Source: Acidimicrobiia bacterium (GTDB lineage Bacteria > Actinomycetota > Acidimicrobiia > Spongiisociales > UBA5794). From it: a stretch of 64,000 bases of DNA. This document shows, piece after piece, positions 1-64,000 of the stretch. Position 1 is the first letter of the stretch, and each line of letters opens with the position of its first letter. The position numbers and the translations under genes are program-made. Under the pieces are notes generated by a model. It searched no databases, was not told the origin of the DNA, and worked only from the letters and a program-made list of their open reading frames with translations. The stretch spans positions 3,596-67,595 of the forward strand of contig JALVQZ010000250.1 in NCBI GenBank assembly GCA_027036355.1, read 5' to 3'.

Positions 1-389
1 GCGTCATCGGGCTTGTTCTCGGTGTTCTCGGTGTGCTTCTTCTCGGACCAGATTCGTGGCAGGAGGTCCTTGCGGGAGCGGTCTTGGCGTGGAGCGTCTC
101 TCTAATCGTGTGGGCGAGGACCTCATACCGTCGTGAGCGCACCGAGTTGGAACAGGCCTTGAGCCGCGCGGCCGAGACCGACGTTCTGCATGCTCGGTTG
201 AACAAGATCTGTGCGGTACTCGGGATTCCACCACTCGATCTGGACTCGGAGCTCCAAGGTGCTATTGACGCCCGGAAGGAGCGCCTGGCCCATTACGCGG
301 GACTCGACGAGTACAGGTCGGGATCTCATGCACAGGGATGCCCTGAGGGGTTCTGGGATGAGGTAGCACTCGGCTGGACTGAGAAGTAG
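1..389 (+). CDS. Hypothetical membrane/coiled-coil protein, 5'-partial (reading frame open to window edge)
   Basis: Frame 3 is open from nt 3 to TAG at 387-389. Translation starts VIGLVLGVLGVLLLGP..., with two hydrophobic segments followed by a charged helical region. Local GC is lower than in the rest of the window. Confidence 0.4.
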   Translation, partial: VIGLVLGVLGVLLLGPDSWQEVLAGAVLAWSVSLIVWARTSYRRERTELEQALSRAAETDVLHARLNKICAVLGIPPLDLDSELQGAIDARKERLAHYAGLDEYRSGSHAQGCPEGFWDEVALGWTEK

Positions 390-597
390 TGCATCGCTAT
401 GGCGGTAGAGCTGATCCTGAGGTGACGGCGATCGTCCACGAGAGCTCCGAGTGCCGTCGACGGGATCGCCATCGGCGAAGTCAAGGTGAGTGCAACCGAC
501 CTGGCTACGGCGATTAGTTCTGGAAGGCCCGTTCTGCCGGGGACCGGCGATGCCTTGACGCGTCAGGTGCACTTCACGGCCCTGCGATAATGCATGC

Positions 598-1662
598 ATG
601 GCGTGGGACAGTCAGCTGTTTCTGGAGCAGCTCGAGGCATTGCTAGTGAGATATGGCGAGGAGGGGACCGCCCTCCAGAAGGAGCTGGGGCAGCTCTACC
701 GCACCGCCGCGAAGGAGATCGTGGACGACGAGCTTAGCGATCTCGCTATGGAGCTATCTGAGAGGAAGGCCCATGCGGCGGCCTTCCGAACTCGCCTTCG
801 AGCCCGATGGGGCTACGCCCTCGATCTGTTCGAGCTGCTCTTGGGCCACTGTTGGGACATCGGACAGGGAACAAACGAGCACTACCGCTCGCTTGCTGTT
901 GAGACGCAGAACCATCGGTTTGAGGCCCTTACTCGCCTCCACGGCAAGGCCACACTTACCGCTTCAGAGATCCTGGTACTTCTTGAGACAGGCCATGCAG
1001 TTGGTGCGATGGCACGGTGGAGAACACTTCACGAAGTCGATGTCGTGTCAGCTTTTCTGTATCAAAACAGTGACGACATCGCGTATCGATACCTGCGGTA
1101 CGAGGACGCTCAAACGCTGAAGATGCGGCGTGCGTACGACAGGTATCACCAGCGACTTGGATACGAGCCTAGCGATCCCGAGATAGACGGGGATCCAGAG
1201 CAGTTAAGAAAGGCACTGGTCGATGAGTTTGGGCACGACTTCCTAGAAAAGAATGGTTGGGCGATCCCCGTGTTCGGGAAGAGACCGACGGACGCGGAGA
1301 TCGAGGAAGCAGCGCGGCTGGACCACTATCGACCCTACTACTACTTGGCTAGCGACGCCGTCCACGCCACTCCCAAGGGACTGATGGCGACGATGCAACA
1401 GATCGGCGATACGCCCATGATCATGGCCGGACCGTCAAACGCGGGGTTGGCCGATCCTGGTCACGGCGCCGCTCTGTCGCTGGCTCGTTGTACGATCACC
1501 TTGATCAACTACTGCGGCATGGATCTGCGAGAGGATCCGGAGCTAGATGAACAGGTGAGCGTTCTGCTCACCACACACATGCTCCTGGAGCTGGCGGATC
1601 GGATTGGGAACGCTTTCGGCGAAGCTCACGAGCAGCTCATGGAAGACGAGAGTCTTGGATAG
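598..1662 (+). CDS. Hypothetical alpha-helical protein (354 aa), lower-GC accessory gene
   Basis: Clean 354-aa ORF with ATG at 598 and protein-like composition (not Arg/Pro-rich). No confident family assignment from sequence alone. Local GC is about 58-60%, against about 70% for the window. Confidence 0.55.
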   Translation: MAWDSQLFLEQLEALLVRYGEEGTALQKELGQLYRTAAKEIVDDELSDLAMELSERKAHAAAFRTRLRARWGYALDLFELLLGHCWDIGQGTNEHYRSLAVETQNHRFEALTRLHGKATLTASEILVLLETGHAVGAMARWRTLHEVDVVSAFLYQNSDDIAYRYLRYEDAQTLKMRRAYDRYHQRLGYEPSDPEIDGDPEQLRKALVDEFGHDFLEKNGWAIPVFGKRPTDAEIEEAARLDHYRPYYYLASDAVHATPKGLMATMQQIGDTPMIMAGPSNAGLADPGHGAALSLARCTITLINYCGMDLREDPELDEQVSVLLTTHMLLELADRIGNAFGEAHEQLMEDESLG

Positions 1663-1935
1663 CAGGGGACGTGCTGTTCTGGGGAAACCAACGACGTCGC
1701 TATCGAGCGTAAGCCCATGGGATGCCTGGAGTGTCGGAAACCAGGTCGCACACTGATCCTCTTCTCCCGACTCGTCCGGCATCATCGGTGTCTTCAATGG
1801 CGCGGCCTAACCATTCCTGTGCAGACCTGCGGAGAGGGCGTGCTGAGGTGGCGGTTGCCGTCGCGTCCGAGGACGCTGGCGTGATGGTCAGGCCCTCCCC
1901 TCTGGTTGTTAGGGGGCTTCTGGCAGCCGGCGCTG

Positions 1936-2823
1936 TCAGTCGGCATCTGCGGCTCCCAGGGTGCGTTCGACGGCAGCGTTCAGGCGTTGCAGATAGGAGT
2001 ACGTTTCGAGCAGGAGTAATCCAGCGCCGGAGTCGTTGAAGTAGCGTTCGAGGTAGTCCGTCTCGTTCCCACGAGGATGCACGCCGTAGTTTCGCAACTG
2101 CCGCATGAGGCTGGCCTGGCTGACGAGCTCGTCTGCCTCACCTCGCGGCGGGACGCGCCGTAGGAGTTCTGCGACACGATTCACGACCTTGGCGGTGCGA
2201 TCCTCATCGAGGGCCTTGTCCAGCTGGTTGTCGAGGTGGCGTAGCTTCTCCCCGGCCGCGTACCAGGCTCCCTCACTTGCCGCACCGAGAAGACTCGCGG
2301 TAGCTAGGTGGAGGCCCTGTCGATACGCAGCGAGAGCTTCCAGGATGCAGCGACGGGTTCGACGGTCGAGAGCGAGCGTTTCGAGGTTTGCGGTGAAGAT
2401 GTCCGGCTCGAAGAACCACTCCTGGCCTACGAACCGTGGTGCGAGGCGATACGCGGGGGAGAACTGTCCGAGGCGAGACCGGATCGCGACACTGGTCCCG
2501 ACGGATCCGAACTGATAGGGGATGCGGATCGCGTCGCCGCCGACGATGGGGTTGGAATCCTCGTGTCGAGGGGGCTCGGCGACGGGTACGAGAATCCCCT
2601 GCGACACTAGATCCTGTACGGCCTCGGCGGCGGCCAACGCCAACCGGTATGCCGCGATTATGGGCTGTCCCGGGTGCACCACTCCGCCGATCGCTTCCGC
2701 GGACGTGACCTCCAGACGAGCCCCATCCGCGGGCTCCGGGAGCCCCTCCTGTTCGATGAGACATCGCTGGAGCTCGCGGATTCCGTGTGGCGCGCCATCA
2801 GCCACGATCTCGCGGATCTGCAT
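1936..2823 (-). CDS. HEPN-like domain protein (C-terminal R-x4-H motif RNYGVH), putative toxin/RNase of an Abi/TA-like pair
   Basis: ORF 1936..3144 (minus). The N-terminal 107 codons are Arg-rich and not protein-like. The first ATG is at 2823-2821 (MQIREIV...), and a GTG near 2895 preceded by AGGAG is an alternative start. The C-terminus carries ...LMRQLRNYGVHPRGNETDYLERYF..., which matches the HEPN Rx4-6H signature. Confidence 0.5.
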   Translation of the reverse strand: MQIREIVADGAPHGIRELQRCLIEQEGLPEPADGARLEVTSAEAIGGVVHPGQPIIAAYRLALAAAEAVQDLVSQGILVPVAEPPRHEDSNPIVGGDAIRIPYQFGSVGTSVAIRSRLGQFSPAYRLAPRFVGQEWFFEPDIFTANLETLALDRRTRRCILEALAAYRQGLHLATASLLGAASEGAWYAAGEKLRHLDNQLDKALDEDRTAKVVNRVAELLRRVPPRGEADELVSQASLMRQLRNYGVHPRGNETDYLERYFNDSGAGLLLLETYSYLQRLNAAVERTLGAADAD

Positions 2824-3043
2824 CTTGGCTCGAACAGTTTCGGTGAACGACGGCGACACGTTGCTCCGAATGACCGCCTCGAGTTCCTCCTGTCCTCTCC
2901 GCACGGCAGCTCCTGTACGCGAGGTTCTTAGCGTACGACCTCCCCACGACAGAACGGACCCCACGCACAGCGCCGCTGTGGACCCGTCGCCGAGAGGGCG
3001 GCTTGAGACGCGCAGACGGACGTCGGGATCAAGACGGCGATTG

Positions 3044-3793
3044 TCAGCGTGCCAGTGCCACGCTCTGGCGCACCCGTCGCTCCGCACGGAGTCGACGCTG
3101 CCGCAATGTTTGTGCGTGCACACCGGTCGCGGCGGCCAGCTCATCCACGGAAACGACTCCGGCTCGGGTCAACACCACCAGCCGGGCAGCGTTCTCATGA
3201 ACTCGGCCGTGCGTACGCACCCAATCGATGAGCTCGTCGAGTCGTTGTTCGTCTGCGCCGGGCCTATTGGGGTTGTCAGTCCCCTCGACGTCGGACAGGT
3301 CGTCCCTGAAGACCACCGGCTCCGCCCGGTCCCGAACCGCCGCCCGCAGCACCCGACGACGCGTGTTCTCATACACCCGAAACGAGGGCGGCGTTCCCGC
3401 AGGCTGCGCCGCGCACCATGCCAACACCTCCACCGCAGCAGCCACCACCCGAGCCGCCCGCTCCTCGACGTCCCAGCCCCGAATACGATCGATCAGGCTC
3501 TTCAATCCCGGTAGCACCACCTGCAGCGCAACCCGCTTCGCCAGGACATCGTCGGGTACCCGTTCCAACAGTGCCGCTAGCACCTGGTCCCGTTCCCTCC
3601 ACGACGATACGTCACGACGCTGAGCCGCCGCCACCAACTCCACCCCGTCGGCGAACGCCAGGCGCGGATCCTCGGTAGCCCAGCTTTGCAGCCGCTCTCG
3701 CAGCCATCGCGACCGAGCCAACGCCTGCCACTCCGCTTCCAGCCGGCGGATGAGCTGTGTCTCCCTTGCCCGCCGTGGGCGACGGTTGTCCAA
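3044..3793 (-). CDS. HTH regulator with sigma-70 region-4-like C-terminal domain
   Basis: 249-aa ORF. The C-terminal segment VSVDELAAATGVHAQTLRQRRLRAERRVRQ resembles a sigma region 4 / LuxR-type HTH. It lies immediately upstream of the HEPN-like gene on the same strand. Confidence 0.45.
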   Translation of the reverse strand: MDNRRPRRARETQLIRRLEAEWQALARSRWLRERLQSWATEDPRLAFADGVELVAAAQRRDVSSWRERDQVLAALLERVPDDVLAKRVALQVVLPGLKSLIDRIRGWDVEERAARVVAAAVEVLAWCAAQPAGTPPSFRVYENTRRRVLRAAVRDRAEPVVFRDDLSDVEGTDNPNRPGADEQRLDELIDWVRTHGRVHENAARLVVLTRAGVVSVDELAAATGVHAQTLRQRRLRAERRVRQSVALAR

Positions 3794-4035
3794 CGACGCT
3801 CCTCTCGTACGACGAGAGCGAGCGTGAAGAAGGGGTGCTCCAACGGGATCTCAGTTCTGTCTCGAGGCCAACTCCAAGAGGGCTCCGGGAGACCGGGACG
3901 ACGGGCTTTGGACGCGTTTTGGACGCGAAATGTCGAAAGATGCCGAACGACGCTGAGCAACGACGAAACCGAAAAGCCCTGGTAGTGCAGGCATTCTGCC
4001 GAATCAGCCCGCTTCTCGGCGGTCATCGATACGGA

Positions 4036-4078
4036 CTCATAATCCGTCGGTCGCAGGTTCGAGTCCTGCCGGGCCCAC
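4036..4078 (+). repeat. tRNA-Met 3' half fragment (anticodon loop CTCATAA, T-arm GCAGGTTCGAGTCCTGC, acceptor CGGGCCC+A), att-scar-like direct repeat, copy 1
   Basis: The segment folds as anticodon stem ACGGA/TCCGT with loop CTCATAA (anticodon CAT), variable loop, T-stem GCAGG/CCTGC, T-loop TTCGAGT and acceptor 3' strand. The complementary 5' acceptor strand GGGCCCG and a D-arm are absent upstream, so this is not a complete tRNA. It is identical over 43 nt to 10272-10314. Confidence 0.6.
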
Positions 4079-4274
4079 TGGCGAAAGCCCGCGTGGTTAT
4101 TGGGGTTTCGGCGTTTCTGATCCCGTCGTACTCACGCCTAGGTCGCCGCCAGGCCGCGCTCAGGCCGCGGGAATCTGAGGAACCGCGGCCTGCGACCGGG
4201 TTCATCGGTGGTGCTGGGGGGTCCGTCTGGTGCGGGGAGAGGTATTGGGGACGTCACGAAGGGCGACGTGACGC

Positions 4275-4769
4275 TCAGTTCCTGGCAGTCACTCGTCGGA
4301 GGCGTTGCAGCGCCCGGCGGTATCGCTGCCGGGCTGTGGCGGGGTGGAGTCCGATGGTGTCGGCGATCGTGCGGAAGCCTCGCTCGCCGAGGATCCGGAG
4401 GGTCACGATCGTGCGATCGGGTGGAGCCAGGGAGGCGAGAGCGGCCGTGGCTTCGAAGGCCATGTGACGGTCGACCACCTGGTCGGCGGTGGGATCTGTA
4501 TCGGGAGGGCTGATCGTCGCGGCGAGCTGCTCCGGACACGTCCGTTTCCGGGTTCGATGCCGGTGGCGGGTGACGTTGTGGGCCACGGTCATGAGCCAGG
4601 CGATCGGCATCGGGCAGTCGGCGAGCCGGTCTCGCCGGACCCAGGCCGTCAGGTACACGTCGGCGAGGGCGTCGTCGATCTCGTCTTGGGGTAGCTGTCG
4701 GGCCAGGTAGCGCCGTACCCGTGGGACGGTGTCGTGGTACGTGTCGGTCCACCACCGGTCGTCGCTCAT
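4275..4769 (-). CDS. ECF-family RNA polymerase sigma factor (sigma-70 regions 2 and 4)
   Basis: ORF 4275..4850. The likely start is the internal ATG at 4769 (MSDDRWW...). Region-2-like DEIDDALADVYLTAWVRRDRL and region-4 HTH RTIADTIGLHPATARQRYRRALQRLRR are present. TGA stop at 4275-4277. Confidence 0.75.
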   Translation of the reverse strand: MSDDRWWTDTYHDTVPRVRRYLARQLPQDEIDDALADVYLTAWVRRDRLADCPMPIAWLMTVAHNVTRHRHRTRKRTCPEQLAATISPPDTDPTADQVVDRHMAFEATAALASLAPPDRTIVTLRILGERGFRTIADTIGLHPATARQRYRRALQRLRRVTARN

Positions 4770-4849
4770 CGGTTCCTCCTCGCCGTCTCGGTTCATATGT
4801 GTCCGGCACGGGTGCGTCCGTTTCACCTTGTTCAGTGTCCGGATACCCA

Positions 4850-5030
4850 TGATTCGTCGCGGGAGGGTTTTGGGTTCCCGGGGGGACGAGGAAGATCGCG
4901 CGTCACATTCCGTCCTCTGCGGGCATTACAGGGGTAGGAGACACCGGCGAAGAGGTGTCGCGGAAGGAAGGAATGCAGGATGGGATCGAGTTTGCGGCGT
5001 CTGACATCGATCGGACTGACCGCGGCTGCG
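4850..5030 (+). repeat. About 175-bp duplicated promoter/leader plus signal-peptide-start module, copy 1 (second copy at about 6540-6730)
   Basis: Near-identical stretches: ...gggttcccg...gtcacattccg.ctctgcgggcattacaggggtaggagacaccggcgaagaggtgtcgcggaag...atgggatcgagtttgcggcgtctgacatcga.cggactgaccgcggctgc. Both copies sit upstream of, and run into, the 5' ends of secreted-protein ORFs. Confidence 0.7.
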
Positions 5031-5501
5031 TTGGCGTTCTTCTCGACCGCGCCGGCCTGGGCGGGTTCCCCACCCGATGCTGCGGTGACGCCGGCTCCCT
5101 CGGTCGTCGAGCGCACCGCGCCCGCGGAACCGCTCGGGGGACCGGGGGTGCTCTCGAACGGCGCGGATTGTCAGGGATGCTACGCCTGGGCCTCGATCAA
5201 CGAGTACAGCTCGTGGCCCGGCGTCAAGGTGCGAGCGAAGACACGGAACTACGCAAGCGAGATCATCGATCGTCAGGAAGCCCATCTCGCCTTGGTTGCC
5301 GGCAGCGCTTGCTACCAGGGTGACTACAAGTACACGGGCGGAACGGGCTACGAGTACAACCGGGAGGACGGCTCCCTCGTCGACTCGGGCTGGAAGTACG
5401 GCGGCCACGGCTGGTGGACGAACGCCAATGGCCATGAGTGGCTGGACGACGGCGCGACTTGGACCGTGTCGGGTGGTGCCGATGTCTGCCGGCAGTACTG
5501 A
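4980..5501 (+). CDS. Secreted hypothetical protein (signal peptide MGSSLRRLTSIGLTAAALAFFSTAPAWA)
   Basis: 173-aa ORF. RBS-like aaggaagga lies upstream. The N-terminus has a signal peptide ending AWA, and the mature part is Gly/Tyr/Trp-rich. The stop TGA overlaps the ATG of the next gene (ATGA at 5499-5503). Confidence 0.6.
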   Translation: MGSSLRRLTSIGLTAAALAFFSTAPAWAGSPPDAAVTPAPSVVERTAPAEPLGGPGVLSNGADCQGCYAWASINEYSSWPGVKVRAKTRNYASEIIDRQEAHLALVAGSACYQGDYKYTGGTGYEYNREDGSLVDSGWKYGGHGWWTNANGHEWLDDGATWTVSGGADVCRQY

Positions 5502-6541
5502 TGGGCCCGCAGACGGCAGTCGTGTGGCGGCTGGTCGGCTTGAGCGTGGCGGCGGCCCTCCTCGCCGCGGCATGCCAGGCACCGACCCGTCCCGCGGCCA
5601 CGGCGTCGTCGTCATCGTCGGTCCCGCCGTCGAGGGTCGCCTCTGTCGTCGTGGGGCAGGTGGCTCCTCCGACCGGGTTCCGCGGCGGTGTGCTCACTGG
5701 GATCGGCCTCACGTTCGATCCTGGTGAGGGCGTGGAGGACTGGGCGTGGAAGCTTCCCGCCGTCGCTCCCGAGCACGTGGCTGCCACGGTCCGGTTCACC
5801 ACGGAACTGTTGAACCTGAACTGTGAGAGCTTCCCGGCGCGGCTCGCTTGCCCGGCTCCTGAGGACGCGGTGCTGCTCCATCGTCTGTCCGGGCTCTGGG
5901 ATCTGGACCGTCGGGTGGTTTTCCAGGGTGTGGGAGGAACGTCCGGCCGGGTCGACATCTACCGCGCGGGACCGGGGCGTCAGGAAGACGACGTGGACTT
6001 CGCGCTCCCCGGAGCCGAGAGGGGGGCGCATTGTCTCGTGCTTGCCGCGTTCGAGGATGACGCTACGATCGTCGAAGGACAGTTCCCGGACCACTCGAAC
6101 TCGGGATTGTGGCTGGTCTCCGTCGGTTCCGATGATCCGGATCGGTGTGGAGCCCCCGACTATGAGGGACGTTGGTGGCCGATGGACGAAGACGGGATCG
6201 TCCTCGGCGACTGTGCAGAGCCGTTCCTCACCGATCGACCCCGACAGTACGCGGCCGGCGTGGCAGCGGACACCGACGGGTTGTGGGCGGTGCTGCCGCG
6301 TTGTGGAACGCCGGGGACCTCCTTCGCGGTGTTCGCCGTCGATGGGGTCCTCCAAGGCGCCGGTGACACGTTGGCGCCGTTCCGGATCCCCGCCACCGAT
6401 GCTCCCGGTGTCGTCGTTCCCGTCGACCGGTCCGACGGGTGGCTGCGCGTATTGGTCGCTGCCCGCCGCCCAGGCAACGACCACGGGCCTCGAGTGCTCA
6501 GGAGCCGACCCTGGCTGCCGAACGGTATGGCAGGACCATGA
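5501..6541 (+). CDS. Putative lipoprotein (hypothetical)
   Basis: Internal ATG at 5501 (MGPQTAVVWRLVGLSVAAALLAAACQAP...) gives a lipobox-like LAAAC. It is translationally coupled to the upstream secreted-protein gene. Confidence 0.5.
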   Translation: MGPQTAVVWRLVGLSVAAALLAAACQAPTRPAATASSSSSVPPSRVASVVVGQVAPPTGFRGGVLTGIGLTFDPGEGVEDWAWKLPAVAPEHVAATVRFTTELLNLNCESFPARLACPAPEDAVLLHRLSGLWDLDRRVVFQGVGGTSGRVDIYRAGPGRQEDDVDFALPGAERGAHCLVLAAFEDDATIVEGQFPDHSNSGLWLVSVGSDDPDRCGAPDYEGRWWPMDEDGIVLGDCAEPFLTDRPRQYAAGVAADTDGLWAVLPRCGTPGTSFAVFAVDGVLQGAGDTLAPFRIPATDAPGVVVPVDRSDGWLRVLVAARRPGNDHGPRVLRSRPWLPNGMAGP

Positions 6542-6730
6542 CACGCTGTGTAGTTCGTCGCGGGACGGTTTCGGGTTCCCCGGGCCGGCGAGGAAGATCC
6601 CGTGTCACATTCCGCCGTCTGCGGGCATTACAGGGGTAGGAGACACCGGCGAAGAGGTGTCGCGGAAGCAATGCTCGATGGGATCGAGTTTGCGGCGTCT
6701 GACATCGACGGACTGACCGCGGCTGCATTG
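6540..6730 (+). repeat. Duplicated promoter/leader module, copy 2
   Basis: See copy 1. This copy differs by scattered substitutions and a 1-nt deletion (atcgatcggact -> atcgacggact) that shifts the downstream reading frame. Confidence 0.7.
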
Positions 6731-6868
6731 GTTCTCGCCATCGCTTCGCTGCCAGCTTCCGCCGGGATGGTGCTGGACGAGCTTGGTGTCGAAGATGCGG
6801 GAGGAGCGGCAGTGCAACCGGCGGGGGGGAGTGTCAGGAATACGGTGTATCTGCCTGTTGGCCTGTGA
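6671..6868 (+). CDS. Small hydrophobic-leader protein (65 aa), paralogous remnant of the 4980 gene family
   Basis: ATG at 6671 gives MLDGIEFAASDIDGLTAAALVLAIASLPASAG MVLDELGVEDAGGAAVQPAGGSVRNTVYLPVGL. It shares the 5' nucleotide sequence with gene 4980 but uses a different frame because of the 1-nt indel. Confidence 0.3.
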   Translation: MLDGIEFAASDIDGLTAAALVLAIASLPASAGMVLDELGVEDAGGAAVQPAGGSVRNTVYLPVGL

Positions 6869-6903
6869 TGCTGATCCGTCTGGGTTAGCGGAAAGGACAG
6901 GCA

Positions 6904-7251
6904 GTGACGGAAGTTACGAAGCCGGCGAGGACGCCGGAGGACAAGCAGCTCGCTGAGGAGCTCGTGGAGCGCGCCCGCGATGAGGGTGTGGATCTTGTTG
7001 GCCCCGGCGGGTTGCTGACGGGTCTCACGAAGAGCGTGCTCGAGGCCGGCCTGGAAGCGGAGATGACGGAGCATCTCGGCTACGACAAGCACGATCCGCA
7101 GGGTCGGGAGGCGGACCTGCGGGCACGGGAGCATCGCCTCGACCTGGTGTCCCGGCTCGCCCGGGGGAAGGCGGCAAGCCCGAAGGTGGGCCGCAACGAA
7201 CGGTGCCCCTGCGGCTCCGGTCGCAAGTACGAACACTGCCACGGGCGGTGA
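6904..7251 (+). pseudogene. IS256-family (mutator-type) transposase N-terminal fragment fused to a SEC-C metal-binding motif
   Basis: 115-aa [41 protein letters not shown] matches the conserved N-terminus of IS256-family transposases. The ORF ends with [17 protein letters not shown], a SEC-C motif. The catalytic DDE region is missing. Confidence 0.55.
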
Positions 7252-7273
7252 GGGCCGACGGGCTCTGAGCCGT

Positions 7274-8139
7274 CTACGTGCCGCCCTTCTCCTCAAGGGC
7301 GGTGAGGAGTCGGGCGACGAAGGTGATGCAGGTGGTTTGGATGGTGGCGGCGTCGAGGATGCCGGTGAGGGCGCGGACGGCCATCCGGGTTCCAAGGCTG
7401 CGGGGTGTGCCGAACAGCGAGTCGAGCAGGGTGACGGCGATCCGGGTCACTTCGGCGCAGCGGGGGTCGTCGAGGAGCAGACAGACGTCCCGTCCGATGC
7501 CCTCGGGTGTCGTGGACATGAAGATGCGCAGGACGTCGCCGGCGTCCTTGTCGGTGAGCCGGTCCGGTTGTTCGCGTCGGTCGTCGATCTTGTGAACCTT
7601 GGCCACCAAGAGGGCGGCAGGGCCGGCGACGTCGACGACGATGCGTCGAGGGTCGGCGTCGTCGAGGGCCCGGATCTCGATGGGCGAGTGGTCCACGAGG
7701 GAGCCTTCGAGGCCGGTGGTCTTGCGGGCGGCACGCTTGCCGTGCTCGCCGCCGAGGCGAACCCCTCGGCGTCCTCCCGGCGGTGCGACCGCTGTGGGCA
7801 CGATGAGGTCCACCGGGACGACCAGATCGTCGATGCGACCGGGGACGGTGATGTGGGCCTCCCAGATCCCGGGTTCGGGATGACCGGTGTCCTCGTTCTT
7901 GAGGCGGAGTCCGGCCTGACGCATGGCGGCTTCGAGACCCGGGCGGGCTGCGAGGAGGTGCGGGTCGATGGTGAGGTCGGCGTCGGTGGTGTGCGGCGGA
8001 TAGCCGGGGAGCGGCACCGTACGCAAGTAGACGGCCTGGGCGCCGACGAGGACCAGCGCGTCGAGGTGATCCGTCAGGGCGTCGAGCACGTCGAGAAGGA
8101 CGCTGCGGGCAGCCACGTACTCCGGGTCGAACGTCGTCA
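7274..8139 (-). CDS. Nucleotidyltransferase of the AbiEii/AbiGii (DUF1814) toxin family
   Basis: The in-frame part of ORF 7274..8791 begins at ATG about 8139 (MTTFDPEYVAARSVLLDVLDALTDHLDALVLVGAQAVYLRTVPLPGYPPHTTDADLTID...). The GG/A-x-A-x...R-x-T-x-D-x-D nucleotidyltransferase motif of the AbiEii family is present. The upstream 218 codons of the ORF are Arg/Pro-rich artefact. Confidence 0.6.
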
Positions 8140-9282
8140 TCGGTCGGGCAGCGGATTCGGGGAGCCGGCGAAGTCGTCGGCTCGCCACCGGCCCTCGTTG
8201 GCGCGCATCCACTCGACCAGGGCTTGGCCTTCGGCCGGCATTCTCCCGATGCCGGTGAGACAGTCCGCGGCGAGCTGGGCGGCCGAGACATAGGTCACCT
8301 CGTCGGCGTTCCAGGAGCGGGCGTAGGCGGCGGCGTCGTAGGGGCGGGCGAGGATGACGTTGGCGCCGACATCGGCGGGAAGGAGCCCAAGCGTCTCGGC
8401 GATCTCGGCAGGGTCGTCGGCGTAGATGACGGCGACCGCCGGGGCTGCCACCGGTGCAAGCAGGTTGGCGCCCAGGGATCCGGTGACCGCCCAGCGGGTT
8501 TCGAGTTGAGATGCCGCCAGCGCCGCAGGCAGGTCCCGGACGACGCCGGGGGCGATCCACGTCGAGGTGGCGTTGGCATCCAGCAGGCGGTAGGTGCTCG
8601 TGAGCTGGGTGAGCAGACCTGGCCAGTCCACCTCGGTCACCGGGCCCCGACGTTCCCGGAACGCCAGCCGTTCTTCTTCCAGGACTTTGAGAACGCGAGA
8701 CGTGTAACCGGGGTCGGTGCCGACGGCGGCAGCCAGCACTCGGACACCGTAGGGGGGCCTCACCTCGATCATCGTCTTGAGCAGCGCCCACGCCTTGGGT
8801 CCCCGAAGGCTGGGGGAGGCCGGCTGCTTCGGTGCGGGGTTCTGCTCCGCTCCGTCGACGCGCACGACGAGACCGGGCTCGTCGAGGACCAGGTCGACGT
8901 TGCCCGTCGGGTCCATGAACCCGACCCCGAGTCGTCGAAGGACCCCGCGGGTGCGGCGGCTTCCCCAGGGTGCAACGACGAGCCCTTGCCCGTCAGGGTT
9001 CTCGCTCAGGTAGGACCGGAGCCGCGCCGCGACCTCGGCGGCGATCTTCGGAGTGATCTCCGGCTCGTACCCGACGATCAGCCGAGCCTCGCGCCCGCCT
9101 CCCGGCGCCTCGACGGTGATCGTCGCGTCGGGTCGCCACGCCCCACGTGGGGGACGAGGTTGCATCTCCACGTCGACCGACCACGACGACGGGAGCTGAG
9201 CGCGCAGCACCTCGAACGCCGACTCGATGATTCGCCGAGCCGAGGTGGCCTTGTTGCCTGTGCGGGCCGGAACTGTGCTCAT
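8137..9282 (-). CDS. Winged-HTH protein, putative AbiEi-like antitoxin/regulator partner of the downstream nucleotidyltransferase
   Basis: 381-aa ORF with a central wHTH-like segment GVRVLAAAVGTDPGYTSRVLKVLEEERLAFRERRGPVTEV. Its TGA stop overlaps the ATG of the nucleotidyltransferase gene (minus-strand ...CCGATGACG...). Confidence 0.5.
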   Translation of the reverse strand: MSTVPARTGNKATSARRIIESAFEVLRAQLPSSWSVDVEMQPRPPRGAWRPDATITVEAPGGGREARLIVGYEPEITPKIAAEVAARLRSYLSENPDGQGLVVAPWGSRRTRGVLRRLGVGFMDPTGNVDLVLDEPGLVVRVDGAEQNPAPKQPASPSLRGPKAWALLKTMIEVRPPYGVRVLAAAVGTDPGYTSRVLKVLEEERLAFRERRGPVTEVDWPGLLTQLTSTYRLLDANATSTWIAPGVVRDLPAALAASQLETRWAVTGSLGANLLAPVAAPAVAVIYADDPAEIAETLGLLPADVGANVILARPYDAAAYARSWNADEVTYVSAAQLAADCLTGIGRMPAEGQALVEWMRANEGRWRADDFAGSPNPLPDR

Positions 9283-9392
9283 GATGTCTACATCATACTG
9301 TTGTCCAGAATGAACAACAAGCGATTCTAGGCAACAGCGCCGGAGGCAACTCCTGGTCGATACCGCTGCTCTCGGAACTCCGACGCCTCTGG

Positions 9393-9943
9393 TTGGGCGC
9401 CTCGTGCGAGACTGATGAGGTGTTCACTGTGCATGCGACCAAGAAGCTGCTGAACCGAGTGCGCCGACCGATGATGCCTTCGGTGGTAGATCCGGACACG
9501 GCGCTGGGCAATTGGTACGCTAACGTCCTGTTCTGGCGGCCCCAGGTGGCGCTGCTGGTGAACGAACGGACGCTGTTCCCGGTGTTCATGCCGCTGCGGG
9601 GGCGACGCTCCTCGAGCGGTTCCCCGGTGCTCTCGGAGAGGTGCTTCACGCCCGTGGAGTCCGTGCCGACTTCGTGGCGGCCGAGATGGCGGCGATGTCC
9701 GAGGGCCGATACGCCAAGACGGCGAGCCGCAGCGTCCTCGGGTCGATGAACGAGTTCGTGTATCTCGCCGGAGCCTACCGAGACCGACGGGGAGCGGACG
9801 ATCTGGTCGCTCTGTCACTGTGGTTGGCGCAGACGCCCTGCGGACCGCTGTACGGCAGCCACGTCACCCCCGAGGCTGCGCTGGGCGCCCTCATCGACGA
9901 GTGGGCGGGAGGGCGAAGCCATCGATCAGCACCGACGACGTGA
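9393..9943 (+). pseudogene. Hypothetical gene disrupted by a frameshift at a G-run (ORFs 9393..9749 and 9641..9943 belong together)
   Basis: Frame A gives ...VHATKKLLNRVRRPMMPSVVDPDTALGNWYANVLFWRPQVALLVNERTLFPVFMPLRG. A +1 shift at ctgcggggg gives ...ATLLERFPGALGEVLHARGVRADFVAAEMAAMSEGRYAKTASRSVLGSMNEFVYLAGAYRDRRGADDLVALSLWLAQTP.... Both halves are protein-like. The upstream leader is lower-GC. Confidence 0.4.
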
Positions 9944-10271
9944 CGATGGCTGAAGGGCATGATCTCGGAGGAATGCCGGTCCATGCAGCCAGGGACCATC
10001 TCCGTGGCCCGAAGCCGCGAGCGAAGAGGCGCTCGCTGCGTGTCAGATCGCCGAACTCGGTAGCGAGGCTTGCCTCCGGTCTGCTCGGTCTGCTCGTGGT
10101 GCAGTTGCTGGTCGACCCATGTGAGGAGCCAACCGCCGGCGTCAGGCCGCGGCCAGGCCGCGGGAGGTCGAAAAACGACGGGAAATGACGAAAACGGACG
10201 AGCAGCGAGAACCGTTGCCAGCATTGAGTTTCCGCCGATTCAGTCTGCTCGGTGAAACCCCCCGTTTCGAC

Positions 10272-10314
10272 CTCATAATCCGTCGGTCGCAGGTTCGAGT
10301 CCTGCCGGGCCCAC
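10272..10314 (+). repeat. tRNA-Met 3' half fragment, copy 2 (43/43 nt identical to 4036-4078)
   Basis: Same anticodon-loop, T-arm and acceptor sequence, followed by CCG. No matching 5' acceptor strand or D-arm lies upstream, so it is also a fragment. Confidence 0.6.
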
Positions 10315-10378
10315 CGTCGAGCAGTCCCGTCGGGGTCGTGGCTCTCGCCGGCGTCGAGAGCGTGGTCGGGGTCCGTGA

Positions 10379-12700
<2,322 letters not shown>

Positions 12701-12703
12701 GCG

Positions 12704-14275
12704 TCACGACGGCGAGGGTCGCGCGCGTGCGCGACCCTCGCCGATCGTGCCCGAGGCGCCCTGGAGCTCGACCACGGGAGCGACCGCCGTCGCGGTGAGA
12801 GCGCCGGCGACACCGAGGAGAACCGCCCCGATCCAGCGCCACCCGGTCGGGAAGATCGACGACACGAACAGGTAGTCCTGCGTTGCCGCCCAGGCGGGAA
12901 TCGCCGCCGCGACCCCCGCCGCGCCGGCCAGGAGGAGGCGGCGCGCCCGGTGGCGGCGTATCAGGGGGCGAAGACGTCGACGCCCGGTGTGGAGCCCCCA
13001 CACGATCCGGCCCACCTGTCCGACCGTCATCGCGGTGACGAGGCCGAGAGCCATCCACAGCCATGCCTGCGCCCGGGCGATCACCGAGAAGCCGACCGTC
13101 CCCAGCCCGTTCCACGCCGCCCACCGGTCCACGACCCCGGCGATCAACGGCCAGCTCCTCTGGCTGTTGGCCACCACGACGATCCCGTCGCCGGTTCCGG
13201 GTACGAGATGGAAGTCCGTCATCCACCCGTTGCCCTGCCCGCCGTGCCACACGACGGTGTCGCCGGACGGTGATTCTTCGATGAAGTGCCCGAGGCCGTA
13301 GGCCGGGGAGACCAGTCGGAAGAGGCCTCCGATCTCCGTGGACGGCGAATGGAGGGCCACGATGCTCTCTCGTCCAAGGACCCGGGAGCCGGGGGCGGCG
13401 GGTCCGGTCGTGCCGGCGGCCACGAAACGGGCGAGGTCGTCGACGGTCGTGAACAAGCCACCCGATGCGGCGGCGGGATAGACGTACGGGGCGATGGGGT
13501 TGCCATCGAGGTCGTAGCCCGTCGGAAGAGATCCGGTGAATGCGTCGTTCCACACGAAGCTCGAGCGCTCCATGCCCAGTGGACCGAGGACGTGGTGTTG
13601 CATGTACGTCGCGAACGGCTCTCCGGAGGATTCCTCGACGACGACCTCGAGGAGATCGAAGCCGACGTTCGAGTACGAGAAGGACCCGCCGGGTTCCCCA
13701 ACGACGCGCACCTGGCTCGACAGGTTCTCCCGAAGAGAGGGCATGTCTGCCCCCGGCGGGTAGTGGATCCCGATGGCCCCCAGGGGGAGTCCCGCGGTGT
13801 GCGAGAGCAGCTCCCGGATCGTGATGTCGTCGATCGGTCCGGCTCCCGGCGGGGGCCGCCATCCACCCAGATGGTCGGACACCCGGTCCTCGAGCCCGAG
13901 GCGTCCCTCCTCGACCAGGCGGAGGACCCCCCATGCCGTCACGGACTTGGAGATGGACTCGGCTCGGACCACATCGCCGGTCGTGATCGGCCGGCCGGTG
14001 GCGATGTCGGCCATCCCGTAGGCGTCCGACCAGACGACGTCACCTCCGTCGACGAGCGCCACGACGATCCCCGGCACGTCGTATGTCTCCATCATGCGGG
14101 GGATCTCCGCGTCGAGGGTCGCAGTGAACGCGTCGAGATCGCCGTCGGCGTCGGCCGCTGCTGGTCCGGATGCGACCATCAACGCAACGACGATCAACCA
14201 GCACGGCCCAGGTACCGAGCGGAACACCGATGCCCGGCGGCCCGCCCGGTTTCTGACGGAAGTGCGATCGAGCAT
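12704..14275 (-). CDS. Beta-lactamase-family serine hydrolase (SxxK motif SISKS) with C-terminal transmembrane region
   Basis: Protein-like part of ORF 12704..14869. Likely start ATG 14275 (MLDRTSV...LIVVALMVASGPAAA signal). ESISKSVTAWGVL matches the class C / esterase family. C-terminal hydrophobic helices are present. The upstream 5' part of the ORF is artefact. Confidence 0.7.
   Translation of the reverse strand: MLDRTSVRNRAGRRASVFRSVPGPCWLIVVALMVASGPAAADADGDLDAFTATLDAEIPRMMETYDVPGIVVALVDGGDVVWSDAYGMADIATGRPITTGDVVRAESISKSVTAWGVLRLVEEGRLGLEDRVSDHLGGWRPPPGAGPIDDITIRELLSHTAGLPLGAIGIHYPPGADMPSLRENLSSQVRVVGEPGGSFSYSNVGFDLLEVVVEESSGEPFATYMQHHVLGPLGMERSSFVWNDAFTGSLPTGYDLDGNPIAPYVYPAAASGGLFTTVDDLARFVAAGTTGPAAPGSRVLGRESIVALHSPSTEIGGLFRLVSPAYGLGHFIEESPSGDTVVWHGGQGNGWMTDFHLVPGTGDGIVVVANSQRSWPLIAGVVDRWAAWNGLGTVGFSVIARAQAWLWMALGLVTAMTVGQVGRIVWGLHTGRRRLRPLIRRHRARRLLLAGAAGVAAAIPAWAATQDYLFVSSIFPTGWRWIGAVLLGVAGALTATAVAPVVELQGASGTIGEGRARARPSPS
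12711..12742. terminator. Perfect 14-bp-stem hairpin (GGCGAGGGTCGCGC gcgt GCGCGACCCTCGCC) between convergent katG and the serine-hydrolase gene
   Basis: The inverted repeat is read directly from the sequence, 11 nt after the katG stop. It overlaps the last codons (GRARARPSPS) of the minus-strand ORF ending at 12704. Confidence 0.45.
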
Positions 14276-14472
14276 GAGCACCGCGAGATCGAACTGATGG
14301 TCGCGCCGGCGCCGGCGCCGGGAAAGGGTCCATGGCCCTGTCTGTCGTGGCCCTTCGGCCCTAGCGGGACCCTCGGTGGCGCGCCACGATCGGTGATGAC
14401 CCTCGCGACGGTCGTCGGGTGGCCGGTCGCTGGATCCCTGCCCGACGGTCGTTGGTTCCAGAGAGGAGCGAC

Positions 14473-14899
14473 GATGTCCAACCGCCTCCGCTGGGGGATC
14501 GGTGCCCTGCTCGTCCTGCACGGCGCGATCCACCTGCTCGGGTTCCTGTCCACCTTCGATCTTGCCCGGTTCGAGCAGCTCGGCGCCCCGACGCTCCTGC
14601 CGTCCGGGCTGGAACCGGGTGATCCTCTGCTGTTGGCGTTCGGCCTGGTGTGGCTCGTCGCGTTCCTGGCGTTCGTGATCGCCGGCGCAGGTGTGGTCAC
14701 CCAAGCCTCGTGGGCGTGGACGGTGACCGGGATCGCGGCCGGGATCTCGCTGGCCGCGACGGTCGTGTGGTGGCGCGACGCGTGGATCGGGGCGGCGGTC
14801 AGCGCCGTCGTGCTGGTCGTCGCCGTGGTCGTTCATCGTCGTGGCGACGCGACGCTCGACCGCGGGCATCGAGCCGGAGCGATGGAGGGTTCCAGGTGA
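14473..14899 (+). CDS. Small integral membrane protein (hypothetical)
   Basis: ATG 14473 preceded by agaggag. 141 aa with 4 predicted hydrophobic helices (MSNRLRWGIGALLVLHGAIHLLGFL...). Confidence 0.5.
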
Positions 14900-15660
14900 T
14901 CGGCACGATCGATCGGGACGCCGCGTGGCGGGAACTCGTACGACCCGACCGGACCCCGCCGATCCACACCGGTGAGGTGCCGTCGGGTCTGCCCGGCGCC
15001 GCGGAGCGGCTGCTGGGGAGGGTCCTCGGCGCCGGGGCGTCCCTGTCGCCTGTCGTGCTTCTCGAGATGGAGGGCGAGATCAAGCTCAAGGGCTGGATGC
15101 CGTTCCGGGCTCGGCAGGTCCTTCGGGCCGGCGAGGGGTTCGTGTGGGAGGCGGCGGTCGGGAAGCTCCCGGTGCGGTTCCGCGGGGGAGACGCCCTGTG
15201 GAGAGGACGGGGATCGCTGGACTTCCGGTTGTGGGGGATCGTCCCCGTCGCCCGAGCGGCGGGACCCGACGTGGACCGCAGCGCGGCGGGTCGACTCGCC
15301 GCCGAGACCGTCGCTTGGCTGCCCCAGGCGCTGTTGCCGTCGGCGGGTTGCCGCTGGCAGGAGGGCGACGACGCGTCGGCGACCGCGTCGATCCCGGTCG
15401 GTACCGACGCTCTCGACGTGACGGTGACGGTCGACGATGAGGGCCTCCTCACGGAGCTGGTCACCCGGCGGTGGGGAGACCCCGACTCGACCGGTGTCCA
15501 CCGAGCGTTGCCCTTCCGTGACCCCGTCGACGCCTACCTCGACATCGACGGGGTCACGATCGCCGCCTCCGGCCGGGTGGGTTGGTGGTGGGGGAGCGAC
15601 CGGCAAGCGGACGGTGAGTTCTTCCGGTACCGCATCACCGACGGGCGGTTCCCCGGTTGA
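14896..15660 (+). CDS. Hypothetical protein (about 254 aa)
   Basis: GTG 14896 overlaps the TGA of the upstream membrane-protein gene. Protein-like composition (VIGTIDRDAAWRELVRPDRTPP...). No family assigned. Confidence 0.45.
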   Translation: MIGTIDRDAAWRELVRPDRTPPIHTGEVPSGLPGAAERLLGRVLGAGASLSPVVLLEMEGEIKLKGWMPFRARQVLRAGEGFVWEAAVGKLPVRFRGGDALWRGRGSLDFRLWGIVPVARAAGPDVDRSAAGRLAAETVAWLPQALLPSAGCRWQEGDDASATASIPVGTDALDVTVTVDDEGLLTELVTRRWGDPDSTGVHRALPFRDPVDAYLDIDGVTIAASGRVGWWWGSDRQADGEFFRYRITDGRFPG

Positions 15661-15669
15661 CGCAGTCGA

Positions 15670-16062
15670 TCATCTCACGTGGAGGGCCTCGACGACGAGC
15701 CGGGTGATGGTCCTGGCCGTCTCGTCGGTCCATGTCGGAACGACCAGATAGCGAACCCGCTTCCCCGTCCCTTCGAGGCGGCCGTCCGAGAGCAGATGGC
15801 CGTGTTCGAAGCCGACCCGTACGTGGTCGGCATCGGGGAAGATCGCGCAGACGTAGCCGGCGGCGGGGTCGTGGAATCCGAGCCCGTGCCAGCCGAGGTA
15901 GACCCGCTCGGTCGCATCGGGCATCGCGTCGAGGATCGCTTCTCGACATCGCAACGTCAGGTCGACCACGTGGGGGTCGTGGTCGACGAGGAGGCGGTCG
16001 AGCTTCGGGGGTGGGTCGGGGACCGGGCTCCTCACGTTCCCCCTCCGGTGGCGGCGATCCAT
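15670..16062 (-). CDS. DUF1801 (YdhG-like) domain protein
   Basis: C-terminal LGWHGLGFHDPAAGYVCAIFPDADHVRVGFEHG is typical of DUF1801. The start is uncertain (ATG about 16062, or a later GTG). Confidence 0.5.
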   Translation of the reverse strand: MDRRHRRGNVRSPVPDPPPKLDRLLVDHDPHVVDLTLRCREAILDAMPDATERVYLGWHGLGFHDPAAGYVCAIFPDADHVRVGFEHGHLLSDGRLEGTGKRVRYLVVPTWTDETARTITRLVVEALHVR

Positions 16063-16475
16063 CGATCGAGGATCGACGCCGCATCGTTCCCGAGCTGGGA
16101 GACGACGACCTGCTGGACCTCGTCCCAGAGGTCTTCGGCCTCGCCCAGGAGCTCCTTCCCGCGGTCGGTCAACGTGAGCAGCTTGCCGCGGCCGGTCGCC
16201 GGCGGTCGCTCCGCGAGCCATCCGTTGTCGACCATGGCGCGGAGGTTCCGGCTGATCGTCGAGCGGTCGGCGTCCACGATGTGGGCGATCTCGACCGGTC
16301 TGATGGGTTCACCCAGTTCGACGATTCCGAGGATCTCGAGTTGCGCCATGGACATCCCCAGGGGGGACAGCGCGGCGTCGTAGCGCCGGGTCAGGACGCG
16401 GCTGAGGTGCCGGACCCGCCGTCCGATGCACTCGTCACGAAGGCGCATGGACGTGGTGGGAGACATGCCGAACAT
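16032..16475 (-). CDS. MarR-family transcriptional regulator
   Basis: LSPLGMSMAQLEILGIVELGEPIRPVEIAHIVDADRSTISRNLRAMVDNGWLAERPPATGRGKLLTLTDRGKELL is a classical MarR wHTH. Confidence 0.75.
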   Translation of the reverse strand: MFGMSPTTSMRLRDECIGRRVRHLSRVLTRRYDAALSPLGMSMAQLEILGIVELGEPIRPVEIAHIVDADRSTISRNLRAMVDNGWLAERPPATGRGKLLTLTDRGKELLGEAEDLWDEVQQVVVSQLGNDAASILDRWIAATGGGT

Positions 16476-16604
16476 GGTAGTGTGTTGTAGATACAACATA
16501 CATCATCTGGTGACCCGAACCCAAGGAGGCTGCATGACCTCTCCCGCCTACCGCACCCGAGGGCCGTTTCCGCGGTCCGCCGACAACCGACCGGGAACGA
16601 CGTC

Positions 16605-17516
16605 GTGACCGGCGGCGCGTTCGAGATCGACCGCCGGCTCTATCCCTTCTCGAGCAGGTTCATGGAGCTGTCCGACGGGACCGCGATCCACTACGTCGAC
16701 GAGGGGACCGGGTCGCCGACGTTCCTGTTCCTCCATGGCAACCCGACGTGGTCGTTCCTCTATCGGGACCTCATCGCGGGTCTCGCGTCGGACCATCGCT
16801 GCATCGCCATGGACTATCCCGGGTTCGGGCTATCGGAGCCATCTGGCGGGTTCGACTTCACCGCCGCCAGCCAGGCGCGGTCGGTCGCCGAGTTCGTCGA
16901 GCGGCTCGGGCTGGCCGACATCGTGCTGGTCATGCAGGACTGGGGAGGTCCGATCGGCTTCTCGCTCGCAGCCGACCGCCCGTCCCTCATCGACGGCGTC
17001 GTGGTGGGCAACACCTGGGCGTGGCCGCTCGCCGGGGACCGGCGCCTGGAGCTGTTCAGCCGGATCATGGGTGGGCCGATCGGCCGTACCGCCGCCCGCA
17101 CGTTCAACGGCGTGTGGCGGTTCTTCATGTTGCGAGGCTTCGCCCATCGACCGGCGGCCGACGTCATGGCCATGTACGCGGCCCCCTTCCGCTCCGGTCG
17201 GCGCATCCAGACCTCGATCTTCCCGCGGGAGTTGATCGCCGCGGTCGATCTCGAGCGGAAGGCCGAACGCGGGCTCCGCGCCGTGCAGAACCGTCCTGCG
17301 CTGCTGCTGTGGGGGTCCCGCGACTTCGGGTTCCGGGACGCCGAACGGAAGCGGTTCGAAGGGGCCCTCCCGGATCACCGGACGGTCCTCCTCGACGCGG
17401 GACACTTCTGGCCCGAGGACCAGCCGGACGTGGCGGTCCGGTCGATCCGGCAGTGGCTGGCCGATCGTGCGGCCGCTCCCGAGCCCTCACCGGTGCCGGA
17501 CGACGTCGAGCCCTGA
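16605..17516 (+). CDS. Alpha/beta hydrolase, haloalkane dehalogenase-like
   Basis: HGNPTWSFLYRDLI...VMQDWGGPIGF (nucleophile elbow-like GGP/DWG), with a cap domain and a C-terminal His region (GHFWPED). The fold family call is confident; substrate is unknown. Confidence 0.75.
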   Translation: MTGGAFEIDRRLYPFSSRFMELSDGTAIHYVDEGTGSPTFLFLHGNPTWSFLYRDLIAGLASDHRCIAMDYPGFGLSEPSGGFDFTAASQARSVAEFVERLGLADIVLVMQDWGGPIGFSLAADRPSLIDGVVVGNTWAWPLAGDRRLELFSRIMGGPIGRTAARTFNGVWRFFMLRGFAHRPAADVMAMYAAPFRSGRRIQTSIFPRELIAAVDLERKAERGLRAVQNRPALLLWGSRDFGFRDAERKRFEGALPDHRTVLLDAGHFWPEDQPDVAVRSIRQWLADRAAAPEPSPVPDDVEP

Positions 17517-17552
17517 TCGCCACCCGAACGGCCGACGGGTAGATTCGGGCGC

Positions 17553-18119
17553 ATGGACGATGCGGTCCGGATCGAGGTGCACGACCGCGCCGCCTGGCGG
17601 GAGTGGCTCACCGAGCACCACGCCACCGTCCCGGCGGTATGGTTGGTGTACCGCAAAGGTGCTCCCGACCGTTCGCTCACCTACGACGAGTCGATCGAAG
17701 AAGCCCTGTGCTTCGGGTGGGTGGACGGGCTCGTCCGAGGGATCGACGACGACCGCTACATGCGTCGGTTCACCCCGCGACGGCCCAAGAGCAAGTGGTC
17801 GGCGTCGAACAAGGAGCGCGTCGCTCGTCTCATCGAGCGCGGAGCGATGGCGCCGCCGGGATCGCGGGTGGTGGAGGCGGCCAAGGCCGACGGATCGTGG
17901 GACCTGATCCCCGACGCCGAGAGGCAGTGGTCGATGCCTGACGAGCTGGAGGAGGCGCTGGCCGGCGATCCCGAGGCGAGCGAAGTGTTCCGTTCCCTCA
18001 GCGACTCCCACCGACGTGCGTACGTGCGATGGGTGGCTTCGGCCAAACGAGAGGCGACCCGCCGTCGGCGCGCGACGAAGGCGCTCGACATGCTCAGGCG
18101 CGGCGACCGACCGTCCTGA
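17553..18119 (+). CDS. YdeI/OmpD-associated family protein
   Basis: 188 aa. WLVYRKGAPDRSLTYDESIEEALCFGWVDG... and a C-terminal basic tail typical of this family. Confidence 0.55.
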   Translation: MDDAVRIEVHDRAAWREWLTEHHATVPAVWLVYRKGAPDRSLTYDESIEEALCFGWVDGLVRGIDDDRYMRRFTPRRPKSKWSASNKERVARLIERGAMAPPGSRVVEAAKADGSWDLIPDAERQWSMPDELEEALAGDPEASEVFRSLSDSHRRAYVRWVASAKREATRRRRATKALDMLRRGDRPS

Positions 18120-18211
18120 CCCTCGGGACGACATCATCGCCATACCGTCGCTCCTGGCCCGTTGCGCACCCCCGGTTGGTTGGTAGCCTGCAACGGCAGC
18201 AGGAGGTACCC

Positions 18212-18670
18212 GTGGCATCTGCGAACACCGACATGGAACGGAGAGCGGCCGAGCGACGGCGCCGTCGTCGGTTCGTGGTTCGGGAGCGCCGCAGCGGCTT
18301 CGACCGGCGCGGGCCGGGCTCCTCGGCGATCGGCGGTGCCTTCGACCGGATGCTCCGGGCCATGGCCGACAACGACCGGATCCTCCTCCTCGTCCTGGCT
18401 CATCTGGCCGTCCTCAACGTGCTGGACCTGCTGTTCACCCGGCGGGCGCTGGGGCTCGGAGCGGTCGAAGCCAACCCCATCATGGCCGTGCTCTTCGCCG
18501 CCGGGCCCGCAGTGGCCGCACTGATGAAGCTCGAGATGGTCATCATCGGCGGCTTCGTGCTGTGGAAGCTCCGCCGCTACCGCCGGGCGCTCCAGTTCGC
18601 CACCTTCGCCACCGCCGGGTACGCGGCGCTCTTCGGCTACCACCTGTTCCTCGTGGCCCGGTTCGGGTGA
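18212..18670 (+). CDS. Small membrane protein (DUF5658-like)
   Basis: GTG 18212 immediately after aggagg; an alternative ATG is at 18233. Basic N-terminus followed by 3-4 TM helices. Confidence 0.45.
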   Translation: MASANTDMERRAAERRRRRRFVVRERRSGFDRRGPGSSAIGGAFDRMLRAMADNDRILLLVLAHLAVLNVLDLLFTRRALGLGAVEANPIMAVLFAAGPAVAALMKLEMVIIGGFVLWKLRRYRRALQFATFATAGYAALFGYHLFLVARFG

Positions 18671-18675
18671 CCGCG

Positions 18676-18912
18676 ATGGCCCGGCGGCCCCGCAACCCCA
18701 TGCCCGACGACGTCCTCGAGCTCCTCGAACGCCGGCGCCTCCTCTCCGCCTACGAGGAGCGCCCCGCCTACCAGCGCAACGACTACCTCGGATGGATCGG
18801 GAGGGCGAAGCGCCCCGAGACCCGGGCCAAACGGATCGGCCAGATGCTCGACGAGCTCGAACGCGGCGGGATCTACATGGGCATGCCCCATCCGCCGAGC
18901 GCCAAGGCCTGA
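18676..18912 (+). CDS. Small YdeI/OmpD-associated-like protein (78 aa)
   Basis: MARRPRNPMPDDVLELLERRRLLSAYEERPAYQRNDYLGWIGRAKRPETRAKRIGQMLDELERGG. Its C-terminal motif is paralogous to that of the 17553 gene product. Confidence 0.45.
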   Translation: MARRPRNPMPDDVLELLERRRLLSAYEERPAYQRNDYLGWIGRAKRPETRAKRIGQMLDELERGGIYMGMPHPPSAKA

Positions 18913-18935
18913 TCGGTTCGTCCTGCCGGCCGAGG

Positions 18936-19331
18936 TCAGCTGCGGGCGCGGCGCCTCGATGCACGCTTGCGCCGGGCGCTGACCCGCTGGTCGATGTACA
19001 GGCCGATCACCGCCACGCCGCTCAACAGGTAGAACACCGTGAAGAGCTTGGCCAGGTCCGTCGTCGGAGACAGATCCCCGAACCCGACGGTGGTCACCGC
19101 GACGGTCGAGAAGTACAGCGAGTCGATCCAGCTCCACCCTTCGAGGAAGTGATAGGCGACGGTTCCCACCGTCAGTACCCCCACGGCCAGGCCGGCGACG
19201 AGGCGGCCACCGGCCTGCTCCCACACCCGCTCCGCGGCGATGCGCTCGGCCAGCAGGCGTTTCGCCATCTCGCGATCGACGCTGTCTCCGTCGGTGTCGC
19301 CGTCGCCGGCACGTCGCGGCGCGTCACCCAT
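18936..19331 (-). CDS. Minimal two-TM potassium channel (selectivity filter TTVGFGD)
   Basis: 131 aa from ATG 19331 (RBS gaggagg). TM1, pore helix plus TVGFGD, TM2, then a basic tail. The remainder of ORF 18936..21188 is artefact. Confidence 0.65.
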   Translation of the reverse strand: MGDAPRRAGDGDTDGDSVDREMAKRLLAERIAAERVWEQAGGRLVAGLAVGVLTVGTVAYHFLEGWSWIDSLYFSTVAVTTVGFGDLSPTTDLAKLFTVFYLLSGVAVIGLYIDQRVSARRKRASRRRARS

Positions 19332-19448
19332 GTCGCGTACCTCCTCGTCGGATCCGACCGTCGGGACACACGGTACCGGTACGGCCCTACCAGCTGGTGC
19401 CATGGACGCCGCTGGTAACCTCCCCGGCAGCGCCGGCGAGGACGGGCG

Positions 19449-21410
19449 ATGAAGCGACGACGCAAGCAACTCGAACGGATCGCGGTGCGGGTCGCCGACT
19501 GGTACAACCCGCTCTTGGGCGGTGCCTCCGGACCGCTGAGCGCCCGCGCCACCTTCGCCTCCCTGGCCCCGTCGCTCATGCCCCGCGCCACCGTCCACCA
19601 AGGCATCGCCAGCGGCATGTCCGTCCTCGCCGCCGAAGCCGTCGGCGAGACGGTCGATGGCCTCGTTCGGACCGTCGTGCCCGCATCCGCACCGTTCCCG
19701 CTCCGGCTCGCCGTCCGAGCCGCGGTGCTCGCCGGGGGCGTGGCCGTCAGCCGCATCCCCGAGACCGACGACGAACCCACCCCGAAGGCGGCATTGCGCA
19801 GCGCAGGCGACCTCGCCGCGGCCGGAGCGATCGGCGGGATCATCAGCGAGTCGGTGATGGAACTCAGACGGAGGTATCCCGCCGGCTCCCCGATCCGTCC
19901 GATGATCACCGGACTGGGGATGTTCGCCGGAGCGCTCTACTACGCCAACCGGCTCCTCGCCCAGCGTCAGGCCGTCGTCAAGCGATGGACCGAGGACGAT
20001 GCCCGAGCGACGATGCCGGGGTCGTTCGCCGTCGGCGCCGGCGTCGCCTGGACCGGCCGGGGACTGGCCAAGGCCTTCACCGCGTCGCGACGCGGCCTGG
20101 CGTCGTACTTCGGCAACGGCGACCCCATCAAGGCCACCTTCGGGCGGGCCCTCAACTCCGCGCTGTGGGCAGCCGGAGGCGCCGCCGCGTACACCGCCGG
20201 CGTCGGCTACATCGCGCGGAGCAACGAGGTCGTCGAGCCGGCCTATTCGACCCTGCCGACCAACCCGCACGTGTCGGGCGGTCCGTCCAGCATCTCGCCC
20301 TTCGAAGAACTCGGGTTGCAAGGACGCCGGTTCGTCAGCGACGTCATCACCCCCGACGAGATCGAGGCCACGCTCGGTGAGCCGGCCGTCGCTCACCCGA
20401 TCCGGGCCTACGTCGGGGTCAACAGCGAACCGCTCTATCCGTCGGGTCGCTCCGAAATGATGCTCCAGGAGCTCGACGCCCTCGGCGCATGGGACCGCAG
20501 CTTCCTGCTGTTGATCTCGCCGACCGGGACCGGATGGGTCGATCAGACGATGATCGAGGCCGCCGAGATCCTCGCCAGGGGCGACATCGCCAGCGCCTGT
20601 GTGCAGTACGGCCGAGGACCGTCGTTCCTCGAGGTGCAGAAGGTGGCCCTCGGTCGAGCCCAGTTCCGCGGTCTGCTGTGGGGTGTCAGACAGCGGCTGC
20701 TGGGGATGCCCGAAGAGGATCGTCCCACCGTGCTCGTCTTCGGCGAGAGCCTCGGGGCATGGTCGTCGTCCGACGTCGTCATGCATCAGGGCATCGCAGG
20801 GTTCGACCACTACGGCATCGACCGGGCCCTCTGGTTCGGTCTCCCGGGGTTCGCGAAGTGGTCCAAGACCGGCATGCGACAGGGGGCATCCGAACTGGTG
20901 CCGCCCGGGACGGTCGCCGCGTTCGATCACTACGAGCAGTTCACCCAGCTCTCCGCCGACGACCAGGACCGCCTGCGAGCGATCGTCGTCGATCACGACA
21001 ACGACCCCATCGCCCAGATCTCGCTGCGGTGGGCGGTCAAGCAGCCGCCGTGGCTCCGCGACGGCGAACGAGGCAGGAACGTCCCCGAAGGCATGGATTG
21101 GGTCCCGCTGATCACGTTCGTGCAGCTCGGCGTCGACGCGATGAACGCCATGAAGAGCATCCCGGGCGACTTCAAGTCCTTCGGTCACGACTACCGCGCC
21201 GACACCCCCGAGTTCGTGCGCGCCGCGTTCCGGCTCCCCGCCGTCACCCCCGAACAGATGGCCGCCGTCTTCGAGACGTTGCGGCGTATCGAACTGGAAC
21301 GTGCCGATCGGATCGCCGAGTCGAAGAAGATCCTCAAGGAACGGCGGGAGGCCACGGCACGCACGCGGCGTCGCCTGCCGTGGCAGAGCCGACCCACCGC
21401 GATCCAGTAG
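19449..21410 (+). CDS. Membrane-anchored alpha/beta-hydrolase family protein (Abhydrolase_9-like, N-terminal TM region)
   Basis: 653 aa. An N-terminal multi-TM region is followed by an alpha/beta hydrolase domain (LVFGESLGAWSS nucleophile elbow GESLG). Confidence 0.65.
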   Translation: MKRRRKQLERIAVRVADWYNPLLGGASGPLSARATFASLAPSLMPRATVHQGIASGMSVLAAEAVGETVDGLVRTVVPASAPFPLRLAVRAAVLAGGVAVSRIPETDDEPTPKAALRSAGDLAAAGAIGGIISESVMELRRRYPAGSPIRPMITGLGMFAGALYYANRLLAQRQAVVKRWTEDDARATMPGSFAVGAGVAWTGRGLAKAFTASRRGLASYFGNGDPIKATFGRALNSALWAAGGAAAYTAGVGYIARSNEVVEPAYSTLPTNPHVSGGPSSISPFEELGLQGRRFVSDVITPDEIEATLGEPAVAHPIRAYVGVNSEPLYPSGRSEMMLQELDALGAWDRSFLLLISPTGTGWVDQTMIEAAEILARGDIASACVQYGRGPSFLEVQKVALGRAQFRGLLWGVRQRLLGMPEEDRPTVLVFGESLGAWSSSDVVMHQGIAGFDHYGIDRALWFGLPGFAKWSKTGMRQGASELVPPGTVAAFDHYEQFTQLSADDQDRLRAIVVDHDNDPIAQISLRWAVKQPPWLRDGERGRNVPEGMDWVPLITFVQLGVDAMNAMKSIPGDFKSFGHDYRADTPEFVRAAFRLPAVTPEQMAAVFETLRRIELERADRIAESKKILKERREATARTRRRLPWQSRPTAIQ

Positions 21411-21474
21411 GCCCCGTCGGACTTCGGGCCGTTCGGCCCTGCGCCCGGTGGGGCCGGCGCGCCATCATCGATCC

Positions 21475-22044
21475 ATGCACACGATCCTGCGGCCGTCCCG
21501 CTGGCACGGGAACCAGGCGGTCGCCGACGCCATCCGCGAGATCGTCTTCGGCGCCGAGGACGGAACGGTTCAGAACATGGCGCTCATCGCGGGGATGGTC
21601 GGAGCCGGGCTGTCGAACCATGTGATCGTCATCGCCGGGCTCGTCAACGCCATCGCCGGGGTGCTGTCGATGTCGATGGGGACCTACCTGTCGTCCAAGG
21701 CCGAACGCGACGCCCGACTGGCGACCGCCGACGGTCCCACCGTCGACCCCCGAACGTTCTCGCCAGGTCGCGACGCCGTCGTGATGGCCGCCGCCTACGC
21801 CGTCGGGGCGCTCATCCCGATCACCCCGTTCGCCGTGGGGTTCGTCGACCCGCATCGGGCCATGCAGGTCGCCGTCGTCGCCACGGGGCTGGCGTTGTTC
21901 GCCATCGGCGCGGGCAAGGCGATCGTCAGCGGCCAAAGGATCGTCCCGTCGGGTCTCGAGATGCTCCTCCTGGCCGCCGGGGCAGGTTTCGCCGGGTACC
22001 TGCTGGGCGTCGTCGCCGGCGCCGTCTTCGGGATCGAGGCCTGA
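21475..22044 (+). CDS. VIT1/CCC1-family (iron/manganese transporter-like) membrane protein
   Basis: 189 aa. IVFGAEDGTVQNMALIAGMVGAG... followed by glycine-rich TM helices typical of the VIT family. Confidence 0.65.
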   Translation: MHTILRPSRWHGNQAVADAIREIVFGAEDGTVQNMALIAGMVGAGLSNHVIVIAGLVNAIAGVLSMSMGTYLSSKAERDARLATADGPTVDPRTFSPGRDAVVMAAAYAVGALIPITPFAVGFVDPHRAMQVAVVATGLALFAIGAGKAIVSGQRIVPSGLEMLLLAAGAGFAGYLLGVVAGAVFGIEA

Positions 22045-22099
22045 GGTCGACCACCGGGAGAGTCGGGCACGCGGTCGACGCGGAACGACCGCCGGTGGC

Positions 22100-22528
22100 T
22101 CACTGCTCCCGGATCTCGACGGTGACCGGTCGCGGCCCCGCCTTCGCGAACTCCAGCGTGAGGTCGACGACCGTGCCGGGAGCGATCTCGGTGGTCTTGT
22201 CGATGCACATCACATGCATCCCGCCGGGGGCGAGCTCGACGGTTCCGCCGGCAGGGATGTCGATCTGGTCGAGACGCTGCATCTTCATCGTTTGGTTCTC
22301 CATGATCGTCGTGTGGAGCTCGACCGCGCCGCAGGCATCGGTGGAGGCCGCCACGAGCGCATCGTCTTCGGCGCCGCCGACGATCGTCATGTAGAACGCG
22401 GCGTTGGTGGCGACCCGAGGCGATGGCCTGCCCCAAGCATCGCGGATCTCGACCGATCCACTCGGGGCCGAGCATGCCGCGAGGACCACGGCGAGTGAAA
22501 CGAGGGTGATCGACAGTGTTCGACGCAT
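22100..22528 (-). CDS. Copper chaperone PCu(A)C (DUF461) lipoprotein
   Basis: Signal peptide and Cys (LAACS), then an H/M-rich copper-binding motif (HTTIMENQTMKMQRLDQ...GGMHVMCID). Confidence 0.7.
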   Translation of the reverse strand: MRRTLSITLVSLAVVLAACSAPSGSVEIRDAWGRPSPRVATNAAFYMTIVGGAEDDALVAASTDACGAVELHTTIMENQTMKMQRLDQIDIPAGGTVELAPGGMHVMCIDKTTEIAPGTVVDLTLEFAKAGPRPVTVEIREQ

Positions 22529-23187
22529 CAGTGCTCCAGTAGGTACTCGATGTCGGCGGCGATCTCCTCGGAGGTGCCCTCGAACGGCAAGACGACCTTC
22601 AGGTAGCCCTCCCGATCCACGAGCATCAACGTGGCCGTGTGGTTCACCAGGTAGCCGGTGGCCGCCGATCCTTGCTCTGTCTCGTAGTAGACGCCATAGA
22701 CGGTCGCGACACGGTCGATCACGTCAGGAGGGCCGGTCACGCCGATGAACCGGGGATCGAAGTGGCGAACGTACTCGCTGACCTTCTCGGGCGTGTCACG
22801 CTCGGGATCGACCGACACCATCACCACGTTCACCTCGTCCGCTCGCTCGCCGAGCTGGTCCATCGCCCGGGCGAGCTTGGCCAGGGTCGTCGGGCAGACG
22901 TCGGGACAGAAGGTGTAGCCGAAGTACAGGACGACGACCTCGCCTTCGAAGTCCGACAGCGACACCGGTCCGTCCCCGGACTCGAGGCTGACCCGCGGGG
23001 CCTTCTCGCTGGACTGGATCACGCTCCCGTGGAACACGTAGGGTCGGAATCTGGGCATGATCACCTTGACGGCCAGGCCCGCCACCGCGGCGATCACCGC
23101 CAGGGTGATGCCGATGCTCAGGAGGCGTCGCGGCCTCGACCTTCTGTTGTCTCGAGTGGGTTGCTCGGTCACGGTCTCGGTATGCAT
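22528..23187 (-). CDS. SCO1/SenC-family copper chaperone (thioredoxin-like, CPDVCP)
   Basis: 219 aa from ATG 23187 (RBS gaggaagg). Motifs LYFGYTFCPDVCPTTL and a conserved His. The stop overlaps the PCuAC start (ATGA). Confidence 0.8.
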   Translation of the reverse strand: MHTETVTEQPTRDNRRSRPRRLLSIGITLAVIAAVAGLAVKVIMPRFRPYVFHGSVIQSSEKAPRVSLESGDGPVSLSDFEGEVVVLYFGYTFCPDVCPTTLAKLARAMDQLGERADEVNVVMVSVDPERDTPEKVSEYVRHFDPRFIGVTGPPDVIDRVATVYGVYYETEQGSAATGYLVNHTATLMLVDREGYLKVVLPFEGTSEEIAADIEYLLEH

Positions 23188-23197
23188 CGGTCCTTCC

Positions 23198-23869
23198 TCA
23201 GGGGTAGCAGAGGAACAGGTGGGCGGCCTCGTAGGCGACGGCTGCGGCGCCATGCGCATTGCGGATCTCGTCGGCGAGGACGTCGAGGTGCCGTACGATC
23301 CGGTCGGCATCCGACGTCTGGGTTTGGTAGCGATACTCGCCCCGAACCACGCCCCATCCATCGACCAGGACGAGGGCCGGGTCGAAGGAGAAGGTGCCAT
23401 CGTCCTGCTTCTCGAACCACGTCTTGAACCCGGCTCTCACGACATTGTCGACGTGCCCGGGTCGAGCAGTCGCCAGTACCCAGCGGTCGCCATCGGCGCC
23501 GATCGTTCTCGCGTAGGACCGGAGCCGCTCGGGGGTGTCGGTGTCGGGGTCGAACGAGATCGTCACGAAACGGATCTCGGTGTCGGGACCCATCTCGATC
23601 TCGTCGAGCCGGTCGATGATCTCTCGGACCGTCGCATTGAGACGATCACACGCAGATCCGCATTGCGAGTAGCCGAAGGTGTAGACCGTGACGCTCCCGC
23701 GAAGATCCTCCGAGGTGAGGGAGTCGCCGTTCTGGTCGACCAGGGAGAACCCGGGAGCGAGGCGGATCCTCGGCAGCACCTGGATGGGCTCGAACACCAC
23801 GAACGCGAGGGTCGCGAGGAGGATCGCGGCGACGGGGATCACGGTACCGAGGATCGCTTTCCTGTTCAT
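23198..23869 (-). CDS. Second SCO-family protein (CxxxC = CGSAC)
   Basis: Start at ATG 23869 (MNRKAILGTVIPVAAILLATLAFVV TM anchor). Motif YTFGYSQCGSACDRL. Confidence 0.7.
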   Translation of the reverse strand: MNRKAILGTVIPVAAILLATLAFVVFEPIQVLPRIRLAPGFSLVDQNGDSLTSEDLRGSVTVYTFGYSQCGSACDRLNATVREIIDRLDEIEMGPDTEIRFVTISFDPDTDTPERLRSYARTIGADGDRWVLATARPGHVDNVVRAGFKTWFEKQDDGTFSFDPALVLVDGWGVVRGEYRYQTQTSDADRIVRHLDVLADEIRNAHGAAAVAYEAAHLFLCYP

Positions 23870-23925
23870 AGGGCGGACCTGCCGATCGGAGATCTCGTGG
23901 GCTCGGGGCACGGTATCCTCGCGTC

Positions 23926-24381
23926 ATGATGCCTTGGCGGTCGCGTTCCCCTAGGGCCAATGGTCCTCATCGTCGCCGGAGTCCGCTGGTGGGTCTGCTC
24001 GCGGTCGTTGCGCTGGTCGTCGCTGCATGCGCCGCTCTGCCTCCGCAGCGCACCGATACCGGCGGCGCGCTCGCCGAGTCGTACCTCCTCAACGGCGTGG
24101 GACCCGGCGGCGTCGAGTACTCGGGCATCCTCGAGGTTTCTGCGACCGACTCGCCGTCGCGCTTCGATCTGCAGTGGATCGTCACCGGGGCGGTGCTCGA
24201 AGGCTCCGGAGTCCTCGAGGGCGACCAACTCGAGGCGGAGTGGTACACCGTCGAGGACCCGACGGAAGGCCCCCGCGGCGTGGTCGTCTACACGGTCATG
24301 CCCGACGGTGAGCTGCAAGGAGCCCGCACCGTCGCCGGATCCGATGGGGTGTTCACCGAGACGGCGGTTCCGGTCAAGTGA
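23926..24381 (+). CDS. Putative lipoprotein (hypothetical)
   Basis: LLAVVALVVAAC lipobox-like signal. 151 aa. No family assigned. Confidence 0.45.
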   Translation: MMPWRSRSPRANGPHRRRSPLVGLLAVVALVVAACAALPPQRTDTGGALAESYLLNGVGPGGVEYSGILEVSATDSPSRFDLQWIVTGAVLEGSGVLEGDQLEAEWYTVEDPTEGPRGVVVYTVMPDGELQGARTVAGSDGVFTETAVPVK

Positions 24382-24404
24382 CGTGATCATCATCGACGGG
24401 CCGG

Positions 24405-26777
24405 TCATTCGAGGGTGAGGAGGAAGGCGACGAGATCGTCGATCTCCTGATCGGTGAGCAGTTCATCGAAGTTCTTCAACATCGCGTCGGGGAAGCCTTC
24501 CACGACGTAGGCGCTCGGATCGACGATCGACTGGCGCAGGTACTCCTTCGCCGACATCCCCGGTACGCGGTCCGCTGCTCGGGTCGCGACCCCGTCGAGG
24601 GACGGACCGACGACCACCTTCCCGGGCACGAGCGAGTGGCACACCCGGCAGCCCGAATTGTGGCCGAGGGTCGTCTCGAAGAACAGCGACTTGCCGACAT
24701 CGGCCCGGGAGCCGGTCCGGCTGTCGCTGTACGACAGTGCGAACACCTCGCCGCCGTCGAGTCCGACGGTGCCGTCGAACAGCAGCCACGGCCGGGTCTG
24801 CTCCTGGCGGTCGAACAGCTCCACTCGGACCGTGTGCTGACCGGGGGTCAGCTCGATCTGCTCGTACGCCAGTGAATGGGGGGCACCGTCGACCTCGGCG
24901 GGAGGGTAGGTCTCGTCCAGCACCACGGCGCCGTCGGCTTGAACGATCAAGCGGCTCGCCGTGCCCGCGGCGAGGTCGACCGGGAACCCGAAGCCCTCGA
25001 TGGGAGCCCCGCCCCGATGGTCCAAGGCGACCGTGACGAACGCTGCGTCCGTTGGTCGGGCGGTGAACGGCAACTGCGACGCGACGATCGACAGCACGGT
25101 GGCCAGGGCGACGAGCATCGCCACTCGGGCGAGTCTCGAAGGAGCCGGCCGGTCACATGGATCGGCGACGGGTTGAGATCCCGGATGGTCGAGCGAGAAC
25201 GTGAACTCGGTCGGTGCGACCCAGTCCGAGAACACCCGACCGAGGTATGGCTTCTTCAGCCGCGGGACCCGGGTGCGGTCGATGCGGGCTTGCATCCACG
25301 TGTTGCCCTCGCGGTTGGCGCAGTCCGCCGGAGGGCAGCCGAGGACCTGGACGTCGCCGGCGCCGGCATCGAGGGCGGTGCCGATGAGATCCGGATGCAC
25401 CATCCCGAGGCACGTCACCGGGATGACGTGAACCGGATGATCCGCGTCTTCGACGGATTCGCCGATGAGCGTCCCGCCGGAGAACACTGCGTGCCGTTCG
25501 CAGGTGTACACGATCCGAGGGGAAGAGCCGGTTGCGGCGAGTCGGCGGGTCTCGTCCCATAGCTCTTCGGCGGGGACCGGACCCAAGGTGAGCGCCTCGA
25601 CCGGGCAGCTCCCGATGCAGATCCCGCAAGAGACGCATCGATCATCGACGAGCGCAGCGAGTTGGCGATGGGGGCCGTTGTCGGTCGGGATCATCTCGAG
25701 GGCGCCGTAGGGACAGTCGGCTACGCACAGGGTGCACCCGGTGCACCGCTCGGGGTCGACGACGATCGGCTCGAGCGGGGGACGCCGCAGTGCCCACGGA
25801 AGCGCCGTCAACAGTCCCGCGACGACGACGAAGCCACCCCACACGAGCCCCGGTGGGAGACCCAGCCCGGGGGGCAGCAGGAACAGGTAGAACGGATCGA
25901 GCGGGATGGTGCCTGCGACGTGGCCCGGGTCGACCGGCGGCAGGATCCCGACCGGCCACAGGAGGGCCACCACGACGATCGCCCCTCCGATCGTCATCAT
26001 CCAGTACCTCGGGGGGAACACGAGCGGTCGGTTCAGCCTCTTCAGGTGGTAGTACAACAAGACGCCCACGCCGATCGATACGCCGGCATGGATGAAGAAC
26101 AACAGCAGGATGAACGGCCATCCCGTCTTGGCGACCGGGGTCAGCACGTTGTCGAGCAGGAAGTCGAGGCCGGCGGCGGAGCCGCCGATCGTGCGGGTCA
26201 GCAGGTCGTTGAGGGCTTGGGATCGACGGTCCCAGAGCAGCCAATAGCCGGTGACGCCGATCACCCAGACGAACACCATCATGACCACCCCGGTGGTCCA
26301 GGCCAGCCAGCGGGGCCCTCGGAAGCGGTCCTGGAACACCATGCGCCAGCCGTGGAGGAGGGAGGTGACGACCAGGGCCTGGGAGGCGTACCGGTGGACC
26401 GCCCGGATCACCCGTCCGACGAAGTTGGCTTCGAGACGGCTGATCGCGTCGTACGACGCAGAGAACCCGTACTGGAAGAAGAACGTGACGTAGATGCCGG
26501 TCGCCACCACGATCGCGAACAGGAACACCGAGATCGTTCCGGTGTGGTAGAGGGGATTGAGGCGGGGAGTGCCGACGGCCTTCCCGATCGGGCGCTCGAC
26601 TCGCAGTGTCGCCCGCTCCAGTCGGATCAGGGCCCTCCGCACCCGGTTGCTGGTGCGGAGGGCCCAATCGACCGACGGGCCGACGAGCTCGCGCGGACGC
26701 TTCCGATCCAACCTACGGAGCGATCCGCGGCGACGTCGCCGACATCCCGAAGATCTGGTCGATGAGCTGCGGTCCAT
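24405..26777 (-). CDS. Multidomain redox protein: cytochrome b (N-terminal di-heme membrane domain) + 2x[4Fe-4S] ferredoxin + MvhD/FlpD-like domain + TM + C-terminal mono-heme cytochrome c (CRVCH)
   Basis: 790 aa. The domain order read from the translation is: cytochrome-b-like TM helices with conserved His (HRYASQALVVTSLLHGW...); CTGCTLCVADCPY...CVSCGICIGSCP; IVYTCERHAVF...VIPVTCLGMVHPDL...VLGCPPADC (FlpD/MvhD-like); a hydrophobic helix; and a C-terminal CxxCH heme-c site. It is first (5'-proximal) in the same strand run as the ba3 oxidase genes. Confidence 0.65.
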   Translation of the reverse strand: MDRSSSTRSSGCRRRRRGSLRRLDRKRPRELVGPSVDWALRTSNRVRRALIRLERATLRVERPIGKAVGTPRLNPLYHTGTISVFLFAIVVATGIYVTFFFQYGFSASYDAISRLEANFVGRVIRAVHRYASQALVVTSLLHGWRMVFQDRFRGPRWLAWTTGVVMMVFVWVIGVTGYWLLWDRRSQALNDLLTRTIGGSAAGLDFLLDNVLTPVAKTGWPFILLLFFIHAGVSIGVGVLLYYHLKRLNRPLVFPPRYWMMTIGGAIVVVALLWPVGILPPVDPGHVAGTIPLDPFYLFLLPPGLGLPPGLVWGGFVVVAGLLTALPWALRRPPLEPIVVDPERCTGCTLCVADCPYGALEMIPTDNGPHRQLAALVDDRCVSCGICIGSCPVEALTLGPVPAEELWDETRRLAATGSSPRIVYTCERHAVFSGGTLIGESVEDADHPVHVIPVTCLGMVHPDLIGTALDAGAGDVQVLGCPPADCANREGNTWMQARIDRTRVPRLKKPYLGRVFSDWVAPTEFTFSLDHPGSQPVADPCDRPAPSRLARVAMLVALATVLSIVASQLPFTARPTDAAFVTVALDHRGGAPIEGFGFPVDLAAGTASRLIVQADGAVVLDETYPPAEVDGAPHSLAYEQIELTPGQHTVRVELFDRQEQTRPWLLFDGTVGLDGGEVFALSYSDSRTGSRADVGKSLFFETTLGHNSGCRVCHSLVPGKVVVGPSLDGVATRAADRVPGMSAKEYLRQSIVDPSAYVVEGFPDAMLKNFDELLTDQEIDDLVAFLLTLE

Positions 26778-28386
26778 AGGCCAGCAGGACCAGAACGGCG
26801 GTGCCGACCAGCCATGGCTTCCAGCTGTCGAGCCAGACCGGCGTTCGTTGCGGATCCTCGATCGACTCCGCGACGGGAACGTCCACGAACTCGCCTTCGG
26901 GGAGTTCCTTCTTGCGGAAGGCCGTCACGGCGACGACCACGATGGTCGCCATGATGCCGATCCACATCAGCGATCCGCCGAACCCGACGCGCCACAGGTA
27001 GCCGCTCCACTCCGCCGGCACGTAGGGCGCCAGACCCAACGTCGTGCGCCGGGGCGCTCCCAGCAGCCCCACGGTGTGCATCGCGTTCGAGAAGATCAGC
27101 ATCCCGACGAAGTACGTCCACACCCCGGCCAGGGCGACCTTCGGCTGCCACAGCGGCTTGTGGGTCAGATGGGGAACGAGCCAGAACGAGATGCCGATGA
27201 ACGAGAGCGTCACCGCCGAGGCCACGGTCAGGTGGAAGTGCCCGGGAACCCACGCCGTGTTGTGCAACACCAGGTTCACGTTGTAGGCGGCGTTGGCGAG
27301 GCCGCCGATGCCGCCGAACACGAACAAGATCCCGGCCAGCAACTGGGCGGTCACCGACGGGTTGCTCCAAGGAAGGGCCCTGATCCAACCGAACCGGCCC
27401 TTTCCACCGCGTTGCCTGGCTCCGTACTCGAGGCTGGCGATCACGGTGAAGAACGTCAGCAGCGACGGGAAGAAGACCGAGAAGGTCAAGATCGCGTGGA
27501 CGTACTTCCATCCTGCGGGAACGCCGGGATCGACGAACTGATGGTGGAACCCGAGGGGAACCGACAGGAGGAGGAACAGCCAGAACGCGAGCCTCGCCAG
27601 CGAGTCGCTGAACAGCTTGCCGTCGACCTGCTTGGGAAGCATGCCGTACCACGACACGTACGCAGGCAGCAGCCAGAAGTACACCAACGGATGGCCCGTG
27701 AACCAGAAGAAGGTCCGCGAGAGCTGCGGGTCGATACCGTCGGTCAGCCCCATCGACCAGGGCAGCAGCAGCCCGAGGATCTCGGCAGCGACGCCGAGCG
27801 TGGCGATCTGCCACATCACCATCGTGATGAGTGACGCGAAGGCGATGAACGGGGTGCGGGTCTTCGGGTTGTCCTTCCGCCACTGCCAGTAGGTCGCGTA
27901 GAACCCCCATCCTTCGATCCAGCTCCCGACGACCACCAGCGTCAGTCCCAGGTAGAACCACGTGCTGGCCTGCATCGGCGGGTAGAAGGTGAACAGCACG
28001 GTCGCCTTGTTGAGCAACAGCGGGACGGCGGCCATGAGCAGCCCGACCACCATCGTCCAGAACCCGAACTGGTTCAGCCCCGGGTACGCGAGACGGCGCT
28101 GGAACCCGCGGATGATCGCCACCGTGAGGAAGCCGGTGATGAAGAACGTCGTCCAGACGAGGGCGTTGAGCACTCCATGGAGGGTCAGCCCCTGGTAGTA
28201 CGACTGGATCCCGAACTTCTCGAGCGTCGGGTACAGGTCGAGGCCGGCGTGCTCGAGGGCCTGCAGCGGGCCGAAGAGGCTGCCGATGGTCAATGCCGCG
28301 AAGGCGAACACGAGATGGAGGCCGACGAACCGCCGTTCCTCTCGTGTCAGCGCATAGACAGGTGTCTTTGTCGTTGTTTCAGCCAC
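26713..28386 (-). CDS. Heme-copper oxidase subunit I (ba3-type cytochrome c oxidase)
   Basis: 557 aa. GTG start at 28386 (RBS aggaggg). Conserved His ligands and 12+ TM helices (…WFTGHPLVYFWLLP…HHQF…). Its start overlaps the last 64 nt of the upstream fusion gene. Confidence 0.9.
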   Translation of the reverse strand: MAETTTKTPVYALTREERRFVGLHLVFAFAALTIGSLFGPLQALEHAGLDLYPTLEKFGIQSYYQGLTLHGVLNALVWTTFFITGFLTVAIIRGFQRRLAYPGLNQFGFWTMVVGLLMAAVPLLLNKATVLFTFYPPMQASTWFYLGLTLVVVGSWIEGWGFYATYWQWRKDNPKTRTPFIAFASLITMVMWQIATLGVAAEILGLLLPWSMGLTDGIDPQLSRTFFWFTGHPLVYFWLLPAYVSWYGMLPKQVDGKLFSDSLARLAFWLFLLLSVPLGFHHQFVDPGVPAGWKYVHAILTFSVFFPSLLTFFTVIASLEYGARQRGGKGRFGWIRALPWSNPSVTAQLLAGILFVFGGIGGLANAAYNVNLVLHNTAWVPGHFHLTVASAVTLSFIGISFWLVPHLTHKPLWQPKVALAGVWTYFVGMLIFSNAMHTVGLLGAPRRTTLGLAPYVPAEWSGYLWRVGFGGSLMWIGIMATIVVVAVTAFRKKELPEGEFVDVPVAESIEDPQRTPVWLDSWKPWLVGTAVLVLLAYGPQLIDQIFGMSATSPRIAP

Positions 28387-28398
28387 GTTCCCTCCTGT

Positions 28399-28899
28399 CT
28401 ACGGTGCTTCCGTCACGGTCACGGCGCCTGCCATGACCGCATGGCCCAACCCGCAGTACTCGGTGCAGACGTACGGGTACACGCCGGGCTCGTCGAACGT
28501 CGTGCTCAGTTTCGACACCTGGCCGGGGATGGCCATGAAGTTGATGTTGGTGTCTTGGAGTTTGAAGCCGTGCTGGACGTCGGTCGAGGTGACGTAGAAC
28601 GTCACCTTCGCTCCGACCGGGACCTCGATCTCGTTCGGAGTGAACGAGAACCGATGGGCCAGGACGTACACCTCGTACTCCTCACCGGGAACGATCTCCC
28701 TGACGCCCGGTTCGGACCACGGTGGCTGCTCCGCGACCGTGTTCGGATCGACCCTGCGCTCCCTCGTCGGCACCTGGATCCCGAGCATGAACCCGGCGAC
28801 CGTCACCGCGGCGAAGAAGATCAGCAGCAGGATGACGGAGGCGATCATCCATCGTTTCTCCGTCGGATCGATGTGGATGTGTTCCGTCGTCGCGCTCAT
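28399..28899 (-). CDS. Cytochrome c oxidase subunit II, short ba3-type (CuA site CTEYCGLGHAVM)
   Basis: 166 aa from ATG 28899. Single N-terminal TM, cupredoxin fold, CuA ligands H...C..C...H.M. Confidence 0.8.
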   Translation of the reverse strand: MSATTEHIHIDPTEKRWMIASVILLLIFFAAVTVAGFMLGIQVPTRERRVDPNTVAEQPPWSEPGVREIVPGEEYEVYVLAHRFSFTPNEIEVPVGAKVTFYVTSTDVQHGFKLQDTNINFMAIPGQVSKLSTTFDEPGVYPYVCTEYCGLGHAVMAGAVTVTEAP

Positions 28900-29042
28900 A
28901 TCGTCGCTCCCCGCGTCACCAGGATCGCCCACACGGAGAACCACAGGATCAGCATGATGAGCACGAACACAACGGTGAGCGCAACCGTACCCGTCGGCTT
29001 GAAGCGCTCCACCTCGACGGACCCACCGTCTTGCGTGGCCAT
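28896..29042 (-). CDS. ba3-type oxidase subunit IIa (single-TM micro-protein)
   Basis: 48 aa. MATQDGGSVEVERFKPTGTVALTVVFVLIMLILWFSVWAILVTRGATI matches the length and pattern of Thermus CbaD-like subunit IIa. RBS aaggaggg. It overlaps the subunit II start. Confidence 0.5.
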   Translation of the reverse strand: MATQDGGSVEVERFKPTGTVALTVVFVLIMLILWFSVWAILVTRGATI

Positions 29043-29250
29043 CGTCTTCCCTCCTTCGTTCCGCCCGACCTCGCGGTCGAGCCCCGTGAGGAACGGACGC
29101 TCGAGAGCTCGTGCGGTTGACGGCCACGCGAACCCCGTGACATCGCGTTCCAGCCAGTGCAGCCAAGCTGCGGCCATCGAGAGGATGTCATCCGAATGAA
29201 CGAGCGGGAATGGACTAAAGACCCTATTCCGAGGCGGAGATCGCGAGTCC

Positions 29251-29832
29251 CTATCCCGAGCCGGAGGTCGCGAACGGCGGTCCTTCGAGGAGGGGCTCCA
29301 TGATCTTCTCGAACGGCACTCCCAATGCCGTCGCCACCGTGGAGGTGTACTTCAACAGCGCCACCGTCGTGACCATCTCGACGACCTCGGCGTCGGTCCA
29401 TCCGAGCGAGCGCAGCTCGTCGACCATGTCGTCGGTGACCCCCGCCGGTCGGGCCGCGACCGTGCGAGCGAAGGCGAGGGCGGCGTTGCCCTTGTCGTCG
29501 AGACGGTCCGATCGGTCCCCGACGGCGATCGCCGCGCAGTCCTCGACGCTCCAGCCGAAACGGAACAGCGCCAGCATGTGGGCGGCGGTGCAGTAGTCGC
29601 ACTCGCCGGCGGCTGCGGTCACCACGAACATCGCCCGCTTCAGCTCCTCGCTCAGCGTGCCCTCCTTCATCGTCACCAAGCTCAGGTCCCACAGCGCGTT
29701 CGTCGTCTCCGGAAGGGGCGCCAACGCCTGCTGCAACGTCGGCACCATGCCGTAGTAGCCGGCGACCCGATCGAACACCTCCTTGGTGCGGCCCGTGGCC
29801 GTGGCGGGATCTTGCAAGGGCACTCTCGTCAT
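29251..29832 (-). CDS. Carboxymuconolactone decarboxylase / AhpD-like family protein (CxxC ECDYC)
   Basis: 193 aa from ATG 29832. ...FVVTAAAGECDYCTAAHM... is typical of AhpD-like peroxidase-related proteins. Confidence 0.65.
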   Translation of the reverse strand: MTRVPLQDPATATGRTKEVFDRVAGYYGMVPTLQQALAPLPETTNALWDLSLVTMKEGTLSEELKRAMFVVTAAAGECDYCTAAHMLALFRFGWSVEDCAAIAVGDRSDRLDDKGNAALAFARTVAARPAGVTDDMVDELRSLGWTDAEVVEMVTTVALLKYTSTVATALGVPFEKIMEPLLEGPPFATSGSG

Positions 29833-30767
29833 CGTTGGCTCCTGGTCTCGTCGGGTCCCGTCTCGACGGGAAGGTCCTCTCTGGCGGCCCACTCCTCCCA
29901 CGAGCCGTCGTACAACGCCGCGTCGTAGCCGAGGAGATGGAGAACGAACAGGTCGAACGCGCCGTACACGCCGCCGCCGCAATAGGTGATGATCCGTTCG
30001 CCGTCGCCGACGACGCCAGCCCACCGCTCGGCCAGCTCGGTGGGGGAGCGGAGCATCCAGGTGGCCGGGTCGAGGTTCTCGGGCGCCGGGACGTTCCGGG
30101 CTCCCGGGATGTGGCCGGCCCGAAGACCCGGATAGAGCGACACGTGCCCTGCGTAGAAGGGTTCCGGAAGCGCGTCCACGATCACGGTTCCCGGGTCCGC
30201 GATCGCCGCCATCACGTCGTCGACCTCGACCCGGAGGTCGGGACGGACTCGAGGGGTGAAGGAGGCGGTGAGCGGTTCGGGCCGGCCCGTTTCGACCGGG
30301 AGCCCCTCGTCGAGCCACCGCACGAAGCCGCCATCGAGGAGGCGCACCCGATCGTGTCCGTGGTAGCGAAGCGCCCACCACAGGCGCGCGGCCCACGTTC
30401 CGCCTTCGGTGTCGTAGATCACCACCTCGCGGTCGCTGCCGATCCCCGCCGACGCCATCTTGGCGGCGAAGGACTCCGGCGGCAGGATCCGGGTGGGATC
30501 GGCCGGATCGCGAAGTTCGTCGAGGTCGACGAAGACGGCGCCCGGGATGTGTCCGTCGGCGAACTCCGCCGCGCCCGGGACGGCTCGGAAGCGGCCACGA
30601 TCGTCGAGCTCGACCGTGTAGCGGGTGTCCACGATGGTCAGGTCGCCGGAGCCGAGCCGTTCGGCCAGCGCGGCAGGCGAGATCAACGCCGTATCGGCAT
30701 GGACGAACCCCTGGCCGGCCTGACCCTCCATGGGACGCAACGTAGGGCCGTCACCGGCAGACGTCAA
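29829..30767 (-). CDS. Two-domain rhodanese: 3-mercaptopyruvate/thiosulfate sulfurtransferase (active site CGGGV)
   Basis: Tandem rhodanese domains with catalytic Cys in ITYCGGGVYGAF. The stop overlaps the start of the AhpD-like gene. Confidence 0.8.
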   Translation of the reverse strand: MTSAGDGPTLRPMEGQAGQGFVHADTALISPAALAERLGSGDLTIVDTRYTVELDDRGRFRAVPGAAEFADGHIPGAVFVDLDELRDPADPTRILPPESFAAKMASAGIGSDREVVIYDTEGGTWAARLWWALRYHGHDRVRLLDGGFVRWLDEGLPVETGRPEPLTASFTPRVRPDLRVEVDDVMAAIADPGTVIVDALPEPFYAGHVSLYPGLRAGHIPGARNVPAPENLDPATWMLRSPTELAERWAGVVGDGERIITYCGGGVYGAFDLFVLHLLGYDAALYDGSWEEWAAREDLPVETGPDETRSQR

Positions 30768-30874
30768 CGACGCTCGGGCACCCCCGCGCCCTGAGCGCGA
30801 CGCTGTCAGATTTCCCGCCCATGGTCCGTATGCATCACATAGGATGGAACGGAATGCGGACCTGGGAGGGAACC

Positions 30875-33145
30875 ATGCGGCGTCGATCGATCCTGCTGGC
30901 GGTGGCGATGAGCCTCGCGTCGGCCATCGTGGCGGGTCCCGTCGGGGCGCAGCCGACCGGTCCGATCCCGTTGTCGGCGGTCCCGTGGGACAAGGTCTCG
31001 TCCACGCCCCCGATCCGTCAGCTCGAGATCCTCGGTTTCAACGAGACCGAGCAACGACTCATCAACTACGCCGGACACGAGGTCGCGGATCCTCAGGAGT
31101 ACCGGTTCGGTGACGACCCCGCCGGGGAGGCCACCTTGGATCTCCCCGGTACGAGGGTGGAACGGTTCGGCGCCATGCGATTCATGTGGGAGGGAACCGA
31201 ACGCATGCCGTTCTGGCCGGTCGACTCCCTCGTCGACGGTTCGACGGTGTTCCTGCGGTCGGGCGAGGGCATCATGCCGGGAGTGGAGTACACCCTCTTG
31301 TGGACGATGACGGAGCGTCCGTACGACCCGGTCGGCATGGAGTTCTTCGTCAACCAAGGCTTCGTCGTCAGTTTCCCGGGCGCTCCGGGCTGGCAGCCGC
31401 TCGATCAGTTCCCCGGCGACACATGGGACGGTGGTTACCGGATGCCGACCGTCCAGTACGGTCCCGACCCCTGGCGCCTGGACCTGTTCCGGACCGATCC
31501 CGAGACCGGGCAGTTCCCGTCCGACCAGTGTGACTGCATCGGGGCGATCGATGGCAACGTCTTCTTCCTGGTCATCCCCTCTCACCAACTCGCCAACACG
31601 GTCGCCGACTACGACATCGCCGACATGCGGATCGGCTACCACATCCACCATCACGATGGAACCTACGGCGCCACCGACGATTCGCTCTCGTACGTGTCGA
31701 CCTACCCCGAGATCCCCGGCCGGACCTATGACTCCCTTCTGCCGTTCGTCGTTTCGGACCCCATCACCGTGGGGACGACCACGGCGCCGGCTCCGACGAC
31801 CACGACCACCACCACGACCACGACCACGACCACGACGGTCGCGCCGACGACCACGCTCACGGCAACGGGAGACGCTACCGCCGGCGGCAGCGAAGGATCC
31901 GGTGGTTCCCTCCCGCTGCCGCTGATCTTCGTCGCCGTCGTGCTCCTGGTGATCTTCGGATGGTGGTGGTGGAACCGTCGCGGAAAGGGCGATGGGGCCG
32001 GCCCCGATGACGGGGAGGACCCCCGCGACCTACCGCCCCCAGCGGTCTATGGGGAGGAGCAAGAACACACGAGCTGTGACTGGCAGGTCTACTTCGTCGA
32101 CGCCAAGCGTGGTCGGGTGCCTCTGCGCAAGGTCGGCGTCGCCTCCCACGAATGTTGCAGCTACGTGATCGAGGTCGCCACCGAGACCCTCGAGCACGAA
32201 CAGGCGGCCCGAGGCCGACAGGACGCCGGCGACGAACGGCTCCGCATGCCCGACTTCGACTTCGCCTGGGACATGCTCGACCTCTCCGGTCACGCTTCCG
32301 CTCGGAGCGGTCCCCTCGGCCGGCAGGACTGGATGCACGGTGATGGAGACCCGATCGATCAACGAGCGCTGGGAACCGACACCGCGTACCTGCAGCGGTT
32401 CCAGGGACAGGAACCGCCCGACGTCGCTGCGCACCTCCTTCACCGAGAGGAGACGACGATCACGGTCGACCTGAACGCCGGATGCCCGGACCACGACAAC
32501 GAGTACACGCTGTTCGGTTCCGCAGAACTGTCCATGCTCGCCACCCAGGAGTGCACCAACGACGACCCTGCGGCCCCATGTCCGGTCGAGCTGAGTTCGG
32601 GCGGCTGGTACTACGGAAGGGTCGGCGACGACCTGGACGCCCAGGTGTGGGACGAGAACCTCGGGGATCTCGACGACCTCGAGCGGGGTTCCGACCAGCC
32701 GAGGTGGTACGAGTTGAGCCACCGGCACGTCGATGACCTGGCCCGGGAGAGGCCGACCTACGAGCACACCAGCCGCGACTCCGATAGGGCGACGATCCGC
32801 GCCGACTCCACGAAGGTCAGCGTCTACAGCTCGATCCTCGCCGATGCCGGTGTCGTCGTGCCCGTCGATGTCTGGCCGACCACCGAGCGAGTCACCGCAC
32901 ATCTCGAGGGCTCCTTGCACTACGGCATCGACGTGAAAGGCCGAATGGAAGCCGGCGCATGTGCCGAGACCTCCTGCGGCGGACACGGCGAGTGCCGATG
33001 TCGGCCGAGTTTCGAGCTGAGCATCACCGCGGGGTCCGCCACGATCGTGGTCGACGACACCGTCCACCACCTCCGCCGTCGACCACCGGCTGCGGATCGC
33101 AACGATCCTCCGACGCCAGGGACACAGCGGTGGGTGCTGGCATGA
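30875..33145 (+). CDS. Large single-pass membrane protein: secreted N-domain, poly-Thr linker, TM helix, Cys/His-rich cytoplasmic domain (hypothetical)
   Basis: ORF 30821..33145. Likely start ATG 30875 (MRRRSILLAVAMSLASAIVAGPVGAQ signal). Thr run TTTTTTTTTTTTTT, TM LPLPLIFVAVVLLVIFGWWWW, and a C-terminal domain of about 380 aa rich in Cys and His. Confidence 0.5.
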   Translation: MRRRSILLAVAMSLASAIVAGPVGAQPTGPIPLSAVPWDKVSSTPPIRQLEILGFNETEQRLINYAGHEVADPQEYRFGDDPAGEATLDLPGTRVERFGAMRFMWEGTERMPFWPVDSLVDGSTVFLRSGEGIMPGVEYTLLWTMTERPYDPVGMEFFVNQGFVVSFPGAPGWQPLDQFPGDTWDGGYRMPTVQYGPDPWRLDLFRTDPETGQFPSDQCDCIGAIDGNVFFLVIPSHQLANTVADYDIADMRIGYHIHHHDGTYGATDDSLSYVSTYPEIPGRTYDSLLPFVVSDPITVGTTTAPAPTTTTTTTTTTTTTTVAPTTTLTATGDATAGGSEGSGGSLPLPLIFVAVVLLVIFGWWWWNRRGKGDGAGPDDGEDPRDLPPPAVYGEEQEHTSCDWQVYFVDAKRGRVPLRKVGVASHECCSYVIEVATETLEHEQAARGRQDAGDERLRMPDFDFAWDMLDLSGHASARSGPLGRQDWMHGDGDPIDQRALGTDTAYLQRFQGQEPPDVAAHLLHREETTITVDLNAGCPDHDNEYTLFGSAELSMLATQECTNDDPAAPCPVELSSGGWYYGRVGDDLDAQVWDENLGDLDDLERGSDQPRWYELSHRHVDDLARERPTYEHTSRDSDRATIRADSTKVSVYSSILADAGVVVPVDVWPTTERVTAHLEGSLHYGIDVKGRMEAGACAETSCGGHGECRCRPSFELSITAGSATIVVDDTVHHLRRRPPAADRNDPPTPGTQRWVLA

Positions 33146-33237
33146 GACGACGGTCCCGGGTCCCTCCGCAAACGGGGGTCTGAGGTAGTCTGTGGCGACG
33201 GTCGGGGCGTCGGTCACATGGCTGAGAGGGGTCCGAG

Positions 33238-34167
33238 ATGCCGATGAGCCAGGATCATCGAAGCGAGGTCCCGGTCGCGTGGTCTCGGGGTCCCGGATGC
33301 CAGGAGCTGGCCACGATCCTCGGAGGGGCGTCGGCCGTCCAGGTCGACGGCGATCCCGTCGGGAGCTGCATCCGCACCCGCTCGTTGCTGATGGTCACCC
33401 GCAAGCTGTCGTCCTTCGACCTGTGCTCGGTCGCCGTCCCGACCGATTTCGACCCCGACGCCACCACCGAGGTCGTCGCCGCCGTCGGCAGCGGTCCGCA
33501 TTCGCCGCTCGCCGCGGCGATCGCCCTCCGACTCGGGTACCGCCTCGACGTTCCCGCCCGCGGGGTCTACGCGCACGGCGCGCCCGGGCCGGTACCGTCG
33601 GCCCGGAGGGTGCTCCCGGAGATCGTCGATCGGTTCCCCGCGCTGCAGGTCGAGGCCATCCACGCCCCCAGCCCGGCCGACATGGTCGACGCGCTCCCGG
33701 CCGGGGCGCTGCTGATCGTCGGCGCACCGGGCGGTTCGTGGTTCCAACGCCAGTTCTTCGGCCCCGGAGCCAGGATCCGGCACCGAGCCCCTTCGGGCAC
33801 GATCGTCGTCAAGGCGGCACCGCGGCGTGTCTACCAGGCGATGGAGCCGCCCCAGGCGTACGGGCCCCAGATGAGGGCCGGTGACGCCGTCGCCCTGGGT
33901 CTGGGGGACATCGTCGTGGCCGCAACCGGCACGCTCGTCGGCATCGTCTCGTCGGCGGATCTCCACCGGGCAGATCCCGACAGGGAACTCGCCGACCTCG
34001 TCGCGCACGCTCCGCACCTGGAACCCGACGAGCCGATGGACCACGCCATCGAGCTGTTCGCCGAGTCGAACACGGCGATCCTGCCCGTCGTCGATCGACG
34101 TGGCCGTCTCGTCGGGGTGCTCTACCGAGACGGCACCGGAGCGTCCGCCCTGCCCTGGGCGGGATGA
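33238..34167 (+). CDS. Universal-stress-protein-like plus CBS-domain protein
   Basis: The central region resembles a USP alpha/beta fold (LLIVGAPGGSWFQRQFFGPGARIRHRAPSGTIVV). The C-terminus is CBS-like (IVSSADL...ILPVVDRRGRLVGVL). Confidence 0.5.
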   Translation: MPMSQDHRSEVPVAWSRGPGCQELATILGGASAVQVDGDPVGSCIRTRSLLMVTRKLSSFDLCSVAVPTDFDPDATTEVVAAVGSGPHSPLAAAIALRLGYRLDVPARGVYAHGAPGPVPSARRVLPEIVDRFPALQVEAIHAPSPADMVDALPAGALLIVGAPGGSWFQRQFFGPGARIRHRAPSGTIVVKAAPRRVYQAMEPPQAYGPQMRAGDAVALGLGDIVVAATGTLVGIVSSADLHRADPDRELADLVAHAPHLEPDEPMDHAIELFAESNTAILPVVDRRGRLVGVLYRDGTGASALPWAG

Positions 34168-34177
34168 CCACCGCCGA

Positions 34178-34756
34178 TCAGGACTTCAGGGCCATGTTCA
34201 GGCAGACGTGGGTGAGGGGATCGAACCAGCCATCGACCTTCGGGTGGAGCTCGCAACCTTCTTCCAACTTCTCGACCGCCGCCCTCGTGCCCTTGCCGTA
34301 GTCACCGTCGATCGGCCCCGAGTACAGGCCGATCTCCTTCAGATCCTTCTGTAGGTCCTCGACGTAGTCCTTGTCCTTGGCCAGGGCCTTCGCCATCGCC
34401 AGGCCCGTCTGGGGACCGAACTCGCCGTCCACCTCGATGCCGGCGTCCTTCTGGAACGCCGTCACGGCGGCGGTCGTCACCGGGCCGTAGATGCCGTCGA
34501 TGACGTCGTCGAAATAGCCCAGGACCTCCAGGTCCTGCTGGACGGCGTACGTCAGGTCGGTCGCCTGCAGGGTCGGGTCGACCTTGGCGAGGGTCGTGCT
34601 GGTGGTCGACGTCGAGCTCGTCGTGGTCGTCGACGAGGTCGTGCTGGTGGGAGGCGCCGCCGTCGTGGTGGTGGTGTCGACCGATCCGCTCCCCGAACAC
34701 GCTGCCGCGACGAGCGCGGAACCGAAGACGAGAGCGAGTCTGCCCTTGATGCCCAT
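34178..34756 (-). CDS. Lipoprotein with two peptidoglycan-binding (PG_binding_1) repeats
   Basis: 192 aa from ATG 34756. Signal peptide and Cys (LVAAACSGS), a Thr/Ser-rich linker, then two LxxLGYxxxxIDGxxGxxTxxAVxxFQ repeats. Confidence 0.65.
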   Translation of the reverse strand: MGIKGRLALVFGSALVAAACSGSGSVDTTTTTAAPPTSTTSSTTTTSSTSTTSTTLAKVDPTLQATDLTYAVQQDLEVLGYFDDVIDGIYGPVTTAAVTAFQKDAGIEVDGEFGPQTGLAMAKALAKDKDYVEDLQKDLKEIGLYSGPIDGDYGKGTRAAVEKLEEGCELHPKVDGWFDPLTHVCLNMALKS

Positions 34757-34859
34757 CGACGCCTCCCGATCGCCTGACGACAGGCTAGTGCCCGCGTCCC
34801 CGCCCCTGCCGGGCGGGCGGCCCGGCGAGTCGGCGCACACGGCGGGTAGCCTTCCTCCG

Positions 34860-35654
34860 ATGGGGTGGATCCTGCTCACCAACGACGACGGTGTCGAAGC
34901 CCCCGGGCTGGTGGCGACCGCTCGCGCCCTGGCCGGCCTCGGGCCGGTTCGGGTCGTGGTTCCCGCCCAAGAGCGCAGCTGGGTCGGCAAGGCGATCAGC
35001 AGGTACGGGAGCCTGCAGGTCGCCCGCACCGAACGCGACGGCGTCGAGATCTGGACGTGCTCGGGCTACCCGGCCGACACGGTCCAGATCGCCGTCCACG
35101 ACCTCTTCGACGAACCGCCCTCGCTGGTCGTCTCGGGGATCAACGTCGGCTACAACCACGGCGCCGGGTTCGTCATGTCGTCGGGCACCGTGGGCGCCGC
35201 CGCCGAGGCCTGGGTCTCGGGGATCCCCGCCGTCGCGGTGTCGACCGGAACCGTGGCCGGCGACTGGCCCACCTGGCGCGCCCACGTCCATTCCGGGTCG
35301 GCCGTCGACGGCTGGGGGAGGCTCGCCGGGGAGGTGGCGAACCTCGTCGGTCTCGTCGTCGACGTGGGCCTGACCCGGCACGCCGATGTCGTCAGCATCA
35401 ACCTGCCGTTCGACACCGGTCCCGACACGCCGCGGAGGGTCACCGCGGTGGCGAGGGTCGGCTACGAGCGACTGTTCCGTCCCGACGGCCCGGGCACGTA
35501 CGTGCACGACTTCAGTGGCAGGCTCGTGCCGTTCGCCCCGCTCGACGGCACCGACGTCCAGGCCGCTCGTGACGGGGCCGTCTCGATCACCCCGCTCATG
35601 CTCCCCGCCGCCGGCGCCGTACCCGACGAGGTCAGACGGAAACTCGAGGGCTGA
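34860..35654 (+). CDS. surE: 5'/3'-nucleotidase SurE
   Basis: MGWILLTNDDGVEAPGL...SGINVGYNHG is the SurE signature. 264 aa. Confidence 0.85.
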   Translation: MGWILLTNDDGVEAPGLVATARALAGLGPVRVVVPAQERSWVGKAISRYGSLQVARTERDGVEIWTCSGYPADTVQIAVHDLFDEPPSLVVSGINVGYNHGAGFVMSSGTVGAAAEAWVSGIPAVAVSTGTVAGDWPTWRAHVHSGSAVDGWGRLAGEVANLVGLVVDVGLTRHADVVSINLPFDTGPDTPRRVTAVARVGYERLFRPDGPGTYVHDFSGRLVPFAPLDGTDVQAARDGAVSITPLMLPAAGAVPDEVRRKLEG

Positions 35655-35665
35655 CCGGCACGTTC

Positions 35666-36881
35666 ATGGACACCCCCCGGCCCGCCACCGCCGCCCTCGC
35701 CGCCGCGAGGCGCGGATGGTCCGTCGTTCCCGTTCACGGCATCGTCGACGGACGATGTACCTGCGGCCGCGACGGCTGCCCGTCCCCCGGCAAGCATCCT
35801 CGGATCCGGTGGAGAGCGTTCATGACCGAGCCGGCTTCCCCCGGGCAGGTGGGCGCCTGGTGGCGACGCTGGCCCGACGCCAACGTCGGCATCGTGACCG
35901 GGGTGGTGTCGGGCCTCGCCGTCGTCGACGTCGATCCTCGCAACGACGGCGACCGGACGCTCGACGAGCTCGAGGCAGGGTACGGGCCGCTGCCCGACAC
36001 CGTCGTGTCCCTCACCGGCGGCGGCGGCGAGCACCTCTGGTTCGAGGTGGGCGATCGACCCGTCCCGTCGGTCGTGCTCGGCGACGGAGTCGAGCTCAAG
36101 GCCGAAGGGGGCATGGTCGTCGCTCCGCCGAGTCGACACGTCTCGGGGGGCACGTACCGCTGGCTCAACGGCGCCGGACCCGACCGCCATCGGTTCGCTC
36201 CGCTACCGGACTGGATCGCCCACCTCGCCGGCGCCGGGTTCCGGCGGGGGAGCGCCGCCGGTGCGGCACCCCCCAGGACCGAAGCCGAGCAAGCCGAGTT
36301 CGCCGACACCTGGGCCCGGGTCGGGGTCGTGGTCGTCCCCCGGCGACAACTACTACCTGTGTCCGTTCCACGACGATCATCATCCCTCGCTCCACATCGA
36401 CGCCGAAGGATGCCGCTGGTACTGCTTCGCCTGCCGCATCGGGGGAGGCATCGGGGCGTTGCGGCGCAAGCTCGGCGATCGGGCGCCGACCCGCCCGCGT
36501 CGACGGCTGCGGGGCTGGGTCGGGCCGCAGCGGATGATCACCATCGTCGGCGACACCGAGATCGACGTCGTCGGCGAGTCCGACCACCAAGACGAGCTCC
36601 TCGAGTTGAGCGGGGGACGGCGGTCCTACGCCGGGGTCGAGCTGGACGCCGCCGCCGAACTGATCCCCGACGAGGAGGAACATCACCTGATCGAGGTCTG
36701 GATCGCGGATCGTCCGGTCGGTCGGCTCCGGTTCGAGGACGGGGCCCGTCTCCGTCACGTCGTCGACGAGGCCATCGAGCGGTTCGGCTCGGCGACCTGC
36801 CGGGCCCAGATCCGCGGCGGATGGGACCTCGGTGACGGCGACGTCGGCATGTTCGGCGTGGTCCTGTACTGCGACGGCTGA
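35666..36881 (+). pseudogene. Bifunctional primase-polymerase (PrimPol N-terminal domain) + CHC2 zinc finger gene, interrupted by a +1/-1 frameshift in a C5 run near 36340
   Basis: Frame A (35666..) carries the PrimPol_N domain (GWSVVPVHGIVDGRCTCGRDGCPSPGKHPRIRW...VDVDPRND...). After ...TWARVGVVVVP the frame A product turns into Arg-rich artefact. Frame B (36261..36881) continues with GDNYYLCPFHDDHHPSLHIDAEGCRWYCFACRIGG (zf-CHC2) and an extra C-terminal domain. The junction is gtcgtcccccggcgac. Confidence 0.6.
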
Positions 36882-36928
36882 GCGGGCATCTCGCATCGCG
36901 TAGAGTGGGGCGCCGGAGAGGAGGTGAG

Positions 36929-38821
36929 ATGCGAAAGGGACGCACACGGCTGACCGAACCGCTCGTCCGCGATGGCGACGGCTTCCGGACGGCAACCTGG
37001 GACGAAGCCCTCGATCGGGCCGCCGCCGGGTTCCGAGCCACCGTGGACACCCACGGCCCCACGGCGTTCGGGATGTTCTCGTGCTCGAAGGCGACCAACG
37101 AGATGAACTTCGTCGCCCAGAAGTTCGCCAGGGTCGCGATCGGCTCGAACAACATCGACAGCTGCAACCGCACCTGACACGCTCCTTCCGTCGTCGGTCT
37201 GGCGACAGTGTTCGGAGCGGGAGGCGGTACGAGCTCCTACGAGGAGATCGAGCACACGGATCTCATCGTCCTGTGGGGCTCGAACGCCCGCGCCGCGCAT
37301 CCGATCTTCTTCCACCACCTCCTGAAGGGCATCGACAACGGGGCCCGCATGATCGCCATCGACCCGCGGCGCACCGAATCGGCGGCCTGGGCGGACCTGT
37401 GGCTCGGCCTCGACGTCGGCACCGACATCGCGCTCGCCAACGCCGTCGGACGCGAGATCATCGCCGCCGGGCTCACCAACGACGACTTCATCGCTCGGGC
37501 CACCACCGGGTTCGACGCCTACGCCGAGGCGGTCGAGCCCTACACGCTCGAGCACGCGGCCGAGCTCACCGGCGTCCCCGCCGAAGCGATCCGGGAGCTC
37601 GCCCACGCGTACGCCAAGGCCCCGACCGCGCAGCTCTGCTGGACCCTCGGGATCACCGAGCACCACAACGCCTCCGACAACGTGTTCGCGCTCATCGACC
37701 TGGCGCTGCTCACCGGGCACGTCGGTCGGTACGGGTCGGGTCTCGTTCCGATCCGGGGCCAGAACAACGTCCAAGGGGGCGGCGACATGGGCGCCCTGCC
37801 GAACAAGCTCCCCGGCTTCCAGGACGTCGCCGACGACGACGCTCGCCGGCGCTTCGAGGAAGCGTGGGGATGCACCGTCCCCGCCGAGCCGGGCTGGCAT
37901 CTCTCCCAGATGTTCGAAGCGATGGAGCGCGGCGACCTGCGGGCGCTGTACGTGATCGGCGAGAACCCTGCCCAATCGGAAGCCGACGGCACGCGGGCCC
38001 GCCGGGCGCTCGAAGGACTCGACCATCTCGTCGTCCAGGACATCTTCCTCACCGCGACCGCCGAGCTGGCCGACGTGGTCCTCCCCGCCGGGGCCGCATG
38101 GGCAGAGTCGGAGGGAACCGTCACATCGTCCGAGCGTCGGGTCCAGCGGGTGCGGCGGGCCGTGCCGCCGCCGGGCAACGCCAGGGACGACACCGACATC
38201 ATCGTCGATCTGGCCCGCCGTCTCGGTCACGACTGGGGTCATCCCTCCGCAGAGGAGGTCTGGGACGAGCTGAGGTCGTTGTCGCCGATCCACGCCGGCA
38301 TGAGCTACCGGCGTCTCGAGGAGCTCGGCGGTCTCCGATGGCCGTGCCGGGACGAGGACGACCCCGGCGCGCTGTTCCTCCACGGCCGGCTCTGGGAGGA
38401 CCCGCCCCGCGGCCCGAAAGCCCCCTTCACGCCGGTCGAGCACGACCCCCCGAAGGACGAGCTGACCGACGACTTCCCGATCCGGCTCACCACCGGCCGG
38501 CATCTCGACTCGTACAACACCGGGGTCCAGTCCGGCCGGTACCGGTCGCCCCGCCGGACCGGCGGCACCATCGACCTGTCACCCGAAGACGCCGCTTCCC
38601 TGGGGCTCGCCGCCGGTGACCGGGCTCGGATCACGTCGCGGCGGGGAAGCGTCGTCGCCCCGGTGCGGATCGACCGGTCGTTGCGGCCCGGCTTGGCCTT
38701 CATGGCGTTCCACTACCCCGAGGACGTGGACACGAACCGGCTGACCTTGGACGAGTGGGACCCGAAGTCGGGAACGGCCGAGTTCAAGGCCACCGCGGTG
38801 CGCATCGAGAAGGAGGCCTAG
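36929..38821 (+). CDS. fdhA: Formate dehydrogenase catalytic (Mo-bisMGD) subunit with in-frame TGA at 37175-37177 (putative selenocysteine)
   Basis: ORFs 36905..37177 and 37208..38821 are in the same frame, separated only by TGA. The context is SCSKATNEMNFVAQKFARVAIGSNNIDSCNRT-TGA-HAPSVVGLATVFGAGGGTSSYEEIEHTDLIVLWGSN, which reproduces the FdhF/FdnG ...CARV-U-HGPSVAGL... selenocysteine motif. ATG 36929 follows ggagaggagg. The N-terminal Fe-S domain of typical alpha subunits is absent here. Confidence 0.7.
37178..37222 (+). promoter_or_regulatory. Candidate SECIS-like hairpin immediately 3' of the in-frame TGA
   Basis: CGCTCC (37180-37185) can pair with GGAGCG (37214-37219), enclosing further pairable segments (ccgtcg...cgacag). 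The fold was not computed. Confidence 0.3.
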
Positions 38822-40576
38822 GTGGACATCCGTCTCCCCGCCGCAGTGGCGACCGACGACGAACGCCGCGCCGTCGACCGGATCCTGGGACCGCCGACGA
38901 CCGGATGGGAGGGCGGTGAACGGCGCCGTGTCGACGGTCACGTCGCGACCGGCGGCCACGCGGCCCGGGCTCGTCGCCATCTCCTCCTGCCCGTGCTCCA
39001 CGCCCTCCAGGACGACATCGGGTGGATCTCCGACGGCGCGGTCGGGTACGTCTGCGAGCGCCTCGTCGTTCCCGCGGCCGAGGTCTACGGGGTGGCGACC
39101 TTCTACGGGCTCCTGTCGGTGGCCGAGGCGCCGCCCGTCGCCATCCATCTCTGCGACGACATCGTGTGCCGGACGGCAGGAGCCAAGGAGCTGTTCACCG
39201 CACTGGCGGACACCGTCGGCCCCGAAGGCTCCTCGGACGGCAGCCGCACGTGGCATCGGAGCAACTGCCTGGGACAGTGCGACGCGGCTCCCGCAGCGTT
39301 CGTCCAGGCGGCCGGAGAGGGGCGACGGACCGTGATCCGGGCCGATCTCGACCGACTCGCCGCAGCGCCGACCGACGACCGCGAACCGGCCTACGCGGTG
39401 ATCGGCGATCCGGTGCTGACGGCCCGGTTCGGCGCCGCCGACCCGGGCGACCTGGACGCCTATCGAGCTTCCGGCGGGTACGTCGCGCTCCGTCGAGCCC
39501 TCGAGATCGGTCCCGACGCCGTCGTCGCCATCGTCGAGGCGTCGGGACTTCGGGGTCGTGGCGGCGCCGCGTTCCCGACCGGTCGCAAATGGCGGGCGGT
39601 CGCGGACACCGAAGCCGCCGAACGCCTCGTCGTATGCAACGCCGACGAGTCCGAGCCCGGAACGTTCAAGGACCGCATGCTGATGGAGCGCGACCCCTTC
39701 GCGGTCGTCGAAGGCCTGACCATCGCCGGTCACGCCACCGGGGCCACGAAGGGCTTCATCTACGTGCGAGGCGAGTACCCCGACGCCGAGAACCGACTGG
39801 TTGCCGCCATCGAGGAAGCCGAAGCGGCCGGCCTCCTCGGCGACGACGTCCTCGGCTCCGGGTTCCCGTTCCACATCGAGCTGCGCCGCGGCGCGGGCGC
39901 CTACATCTGCGGTGAGGAGACGGCGCTGTTCGAGTCCATCGAGGGCTTCCGAGGCGAACCGCGAGCCAAACCCCCGTACCCGACGACCGACGGCCTGTTC
40001 GGGAGACCGACGGCCGTCAACAACGTCGAGACCCTGGCGGCGGCCGTCGCGATCGTCGCCGAGGTGCCGGGTGCGGCGAACACGAAGCTGTTCTGCGTCT
40101 CGGGGCACGTCGAGGCCCCCGGGGTGGTCGAAGCGCCCTTCGGGGTGACCGTGCGGGAGCTGCTGACGGTGGCCGGATCCGCTCGTCCCCCTCAGGCCGT
40201 CCTCTTCGGAGGTGCGGCCGGTCGGTTCCTGGCCCCCGCCGAACTCGACGTTCCGCTCGGGTACGAGCCGCCGTCGCCGCCGCTGGGCTCGGGCGCGGTC
40301 GTCGCGTTCGGTCCCGGCGTCGACATGGACGACGTCGTCCAGCGGATCGCCGAGTTCTTCCGAGACGAATCGTGCGGACAGTGCGTCCCGTGCCGGGAAG
40401 GGACGGTGCGCCAGGACGAAGCCCTTCGTCGTCTCGTCGCCGGATCCGACGAGCGCGGTCTGATCGACGAGATCGCCCGGGTGATGCGGGACGCGTCGAT
40501 CTGCGGGCTCGGCCAGACCGCGGCCGAGGCGGTCACCTCGGCGATCGCCCTGGGACTGGTCGGAGGGGCGCGATGA
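38822..40576 (+). CDS. NAD-linked formate dehydrogenase beta subunit: fused NuoE-like (2Fe-2S) and NuoF-like (FMN/NADH, 4Fe-4S) domains
   Basis: 584 aa. The N-terminal thioredoxin-like 2Fe-2S Cys pattern is followed by GRGGAAFPTGRKW, the glycine-rich NAD/FMN motifs and the C-terminal 4Fe-4S ESCGQCVPCREG of NuoF/FdsB proteins. Confidence 0.85.
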   Translation: MDIRLPAAVATDDERRAVDRILGPPTTGWEGGERRRVDGHVATGGHAARARRHLLLPVLHALQDDIGWISDGAVGYVCERLVVPAAEVYGVATFYGLLSVAEAPPVAIHLCDDIVCRTAGAKELFTALADTVGPEGSSDGSRTWHRSNCLGQCDAAPAAFVQAAGEGRRTVIRADLDRLAAAPTDDREPAYAVIGDPVLTARFGAADPGDLDAYRASGGYVALRRALEIGPDAVVAIVEASGLRGRGGAAFPTGRKWRAVADTEAAERLVVCNADESEPGTFKDRMLMERDPFAVVEGLTIAGHATGATKGFIYVRGEYPDAENRLVAAIEEAEAAGLLGDDVLGSGFPFHIELRRGAGAYICGEETALFESIEGFRGEPRAKPPYPTTDGLFGRPTAVNNVETLAAAVAIVAEVPGAANTKLFCVSGHVEAPGVVEAPFGVTVRELLTVAGSARPPQAVLFGGAAGRFLAPAELDVPLGYEPPSPPLGSGAVVAFGPGVDMDDVVQRIAEFFRDESCGQCVPCREGTVRQDEALRRLVAGSDERGLIDEIARVMRDASICGLGQTAAEAVTSAIALGLVGGAR

Positions 40577-41418
40577 CCGACCGCCACACGGTCCAGATCG
40601 ACGGCGTCGCCGTGGTCGTCGAAGCCGGCGCCACGATCCTCGACGCCTGCCGCGCCGGCGGTGTCGACGTCCCGACCCTGTGCTACCTCGAGACGCTGAC
40701 CCCGGCCAATGCCTGCCGTCTCTGCTCGGTCGAGGTCGAAGGAAGCCGCACGCTGGTTCCCGCGTGTTCCCGGATCGCCGAGGACGGGATGGTCGTCCAC
40801 ACCGGATCGGACCGGGTCCGGCATGCTCGGCGCATGATCCTGGAGTTCCTCGGAGCGGCCGTCGACCTGACGACGGCGCCCGAGCTGCTGGAGGCCATGG
40901 CCGCCTACGGGGCCGACCCGTCCCGGTATGGGGCCGGGGGAGGGTCGCCGAGGTCGAGCGCCGTCGTCGACAACGACCTGTACGTCCGCGACCTCGACAA
41001 GTGCGTGCTGTGCTACCGCTGCGTCGAGGCGTGCGGGGACGATGCCCAACACACCTACGCGATCACGATCGCCGATCGCGGCGCCGGTGCCCGGGTGGCC
41101 ACCGAATTCGACGTGGCGCTGCCCGACTCGGCGTGCGTCTTCTGCGGGAACTGCGTCGCGGTGTGCCCGACCGGAGCGTTGATGGTCAGGACCGAGTTCG
41201 ACATGCGCGCCGCGGGAACGTGGCACGAGGACGTCCAGACGGTGACCCGGACGGTCTGTGGGTACTGCGGGGTCGGCTGCAACCTCGACGTGCACGTGCA
41301 AGACGGGGCCATCGTCAAGGTCACCTCACCGTTCGACCACGACGTCACCTCAGGGAACCTCTGCATCAAGGGCCGGTTCGGGTGGACCCACGTCCGAGCC
41401 GGCGTCGACGGGAGCTGA
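40573..41418 (+). CDS. NuoG/FdsA N-terminal-like Fe-S subunit (2Fe-2S ferredoxin + 4Fe-4S clusters + molybdopterin-oxidoreductase Fe4S4 domain), separate from the catalytic subunit
   Basis: 281 aa. ATG 40573 overlaps the upstream stop (ATGA). Motifs LCYLETLTPANACRLCSVEV, CVLCYRCVEACGD, CVFCGNCVAVCPTGAL, VCGYCGVGCNLDV...CIKGRF. Confidence 0.8.
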   Translation: MTDRHTVQIDGVAVVVEAGATILDACRAGGVDVPTLCYLETLTPANACRLCSVEVEGSRTLVPACSRIAEDGMVVHTGSDRVRHARRMILEFLGAAVDLTTAPELLEAMAAYGADPSRYGAGGGSPRSSAVVDNDLYVRDLDKCVLCYRCVEACGDDAQHTYAITIADRGAGARVATEFDVALPDSACVFCGNCVAVCPTGALMVRTEFDMRAAGTWHEDVQTVTRTVCGYCGVGCNLDVHVQDGAIVKVTSPFDHDVTSGNLCIKGRFGWTHVRAGVDGS

Positions 41419-41523
41419 CCCGGTCGGACCCGCGGCGAGGAACTGTCACCGCGGTGACACTCGAGGGTGATCCGTGTCCTTCCACGCGTTGACGGATCGG
41501 GACGCTGCGGAAGGAGAAAGATC

Positions 41524-42471
41524 ATGACCGCAACCCTCGACAAGATCGTCCACCCGGACGTCGAGTATCAAGAGAAGACGAACCATCGCAAGATCGGGAT
41601 CGGTCTCGGAGTCGCCGGCCTGCTGCTCGGGATGGTCGTGGCCGTCCTCGGCATCGTCGCCGGCAACCTCGTCGGCGGGGCAGGGGACGAGCAGACGGTC
41701 GCCCAGCTGAAGGCCGTCGCCTTCGGGCTCAACACGACGGCCCTGCTCCTGCTCAAGACCGGCATCGCGGTCGTCCTTCTCGGCATCCTGGTGCGGATCT
41801 GGATCCGCGTGGACAGCGTGCGTCAGTCGCTCGCCGTCCTCAAGCCCGAGGCCGAGGTGGGAACCATCGCGACCGGACCGATCGACACCGAGCACGGGGC
41901 GGCAACGGTGACGACGACCGCACCCGAACGGATGGCGCTGCACCGCATGGCGAACACCATGTGGGCGCCGATGGCGGTCATGGGCGTCATGGCGGTCCTC
42001 GGCGGCCTCGTCGTGTCGTGGGTGTGGGCCGGCAACGTCGGCACCCGCACCGGCCTCGGTGCGGCGGCATGGACCCAGGGATTGCAGTTCCTCGGAGAGG
42101 GCTTCATCCTGTCGTCCATCGCGTTCCTGCTCGCCTCCATCCTGAGCGCGCTGCGCGAAGGCGGCGGCGAGGTCCAGGAAGCCCTCGGGATCCCGGTCAA
42201 GACTCTCGAGATGCCGGCGACGGCCAAGGCCTTCGTCGTGCTGATGATGATGGGACTGATGATCGAGATCGCGCAGTTCGGTCTCTACGTGTACATCACG
42301 ACCTTCGACGACCTGGCGCGGTACACGCTGTGGTCATCGTGGCTCGGCCCTCTCCGGGAGCTGGGCCTCGGCCTGCTGCTGGCGGGCATCGTGCTGGCGC
42401 TGGCGACCATCGCCAACGCCCTCGGATTCCAGTTCAACCGTATCCGCGACATCGTCGTCGCAGGGAAGTAG
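41524..42471 (+). CDS. Integral membrane protein (hypothetical), paralog 1
   Basis: 316 aa. ATG 41524 follows gaaggagaaa. Six or more hydrophobic helices. It begins MTAT like the next gene. Confidence 0.5.
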   Translation: MTATLDKIVHPDVEYQEKTNHRKIGIGLGVAGLLLGMVVAVLGIVAGNLVGGAGDEQTVAQLKAVAFGLNTTALLLLKTGIAVVLLGILVRIWIRVDSVRQSLAVLKPEAEVGTIATGPIDTEHGAATVTTTAPERMALHRMANTMWAPMAVMGVMAVLGGLVVSWVWAGNVGTRTGLGAAAWTQGLQFLGEGFILSSIAFLLASILSALREGGGEVQEALGIPVKTLEMPATAKAFVVLMMMGLMIEIAQFGLYVYITTFDDLARYTLWSSWLGPLRELGLGLLLAGIVLALATIANALGFQFNRIRDIVVAGK

Positions 42472-42480
42472 GAGGATCTC

Positions 42481-43098
42481 ATGACCGCAACCACACACGG
42501 ATTCGACGTCGAGACGTCCGCTGCGGCGTTCGACAAGATCCTCCCCCAGAAGGCGGGGACGGCCCTGTGGGCGCCGGCGTTCGTCATGGCGTTGGCCGGC
42601 TTCGTCGGAGGCATCGTCCTCCACATCGTCAAGGCCACGGCGATCGCCGACGGCGACGCCGTCCGGGCGGTGACGCTCGGGAACCTCGGTACCGCATCGA
42701 TGTTCTTCGGGTTCACCATGGTCTTCTCGGCCATCGCCTTCGCCATCGCTCGGATCCTCGGAGAGTTCCGGGTCGGCGGGAGCGGCGTTCAGGCCTCGCT
42801 CGGCGGCGGCGTGAAGGTGCTCCAGATGCCGGTCGTCGGCAAGGCCTTCATCGGGCTCATGGCGATGGGGATGATGATCATCCTGGCCGGTGTCATCGGC
42901 CACGTCGTCGTGGCGATCCAGGTGAACTCGGGGACCATGCCCCTGCTCCAGGCCGAGCAGTGGGATTGGTGGCTGGAAGCTGCCCGCCGGTTCGGCGTGC
43001 AGGTCTACCTGTTCTCGATCCTGCTGGGTCTCGCCACGATCATCTACGTGGTCCGCTTCCAGACCATCAGGATCCGGGAACTCGCCCAGATCGGCTGA
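42481..43098 (+). CDS. Integral membrane protein (hypothetical), paralog 2
   Basis: 205 aa. Clear similarity to the C-terminal half of the preceding gene (KAFVVLMMMGLMIEI vs KAFIGLMAMGMMIIL; QVYLFSILLGLATI vs LGLGLLLAGIVLALATI). Confidence 0.5.
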   Translation: MTATTHGFDVETSAAAFDKILPQKAGTALWAPAFVMALAGFVGGIVLHIVKATAIADGDAVRAVTLGNLGTASMFFGFTMVFSAIAFAIARILGEFRVGGSGVQASLGGGVKVLQMPVVGKAFIGLMAMGMMIILAGVIGHVVVAIQVNSGTMPLLQAEQWDWWLEAARRFGVQVYLFSILLGLATIIYVVRFQTIRIRELAQIG

Positions 43099-43159
43099 AC
43101 GGGGACCGAGCGGACGTTGCGATGGAGGGCCACCGAACGGTGGCCCTCCATCGCGTCCG

Positions 43160-44467
43160 TCAGTCGAGCCGCGGGACCGTGTCGAGCGCGGAGATCTCCG
43201 GCAGGCCCTGCGCCGCGCACGCCGCCTTCGGGGACGCACCCACGATCGCATCGGCCGGCTCGGCGAGGCGGCGCAGCGCGACCAGGATCGGCAACGCCGC
43301 CGCGGTGACGACGCCGGCCGTCACGTAGCCTGCCGCGAGACCCTGCCGATCCGACAGGCGTCCGAGGCCGACCTGGCCGAGCACGCTTCCGCCCGAGCCG
43401 ATCATCGAGTCGAACGACACGACGGTGGCCCGCTCGCTCGAAGGGATCACCTGATGCAGGTACCCCTGCTTCACCGGCGACAGCACCCCCGTCGCTCCCA
43501 TCACCACCAGCAGCAGCGCGGTCGCCACCCAGAACGACGACGTGAGACCCATCCCCGCCGCGGCGGCGGCTTCCACCCCGACCGCCCACATCAGCAACGT
43601 CGATCGCCGGCCGCAGACGCGGGTCAGGCGATCGGCGATGGCGTTGCCGAGCATCATCGCCACCGCGATCGCCCCCGCTACGGCGCCCGCCACCCACACC
43701 GCATCGGCATCCAGCAGCTCCAGCAGGTACGGAGGCCAGGCATAGAACATCCAGGTGAGGACGCCGCCCTGGACGAACGAGAAGCCCATGAGCATCCGGA
43801 CCGACCGCCGGTCCCATCCGTGGCGGATGCCCGCGAGGGCGATCCGGCGCATCTCGGACGGGTACGCACCCAGCGGGATCTTGCGGGTCTCGAACCCCAC
43901 GTCGTGCATTCCCGCCAAGGCCAGTGAGAACACGACCACCAGCAGCACCGCGCGAACGACGTAGGGCAGCGCCAGGGACGCCTGCCCGAGGAAGCCGCCG
44001 CCGACGGTCCCCACTAGCATCGCCGCTCCGGTCACGTAGCCGCCCTTGGCGAACACCGAGTCCAGCGGACCGTCGAAGCCGGTCGTCGCCAAGGCATCGA
44101 CGAGCCACGCCTCGACCGCTCCCGAATAGAACGTGAAGCCCAGTCCGAGGAGCACCGACGCCGCCGAGAACGCGACGACGCCGGCCTGGATCTCGTACAG
44201 CCACAGGTACGCCAGCGTGCCGGCGAACAGCACCACGATCGAAGCCAGGAACGAGACCCGCCTCCCCGACGTGTCGGCCACGACGCCGGTGGGGATCTCG
44301 AAGAGCATCATCCCGGCCGTGAACGCCGCGTTGGCCACGAACACCTCGGTGATCGTCAACCCGGCCGCGAGGAGGAACAACGTGTTCACCCCCCAGATGA
44401 GCGACGCCGACAGCGTGTAGAGACCGGCGATGGCGAGGTACGTGCCGATGACGCGTCGAGAGCTCAC
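43160..44467 (-). CDS. MFS transporter
   Basis: 435 aa with 12 predicted TM helices. MFS-like GRR loop motifs (ADTSGRRVSF, ADRLTRVCGRRST). Confidence 0.75.
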   Translation of the reverse strand: MSSRRVIGTYLAIAGLYTLSASLIWGVNTLFLLAAGLTITEVFVANAAFTAGMMLFEIPTGVVADTSGRRVSFLASIVVLFAGTLAYLWLYEIQAGVVAFSAASVLLGLGFTFYSGAVEAWLVDALATTGFDGPLDSVFAKGGYVTGAAMLVGTVGGGFLGQASLALPYVVRAVLLVVVFSLALAGMHDVGFETRKIPLGAYPSEMRRIALAGIRHGWDRRSVRMLMGFSFVQGGVLTWMFYAWPPYLLELLDADAVWVAGAVAGAIAVAMMLGNAIADRLTRVCGRRSTLLMWAVGVEAAAAAGMGLTSSFWVATALLLVVMGATGVLSPVKQGYLHQVIPSSERATVVSFDSMIGSGGSVLGQVGLGRLSDRQGLAAGYVTAGVVTAAALPILVALRRLAEPADAIVGASPKAACAAQGLPEISALDTVPRLD

Positions 44468-45227
44468 CGTCCGACCCTAGGCCACACGGCGTCCGGCGGC
44501 GCCGATCTGTCGGCAACGCGCCGGTCGTTCGCACGGTGGATTCAACTGGTCGTTGCAACACCTCGATGTGGAGGTGTGCGATGGGACGGCCAGCTGGGTG
44601 GATGGTGAAGCTGACGGGGCGGGCGCCGATGAAGTCGCCTGGGAAGCTCCCCGGTCGTCAGCCCCTCCCTAGTGCCGTCGTCGATGTCGGCCTGGGCCAT
44701 CCACCGGCCCAGCACGCGAGCTCGGAGACCCCCCTGGATCCTCAGCCAACAGACGGATCGGCTTCGGCCGCCACCGTCGCCAACTCCACCGCCCTTCGCC
44801 GGAACTCCGGCGGGAACGCTGCAGGCATCCGCCTCTCCTCTCCGAGACCCCTCAGGCCTCACACGATACGTGTCCGGAGAAACGGGGGAAGCTCACAGCG
44901 CTATGACTCCCGGGGGGCACGATCCTAGCTTCCCGGCCCCCGCCGTGCTCGGGGACGACCGCGGCGGCCACCCCTCACCGGTGATCGCGACCCCGATGCC
45001 ACGGAGCCGGGGACGCGGTCACACACCCTGGACCCGGCAAGCGGCACGGGCGGCCCGGAGCACCGTCGGGAAGGGGTGAGCAGGGCCGGTGGGGGCGCGT
45101 TCAGTGAGTGTTCAGTGGCCGCTGATACGGTGCCCGGCAAAGTCGAGCGAGATCCCAACGCCACCCAACCGGCGTCATGCCCGCCCGACGCCGCGCCGTG
45201 ATGCCGTCGAGAAATAGGGGAGACACC

Positions 45228-46799
45228 ATGTCGGAGAGATCGAGTACCGGTGGTGCAGGTCCGGTGAGGGGCTCGAAACCGGGGCGCTCCCCGTCGACGC
45301 GCCGCTTCGGGATAGCCGTGCTGGTGGCGGCAGGACTGCTGCTCGCAGCCTGTGGAGGCTCCGTAGAGGACACCGCCACGACGCTGCCCCCCACCACGGT
45401 GGCGCCCGCCGCCGCCCCGGTCCCCGACGAACTGGCACTCGGCGCCGAGGTCACGTTCCGCATGCCCGACGACGCCACCTCCCAGCGCCTCACCTTCGAG
45501 GTGCCCCCAGGCGGCGTCGTCACCCTCGCCGTCGAGGGAGCCGCAACGAACGCTGCGGTGGCCTCGGTCGCCGTCGGGCCGACGGGCCAGACGGTGTCGC
45601 GCGTCGACGTGGACCCCGGTGAGACCGCAGCCCCGTTCCGTTACGTCACCAGCACCGACGGCGGCGGGACCTGGGCACTGGACATCCAGAGCAGGTCCGG
45701 CGACTCGGTCACCCTCCTGGTCGACGCACCCGTCCAGGCCGACGGCGGAAGCCCGGGAGACGCAGGTCCGAACGCAGCAGATCCCAAGCCAATCGACACC
45801 GCCACCGAGCTCACCGGCCTGCTCGGAGACGCGGACAACGAGGACTGGTACGTGATCCCGCTCGCAGGCGGCGACATCGTAGCGGTGACGGTCGCCGTGC
45901 CACCCGGCGACGGGACCGCGAGCGTCTTCGGTGACCTCGTCTACAACGGCAACCAGGTCGCCTCGTTCTCCGTCAACGAGGGCGGCGAAGAGTCCATGCG
46001 GCAGATCTTCGCCGGGGACCAGACCGGCGAAACGTACCTGCGCGTCTCGGGCATCGGGGACTACAGCTTCACCGTGGAGGTCGGACCCCAGACCGACGGC
46101 GGGAGCGAGGGGGACGCCGGCGGGGACCTCGCCGACGCCAAGGACGTCGGCTTCGGGGACGTCTCCGGGATCCTGGGAGGAGACGACGCGCAGGACTACT
46201 ACGTGGCGAACCTGCCCAAGGACGCCGTGATCGTCGGGACGTTCACCTCGTCGCCCGAAGCGCTCGGGGAGCTGCGCATCGAGCTGATCCACAACGGTGC
46301 GAAGTTCACAACGGCCAGCCTCAACCCCGGACAGAGCGAAGAGATGACCTTCGCCCAGGTCAACGGCGAAGGCGACCAGCTCTACATCCGGGTAGCGAGC
46401 CAGGGCGGCGAGTACACCATGACCCTCGAAGCAAGCACTCAGCCGGACGGCGGCGACGGCACGGGGGATGCCCAGGACGAACCGGGACTCGCGAAACAAA
46501 TCGCTCCCGATGCCACCTTCGACGGCATCATCAACAACACGGGGAGCATCGACCCACGGGACTTCTACACCTTCACGGCGGCCGCAACCGGCGTGCTCAC
46601 CCTCGATGTGTCGGTCGACGCCCGGGTGGGGGCCGACACCCGCATCCAGGTCAGGGATGACGCCAACGTGAAGGTCGCAGACTTCAGCGTCGGACAGGGC
46701 GGGTCGTCCACGGCGTCGATCGACGTCACCGAAGGCACCGTGTACGTGATGGAACTCACGACCCCGGGCCAGGCGCGTTACACGGTGGCGTTGCGATGA
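45228..46799 (+). CDS. Lipoprotein with four pre-peptidase C-terminal (PPC)-like repeats
   Basis: ATG 45228 follows aggggagaca. Signal LLLAACGGS. Four modules of about 105 aa each begin [QT]xDGG[SD]xGDAG and contain DxDWYVIPL/YYVANL/FYTFT motifs. Confidence 0.6.
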   Translation: MSERSSTGGAGPVRGSKPGRSPSTRRFGIAVLVAAGLLLAACGGSVEDTATTLPPTTVAPAAAPVPDELALGAEVTFRMPDDATSQRLTFEVPPGGVVTLAVEGAATNAAVASVAVGPTGQTVSRVDVDPGETAAPFRYVTSTDGGGTWALDIQSRSGDSVTLLVDAPVQADGGSPGDAGPNAADPKPIDTATELTGLLGDADNEDWYVIPLAGGDIVAVTVAVPPGDGTASVFGDLVYNGNQVASFSVNEGGEESMRQIFAGDQTGETYLRVSGIGDYSFTVEVGPQTDGGSEGDAGGDLADAKDVGFGDVSGILGGDDAQDYYVANLPKDAVIVGTFTSSPEALGELRIELIHNGAKFTTASLNPGQSEEMTFAQVNGEGDQLYIRVASQGGEYTMTLEASTQPDGGDGTGDAQDEPGLAKQIAPDATFDGIINNTGSIDPRDFYTFTAAATGVLTLDVSVDARVGADTRIQVRDDANVKVADFSVGQGGSSTASIDVTEGTVYVMELTTPGQARYTVALR

Positions 46800-47902
46800 C
46801 GGCGCAGAGCCGGAGACGGAGGCGCCGATGGTTCCCCGTGGCACTCGCCGGGTTCGCCATCGTTGCTGCATCCGTGCCGGCCGCAGCCCAGGTGCGGTCG
46901 CCTGCAGACTACGTCGGATCTCCCTCCGACCTGTTCCCACCCCCCGGCGTCTACGTCGGGACGATCGAACAGGCCGTCGACGTTGGTGGCTTCATGGGGG
47001 ACGGGATCACGCTTGCCTACGCCGGGAGCTGGAACGGCCCGGCGACCTACACGATCGCCGATGACGTCACAGGAGAGGGCACCTGGAGTCTCGAAGCGAC
47101 CGGGACGATGACCTTCAGCGGCAAGTTCAGTGGGACGCGGTCGTTCTCCATGTCCGAGTCGGGTTCCCTCGACGGTGGGAACCGCGGGTTCCTGATGAAG
47201 GGCTCCGGCTCCGGAACCTCGTCGGGATCCGGCGGATCCGTCACCCTGACCCCCTGGTCGGTGGGCCCGTACGAGGTGAACTTCACCCTCATCGACTGCA
47301 ACCTCGTGTGGGCGGAGTTCGCCCCCGACCTGCTCGAGCTCGCCAGAGGCGTCGGATGGAAGACGGGCTGGGTCGAAGGCCAGTACTACCTCACGAGGGT
47401 TCCCGAGCCGGGCGACGAAGCGCAGTACTCGGCCGAGATGCAGGCTGCCCGCAACTCCCTGCAGTGGACCACAGGTGCAGTCAATGATCTCCTCGATGTG
47501 ACCTTCGCTGCAGCAGAAGCCGGCCAACAACCGGACATGACCGGGTTCGCCCCGCTCCTCGCCAGCATGGAGGAAGACCTGACCCGTGTCGCCCGCCTCG
47601 GCAGGTGCCGAGACGACGACACGAAAGCGGCGCAGTGGCGTACGACGTGGTCGAACGCCATGCTCGACAACCTCCTGGCGCTGCTGGCCTTGTCAGGTGA
47701 GACCATCACCTACTCGGGGGAGACGCTCAACGAGTTCATCACGCTGGCCGCTCGCGCCGGGTCACTCGGGCAGGGAAGCGCCTCCGGGCAGGCACAGGCG
47801 TTCGACGCCGCACTCGGTGACGCCATGGCCGACACGTTGAGCGCCCAAACGGGTCAAGACGCCGCGGTCGCACGAGCGGACCGGCGAATGGGGAACGGCT
47901 GA
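46796..47902 (+). CDS. Tat/Sec-secreted hypothetical protein
   Basis: N-terminal SRRRRRRWFPVALAGFAIVAASVPAAAQ, followed by a Gly/Ser/Thr-rich region. Overlapping start/stop with its neighbours indicates an operon. Confidence 0.5.
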   Translation: MTAQSRRRRRRWFPVALAGFAIVAASVPAAAQVRSPADYVGSPSDLFPPPGVYVGTIEQAVDVGGFMGDGITLAYAGSWNGPATYTIADDVTGEGTWSLEATGTMTFSGKFSGTRSFSMSESGSLDGGNRGFLMKGSGSGTSSGSGGSVTLTPWSVGPYEVNFTLIDCNLVWAEFAPDLLELARGVGWKTGWVEGQYYLTRVPEPGDEAQYSAEMQAARNSLQWTTGAVNDLLDVTFAAAEAGQQPDMTGFAPLLASMEEDLTRVARLGRCRDDDTKAAQWRTTWSNAMLDNLLALLALSGETITYSGETLNEFITLAARAGSLGQGSASGQAQAFDAALGDAMADTLSAQTGQDAAVARADRRMGNG

Positions 47903-48420
47903 TGGCCCTCCGACGCCGGATCACGAACGCGGTGATCGTCGCTGCAGGCATGGCGGTCGTCGTGGCTGCGTGTTCGGGTGGCGCCACCGACGGGCCCGCC
48001 GAGGGATCCGGCACCACGGCGAGCCCGACGACGTCGGCCGCTACGGATCCGACGAGTACCACGACCACACAGCAGGCATCGACGACGACAACGATCCTCG
48101 AAGAGGAGCTGTTCCTCACCGGTCTCGACGTGCCCGAGATCGAGCAGCTCACACCACGATCCGGGGTCGGTCACCGGCCGTTGCTCGAATGGGTATCCGT
48201 CCCTGGAGCCGGGAGCTACGAGGTGACGTTCTTCGACGAGGACGGCTTCCTGTACTGGGCATGGACCGGCAACGAGACGTCGGTGTACCTGGGCGGTGTG
48301 GCCGCCCCCGATGGTACACCCGGACCCGCGGCGCTCGAAGGGATGTCGTGGGCCGTCGTGGCCCTCGACGACACGGGGGCCGTGATCGCCCAGAGCAGGG
48401 TCCGGTCGATCGCACGGTGA
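47902..48420 (+). CDS. Lipoprotein (hypothetical)
   Basis: MALRRRITNAVIVAAGMAVVVAACSGG lipobox, then a Thr-rich linker. 172 aa. Confidence 0.5.
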   Translation: MALRRRITNAVIVAAGMAVVVAACSGGATDGPAEGSGTTASPTTSAATDPTSTTTTQQASTTTTILEEELFLTGLDVPEIEQLTPRSGVGHRPLLEWVSVPGAGSYEVTFFDEDGFLYWAWTGNETSVYLGGVAAPDGTPGPAALEGMSWAVVALDDTGAVIAQSRVRSIAR

Positions 48421-48448
48421 GCAAAACGACCATCGCACGGCGCACCGT

Positions 48449-48766
48449 TCACCCCGTGCGTCGTGCCTGGGTGATGGCGACGCATGCCGCGTCGACCTCG
48501 AAACCCGCCGTCTCGGTGTCGACACAGACGGTGACGACGACGGTGTCCGAGCCCGACCAGTACTCACAGCGCGTCGTGTCCGGCCCCGACTCCGAGGTGC
48601 GGTCCCACCCCTCGAGCACAGCATCGAAGAACGCGATGAGCCGCAGATAATCGTCGAGCGGGTACACGACGGCGACCGTGACCACGGTGGTCGACGCGTA
48701 GGCGGCCGTGATCGTTCCACCCTCCGGGATCGGGATCTCGAGGCTCGTCGGTGCCCCATCGGCCAT
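48449..48766 (-). CDS. Small hypothetical protein (105 aa)
   Basis: C-terminal part of ORF 48449..49285, starting at ATG 48766 (MADGAPTSLEIPIPEGGTITAAYAST...). The upstream part of that ORF is artefact. Confidence 0.3.
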   Translation of the reverse strand: MADGAPTSLEIPIPEGGTITAAYASTTVVTVAVVYPLDDYLRLIAFFDAVLEGWDRTSESGPDTTRCEYWSGSDTVVVTVCVDTETAGFEVDAACVAITQARRTG

Positions 48767-48937
48767 GCGTTCGTCCCTTCCCGGGCGCTCGTGGCTCCAC
48801 GGGCGCCTCATCGCCAGCGGTGCGCCGGGGTCCCCCGATCCCCGGGGACCGTACCCCGCAGGCGTGTCGTTCCTCCCCTCGGGGCCCTGGTAGCGTACGC
48901 CGTCACGCTGAACGATCACTGAACGAAGGGGGCGTGC

Positions 48938-51817
48938 ATGACGGACGCGCCGACCTCCGAGGGGGTGTGGTTCGGCGTCCTGGGGGACCTGCGCATCCGC
49001 GGGACCCGCGGCGATGTCACGCTGACACGGCCGGGGTACCGGCGCACGCTCGCCTGGCTGCTCCTCGACGCACCCCGCCGTGTCGAGTACGACGAGCTCA
49101 TCGACCGCCTGTGGCCCGACGAGGTCCCACCGACGGCGCGCAACACGCTCCAGCACTACGTCTCGGCTCTCCGGCGTGCCCTCGGCAAGGACCGGATCGT
49201 CACGGTCGGCGGCGGGTACGAGTTGCAACTCACCGACGCCGTGCTCGACGCACGCGAGTTCGACGTGCTCGTCGACCTCGCGCACCGGGCGTCGCGCGAC
49301 GGGTACGTCGAGCGTGCCGTGTCCCTCGCAGACAGCGCACTCGAGATGTGGAGGGGCAGGCCGTACCAGGATGTGTCCGGGAGCGACGCCGCCCTTCCCG
49401 AGATCCGGCGGCTCACCCGTTCGAGACAGGAGATCGAGGAGGTACGGCTAGCGTCCCTCATCGACATGGGCCGGCCCCAGCTCGCGGTCCCCGAGCTCGA
49501 GGCGATCACCCACGCCGAGCCGCTGCGGGAGCGGCCCTGGGAACTGCTGATGATGGCCAGGTACCGCAGCGGTGAACAGGCCGAGGCGCTCAGAGCGTTC
49601 CACACAGCCCGTGCACAGCTCGCCGAGCAGGTGGGTCTCGAGCCGGGCCCCGGGCTCGTGCGCCTCGAACGTCAGATTCTCCGCCACGACCCGACGCTCG
49701 TGGAGGTGACCGTTCCGAGGAGGACGAACCTCCCTCCCCCCGAGTGCGAGCTGCTGGGACGCTCGGAGGAGCTGGCGACCCTCGCCGAGCTCGCGACCCG
49801 CGGACCGGTCGTGACGTTGACCGGACCACCGGGGATGGGCAAGACGCACCTGGCGATCGAGACCGCCAGATCGATGGTGGATGTGCACGAGGACGGCGTC
49901 TGGATGGTGTCGCTGCGCGCAGAGACCACGATGCAGGAGGTCACCCGGGCGTTCTCCACCGGTGTCGGCGTGGACACCGGGGCCGATCTCGAGAAGCTCA
50001 CGACCCACCTCCGCCATCTCGATGCGCTCATCGTCATCGACAACGCCGAGCATGTGACCGCCGAGTGTCGCCGGGTGATCGCCGAAGCACTCAAGGGCTC
50101 CCACGCGTTGCGGTTCCTCGTGACCAGCCGCGTGCCGATCGGCGTGTCGGGTGAGACAATCTGGCGGCTGCGGGGCCTCGAGACCGACACGGTGGAGGCC
50201 GGCACGCTCAGTCCCGCCGCAGAGCTCCTCACCTGGCGGATCCAGATGGTGGAGTCCTCGTTCCGGGTGACACGCGCCAACGTTGACAAGCTCAACGCGA
50301 TCGCTTCACGGGCCGACGGCGTGCCCCTCGCCATGGTCCTGATGGCGTCGTGGCTCCCCGCGGTCGGCCTCGACGACGTGGTCGACCTGATGTCGTCACA
50401 GCAGGGCGCACCGGGAGCCGCCACCCTCGACAACGCCCTCAAGTGGAGCTACCGCTTGCTGTCGCCCGAGGACGTCGATCGTTTCAACAGCCTCGCGGTG
50501 TTCGTCGCGTCGTTCGATCTCGACGCCGCCCACGGGGTTGCAGGGCCGGAGCTGGACCGCCGGGCGATGATCGGTGTGATGGCCCGTCTCGTCGAGGCGT
50601 CCCTGCTCGAGACCCTGCGCGCACCCGACGGCTCCCTGCGCTACCGGATGCTGCTACCCATACGGGACCACGCCGTGTCGCTGCTGGAGGGATCCGGGCA
50701 CCTCGAACGGGTCCACGCAGCGTACATCGCGGTGTTCCACGCCCGGGCACGGGAGTTCACGGCCGAGGGCTCGAGCACGGCGGGCCTGGTGCTGTGGCCG
50801 GTCGACCAGGACATCGCCGAGTACCGGGAAGTGATGCGTCTGGCGCTCACCCTCCGGGAGCCCGACGTCACCGCCGACATCGCGTCCGGGCTCACCGAGT
50901 ACTGGTTCGCCCGGTTCCTCGCCTCCGAGGCACGGACCTGGCTCGCGCGCGCAGCACAGCTGTCCTCCCGGCCGCCCACGGCGTTCCACTCGTGGGCGGC
51001 CGGGTTCCTCGCCTACCTCGACGACGACCGGGACGCGGCGCGGCGCCACTTCCGGGCGAGCCTCGACGCAGCCTCCTCCGACGGGGACGACCCGATGCGG
51101 GCACGGGCCCTGTTCGGCCTCGGCCGACTCGAGCTCTTCCACGCCGAGGGCACCCTCGGTGCCGAACATATCGAAGAGGCGATCGCGATCTGGGCCGACG
51201 ACCCATGCACCCTCCGGCTGCGCACCGAAGCACATCTGCTACTCGGCATGCGGGCGACGAGGCTCGGGGCCACCACCGATCCCCATCTCACGGCGGCCGC
51301 GTCGCTGCTCGACACCGTCGACGACGCCAGCCTGCAATCCTCGCTGCTCCGCTACCGGTCGCTGTCGGCGTGGAACCGTGGCGAGTTCGGGGCCGCAGCC
51401 GCACTCGCCGCCGACGCCGTCGCCGCGGCGCGCCGTGCCGACGACGCACCCAAGCTCTGCGGCGCCCTGACGCAGCTGTCGTTCTCGCTCACCGGCAACG
51501 GCGAGCCCGCCGAGGCAGCCCGGGTGATGCTCGAGGCACTCGACGTCGTCGAGGGTCGCAGCCTCGCCGACGTCGCGCAGGTGCTCTCGGGTGCGGTCGG
51601 GCTGATGCTCGACGGTGGCCATCACAGCGAGGCGGCCGAGGTGCTCGCCCTCCTCGACGAGCAGTACGAGCTCGCCGGGATGGGCCCGGTCGACACCGAC
51701 CTGGCTGTGGTCGGCGAGTGGCGCAGCCGGCTCGCGGGGATCGAGCCGCCGGACCGGCCTGCTGCAGACACCATCGAGGCGGCTCGCCGGGTGCTGGTCG
51801 ACACCGCGGGCACCTGA
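48938..51817 (+). CDS. SARP/AfsR-family regulator (OmpR-type wHTH + BTAD + NB-ARC/P-loop ATPase + TPR-like C-terminus)
   Basis: 959 aa. The N-terminal wHTH and BTAD (RAFHTARAQLAEQVGLEPGPGL...LERQIL) are followed by the P-loop LTGPPGMGKTHLA and a long helical-repeat C-terminus. Confidence 0.8.
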   Translation: MTDAPTSEGVWFGVLGDLRIRGTRGDVTLTRPGYRRTLAWLLLDAPRRVEYDELIDRLWPDEVPPTARNTLQHYVSALRRALGKDRIVTVGGGYELQLTDAVLDAREFDVLVDLAHRASRDGYVERAVSLADSALEMWRGRPYQDVSGSDAALPEIRRLTRSRQEIEEVRLASLIDMGRPQLAVPELEAITHAEPLRERPWELLMMARYRSGEQAEALRAFHTARAQLAEQVGLEPGPGLVRLERQILRHDPTLVEVTVPRRTNLPPPECELLGRSEELATLAELATRGPVVTLTGPPGMGKTHLAIETARSMVDVHEDGVWMVSLRAETTMQEVTRAFSTGVGVDTGADLEKLTTHLRHLDALIVIDNAEHVTAECRRVIAEALKGSHALRFLVTSRVPIGVSGETIWRLRGLETDTVEAGTLSPAAELLTWRIQMVESSFRVTRANVDKLNAIASRADGVPLAMVLMASWLPAVGLDDVVDLMSSQQGAPGAATLDNALKWSYRLLSPEDVDRFNSLAVFVASFDLDAAHGVAGPELDRRAMIGVMARLVEASLLETLRAPDGSLRYRMLLPIRDHAVSLLEGSGHLERVHAAYIAVFHARAREFTAEGSSTAGLVLWPVDQDIAEYREVMRLALTLREPDVTADIASGLTEYWFARFLASEARTWLARAAQLSSRPPTAFHSWAAGFLAYLDDDRDAARRHFRASLDAASSDGDDPMRARALFGLGRLELFHAEGTLGAEHIEEAIAIWADDPCTLRLRTEAHLLLGMRATRLGATTDPHLTAAASLLDTVDDASLQSSLLRYRSLSAWNRGEFGAAAALAADAVAAARRADDAPKLCGALTQLSFSLTGNGEPAEAARVMLEALDVVEGRSLADVAQVLSGAVGLMLDGGHHSEAAEVLALLDEQYELAGMGPVDTDLAVVGEWRSRLAGIEPPDRPAADTIEAARRVLVDTAGT

Positions 51818-51863
51818 CCACCCACCCGGCACCCCGGCGCTCGGGTCGCCCGCGGAGCTCCCG

Positions 51864-52185
51864 TCTAGGTGTACTCGGCCATCAGGTTGGTGTCACTCGG
51901 CTGATGGGCGGGCGACGTCCGAGGGAGGAGTGTCTCCGTCGGTGGTTGTAGTGCTCGAGCCATGATGGCAGAGCGTTGGTGCGTTCGTCGTTGCTTGTGA
52001 AGACCTGCCGGTAGGCCCATTCGGTTTGCAGGGTCCGGTTGAAGCGTTCGACCTTGCCGTTCTGCCAGGGGCAGTGGGGCCGTATCGTGACGTGTCGGGC
52101 CCCGATCGCGTCCAGTGCGTCGGTGAACGCCCGGCTCTTGGTATAGGACCAGTGGTTGTCGGTGTCCCGATTCAGGTGAAACGCT
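51864..52185 (-). mobile_element. IS481-family transposase 3' fragment (integrase-core C-terminus)
   Basis: The reverse-strand translation ...HVTIRPHCPWQNGKVERFNRTLQTEWAYRQVFTSNDERTNALPSWLEHYNHRRRHSSLGRRPPISRV matches the rve-domain C-terminus of IS481-type transposases. The N-terminal two-thirds is absent. Confidence 0.6.
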
Positions 52186-52680
52186 CAGCGATCGGCGCAC
52201 TTGTCGAGCGCACCACGCGATTCACGATGTTCATTCATCTGCCACGCGAGGACGGATACGGCAAGGTCCCCCGCACGAAGAACGGACCGGCCTTGGCCGG
52301 CTACGGCGCCATCACCATGAAGAACCGACTCGCCGAGTCGATGACCACCCTGCCCGACCAGCTCCGCCGATCCCTCACATGGGACCGAGGTAAGGAACTC
52401 TCCGCCCACGCCCAGTTCACTGTCGAGACCGATATCCAGTCTTCTTCGCCGACCCGAAAAGCCCCTGGCAGCGCGGCACCAACGAGAACACCAACGGACT
52501 GCTCCGCCAATACTTCCCCAAGGGCACCGACCTCTCCCGCTGGGACGCCGAAGAGATCGAAGCCGTCGCCGCCACCATCAACTCGCGTCCACGCAAGATC
52601 CTCGGCTGGCGAACACCCGCCGAAGCCCTCGACGAGCATCGACGATCCCTCCAACAACCCGGTGTTGCGACCACCGATTG
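52186..52680 (+). mobile_element. IS30-family transposase C-terminal fragment with internal frameshift near 52435
   Basis: ...RSAIGALVERTTRFTMFIHLPREDGYGKVPRTKNGPALAGYGAITMKNRLAESMTTLPDQLRRSLTWDRGKELSAHAQFTVETDIQ. After a 1-nt frame change this continues VFFADPKSPWQRGTNENTNGLLRQYFPKGTDLSRWDAEEIEAVAATINSRPRKILGWRTPAEALDEH. It abuts the IS481 fragment at about 52185. Confidence 0.6.
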
Positions 52681-52762
52681 AATCCGCCCACAACCCCAGG
52701 ATCCATGTGCTAGGCATGTGGGGAGCTATCGCCTCGGTGGAGGCGCAGAAGGAGACACACGT

Positions 52763-54538
52763 ATGCAGCGCTCTCGAAGGAGATCCATGGGGCGGTTCAC
52801 GACCCTGCTCGTCGCCGTCCTCATCGCCGGGCTCGCCGCTCCCGTCGCGGCCGGCGCGAGCAGATCGGACGATCGAGACGAACGACCCGATCACGGAAGG
52901 GAAGAACGCGAACACGACATCGTCGACCTGCGGTTCCTGACCTTCTCGGACTGGCACGGTCAGATCGATCCCCTGTTCGTGTTCGGTCAAGGGACCTTCG
53001 GGGGGGCCGCCGAACTGTCGGCCTACTTCCGCGCCGAGGAGGCGGACAACCCGAACACCCTGATCTTCACCGCAGGGGACGCCTACGGGGCTTCGCCGCC
53101 GTTGTCGAGCTTCTTCGGTGAGGAACCCGCGGTGCGTTCCATGCGCATGATGGGCGTCGACGCCGACGGCCTCGGCAACCACAACTTCGACCGTGGCATC
53201 GCCCCCTTGCAAGGGCTCATCGACATCGCACGGAGCCGCAGCGCCAACGAGCCGGGTGACCCCTTCGTGTACGTCTCGGCCAACCTCAAGAACCGTAGGA
53301 ACCAGCTCAAGCACGTCAAGGACTACAAGATCTTCGAGATCGACGACGTCAAGGTGGCGGTCATCGGGGTCATCAACCCGGAAGCGCCGACGCTCGTGTT
53401 CCCCGGATCGTTCGGCGACCTCCGGATCACCGACCCGGTGAAGGCCGCGAACCGGGCTCGCCGGGAAGCCAAGCGGCGCGGCGCGGACGTGTTCGTCCTC
53501 CTCGCCCACATGGGTGTCACCGACTTCGATGCCTCCGGCGCTCCGATGGGACCGCTCGTCGACCTCGCCAACGGCGTGCGGGGCTTCGACGTGATCGTCG
53601 GCGATCACACGAACGTCGAGTTCGCCGGTGAGATCAACGGCGCGTTGGTGGTCGAGAACCGGAGCAAGGGGCGCACCTACGCCAGGGTGGACGTCCAGGT
53701 CGAGGAGCGGCGCAAGCACCGTTTCCGTGTCACCGACCGGTCGGCGGCCTTCGTGGAGCCGGTCAGCTCCGCCGTGACCCCCGACCCCGACATCGTGTCG
53801 TTCCTCGAGCCGCTGCGAGCCCAGCTCAACGCGATCTTGGGGACCGTGATCGGGCAGTCGACCGTCTTCATCCCCAGGGCCGACGAGTGCGGGCAGTCCT
53901 CCGGCCGAACCTGCGAGTCGCTGGTCGGCGACGTCGTGACCGACGCCCTGCGCGACCGCTACGGCACGGACTTCGCCATCACCAACTCGGGAGGCCTGCG
54001 GGCCGACCTGACATGTCCGACGACCGACGACCCGAACGATCTGTGCCCCGCTCCCGATGGCGGCGACTTCGAGATCACCGCAGGTCAGGTGCTCACCGTC
54101 CTGCCGTTCGGCAACTCGGCGGTCACCTTGTCGGTGACGGGCGACGAACTGAAGCAGCACCTCGAGCAGGGTGTCTCGGCCATGCCGGGCGTGTCGGGAC
54201 GGTTCGCCCAGGTGTCGGGCCTGTGCTTCACCTACGACATCGACGCCCCCGTCGGGAGCCGGGTGCTCTCTGCGGTGTTCCAGAACGCCGACGGGACGTG
54301 CTCGGCCACGGCGGTCGATCTGACGGCGGCGAGCACCTACACCCTGGCCGAGAACGACTTCATGGCCAGCGGCGGCGACGGGTACCCGAACCTCATCTCG
54401 AGGGCCGTGACCCGGGACCTGCTCGACCAGGTCGTCTCCGACTACATCGCAGCGAACACGCCGATCACCCCCACCATCGACGGGCGGATCACCTGCACCG
54501 CGTCGGCAGGGGGAACCTGCCCGGCGCCGCTGCCCTAG
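52763..54538 (+). CDS. Bifunctional metallophosphatase / 5'-nucleotidase (UshA-like), secreted
   Basis: ATG 52763 follows gaaggagaca. Signal peptide, calcineurin-like metallophosphoesterase motifs (DWHGQ, GNHNFD) and a 5'-nucleotidase C-terminal domain. Confidence 0.8.
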   Translation: MQRSRRRSMGRFTTLLVAVLIAGLAAPVAAGASRSDDRDERPDHGREEREHDIVDLRFLTFSDWHGQIDPLFVFGQGTFGGAAELSAYFRAEEADNPNTLIFTAGDAYGASPPLSSFFGEEPAVRSMRMMGVDADGLGNHNFDRGIAPLQGLIDIARSRSANEPGDPFVYVSANLKNRRNQLKHVKDYKIFEIDDVKVAVIGVINPEAPTLVFPGSFGDLRITDPVKAANRARREAKRRGADVFVLLAHMGVTDFDASGAPMGPLVDLANGVRGFDVIVGDHTNVEFAGEINGALVVENRSKGRTYARVDVQVEERRKHRFRVTDRSAAFVEPVSSAVTPDPDIVSFLEPLRAQLNAILGTVIGQSTVFIPRADECGQSSGRTCESLVGDVVTDALRDRYGTDFAITNSGGLRADLTCPTTDDPNDLCPAPDGGDFEITAGQVLTVLPFGNSAVTLSVTGDELKQHLEQGVSAMPGVSGRFAQVSGLCFTYDIDAPVGSRVLSAVFQNADGTCSATAVDLTAASTYTLAENDFMASGGDGYPNLISRAVTRDLLDQVVSDYIAANTPITPTIDGRITCTASAGGTCPAPLP

Positions 54539-54547
54539 CCACCGGAG

Positions 54548-54587
54548 GGGCGTTCGTCGCGACGCGCTCGCGTCGCGACGAACGCCC
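54548..54587. terminator. Long GC hairpin between convergent 5'-nucleotidase and gamma-CA genes
   Basis: GGGCGTTCGTCGCGACGCG..CGCGTCGCGACGAACGCCC is an inverted repeat read directly from the sequence. Confidence 0.45.
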
Positions 54588-54592
54588 TGCCG

Positions 54593-55105
54593 TCATCCCG
54601 AGGCCAGGTTCCGGTACGTCGCCGCGAAGCGGAGGTACGTATCGACGCCGTCGTCCTGACGGGCGATCTCGGCCTCGGTGAGGTCCCGCAGCGGTCTGGC
54701 GGGGATCCCGACCCCCAGCGTCCACGGTGGGATCTCCTTGCCTTCGGGGAGGATCGAACCGGCCGCCAGCCAGGCCCCTTCGCCGACCCGCGAGCCGCTC
54801 AGCACGATGGCGCCGATGCCGATGAGGCAGCGATCGCCGACGGTGGCGCCGTGAACGATCGCGCCATGACCGACGGTCACCCGCCGCCCGATGGTGCACG
54901 GCACGCCCTCGTCGGCGTGGAACACGGCGTTGTCCTGGAGGTTCGTCTCGTCGCCGACCGAGATCGGGGCGAGCTCGGCCCGCATGACCACCCCGAACAT
55001 GATCACGGCCAGGCGGCCGATCTCGACGTCCCCGTAGATACGGGCGGTCGGCGCGACGAACGCCGTCGGATCGATGGTGGCGGCAGGGAGGTCCATGGGT
55101 TCCAT
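54593..55105 (-). CDS. Gamma-class carbonic anhydrase / hexapeptide-repeat (LbH) family protein
   Basis: Left-handed beta-helix hexapeptide repeats with His ligands (VGHGAIVHGATVGD). Confidence 0.75.
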   Translation of the reverse strand: MEPMDLPAATIDPTAFVAPTARIYGDVEIGRLAVIMFGVVMRAELAPISVGDETNLQDNAVFHADEGVPCTIGRRVTVGHGAIVHGATVGDRCLIGIGAIVLSGSRVGEGAWLAAGSILPEGKEIPPWTLGVGIPARPLRDLTEAEIARQDDGVDTYLRFAATYRNLASG

Positions 55106-55168
55106 GGGCGGTCACCGTAGCGCACGGAGGCGACGGGCCCGCGGCTCTCTCGGCGGTACGCTGGTGCG

Positions 55169-57910
55169 ATGGACATCGACCGGATCGACGGCGCGTTCCG
55201 CGAGGCGGACGAGTCGCTCAGGACCGACATCCGTCGCGTGGGGAACCAGCTCGGCGAGGCGCTCGTCCGTCAGCATGGCGCCGGGTTGCTGGAACGCGTC
55301 GAGGCGGTGCGAGCCATGGCCAAGCGCGCTCGCGGTGGCGACACGGCCGCGGGCGACGAGCTCCGTGCGCTCGTCGAGGCCATGCCGGTGGGGGACACGA
55401 TCCCGCTCGTGCGCGCCTTCACGACCTACTTCCACCTCGCCAACGCCGTCGAGCAGGTCCATCGGGTCGGGGATCTGGCTGCCGAGTCCCATGTCCCGCC
55501 GATGGTCGATGCGGTCGATCGCATCGCCGCCGCCGAGGTACCCGTGGAACTGGTCGAGAGGGTCCTGTCCGAGCTCGAACTCCGCCCGGTGCTCACGGCG
55601 CATCCGACCGAGGCGGCTCGCCGGACGTTGCAGGTGAAGCTGCGGATCATCGCCGAGCTGCTCGACGATCGGCTCGATCCCCGGATCACGCCCTTGGAGA
55701 TCGACCGGATCGACCGCCGGATCGCCGAGCTGATCGACGAGATCTGGGAGACCGACGAGCTCCGGGTCGAGAAGCCCACCCCCGTCGACGAGGCTCGATC
55801 GATGATCTTCTACCTCGATCAGCTCCATCGCGCCGTCATGGGCGACCTCGCCGAGGAACTGGACCTCCAGCTCGGTCGTCTCGTCCCTGGCTCCACCGAA
55901 CGCGTCGCCATCCGGTTCGGCACCTGGGTGGGCGGGGACCGTGACGGCAATCCGGCCGTCACCCCGGAGGTCACCCTCGACGTCCTCCGCCTCCAGCATC
56001 AGCACGGGATCCGCGACCTCATCGAGGATGTCGAGTCCCTTGCCGAAGAGCTGTCGGTGTCGGAGCGGATCTGGCCGGTGTCCGACGAGCTCGTGGCGTC
56101 CCTGGACCGCGACCGGGATCTGTTGCCCGACACGTGGCGACGGTTCCGGTCGCTCAACGCGTACGAGCCGTATCGCCTCAAGCTCGCCTACGTCCATCGC
56201 CGGCTCCACGCCACCTCCGAGCGGATCCTCGAAGGCAGCGTCCACGTCCCCGGCGTCGACTACGCCGGACCCGAGGAGCTGCTGGCCGAGCTCCGCATCG
56301 TGCAGCGATCCCTCGATCAGCACGCCGGCGGGCTGATGGCCCACGGCTCGGTGGCGCGCCTGATCAGGAAGGTGGAGACGTTCGGGTTCCATCTCGCCAC
56401 GATGGACGTGCGCGCCCACGCCGAGCGGCACCACGAGACCCTCGCGGTGCTGTACCGCAGGATCGGGATCGACTACGGGGACCTCGATGCCGGTCGACGA
56501 GCGGAGCTGCTGGGCCGGGATCTCGACGGAGGCCGACCGATCGCTCCCGCCGACGCCGTCGGCCCGACCTTGGGCGACACCTTCGGCACGTTCGTGGCGA
56601 TCCGCGAGGCCCTCGACGCGTACGGCCCGCGGGTCATCGAGTCCTACATCGTGTCGATGACCCGCGACGTCGACGACATCTTGGCGGCGGTGGCCCTGGC
56701 CAGGGAGGCCGGCCTCGTCGACATCCCCGGCGGCGTCGCCCGCGTCGGGTTCGTTCCGCTCCTCGAGACCATCGAGGAGCTGAGGCGAGCCGGCGGGTTC
56801 CTCGACCGTCTCCTGGCGGTGCCGTCGTACCGGCGCCTGGTCGAACTCCGCGGGGACCTGCAGGAGGTCATGCTCGGCTACTCGGATTCCAACAAGCAAG
56901 GCGGGATCACCACCAGCCAGTGGGAGATCTACAAGGCACAGCGGGAACTGCGCGACGCCGCTGCGCGCCACGGGGTCATCCTGCGCCTGTTCCACGGCCG
57001 CGGAGGGACCGTGGGCCGGGGCGGGGGCCCGACGCACGAGGCGATCCTCGCTCAGCCCTTCGGGACGATCGAGGGCGCCCTCAAGCTGACCGAGCAAGGC
57101 GAGGTCGTCTCCGACAAGTACGGGCTACCCAAGCTGGCGAGCCGCAACCTCGAACTCGCCGTTGCCTCGGTCCTGGAGGCGTCGCTCCTCCACCGCGAGC
57201 CGCGGCAGCCGCCGGAGGTCCTGGCCCGATGGGACGAGGCGATGGATCACATGTCGTCGGCGGCGTACCGAGCGTACCGGCGTCTGGTCGACGATCCCGA
57301 CCTGGTCCCGTACTTCCTCGCTTCGACGCCCGTCGAGGAGCTCGCCGAGATGAACATCGGGTCGCGTCCGTCGCGGCGTCCGGGGGGTGGCGGGGGCCTC
57401 GAGGATCTACGGGCGATCCCGTGGGTGTTCGGGTGGACCCAGTCCCGCCAGATCGTGCCGGGGTGGTTCGGCGTCGGGTCGGGCCTGCACGCGCTGGAAC
57501 GGGCGGGTGAATGGCCCCAGGCGGAGGAGATGCTGCGCGAATGGTCCTTCTTCCGGACGTTCCTGTCGAACGTCGAGATGACGTTGGCCAAGACCGACCT
57601 CGTGATCGCCCGCTCCTACGTGGAGCAGCTCGTTCCTCGGTCGAGGTGGCACGTCTTCGAAGCGATCGAGGAGGAACACGCCCGCACGGTGGCCGCCATC
57701 GGGAAGCTGACGGGCCGCCCGCTGCTCGCCGACAACCCGATCCTGGCGCGGACCCTTCGGGTTCGGGACGCGTACCTCGACCCGATCAACCATCTCCAGG
57801 TGTCGCTGCTGGCCCGGTCGCGCGGCGAGGCCGATCCCGATCCGGAGCTGCGCCGGGCCTTGCTGCTGACCGTCAACGGCATCGCCGCCGGTATGCGGAA
57901 CACGGGATGA
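55169..57910 (+). CDS. ppc: Phosphoenolpyruvate carboxylase
   Basis: 913 aa. VGYSDSNKQGG, FHGRGGTVGRGGGP and the C-terminal ...GMRNTG are PEPC hallmarks. Confidence 0.95.
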   Translation: MDIDRIDGAFREADESLRTDIRRVGNQLGEALVRQHGAGLLERVEAVRAMAKRARGGDTAAGDELRALVEAMPVGDTIPLVRAFTTYFHLANAVEQVHRVGDLAAESHVPPMVDAVDRIAAAEVPVELVERVLSELELRPVLTAHPTEAARRTLQVKLRIIAELLDDRLDPRITPLEIDRIDRRIAELIDEIWETDELRVEKPTPVDEARSMIFYLDQLHRAVMGDLAEELDLQLGRLVPGSTERVAIRFGTWVGGDRDGNPAVTPEVTLDVLRLQHQHGIRDLIEDVESLAEELSVSERIWPVSDELVASLDRDRDLLPDTWRRFRSLNAYEPYRLKLAYVHRRLHATSERILEGSVHVPGVDYAGPEELLAELRIVQRSLDQHAGGLMAHGSVARLIRKVETFGFHLATMDVRAHAERHHETLAVLYRRIGIDYGDLDAGRRAELLGRDLDGGRPIAPADAVGPTLGDTFGTFVAIREALDAYGPRVIESYIVSMTRDVDDILAAVALAREAGLVDIPGGVARVGFVPLLETIEELRRAGGFLDRLLAVPSYRRLVELRGDLQEVMLGYSDSNKQGGITTSQWEIYKAQRELRDAAARHGVILRLFHGRGGTVGRGGGPTHEAILAQPFGTIEGALKLTEQGEVVSDKYGLPKLASRNLELAVASVLEASLLHREPRQPPEVLARWDEAMDHMSSAAYRAYRRLVDDPDLVPYFLASTPVEELAEMNIGSRPSRRPGGGGGLEDLRAIPWVFGWTQSRQIVPGWFGVGSGLHALERAGEWPQAEEMLREWSFFRTFLSNVEMTLAKTDLVIARSYVEQLVPRSRWHVFEAIEEEHARTVAAIGKLTGRPLLADNPILARTLRVRDAYLDPINHLQVSLLARSRGEADPDPELRRALLLTVNGIAAGMRNTG

Positions 57911-58005
57911 GGCGGCGGCGTCGAACGTCGGGAACCCGACGGTTCGGGATGCCGGGGGACCGTCGCGGCTTGACAGCATCGTCACCGAAGTGAGCGGGAG
58001 GGACG

Positions 58006-58824
58006 ATGTCCTCATTGCCGGAACTGCCAGCCGATTGGGAGCCCACACGAGCCACGTTGCACGCGTACGCCAAGGCCGTCGGGGCGCTCCCGCGGGCGTT
58101 CGCCGTGTTCCATCCCAAGTGGTGGCACATCTCCTTGAAGGTGCGTCCCGACGGTCTGGTGACCGAACCGATGCCCCTGCCCGACGGGGCGACGGCGTTC
58201 GTGCGGATGGATCTGCGCTCGCATCGGGCCATCGTGGAGTCGAGCCATGGGGATCGCTTCGAGTTCCCCTTGGACGCGGGGACGACCGCGACCGAGCTGG
58301 GGGATGCCATGGTCGCTGCCGTCGCCGAGCTCGGGCTCGCCGGTGACGTCGATCGCGCGAAGTACGACGACGGCGAGCCGCGGGTCTACGACCCGGCGGC
58401 GGCCTCGGCGTACTTCGATCTCGTCCAGGTCGTCGACACCGTGTTCACCCGGCATCGCAACACCCTCGAGGGCGTCGTCGGTCCGATCCAGTTGTGGCCC
58501 CACGGTTTCGATCTCGCCTTCGAGTGGTTCGGAACCTGCGTGGAGACCTACGAGGAGGACGGCGAGACCACCGAGTACCCGTCGCAGCTCAACCTGGGCT
58601 TCTACCCGGCGGGCGACGCCTACTTCTATTCGAACCCGTGGCCCTTCGAGAAGGACCGGCTCGTGGGCCGCGAGCTGCCCGCTCCGGCCCGGTGGCACAC
58701 CGAAGGATGGGAAGGCACGATGTTGCCGTACGACGAGATCCGGTCGGATCCCGATGCCACCGAGAAGCTCCTCGCCTTCGCCAAGGCGGTCCATGAGATC
58801 GCCGCGCCCACGCTCATGGCCTGA
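58006..58824 (+). CDS. Hypothetical protein (DUF5996-like)
   Basis: 272 aa with protein-like composition. No catalytic motif recognised. Confidence 0.45.
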   Translation: MSSLPELPADWEPTRATLHAYAKAVGALPRAFAVFHPKWWHISLKVRPDGLVTEPMPLPDGATAFVRMDLRSHRAIVESSHGDRFEFPLDAGTTATELGDAMVAAVAELGLAGDVDRAKYDDGEPRVYDPAAASAYFDLVQVVDTVFTRHRNTLEGVVGPIQLWPHGFDLAFEWFGTCVETYEEDGETTEYPSQLNLGFYPAGDAYFYSNPWPFEKDRLVGRELPAPARWHTEGWEGTMLPYDEIRSDPDATEKLLAFAKAVHEIAAPTLMA

Positions 58825-58853
58825 CCCGAACGTGGGGCGGCGCCTCGATGTCC

Positions 58854-59144
58854 TCAGGCCTCGGTTCTGAGTCGCCTGATCTCTTCGGCGATGTCGGCGG
58901 CGGCCTGCTCGAGGTCCCGTTGACGTTCCTCGAGCAGCGCCAGGACGTCGTCGACGTCGGCGGGGTCCCGGTGGCGTTCGCCGCCGCAGCAGTGGCCGCG
59001 GCTCGCCCCTGGTCCCATGTCCCGGCGCATGCGTCCGCCCATGCCTGGTCCCATGTCCCGGCGCATGCGTCGACCCATGCCTCGGCCCATGCCTCGGCGC
59101 AGGCCTCGGCCCGATCGCTCGTCGGTGTGTTCGTGACAGCTCAC
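58854..59144 (-). CDS. Small Gly/Met/Arg-repeat protein with C-terminal coiled coil, translationally coupled to PadR
   Basis: GTG at 59144..59142 overlaps the PadR TGA stop. The product contains RGMGRGMGRRMRRDMGPGMGGRMRRDMGPG repeats, followed by HCCGGERH and a helical DVDDVLALLEERQRDLEQAAADIAEEIRRL tail. Confidence 0.35.
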   Translation of the reverse strand: MSCHEHTDERSGRGLRRGMGRGMGRRMRRDMGPGMGGRMRRDMGPGASRGHCCGGERHRDPADVDDVLALLEERQRDLEQAAADIAEEIRRLRTEA

Positions 59145-59563
59145 GTTGGCGCTCCTTGCTCGTATCGGCCGATGAAGTCGGCGATGGATGTGTGTGTGCG
59201 TCTCAGCGCCTCCACCCAGGCGTCGAGGAGGTCTCGACCCTCGGGGGTCAGCTCGTAGGTCCGTTTCGATCGTCCGGGGAGATCGTGGCGCCACTGGCTG
59301 GTCACGATCCCCTCCGCCTCGAGCGACCGGAGGAGCCGGTAGAGGTTGCCGATGTCGACGCCGTCTCCCGCCAAGCCGGTGTAGAGGCGCTCGAGCAGGT
59401 CGTAGCCGTGGGTGGGCCCGTTGCGGATCGCCAGGAGCAGCTCCGGCTCGATCGAACGGGCCACCCTGGCGTCGACCTGCCATGTCCCATCGGGAGCCTT
59501 CCGCCGGAAGCGGCTGGATCGGGGACCGCGGCGTCGTCCTGGGTGGTGTCCACGCTGATGCAT
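59141..59563 (-). CDS. PadR-family transcriptional regulator
   Basis: LLLAIRNGPTHGYDLLERLYTGLAGDGVDIGNLYRLLRSLEAEGIVTSQWRHDLPGRSKRTYELTPEGRDLL is a canonical PadR wHTH. The start is ATG 59563 or 59578. Confidence 0.7.
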   Translation of the reverse strand: MHQRGHHPGRRRGPRSSRFRRKAPDGTWQVDARVARSIEPELLLAIRNGPTHGYDLLERLYTGLAGDGVDIGNLYRLLRSLEAEGIVTSQWRHDLPGRSKRTYELTPEGRDLLDAWVEALRRTHTSIADFIGRYEQGAPT

Positions 59564-59606
59564 GTCGATAGCATACATGTGTGTCACATATATGTGAACG
59601 ACATCC
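59561..59606. promoter_or_regulatory. AT-rich palindromic operator-like element (perfect 12-bp palindrome CACATATATGTG at 59585-59596) in the divergent PadR / FAD-oxidoreductase promoter region
   Basis: catgtcgatagcatacatgtgtgtcacatatatgtgaacgacat is a sharp drop in GC within a 70% GC genome and contains nested inverted repeats. Confidence 0.4.
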
Positions 59607-59667
59607 TTTCGCCCGGCGGCGGGAGCCGAGGATCGAGGGCGCTGCGGGCGGCGGTAACGTACGGGGC

Positions 59668-61041
59668 ATGGAGACGCATCCGACGAGCCTGTGGGAGGCC
59701 ACCGCCGGAGACCGGCCACGGCGCCCGGCCGTCGCCGGCGACATCGCGGTGGACGTCGCCATCGTCGGTGGCGGCTACACCGGTCTGTGGACGGCCTATG
59801 CCCTCAAGACCACCGACCCCGCGCTCCGGGTGGCGCTCATCGAGGCCGAGCAGGTCGGGTTCGGCGCCTCGGGACGCAACGGCGGCTGGGTCTCGGGCAA
59901 GCTGTCGGGGCTCGATATGCTGCTCGCCGACCCCCGGGGACGTACCTCGGCCATCCGGCTGCAACGGGAGATGATCGACACCGTCTCCCGCATCGGCGAC
60001 GTCATCTACGAGGAAGGCATCGACTGCGGATGGGCCCATGGCGGCACGATCGTCGCCGCCACCCGACCCCCGCACGTCGACCGGCTCAAGGAGACCATCG
60101 AGCTCCGTCATGCCGTCGGCTTCGGCGAGGACGACTACCGATGGCTCGACGCCGCCGAAGCGCAAGAGCGACTCCACACCTCGCGGAGCTACGGCGCGTC
60201 GTACACGCCGCACTGCGCCGCGGTCGATCCTCTGCGACTCGCCCGCGGTCTGGCCGATGCCATCGACCGCCTCGGCGTGGACGTCTACGAATCGACCCCG
60301 GCTCGTCGGATCGATCCGGGCATGGTCAGGACCGACCATGGCGACGTCCGGGCCGAGGTCGTCGTCCGCGCGACCGAGGCGTACACGGCCCGGTTCCCGG
60401 AGCTGCGACGCGACATCGTGCCCGTCTACTCGCTGATGATCTCCACCCCTCCGCTCGACCCGGCCACCTGGTCGCAGCTCGGGCTGCAGCGACGCGAGAC
60501 GTTCTCCGACGGCAGGAAGCAGGTGATCTACGGCCAGCGGACCGACGACGGCCGGCTGGCCTTCGGCGGTCGGGGAGCCCCGTACCACTTCGGGTCGCGG
60601 ATCCGGCCCTCCTACGACTCGGAACCCGCGGTCTTCGAAGGCCTGCGGGAGGCCCTCGTCGATCTCTTCCCGGTCCTCGAAGGCGTCGAGATCGACCACC
60701 GCTGGGGCGGTCCACTGGCGGTCACCAGGGATTGGCTGCCCACGGTCACCTTCGATCGTGACACGAAGATCGGATGGGCCGGGGGCTACGCCGGTCAAGG
60801 GGTGGCGACGGCGAACCTGGCCGGGAGGATCATGTCCGACCTCATCCTCGGGCGGGACACCGACATCACCTCGCTCCCGATCGTGGGGCATCGGTCCCGG
60901 CGCTGGGAACCCGAGCCGCTGCGCTGGCTCGGGATCAACCTCGGGCTGGCGATGAGCAAGCACGTCGACCGTTCCGAGGACCGGACGGGCCAGGCCCCGC
61001 GCCGCCGCAGCGCGGTGATGAAGCGGCTCATCGGCCTCTGA
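59668..61041 (+). CDS. FAD-dependent oxidoreductase (DAO family; glycine/D-amino-acid or gamma-glutamylputrescine oxidase-like)
   Basis: ATG 59668. VAIVGGGYTGLWTAYAL Rossmann dinucleotide motif. 457 aa. Confidence 0.75.
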   Translation: METHPTSLWEATAGDRPRRPAVAGDIAVDVAIVGGGYTGLWTAYALKTTDPALRVALIEAEQVGFGASGRNGGWVSGKLSGLDMLLADPRGRTSAIRLQREMIDTVSRIGDVIYEEGIDCGWAHGGTIVAATRPPHVDRLKETIELRHAVGFGEDDYRWLDAAEAQERLHTSRSYGASYTPHCAAVDPLRLARGLADAIDRLGVDVYESTPARRIDPGMVRTDHGDVRAEVVVRATEAYTARFPELRRDIVPVYSLMISTPPLDPATWSQLGLQRRETFSDGRKQVIYGQRTDDGRLAFGGRGAPYHFGSRIRPSYDSEPAVFEGLREALVDLFPVLEGVEIDHRWGGPLAVTRDWLPTVTFDRDTKIGWAGGYAGQGVATANLAGRIMSDLILGRDTDITSLPIVGHRSRRWEPEPLRWLGINLGLAMSKHVDRSEDRTGQAPRRRSAVMKRLIGL

Positions 61042-61130
61042 CGACCGGCCGCATCTCGGCCGGACGTGGTCCGTCGACCGCTTCCCGGGTGGACGTCGGA
61101 GGCGGCCGGCAGCCACTAGCGTCGACACCC

Positions 61131-63557
61131 ATGACGACCGACGCCTCCTCATCGTCAGATCCGAACACACCCGTGCCGTCGACCCCGTTCCCGGGGTTGT
61201 CGGCCGACGCGGTGGCCGAACGGCGACGTGCCGGCCTCGTCAACGGCAGCCCCTCGCGGGGCTCACGCTCGGTGGGGAGCATCCTCGCCGCCAACATCTT
61301 CACGCGCTTCAACGCCATCATCTCGGCGATGCTCGCCGTCGTGCTGACCTTCGGCAGGCTGCCGGACGCCCTCTTCGGTGGCGTCATGATCGTCAACGCC
61401 GCCATCGGCATCGTCCAGGAGCTCCGCGCCAAGATCACCCTGGATCGCCTGCGGCTCATCGTCACGCCGACCATCACGGTGGTCCGGGACGGTGAGGCGT
61501 CGGAGATCCCGGTCGACGAGATCGTCCTCGGCGACGTGATGATCCTCCGCCAGGGGGACCAGATCCCTGCGGACGGAGAGGTGCTCGCCGCCGACGGGCT
61601 CCAGGTCGACGAGTCCCTCGTCACCGGCGAAGCCGACCCGATCGACCGGCTCCCCGGAGACCCGGTGCTGTCCGGGTCGTTCGTCATCGCCGGCAACGCC
61701 TACGTCCGGACCACCGCCGTCGGTGAAGCCGCCTACGCCCGCCGTCTGGCGGCCGAAGCCCGGGAGTTCTCCCTCGCTCGAAGCGAGCTCCGCGACGGGA
61801 TCGACCGGATCCTCAGCTTCGTCACCTGGCTCATCCTGCCGACCGCCGCGCTGTTGGTGTGGAGCCAGCTCCAGACCGGACACGGTGTGCCCGCTGCAGC
61901 CGTGTCGACCGTCGCCGGGGTCGTCGGGATGGTCCCGCAGGGACTCGTGCTCCTCGTGTCGATGGCGTTCGCCGTGTCGGTGATCCGACTGGGCCGGCGG
62001 AACGCGCTCGTCCAGGAGCTCCCCGCGGTCGAGACCCTGGCCAGGGTCGATCTGGTCGCCGTCGACAAGACCGGCACGTTGACGACCGGGCAGATGAGCG
62101 TCGACGCGGTGGAGCCGATCGCCGTCGACCCGGTCGAGTTGCGATCGGCCCTGGCCGCGATCGCCGCCACCGAACCGCATCCGAACCCGACCCTGGCGGC
62201 TATCCGGCGCGCGTACCCCGACGACCCCGGATGGACGATCACGGGTCGGGTGCCGTTCTCGTCACATCGCAAGTACTCGGCGGTGGAGTTCGCCGAACAC
62301 GGCGTGTGGATCCTCGGTGCGCCGTCGAGCGTTGGCGCCGGGCTGTCCGAGGACCGTCACAGGAGGGTCGCCTATCTGGCGTCCACGGGCAGGCGGGTCC
62401 TCCTCGTCGCCAGGGCCGAACGGCTTCCGGATCCATCCGAGCCGCTGGACGGTGTGGTGCCGGTGGCGATCGTCTCGATCCTCGAGGAGGTGCGGGACGA
62501 CGCCGAGGCGACGATCGCCTACTTCCTCGAGCAGGGGGTTCGGGTCAAGGTGATCTCGGGGGACGACCCCGGAACGGTCGCGGCCATCGCCGCCAAGGTC
62601 GGGATCCCGGGCGCGCAGCGGGCCGTGGACGCACGGGAGCTTCCCGCGTCGGGAACCCCTCGGTATCGGGAGGCGGCCGATGGGTACGTCGTCTTCGGCC
62701 GGGTCGTTCCCGAGCAGAAACGGGACCTCGTCACCGCGTTCCAGGATGCGGGCCACGTGGTGGCGATGACCGGTGACGGCGTCAACGACGTTCCGTCGCT
62801 CAAACGGGCCGACATCGGCATCGCCATGGGCTCGGGATCGCCCGCGACCCGGGCGGTGGCTCAACTCATCCTCCTCGACGACCGGTTCGCGTCGCTGCCG
62901 GCGGTCGTGGCGGAAGGCAGGAGGGTGATCGCCAACATGGAACGGGTGGCGAAGCTGTTCCTGGCCAAGACGGTCTACGCCACCCTGCTGGCGATCGCCT
63001 TCGGGGTCGCGGTGCTGCCGTTCCCGCTGCTCCCGCGACATCTCACGCTGATCGGGACGCTGTCGATCGGGATCCCCGCGTTCGTTCTGTCCTTCGAGCC
63101 CTCCAAGGAGCCCGCTCGTTCGGGGTTCGTGGGTCGGGTGCTCCGGTTCGCGATCCCTGCGGGTCTGGTCGCGGGTCTGGTCGGGTTCGAGACCTTCGTG
63201 ATCGCCCGCAGCCCGTTCGTCGGGATGTCGCTCGAGTCCGCGCGTAGCGTCACCTCGATCACGCTCCTGGCGGTGGGTCTGGTGATCCTGCGCGAGCTGA
63301 TGGAGCCGCTCGACGTGTCACGCCGCCGCTTGCTCGTCGCCTTGGTGGTCGCCGCGGTCGCCGCCGTCGCGGTGCCGCCGGCCAGACGGTTCTTCGCGTT
63401 GGAGGTCCCCGACCTCGCCGGCTTGGCGATCGTCGCCGTCGGTGCGTTGACGTCGCTGGTCGCGCTCCATCTGGCGGTCATCGCGGTGGCCTGGATCGCG
63501 GATCGATGGTTCCCGGATCGGGCCGGACTCGAGCGCGAGGTCCTCAGGAGCGGCTGA
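61131..63557 (+). CDS. Cation-transporting P-type ATPase
   Basis: 808 aa. DKTGTLT phosphorylation site, TGDGVNDVPSLK hinge, and 8-10 TM helices. Ion specificity cannot be determined from the sequence. Confidence 0.85.
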   Translation: MTTDASSSSDPNTPVPSTPFPGLSADAVAERRRAGLVNGSPSRGSRSVGSILAANIFTRFNAIISAMLAVVLTFGRLPDALFGGVMIVNAAIGIVQELRAKITLDRLRLIVTPTITVVRDGEASEIPVDEIVLGDVMILRQGDQIPADGEVLAADGLQVDESLVTGEADPIDRLPGDPVLSGSFVIAGNAYVRTTAVGEAAYARRLAAEAREFSLARSELRDGIDRILSFVTWLILPTAALLVWSQLQTGHGVPAAAVSTVAGVVGMVPQGLVLLVSMAFAVSVIRLGRRNALVQELPAVETLARVDLVAVDKTGTLTTGQMSVDAVEPIAVDPVELRSALAAIAATEPHPNPTLAAIRRAYPDDPGWTITGRVPFSSHRKYSAVEFAEHGVWILGAPSSVGAGLSEDRHRRVAYLASTGRRVLLVARAERLPDPSEPLDGVVPVAIVSILEEVRDDAEATIAYFLEQGVRVKVISGDDPGTVAAIAAKVGIPGAQRAVDARELPASGTPRYREAADGYVVFGRVVPEQKRDLVTAFQDAGHVVAMTGDGVNDVPSLKRADIGIAMGSGSPATRAVAQLILLDDRFASLPAVVAEGRRVIANMERVAKLFLAKTVYATLLAIAFGVAVLPFPLLPRHLTLIGTLSIGIPAFVLSFEPSKEPARSGFVGRVLRFAIPAGLVAGLVGFETFVIARSPFVGMSLESARSVTSITLLAVGLVILRELMEPLDVSRRRLLVALVVAAVAAVAVPPARRFFALEVPDLAGLAIVAVGALTSLVALHLAVIAVAWIADRWFPDRAGLEREVLRSG

Positions 63558-63843
63558 TGCGGGCCGCCCGCTCGCGTTCGGAGAGGCGGAGGCGACGTTC
63601 GATGGCCTCCAGGGTCGAGTCACTCGCCGGGAGATCGAACGCCCCGGAGACCGCAGCGGCGAGGTCGGCGCGATAGTCGTGACCGTGGGCACGGAACTCG
63701 CCGGGGACGACGTCGGCGGCGTTCTTCGTGTCCACGGCGGTGAGCCAGAACGTCGCCGCGGGAGCCCAGCGTTCGCGGGCCGGCACCGCGGTCGGTCGAC
63801 CGTTCGCGCCGAGCCATGAGGGTCGGTGGGTGAGGAGCGACAC
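63544..63843 (-). CDS. Hypothetical protein (possibly the 3' part of a gene extending beyond the window)
   Basis: 99-aa ORF with moderate protein-like character. The alternative overlapping ORF 63620..63988 is Arg-rich. Confidence 0.2.
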   Translation of the reverse strand: MSLLTHRPSWLGANGRPTAVPARERWAPAATFWLTAVDTKNAADVVPGEFRAHGHDYRADLAAAVSGAFDLPASDSTLEAIERRLRLSERERAARISRS

Positions 63844-64000
63844 GTCGAAGCGGGTGACGGGATCCTCCGGATGTTCGAGGAACGAGTGGCGCCATCGCCG
63901 ACCCGATCGTCGGGCGGCTCGGATGGCGGCGCCGCTGGCGAAGCTGAGGGCGTAGGACGGACCGGCCTCCAGGGCTCGGTACCGCCACCTGCTGCGATAC

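Follow-up and report, generated by a model that had tools for sequence, protein, structure and literature searches.

The window analysed here, a DNA stretch of 64 kb, comes from an uncultured member of the Actinomycetota, class Acidimicrobiia, with 68.5% GC, in keeping with the high-GC actinobacterial host assumed in the first-pass annotation. COX1 and KatG are also encoded in the window, which points to an aerobic lifestyle as judged from gene content. The class was assigned from the matches of the window's PEP carboxylase, as synteny is a weak taxonomic clue, with surE alone being shared with the loci L001-L004.

The locus has three adjoining genes on the forward strand, as listed in Table 1 together with the features of the first gene. 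The ORFs 36905..37177 and 37208..38821 form a single reading frame with the TGA at 37175-37177 as its sole interruption, just as they had first been read, and the residues around this codon in the translation of the window are SNNIDSCNRT-TGA-HAPSVVGLATVFGAGGG. The fdhA-like gene likely starts at the ATG at 36929, which is preceded by the Shine-Dalgarno sequence GGAGAGGAGG, the alternative being a GTG at 36905. Selenocysteine is numbered as residue 83 from this ATG. The GTG start of the fdhB-like gene comes immediately after the stop codon of the fdhA-like gene, and the start of the fdhC-like gene overlaps the stop of the fdhB-like gene (ATGA).

Table 1. Predicted features of the locus, in window coordinates
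Feature	Position	Strand	Remarks
fdhA-like catalytic subunit	36929..38821	+	630 aa, Sec at residue 83, stop TAG
UGA selenocysteine codon	37175..37177	+	aligned to Sec140 of E. coli FdhF and to Cys in Cys-type orthologues
SECIS-like stem-loop	37180..37219	+	comparative evidence
Lower stem of the hairpin	37180-37185 paired with 37214-37219	+	
Upper stem of the hairpin	37190-37195 paired with 37201-37206	+	
Apical loop GGUCU of the hairpin	37196-37200	+	
fdhB-like subunit	38822..40576	+	584 aa, NuoE-like [2Fe-2S] fused to NuoF-like FMN/NAD/[4Fe-4S]
fdhC-like Fe-S subunit	40573..41418	+	281 aa, NuoG-type [2Fe-2S], two [4Fe-4S], Molybdop_Fe4S4

Domain organization and gene order

Only two Pfam domains were found in the catalytic protein, Molybdopterin (E-value 1e-70) and Molydop_binding (1e-27), which agrees with the earlier observation that this subunit has no N-terminal Fe-S domain. 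The second gene encodes the domains 2Fe-2S_thioredx, Complex1_51K, SLBB and NADH_4Fe-4S, and the third encodes Fer2_4, a 4Fe-4S dicluster and Molybdop_Fe4S4. Here the last of these domains is separated from the Mo domain and makes up the C-terminal end of the Fe-S subunit, as it does throughout this family, and it carries Cys ligands and a Lys matching C8, C11, C15, C42 and K44 of FdhF. The modules of the complex-I N-module type were found by the Pfam and PDB searches, i.e. the NuoE-like [2Fe-2S], the NuoF-like FMN/NADH/[4Fe-4S] and the NuoG-like Fe-S domains. The proposal that the alpha subunit is split, with its NuoG-like part encoded by a gene of its own behind a NuoE/NuoF fusion, is upheld by both the Pfam domains and the structure matches.

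The closest solved structures, besides that for the NuoEF fusion, are the HDCR FdhF (7qv7), FdhF (1aa6), Fdh1A (7vw6) and FdsA (6tg9). The top PDB matches of the catalytic subunit are all formate dehydrogenases, the best score being that of the CO2-reducing HDCR FdhF. The NuoEF fusion aligns with Fdh1B (7e5z_B) over residues 50-575 and matches FdsB and NuoF too, and the Fe-S subunit aligns with the N-termini of Fdh1A and FdsA. None of the solved structures among the PDB search matches shows such a split.

When the C-terminal 66 residues of the Fe-S subunit are placed in front of the catalytic subunit, the two are collinear with E. coli FdhF, and C8, C11, C15, C42, K44, U140, H141 and R333 of FdhF are all conserved in this alignment. 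As read from the alignment, the ancestral alpha subunit is divided right behind its first [4Fe-4S] domain. U83, H84 and R276 of the catalytic subunit align with U140, H141 and R333, so the TGA of the window falls on the catalytic Sec/Cys position (U140), the placement that an alignment to FdhF had been proposed to check. The UGA at 37175 is, by this homology, the codon of the active-site Sec/Cys residue.

The order of catalytic subunit, NuoE/NuoF fusion and Fe-S subunit was confirmed and is the same in all 76 relatives with enough sequence, as well as in the Cys-type operons of three cultured actinomycetes (Streptomyces, Thermopolyspora and Saccharopolyspora). The rarity implied in the first-pass annotation is not borne out, since a very large family has this split and this gene order as a rule.

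Conservation of the TGA codon and the SECIS-like hairpin

The site DSCNRT-TGA-HAPSV is found in the window, in five metagenome loci and in the best 80 loci from species-representative genomes (80/80). A check of the codon in orthologues, suggested earlier, gave TGA in 85 of the 85 closest loci with an intact site and TGC or TGT in the Cys-type orthologues, which are 66-69% identical and read DSCNRTCHAPSV at the Sec site.

The hairpin that had been noticed behind the TGA is supported by low synonymous variation, by pairing and by the register of its loop. Counted from the UGA, codons +5 to +9 form a hairpin with the consensus GUCGYC-GGUCU-GGCGRC. Across the 85 genes, with 274 conserved fourfold codon columns, these same five codons have the five lowest third-position entropies (0-0.27); the gene median is 1.46 and the next lowest value 0.59. 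The two strands were paired in 89% of cells vs 30-66% in slid controls, and in nearly all cells for the upper helix. Two sequences have a compensatory change from CG to GC, and UA/UG and UG/CG/UA variants are found in others. The loop G22-G23-U24-C25-U26, counted from the U of the UGA, is identical to that of the E. coli fdhF SECIS, and as a control the GGUCU hairpin is absent from three Cys-type genes. On this comparative evidence we consider the hairpin to be real and conserved at the RNA level, and the family provides 85 naturally occurring versions of a compact SECIS.

Other indicators count against the hairpin or say little about it. Its folding energy is unremarkable against shuffled sequences (z = -0.45 and -0.18) and cannot be told from the background of such GC-rich sequence (68.5% GC), so we dropped it as evidence. 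The Rfam scan at gathering thresholds gave no match in the hairpin region, and a permissive scan with SECIS_3 gave a full-length match in register at 13.3 bits (E = 2.8) vs the gathering score of 63. The bulged U of the E. coli SECIS type is not found in the window hairpin.

A putative selenocysteine formate dehydrogenase

Our analysis suggests, with a probability of about 0.9, that the three genes form an operon encoding a cytoplasmic selenocysteine formate dehydrogenase of the complex-I N-module type, with a Mo- or W-bis-pyranopterin cofactor. By homology the enzyme is probably NAD-linked, and its acceptor NAD+, its catalytic direction and its metal (Mo or W) are all assigned on this same basis. 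A point against this reading is that fdhD is absent from the window, as the first-pass annotation had stated and a tblastn search with actinomycete FdhD bore out. The hairpin would be recognised by SelB with bound Sec-tRNA(Sec), and selenocysteine would be inserted at residue 83. The Mo/W-Sec centre would oxidise formate with the help of His84 and Arg276 and pass the electrons to the [4Fe-4S] cluster given in trans by the small Fe-S subunit. From there they may run through the two [4Fe-4S] and the [2Fe-2S] clusters of this subunit to the NuoF-like [4Fe-4S], FMN and finally NAD+. A single origin of the permuted order, through a beta-alpha operon rearrangement, is most likely, after which it would have been inherited and transferred as a unit.

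A selenocysteine molybdoenzyme with another role, i.e. CO2 reduction, another substrate or another electron partner, is an unlikely reading, though the best of the alternatives. The structure closest by score is the CO2-reducing enzyme, NuoEF-type modules are also used by hydrogenases and bifurcating enzymes, and the formate:NAD+ function of the window protein is proposed from homology. But the catalytic Sec-His-Arg set specific to formate dehydrogenases is conserved, and the operon has no hydrogenase or ferredoxin partner. The orthologue in Saccharopolyspora adjoins the genes of oxalyl-CoA decarboxylase and formyl-CoA transferase, which yield formate, and formate removal by Actinomycetospora chiangmaiensis is selenium-dependent, with its enzyme FDH3 induced about threefold (PMC7176365). 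The aerobic lifestyle encoded in the window also argues against another role.

Still less probable, at a level we regard as very low, is that the TGA is a true stop in an organism without Sec machinery, leaving a pseudogene or two polypeptides of ~82 aa and 537 aa. The absence of selA, selB, selC and selD from the window, as stated in the first-pass annotation, was confirmed: the SelA, SelB and SelD proteins of E. coli had no tblastn match within the 64 kb, and no tRNA-Sec was found there. TGA is moreover the usual stop, ending 20 of the 25 genes in the window, and public gene callers annotate two ORFs. A global reassignment of TGA is ruled out by the same 20 genes. Against a true stop, the identical codon is kept in 85 of 85 relatives, the synonymous conservation of the hairpin is extreme, and truncation would leave the enzyme without its metal ligand. 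The dN/dS values are 0.06-0.22 upstream of the TGA in most comparisons, reaching 0.62 in those ungapped comparisons that involve the most divergent relatives, and 0-0.37 downstream; being below 1 on either side, they indicate that both parts are under purifying selection. Furthermore, sel genes adjoin the orthologous operon in five relatives (L033, L040, L051, L074 and L085), selA in four, selB in all five and selD in three of them, and tRNA-Sec lies beside the operon in L040 and L074.

There is next to no chance that the TGA is a TGC or TGT misread in sequencing or assembly, although these codons are one base away and the window is probably metagenome-assembled. Independent assemblies have the same break, P0001 being 100% identical with the same downstream GTG start, and TGA is found in L092 and L093 (~89% nucleotide identity) and in 83 further loci. 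The in-frame TGA is thus, as far as sequence comparison can tell, neither an error nor the mark of a pseudogene.

Relation to known enzymes and distribution

The selenocysteine enzyme proposed here has a close counterpart in FDH3 (FdhA3/FdhB3/FdhC3), the three-subunit selenoenzyme of Actinomycetospora chiangmaiensis DSM 45062 (Rohwerder et al. 2020, PMC7176365). All three FDH3 subunits were seen in the proteome, and for this cytoplasmic enzyme both a link to NAD+ and a SECIS were predicted (PMC7176365). Drawn from the published description and not from an alignment to WP_084681743.1, the match covers a metallopterin-only alpha subunit, a NuoE+NuoF beta subunit and a separate Fe-S subunit with homology to the N-terminal part of alpha subunits of the fused kind. 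The subunits are 640, 614 and 316 aa with U80 in FDH3 vs 630, 584 and 281 aa with U83 in the window, and the hosts are a member of the Pseudonocardiales and an uncultured member of the Acidimicrobiia, respectively. Our literature searches found nothing on selenoprotein, Acidimicrobiia and formate dehydrogenase together, and nothing relevant on NuoG/NuoF-type formate dehydrogenases in Acidimicrobiia.

The window locus also resembles FdsABG of Cupriavidus and Rhodobacter and the tungsten enzyme Fdh1AB of Methylorubrum extorquens AM1 (7vw6, 7e5z). Residues 73-339 of Fdh1A correspond to the Fe-S subunit and residues 371-978 to the catalytic subunit, and residues 47-556 of Fdh1B align with the NuoEF fusion. 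In the printed alignment neither Fdh1A nor the Fe-S subunit has Cys in the stretch of the NuoG-type His-ligated cluster. Fdh1A is one polypeptide, whereas the alpha subunit of the window is split after Molybdop_Fe4S4 and uses Sec; the active-site Sec is not conserved in Fdh1A of M. extorquens (Rohwerder et al., PMC7176365).

The enzyme of the window shares with E. coli FdhF the Sec-His pair, Arg333, the [4Fe-4S] ligands and Lys44, at ~38% protein identity. FdhF consists of one chain, without a NuoEFG-like module, and supplies the hydrogenase-3 complex. The two SECIS elements both have GGUCU at nucleotides 22-26 and are otherwise different in hairpin sequence.

Enzymes of this type are common across many bacteria, and one from a cultured actinobacterium was published in 2020; hence the window enzyme is an ordinary one. 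Its main value is for annotation, and it leaves the present picture of formate dehydrogenases and of how selenocysteine is decoded unchanged. In public data the window gene and all its closest relatives are annotated as pairs of ORFs, of 79-82 aa and 535-541 aa, and a widespread selenoenzyme is thereby overlooked in Acidimicrobiia and in many further uncultured lineages. We tentatively speculate, with more doubt than confidence, that the Sec form and not the Cys form of cultured Streptomyces is ancestral and dominant, and that it has spread horizontally among aerobic bacteria of soil and sea, most of them uncultured, from at least eight phyla. If so, the split enzyme would be systematically missed because gene callers make two ORFs of it, selenium use by groups such as Acidimicrobiia would be underestimated, and the family would be a natural case of the first [4Fe-4S] of a Mo-bisPGD enzyme being supplied in trans after a circular permutation at the operon level.

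The Cys-type orthologues of Streptomyces, Thermopolyspora and Saccharopolyspora differ from the window in having TGC or TGT in place of TGA and no GGUCU hairpin, and fdhD is often the next gene downstream of such three-gene operons.

The interrupted catalytic gene

The ORFs 36905..37177 and 37208..38821 are joined in a single frame, as the first-pass annotation had claimed and as translation confirmed, with the TGA at 37175-37177 as its sole break (translated surroundings SNNIDSCNRT-TGA-HAPSVVGLATVFGAGGG). The likely start of this gene, fdhA, is the ATG at 36929, with GGAGAGGAGG ahead of it, from which the catalytic protein has 630 residues and the TGA is codon 83. The only Pfam matches in the catalytic protein are Molybdopterin (E = 1e-70) and Molydop_binding (E = 1e-27), in line with the claimed lack of an Fe-S domain; the domains also agree with the proposed separate NuoG-like Fe-S gene placed after a NuoE/NuoF fusion. 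The three genes are closely packed, with TAG abutting GTG at 38819-38824 and the second and third genes overlapping by ATGA at 40573-40576. TGA closes 20 of the 25 genes in the window, and the catalytic gene's own stop is TAG.

Genes of the formate dehydrogenase operon and their domains, with the likely start for the catalytic subunit
Feature	Positions	Domains	Source
Catalytic subunit	36929-38821	Molybdopterin, Molydop_binding	Pfam
NuoE/NuoF fusion	38822-40576	2Fe-2S_thioredx (NuoE-like); Complex1_51K, SLBB, NADH_4Fe-4S (NuoF-like)	Pfam
Fe-S subunit	40573-41418	Fer2_4, 4Fe-4S dicluster, Molybdop_Fe4S4	Pfam

Our sequence comparisons indicate that the earlier reading of TGA 37175-37177 as a selenocysteine codon is correct. 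An in-frame TGA occurs at the homologous codon in all 85 loci compared (5 metagenome loci and the 80 species-representative genome loci closest in sequence), and likewise in the relative represented by L092/L093 (~89% nucleotide identity). In full-length homologues from cultured Streptomyces, Saccharopolyspora and Thermopolyspora (66-69% identity) the sequence is DSCNRTCHAPSV, and Cys occupies the TGA position. The nearest database proteins (78-79% identity) every one start at the GTG right behind the TGA, which shows that gene callers cut them at the identical place. For the 56-70 codons upstream of the TGA, most comparisons with relatives give a dN/dS of 0.06-0.22; the most divergent relatives, compared without gaps, give values up to 0.62, which indels may have raised. 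The 90 codons downstream give 0-0.37, and both parts have therefore been kept as coding sequence. Joined in front of the catalytic subunit, the C-terminal 66 residues of the Fe-S subunit give a sequence collinear with E. coli FdhF. The FdhF [4Fe-4S] ligands C8, C11, C15 and C42 and residue K44 map to the Fe-S subunit, and in the catalytic subunit U83, H84 and R276 correspond to U140, H141 and R333.

The first-pass annotation reported no selA, selB, selC or selD, and we found neither SelA, SelB or SelD homologues nor a tRNA-Sec in the 64-kb window. Five relatives (L033, L040, L051, L074 and L085) have sel genes no more than 10 kb from the orthologous operon, selB in all five, selA in four and selD in three, and a tRNA-Sec gene lies near the operon in L040 and L074.

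The hairpin behind the TGA

The claimed hairpin is borne out by comparison, not by folding energy. On its own the fold shows no extra stability over shuffled sequence (z = -0.45 and -0.18), and Rfam SECIS_3 aligns full-length and in register, yet scores a non-significant 13.3 bits where the gathering score is 63. Comparison of the aligned genes gives a strong signal. Third-position entropies were calculated across 85 distinct Sec-type genes (TGA at the active-site codon) for 274 conserved codon columns of fourfold degeneracy. The lowest five values (0-0.27 bits) belong to consecutive codons, +5 to +9 past the UGA, with the sequence GUCG(U/C)C-GGUCU-GGCG(A/G)C; the gene-wide median is 1.46, and the next column up has 0.59. 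A two-helix structure pairs in 89% of the cells for 79 distinct aligned sequences, versus 30-66% for slid controls. Nearly all cells of the upper helix are paired in these 79 sequences, with a CG-to-GC compensatory change in two of them and UA/UG and UG/CG/UA variants. The loop G22-G23-U24-C25-U26, numbered from the U of the UGA, is that of E. coli fdhF (K-12 genome) in position and sequence. Three Cys-type genes (a Cys codon at that site) encode the identical peptide from different codons and without this hairpin.

ARAGORN calls a 98-nt tRNA-Asp (anticodon ATC) at 3059-3156 of the related locus L006, inside fdhA and 26 nt past the Sec codon, almost certainly a false positive from the structured region. 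In another relative, L061, a ~35-nt copy of the Sec-codon region (AGCTGCAACCGGACGTGACACGCCCCTAGCG) lies at ~8990-9030, 1.2 kb upstream of the genuine fdhA in surroundings of non-coding appearance; it may be a relic, or a regulatory element resembling a SECIS.

A widespread split and re-ordered dehydrogenase

The split, re-ordered alpha subunit described at first pass was upheld. The order catalytic subunit, NuoEF fusion, Fe-S subunit is found in 76 of 76 relatives with long enough contigs (nine further loci end before the third gene and one has a partial NuoEF match only), and in the three Cys-type operons examined, those of Thermopolyspora flexuosa, Streptomyces samsunensis and Saccharopolyspora antimicrobica; this layout therefore defines a large family. 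By MAG labels the family covers Acidimicrobiia, other Actinomycetota, Acidobacteriota, Gemmatimonadota, Rokubacteria, Methylomirabilota and Chloroflexi, and one isolate, the planctomycete Aquisphaera insulae, has the layout. Twenty-three Sec-type relatives have fdhD near the operon, and in two of the three Cys-type cases it follows the operon.

In the tungsten enzyme of Methylorubrum extorquens, Fdh1A residues 73-339 match the Fe-S subunit and 371-978 the catalytic subunit, and Fdh1B residues 47-556 (solved structure) match the NuoEF fusion. The window thus encodes an Fdh1AB/FdsABG-type dehydrogenase with a divided alpha chain, which differs from those enzymes in being cut just past Molybdop_Fe4S4, with the pieces flanking the beta gene. 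A beta-alpha operon may have been rearranged into this form, e.g. by tandem duplication and then loss of the outer parts.

The dehydrogenase belongs to a kind that is already known, widespread and published, and both the observation and the interpretation made at first pass are correct. By its published description, FDH3 of Actinomycetospora chiangmaiensis has the same architecture (Rohwerder et al. 2020, PMC7176365): FdhA3 (640 aa) has only the metallopterin domain and Sec at U80, FdhB3 (614 aa) combines NuoE and NuoF, and the separate FdhC3 (316 aa) is a homologue of the Fe-S domain found at the N-terminus of the fused alpha subunits in strains AM1 and H16. The same authors predicted a SECIS, found every subunit in the proteome with about threefold induction on 2-hydroxyisobutyrate, and reported that formate removal requires selenium (PMC7176365). 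The formate dehydrogenase alpha subunit is the most widespread bacterial selenoprotein, and Sec trait transfers among Actinobacteria have been reported (Peng et al. 2016, PMC5029168). Our literature search found no paper joining Acidimicrobiia, selenoprotein and formate dehydrogenase. In a rough neighbour-joining tree the Cys forms make up two pure clades amid several Sec clades, which is compatible with Sec-to-Cys replacement but not decisive.

By homology, the Mo/W-Sec site would oxidise formate and pass electrons to a [4Fe-4S] cluster supplied in trans, which would flow on through the Fe-S subunit to the NuoF-like [4Fe-4S], FMN and NAD+. At L090 2279-7518 (Saccharopolyspora antimicrobica) the Cys-type operon adjoins a TPP enzyme (oxalyl-CoA decarboxylase-like), a CoA-transferase family III protein (formyl-CoA transferase) and an acyl-CoA synthetase-like protein, which suggests oxalate or formyl-CoA breakdown linked to the dehydrogenase. 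The window itself encodes an aerobic lifestyle (COX1 and catalase-peroxidase). These neighbours, the nearby fdhD and the aerobic genes are supporting context for a formate-oxidising role.

Host, annotation and other features of the window

A high-GC actinobacterial host, as first proposed, agrees with the window's GC of 68.5% and with its PEP carboxylase, whose named matches are all Acidimicrobiia or Actinomycetota MAGs; the closest FDH relative comes from an Acidimicrobiaceae MAG (79% identity). Where calls are visible (database proteins P0001, P0006, P0015, P0031, P0032, P0049 and P0090; loci L001-L005 and L092/L093), public annotations split Sec-type fdhA into an ORF of 79-82 aa and one of 535-541 aa from the post-SECIS GTG. 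Since all 85 loci have the same in-frame TGA, this mis-annotation is probably systematic, and therein lies the feature's practical importance.

Between surE and fdhA, a Prim-Pol domain ORF (35666..36835) overlaps a CHC2 zinc-ribbon ORF (36261..36881) in a different frame, and the GC3 coding signal changes frame near 36300; the region 35666-36881 resembles a primase-polymerase gene broken by a frameshift, or else a pair of overlapping genes. In L001-L004 an HrpA-type helicase occupies this place. The 8.2 kb at 44535-52697, with three ORFs without Pfam match and a 959-aa BTAD-domain regulator (48938-51817), are missing from the otherwise collinear L092/L093, the difference being an insertion in the window or a deletion in L092/L093. 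On the minus strand, a single 790-aa ORF (24405-26777) adjoining the COX1 gene (26713-28386) combines cytochrome b, 4Fe-4S dicluster and FlpD (methyl-viologen-reducing hydrogenase delta) domains.
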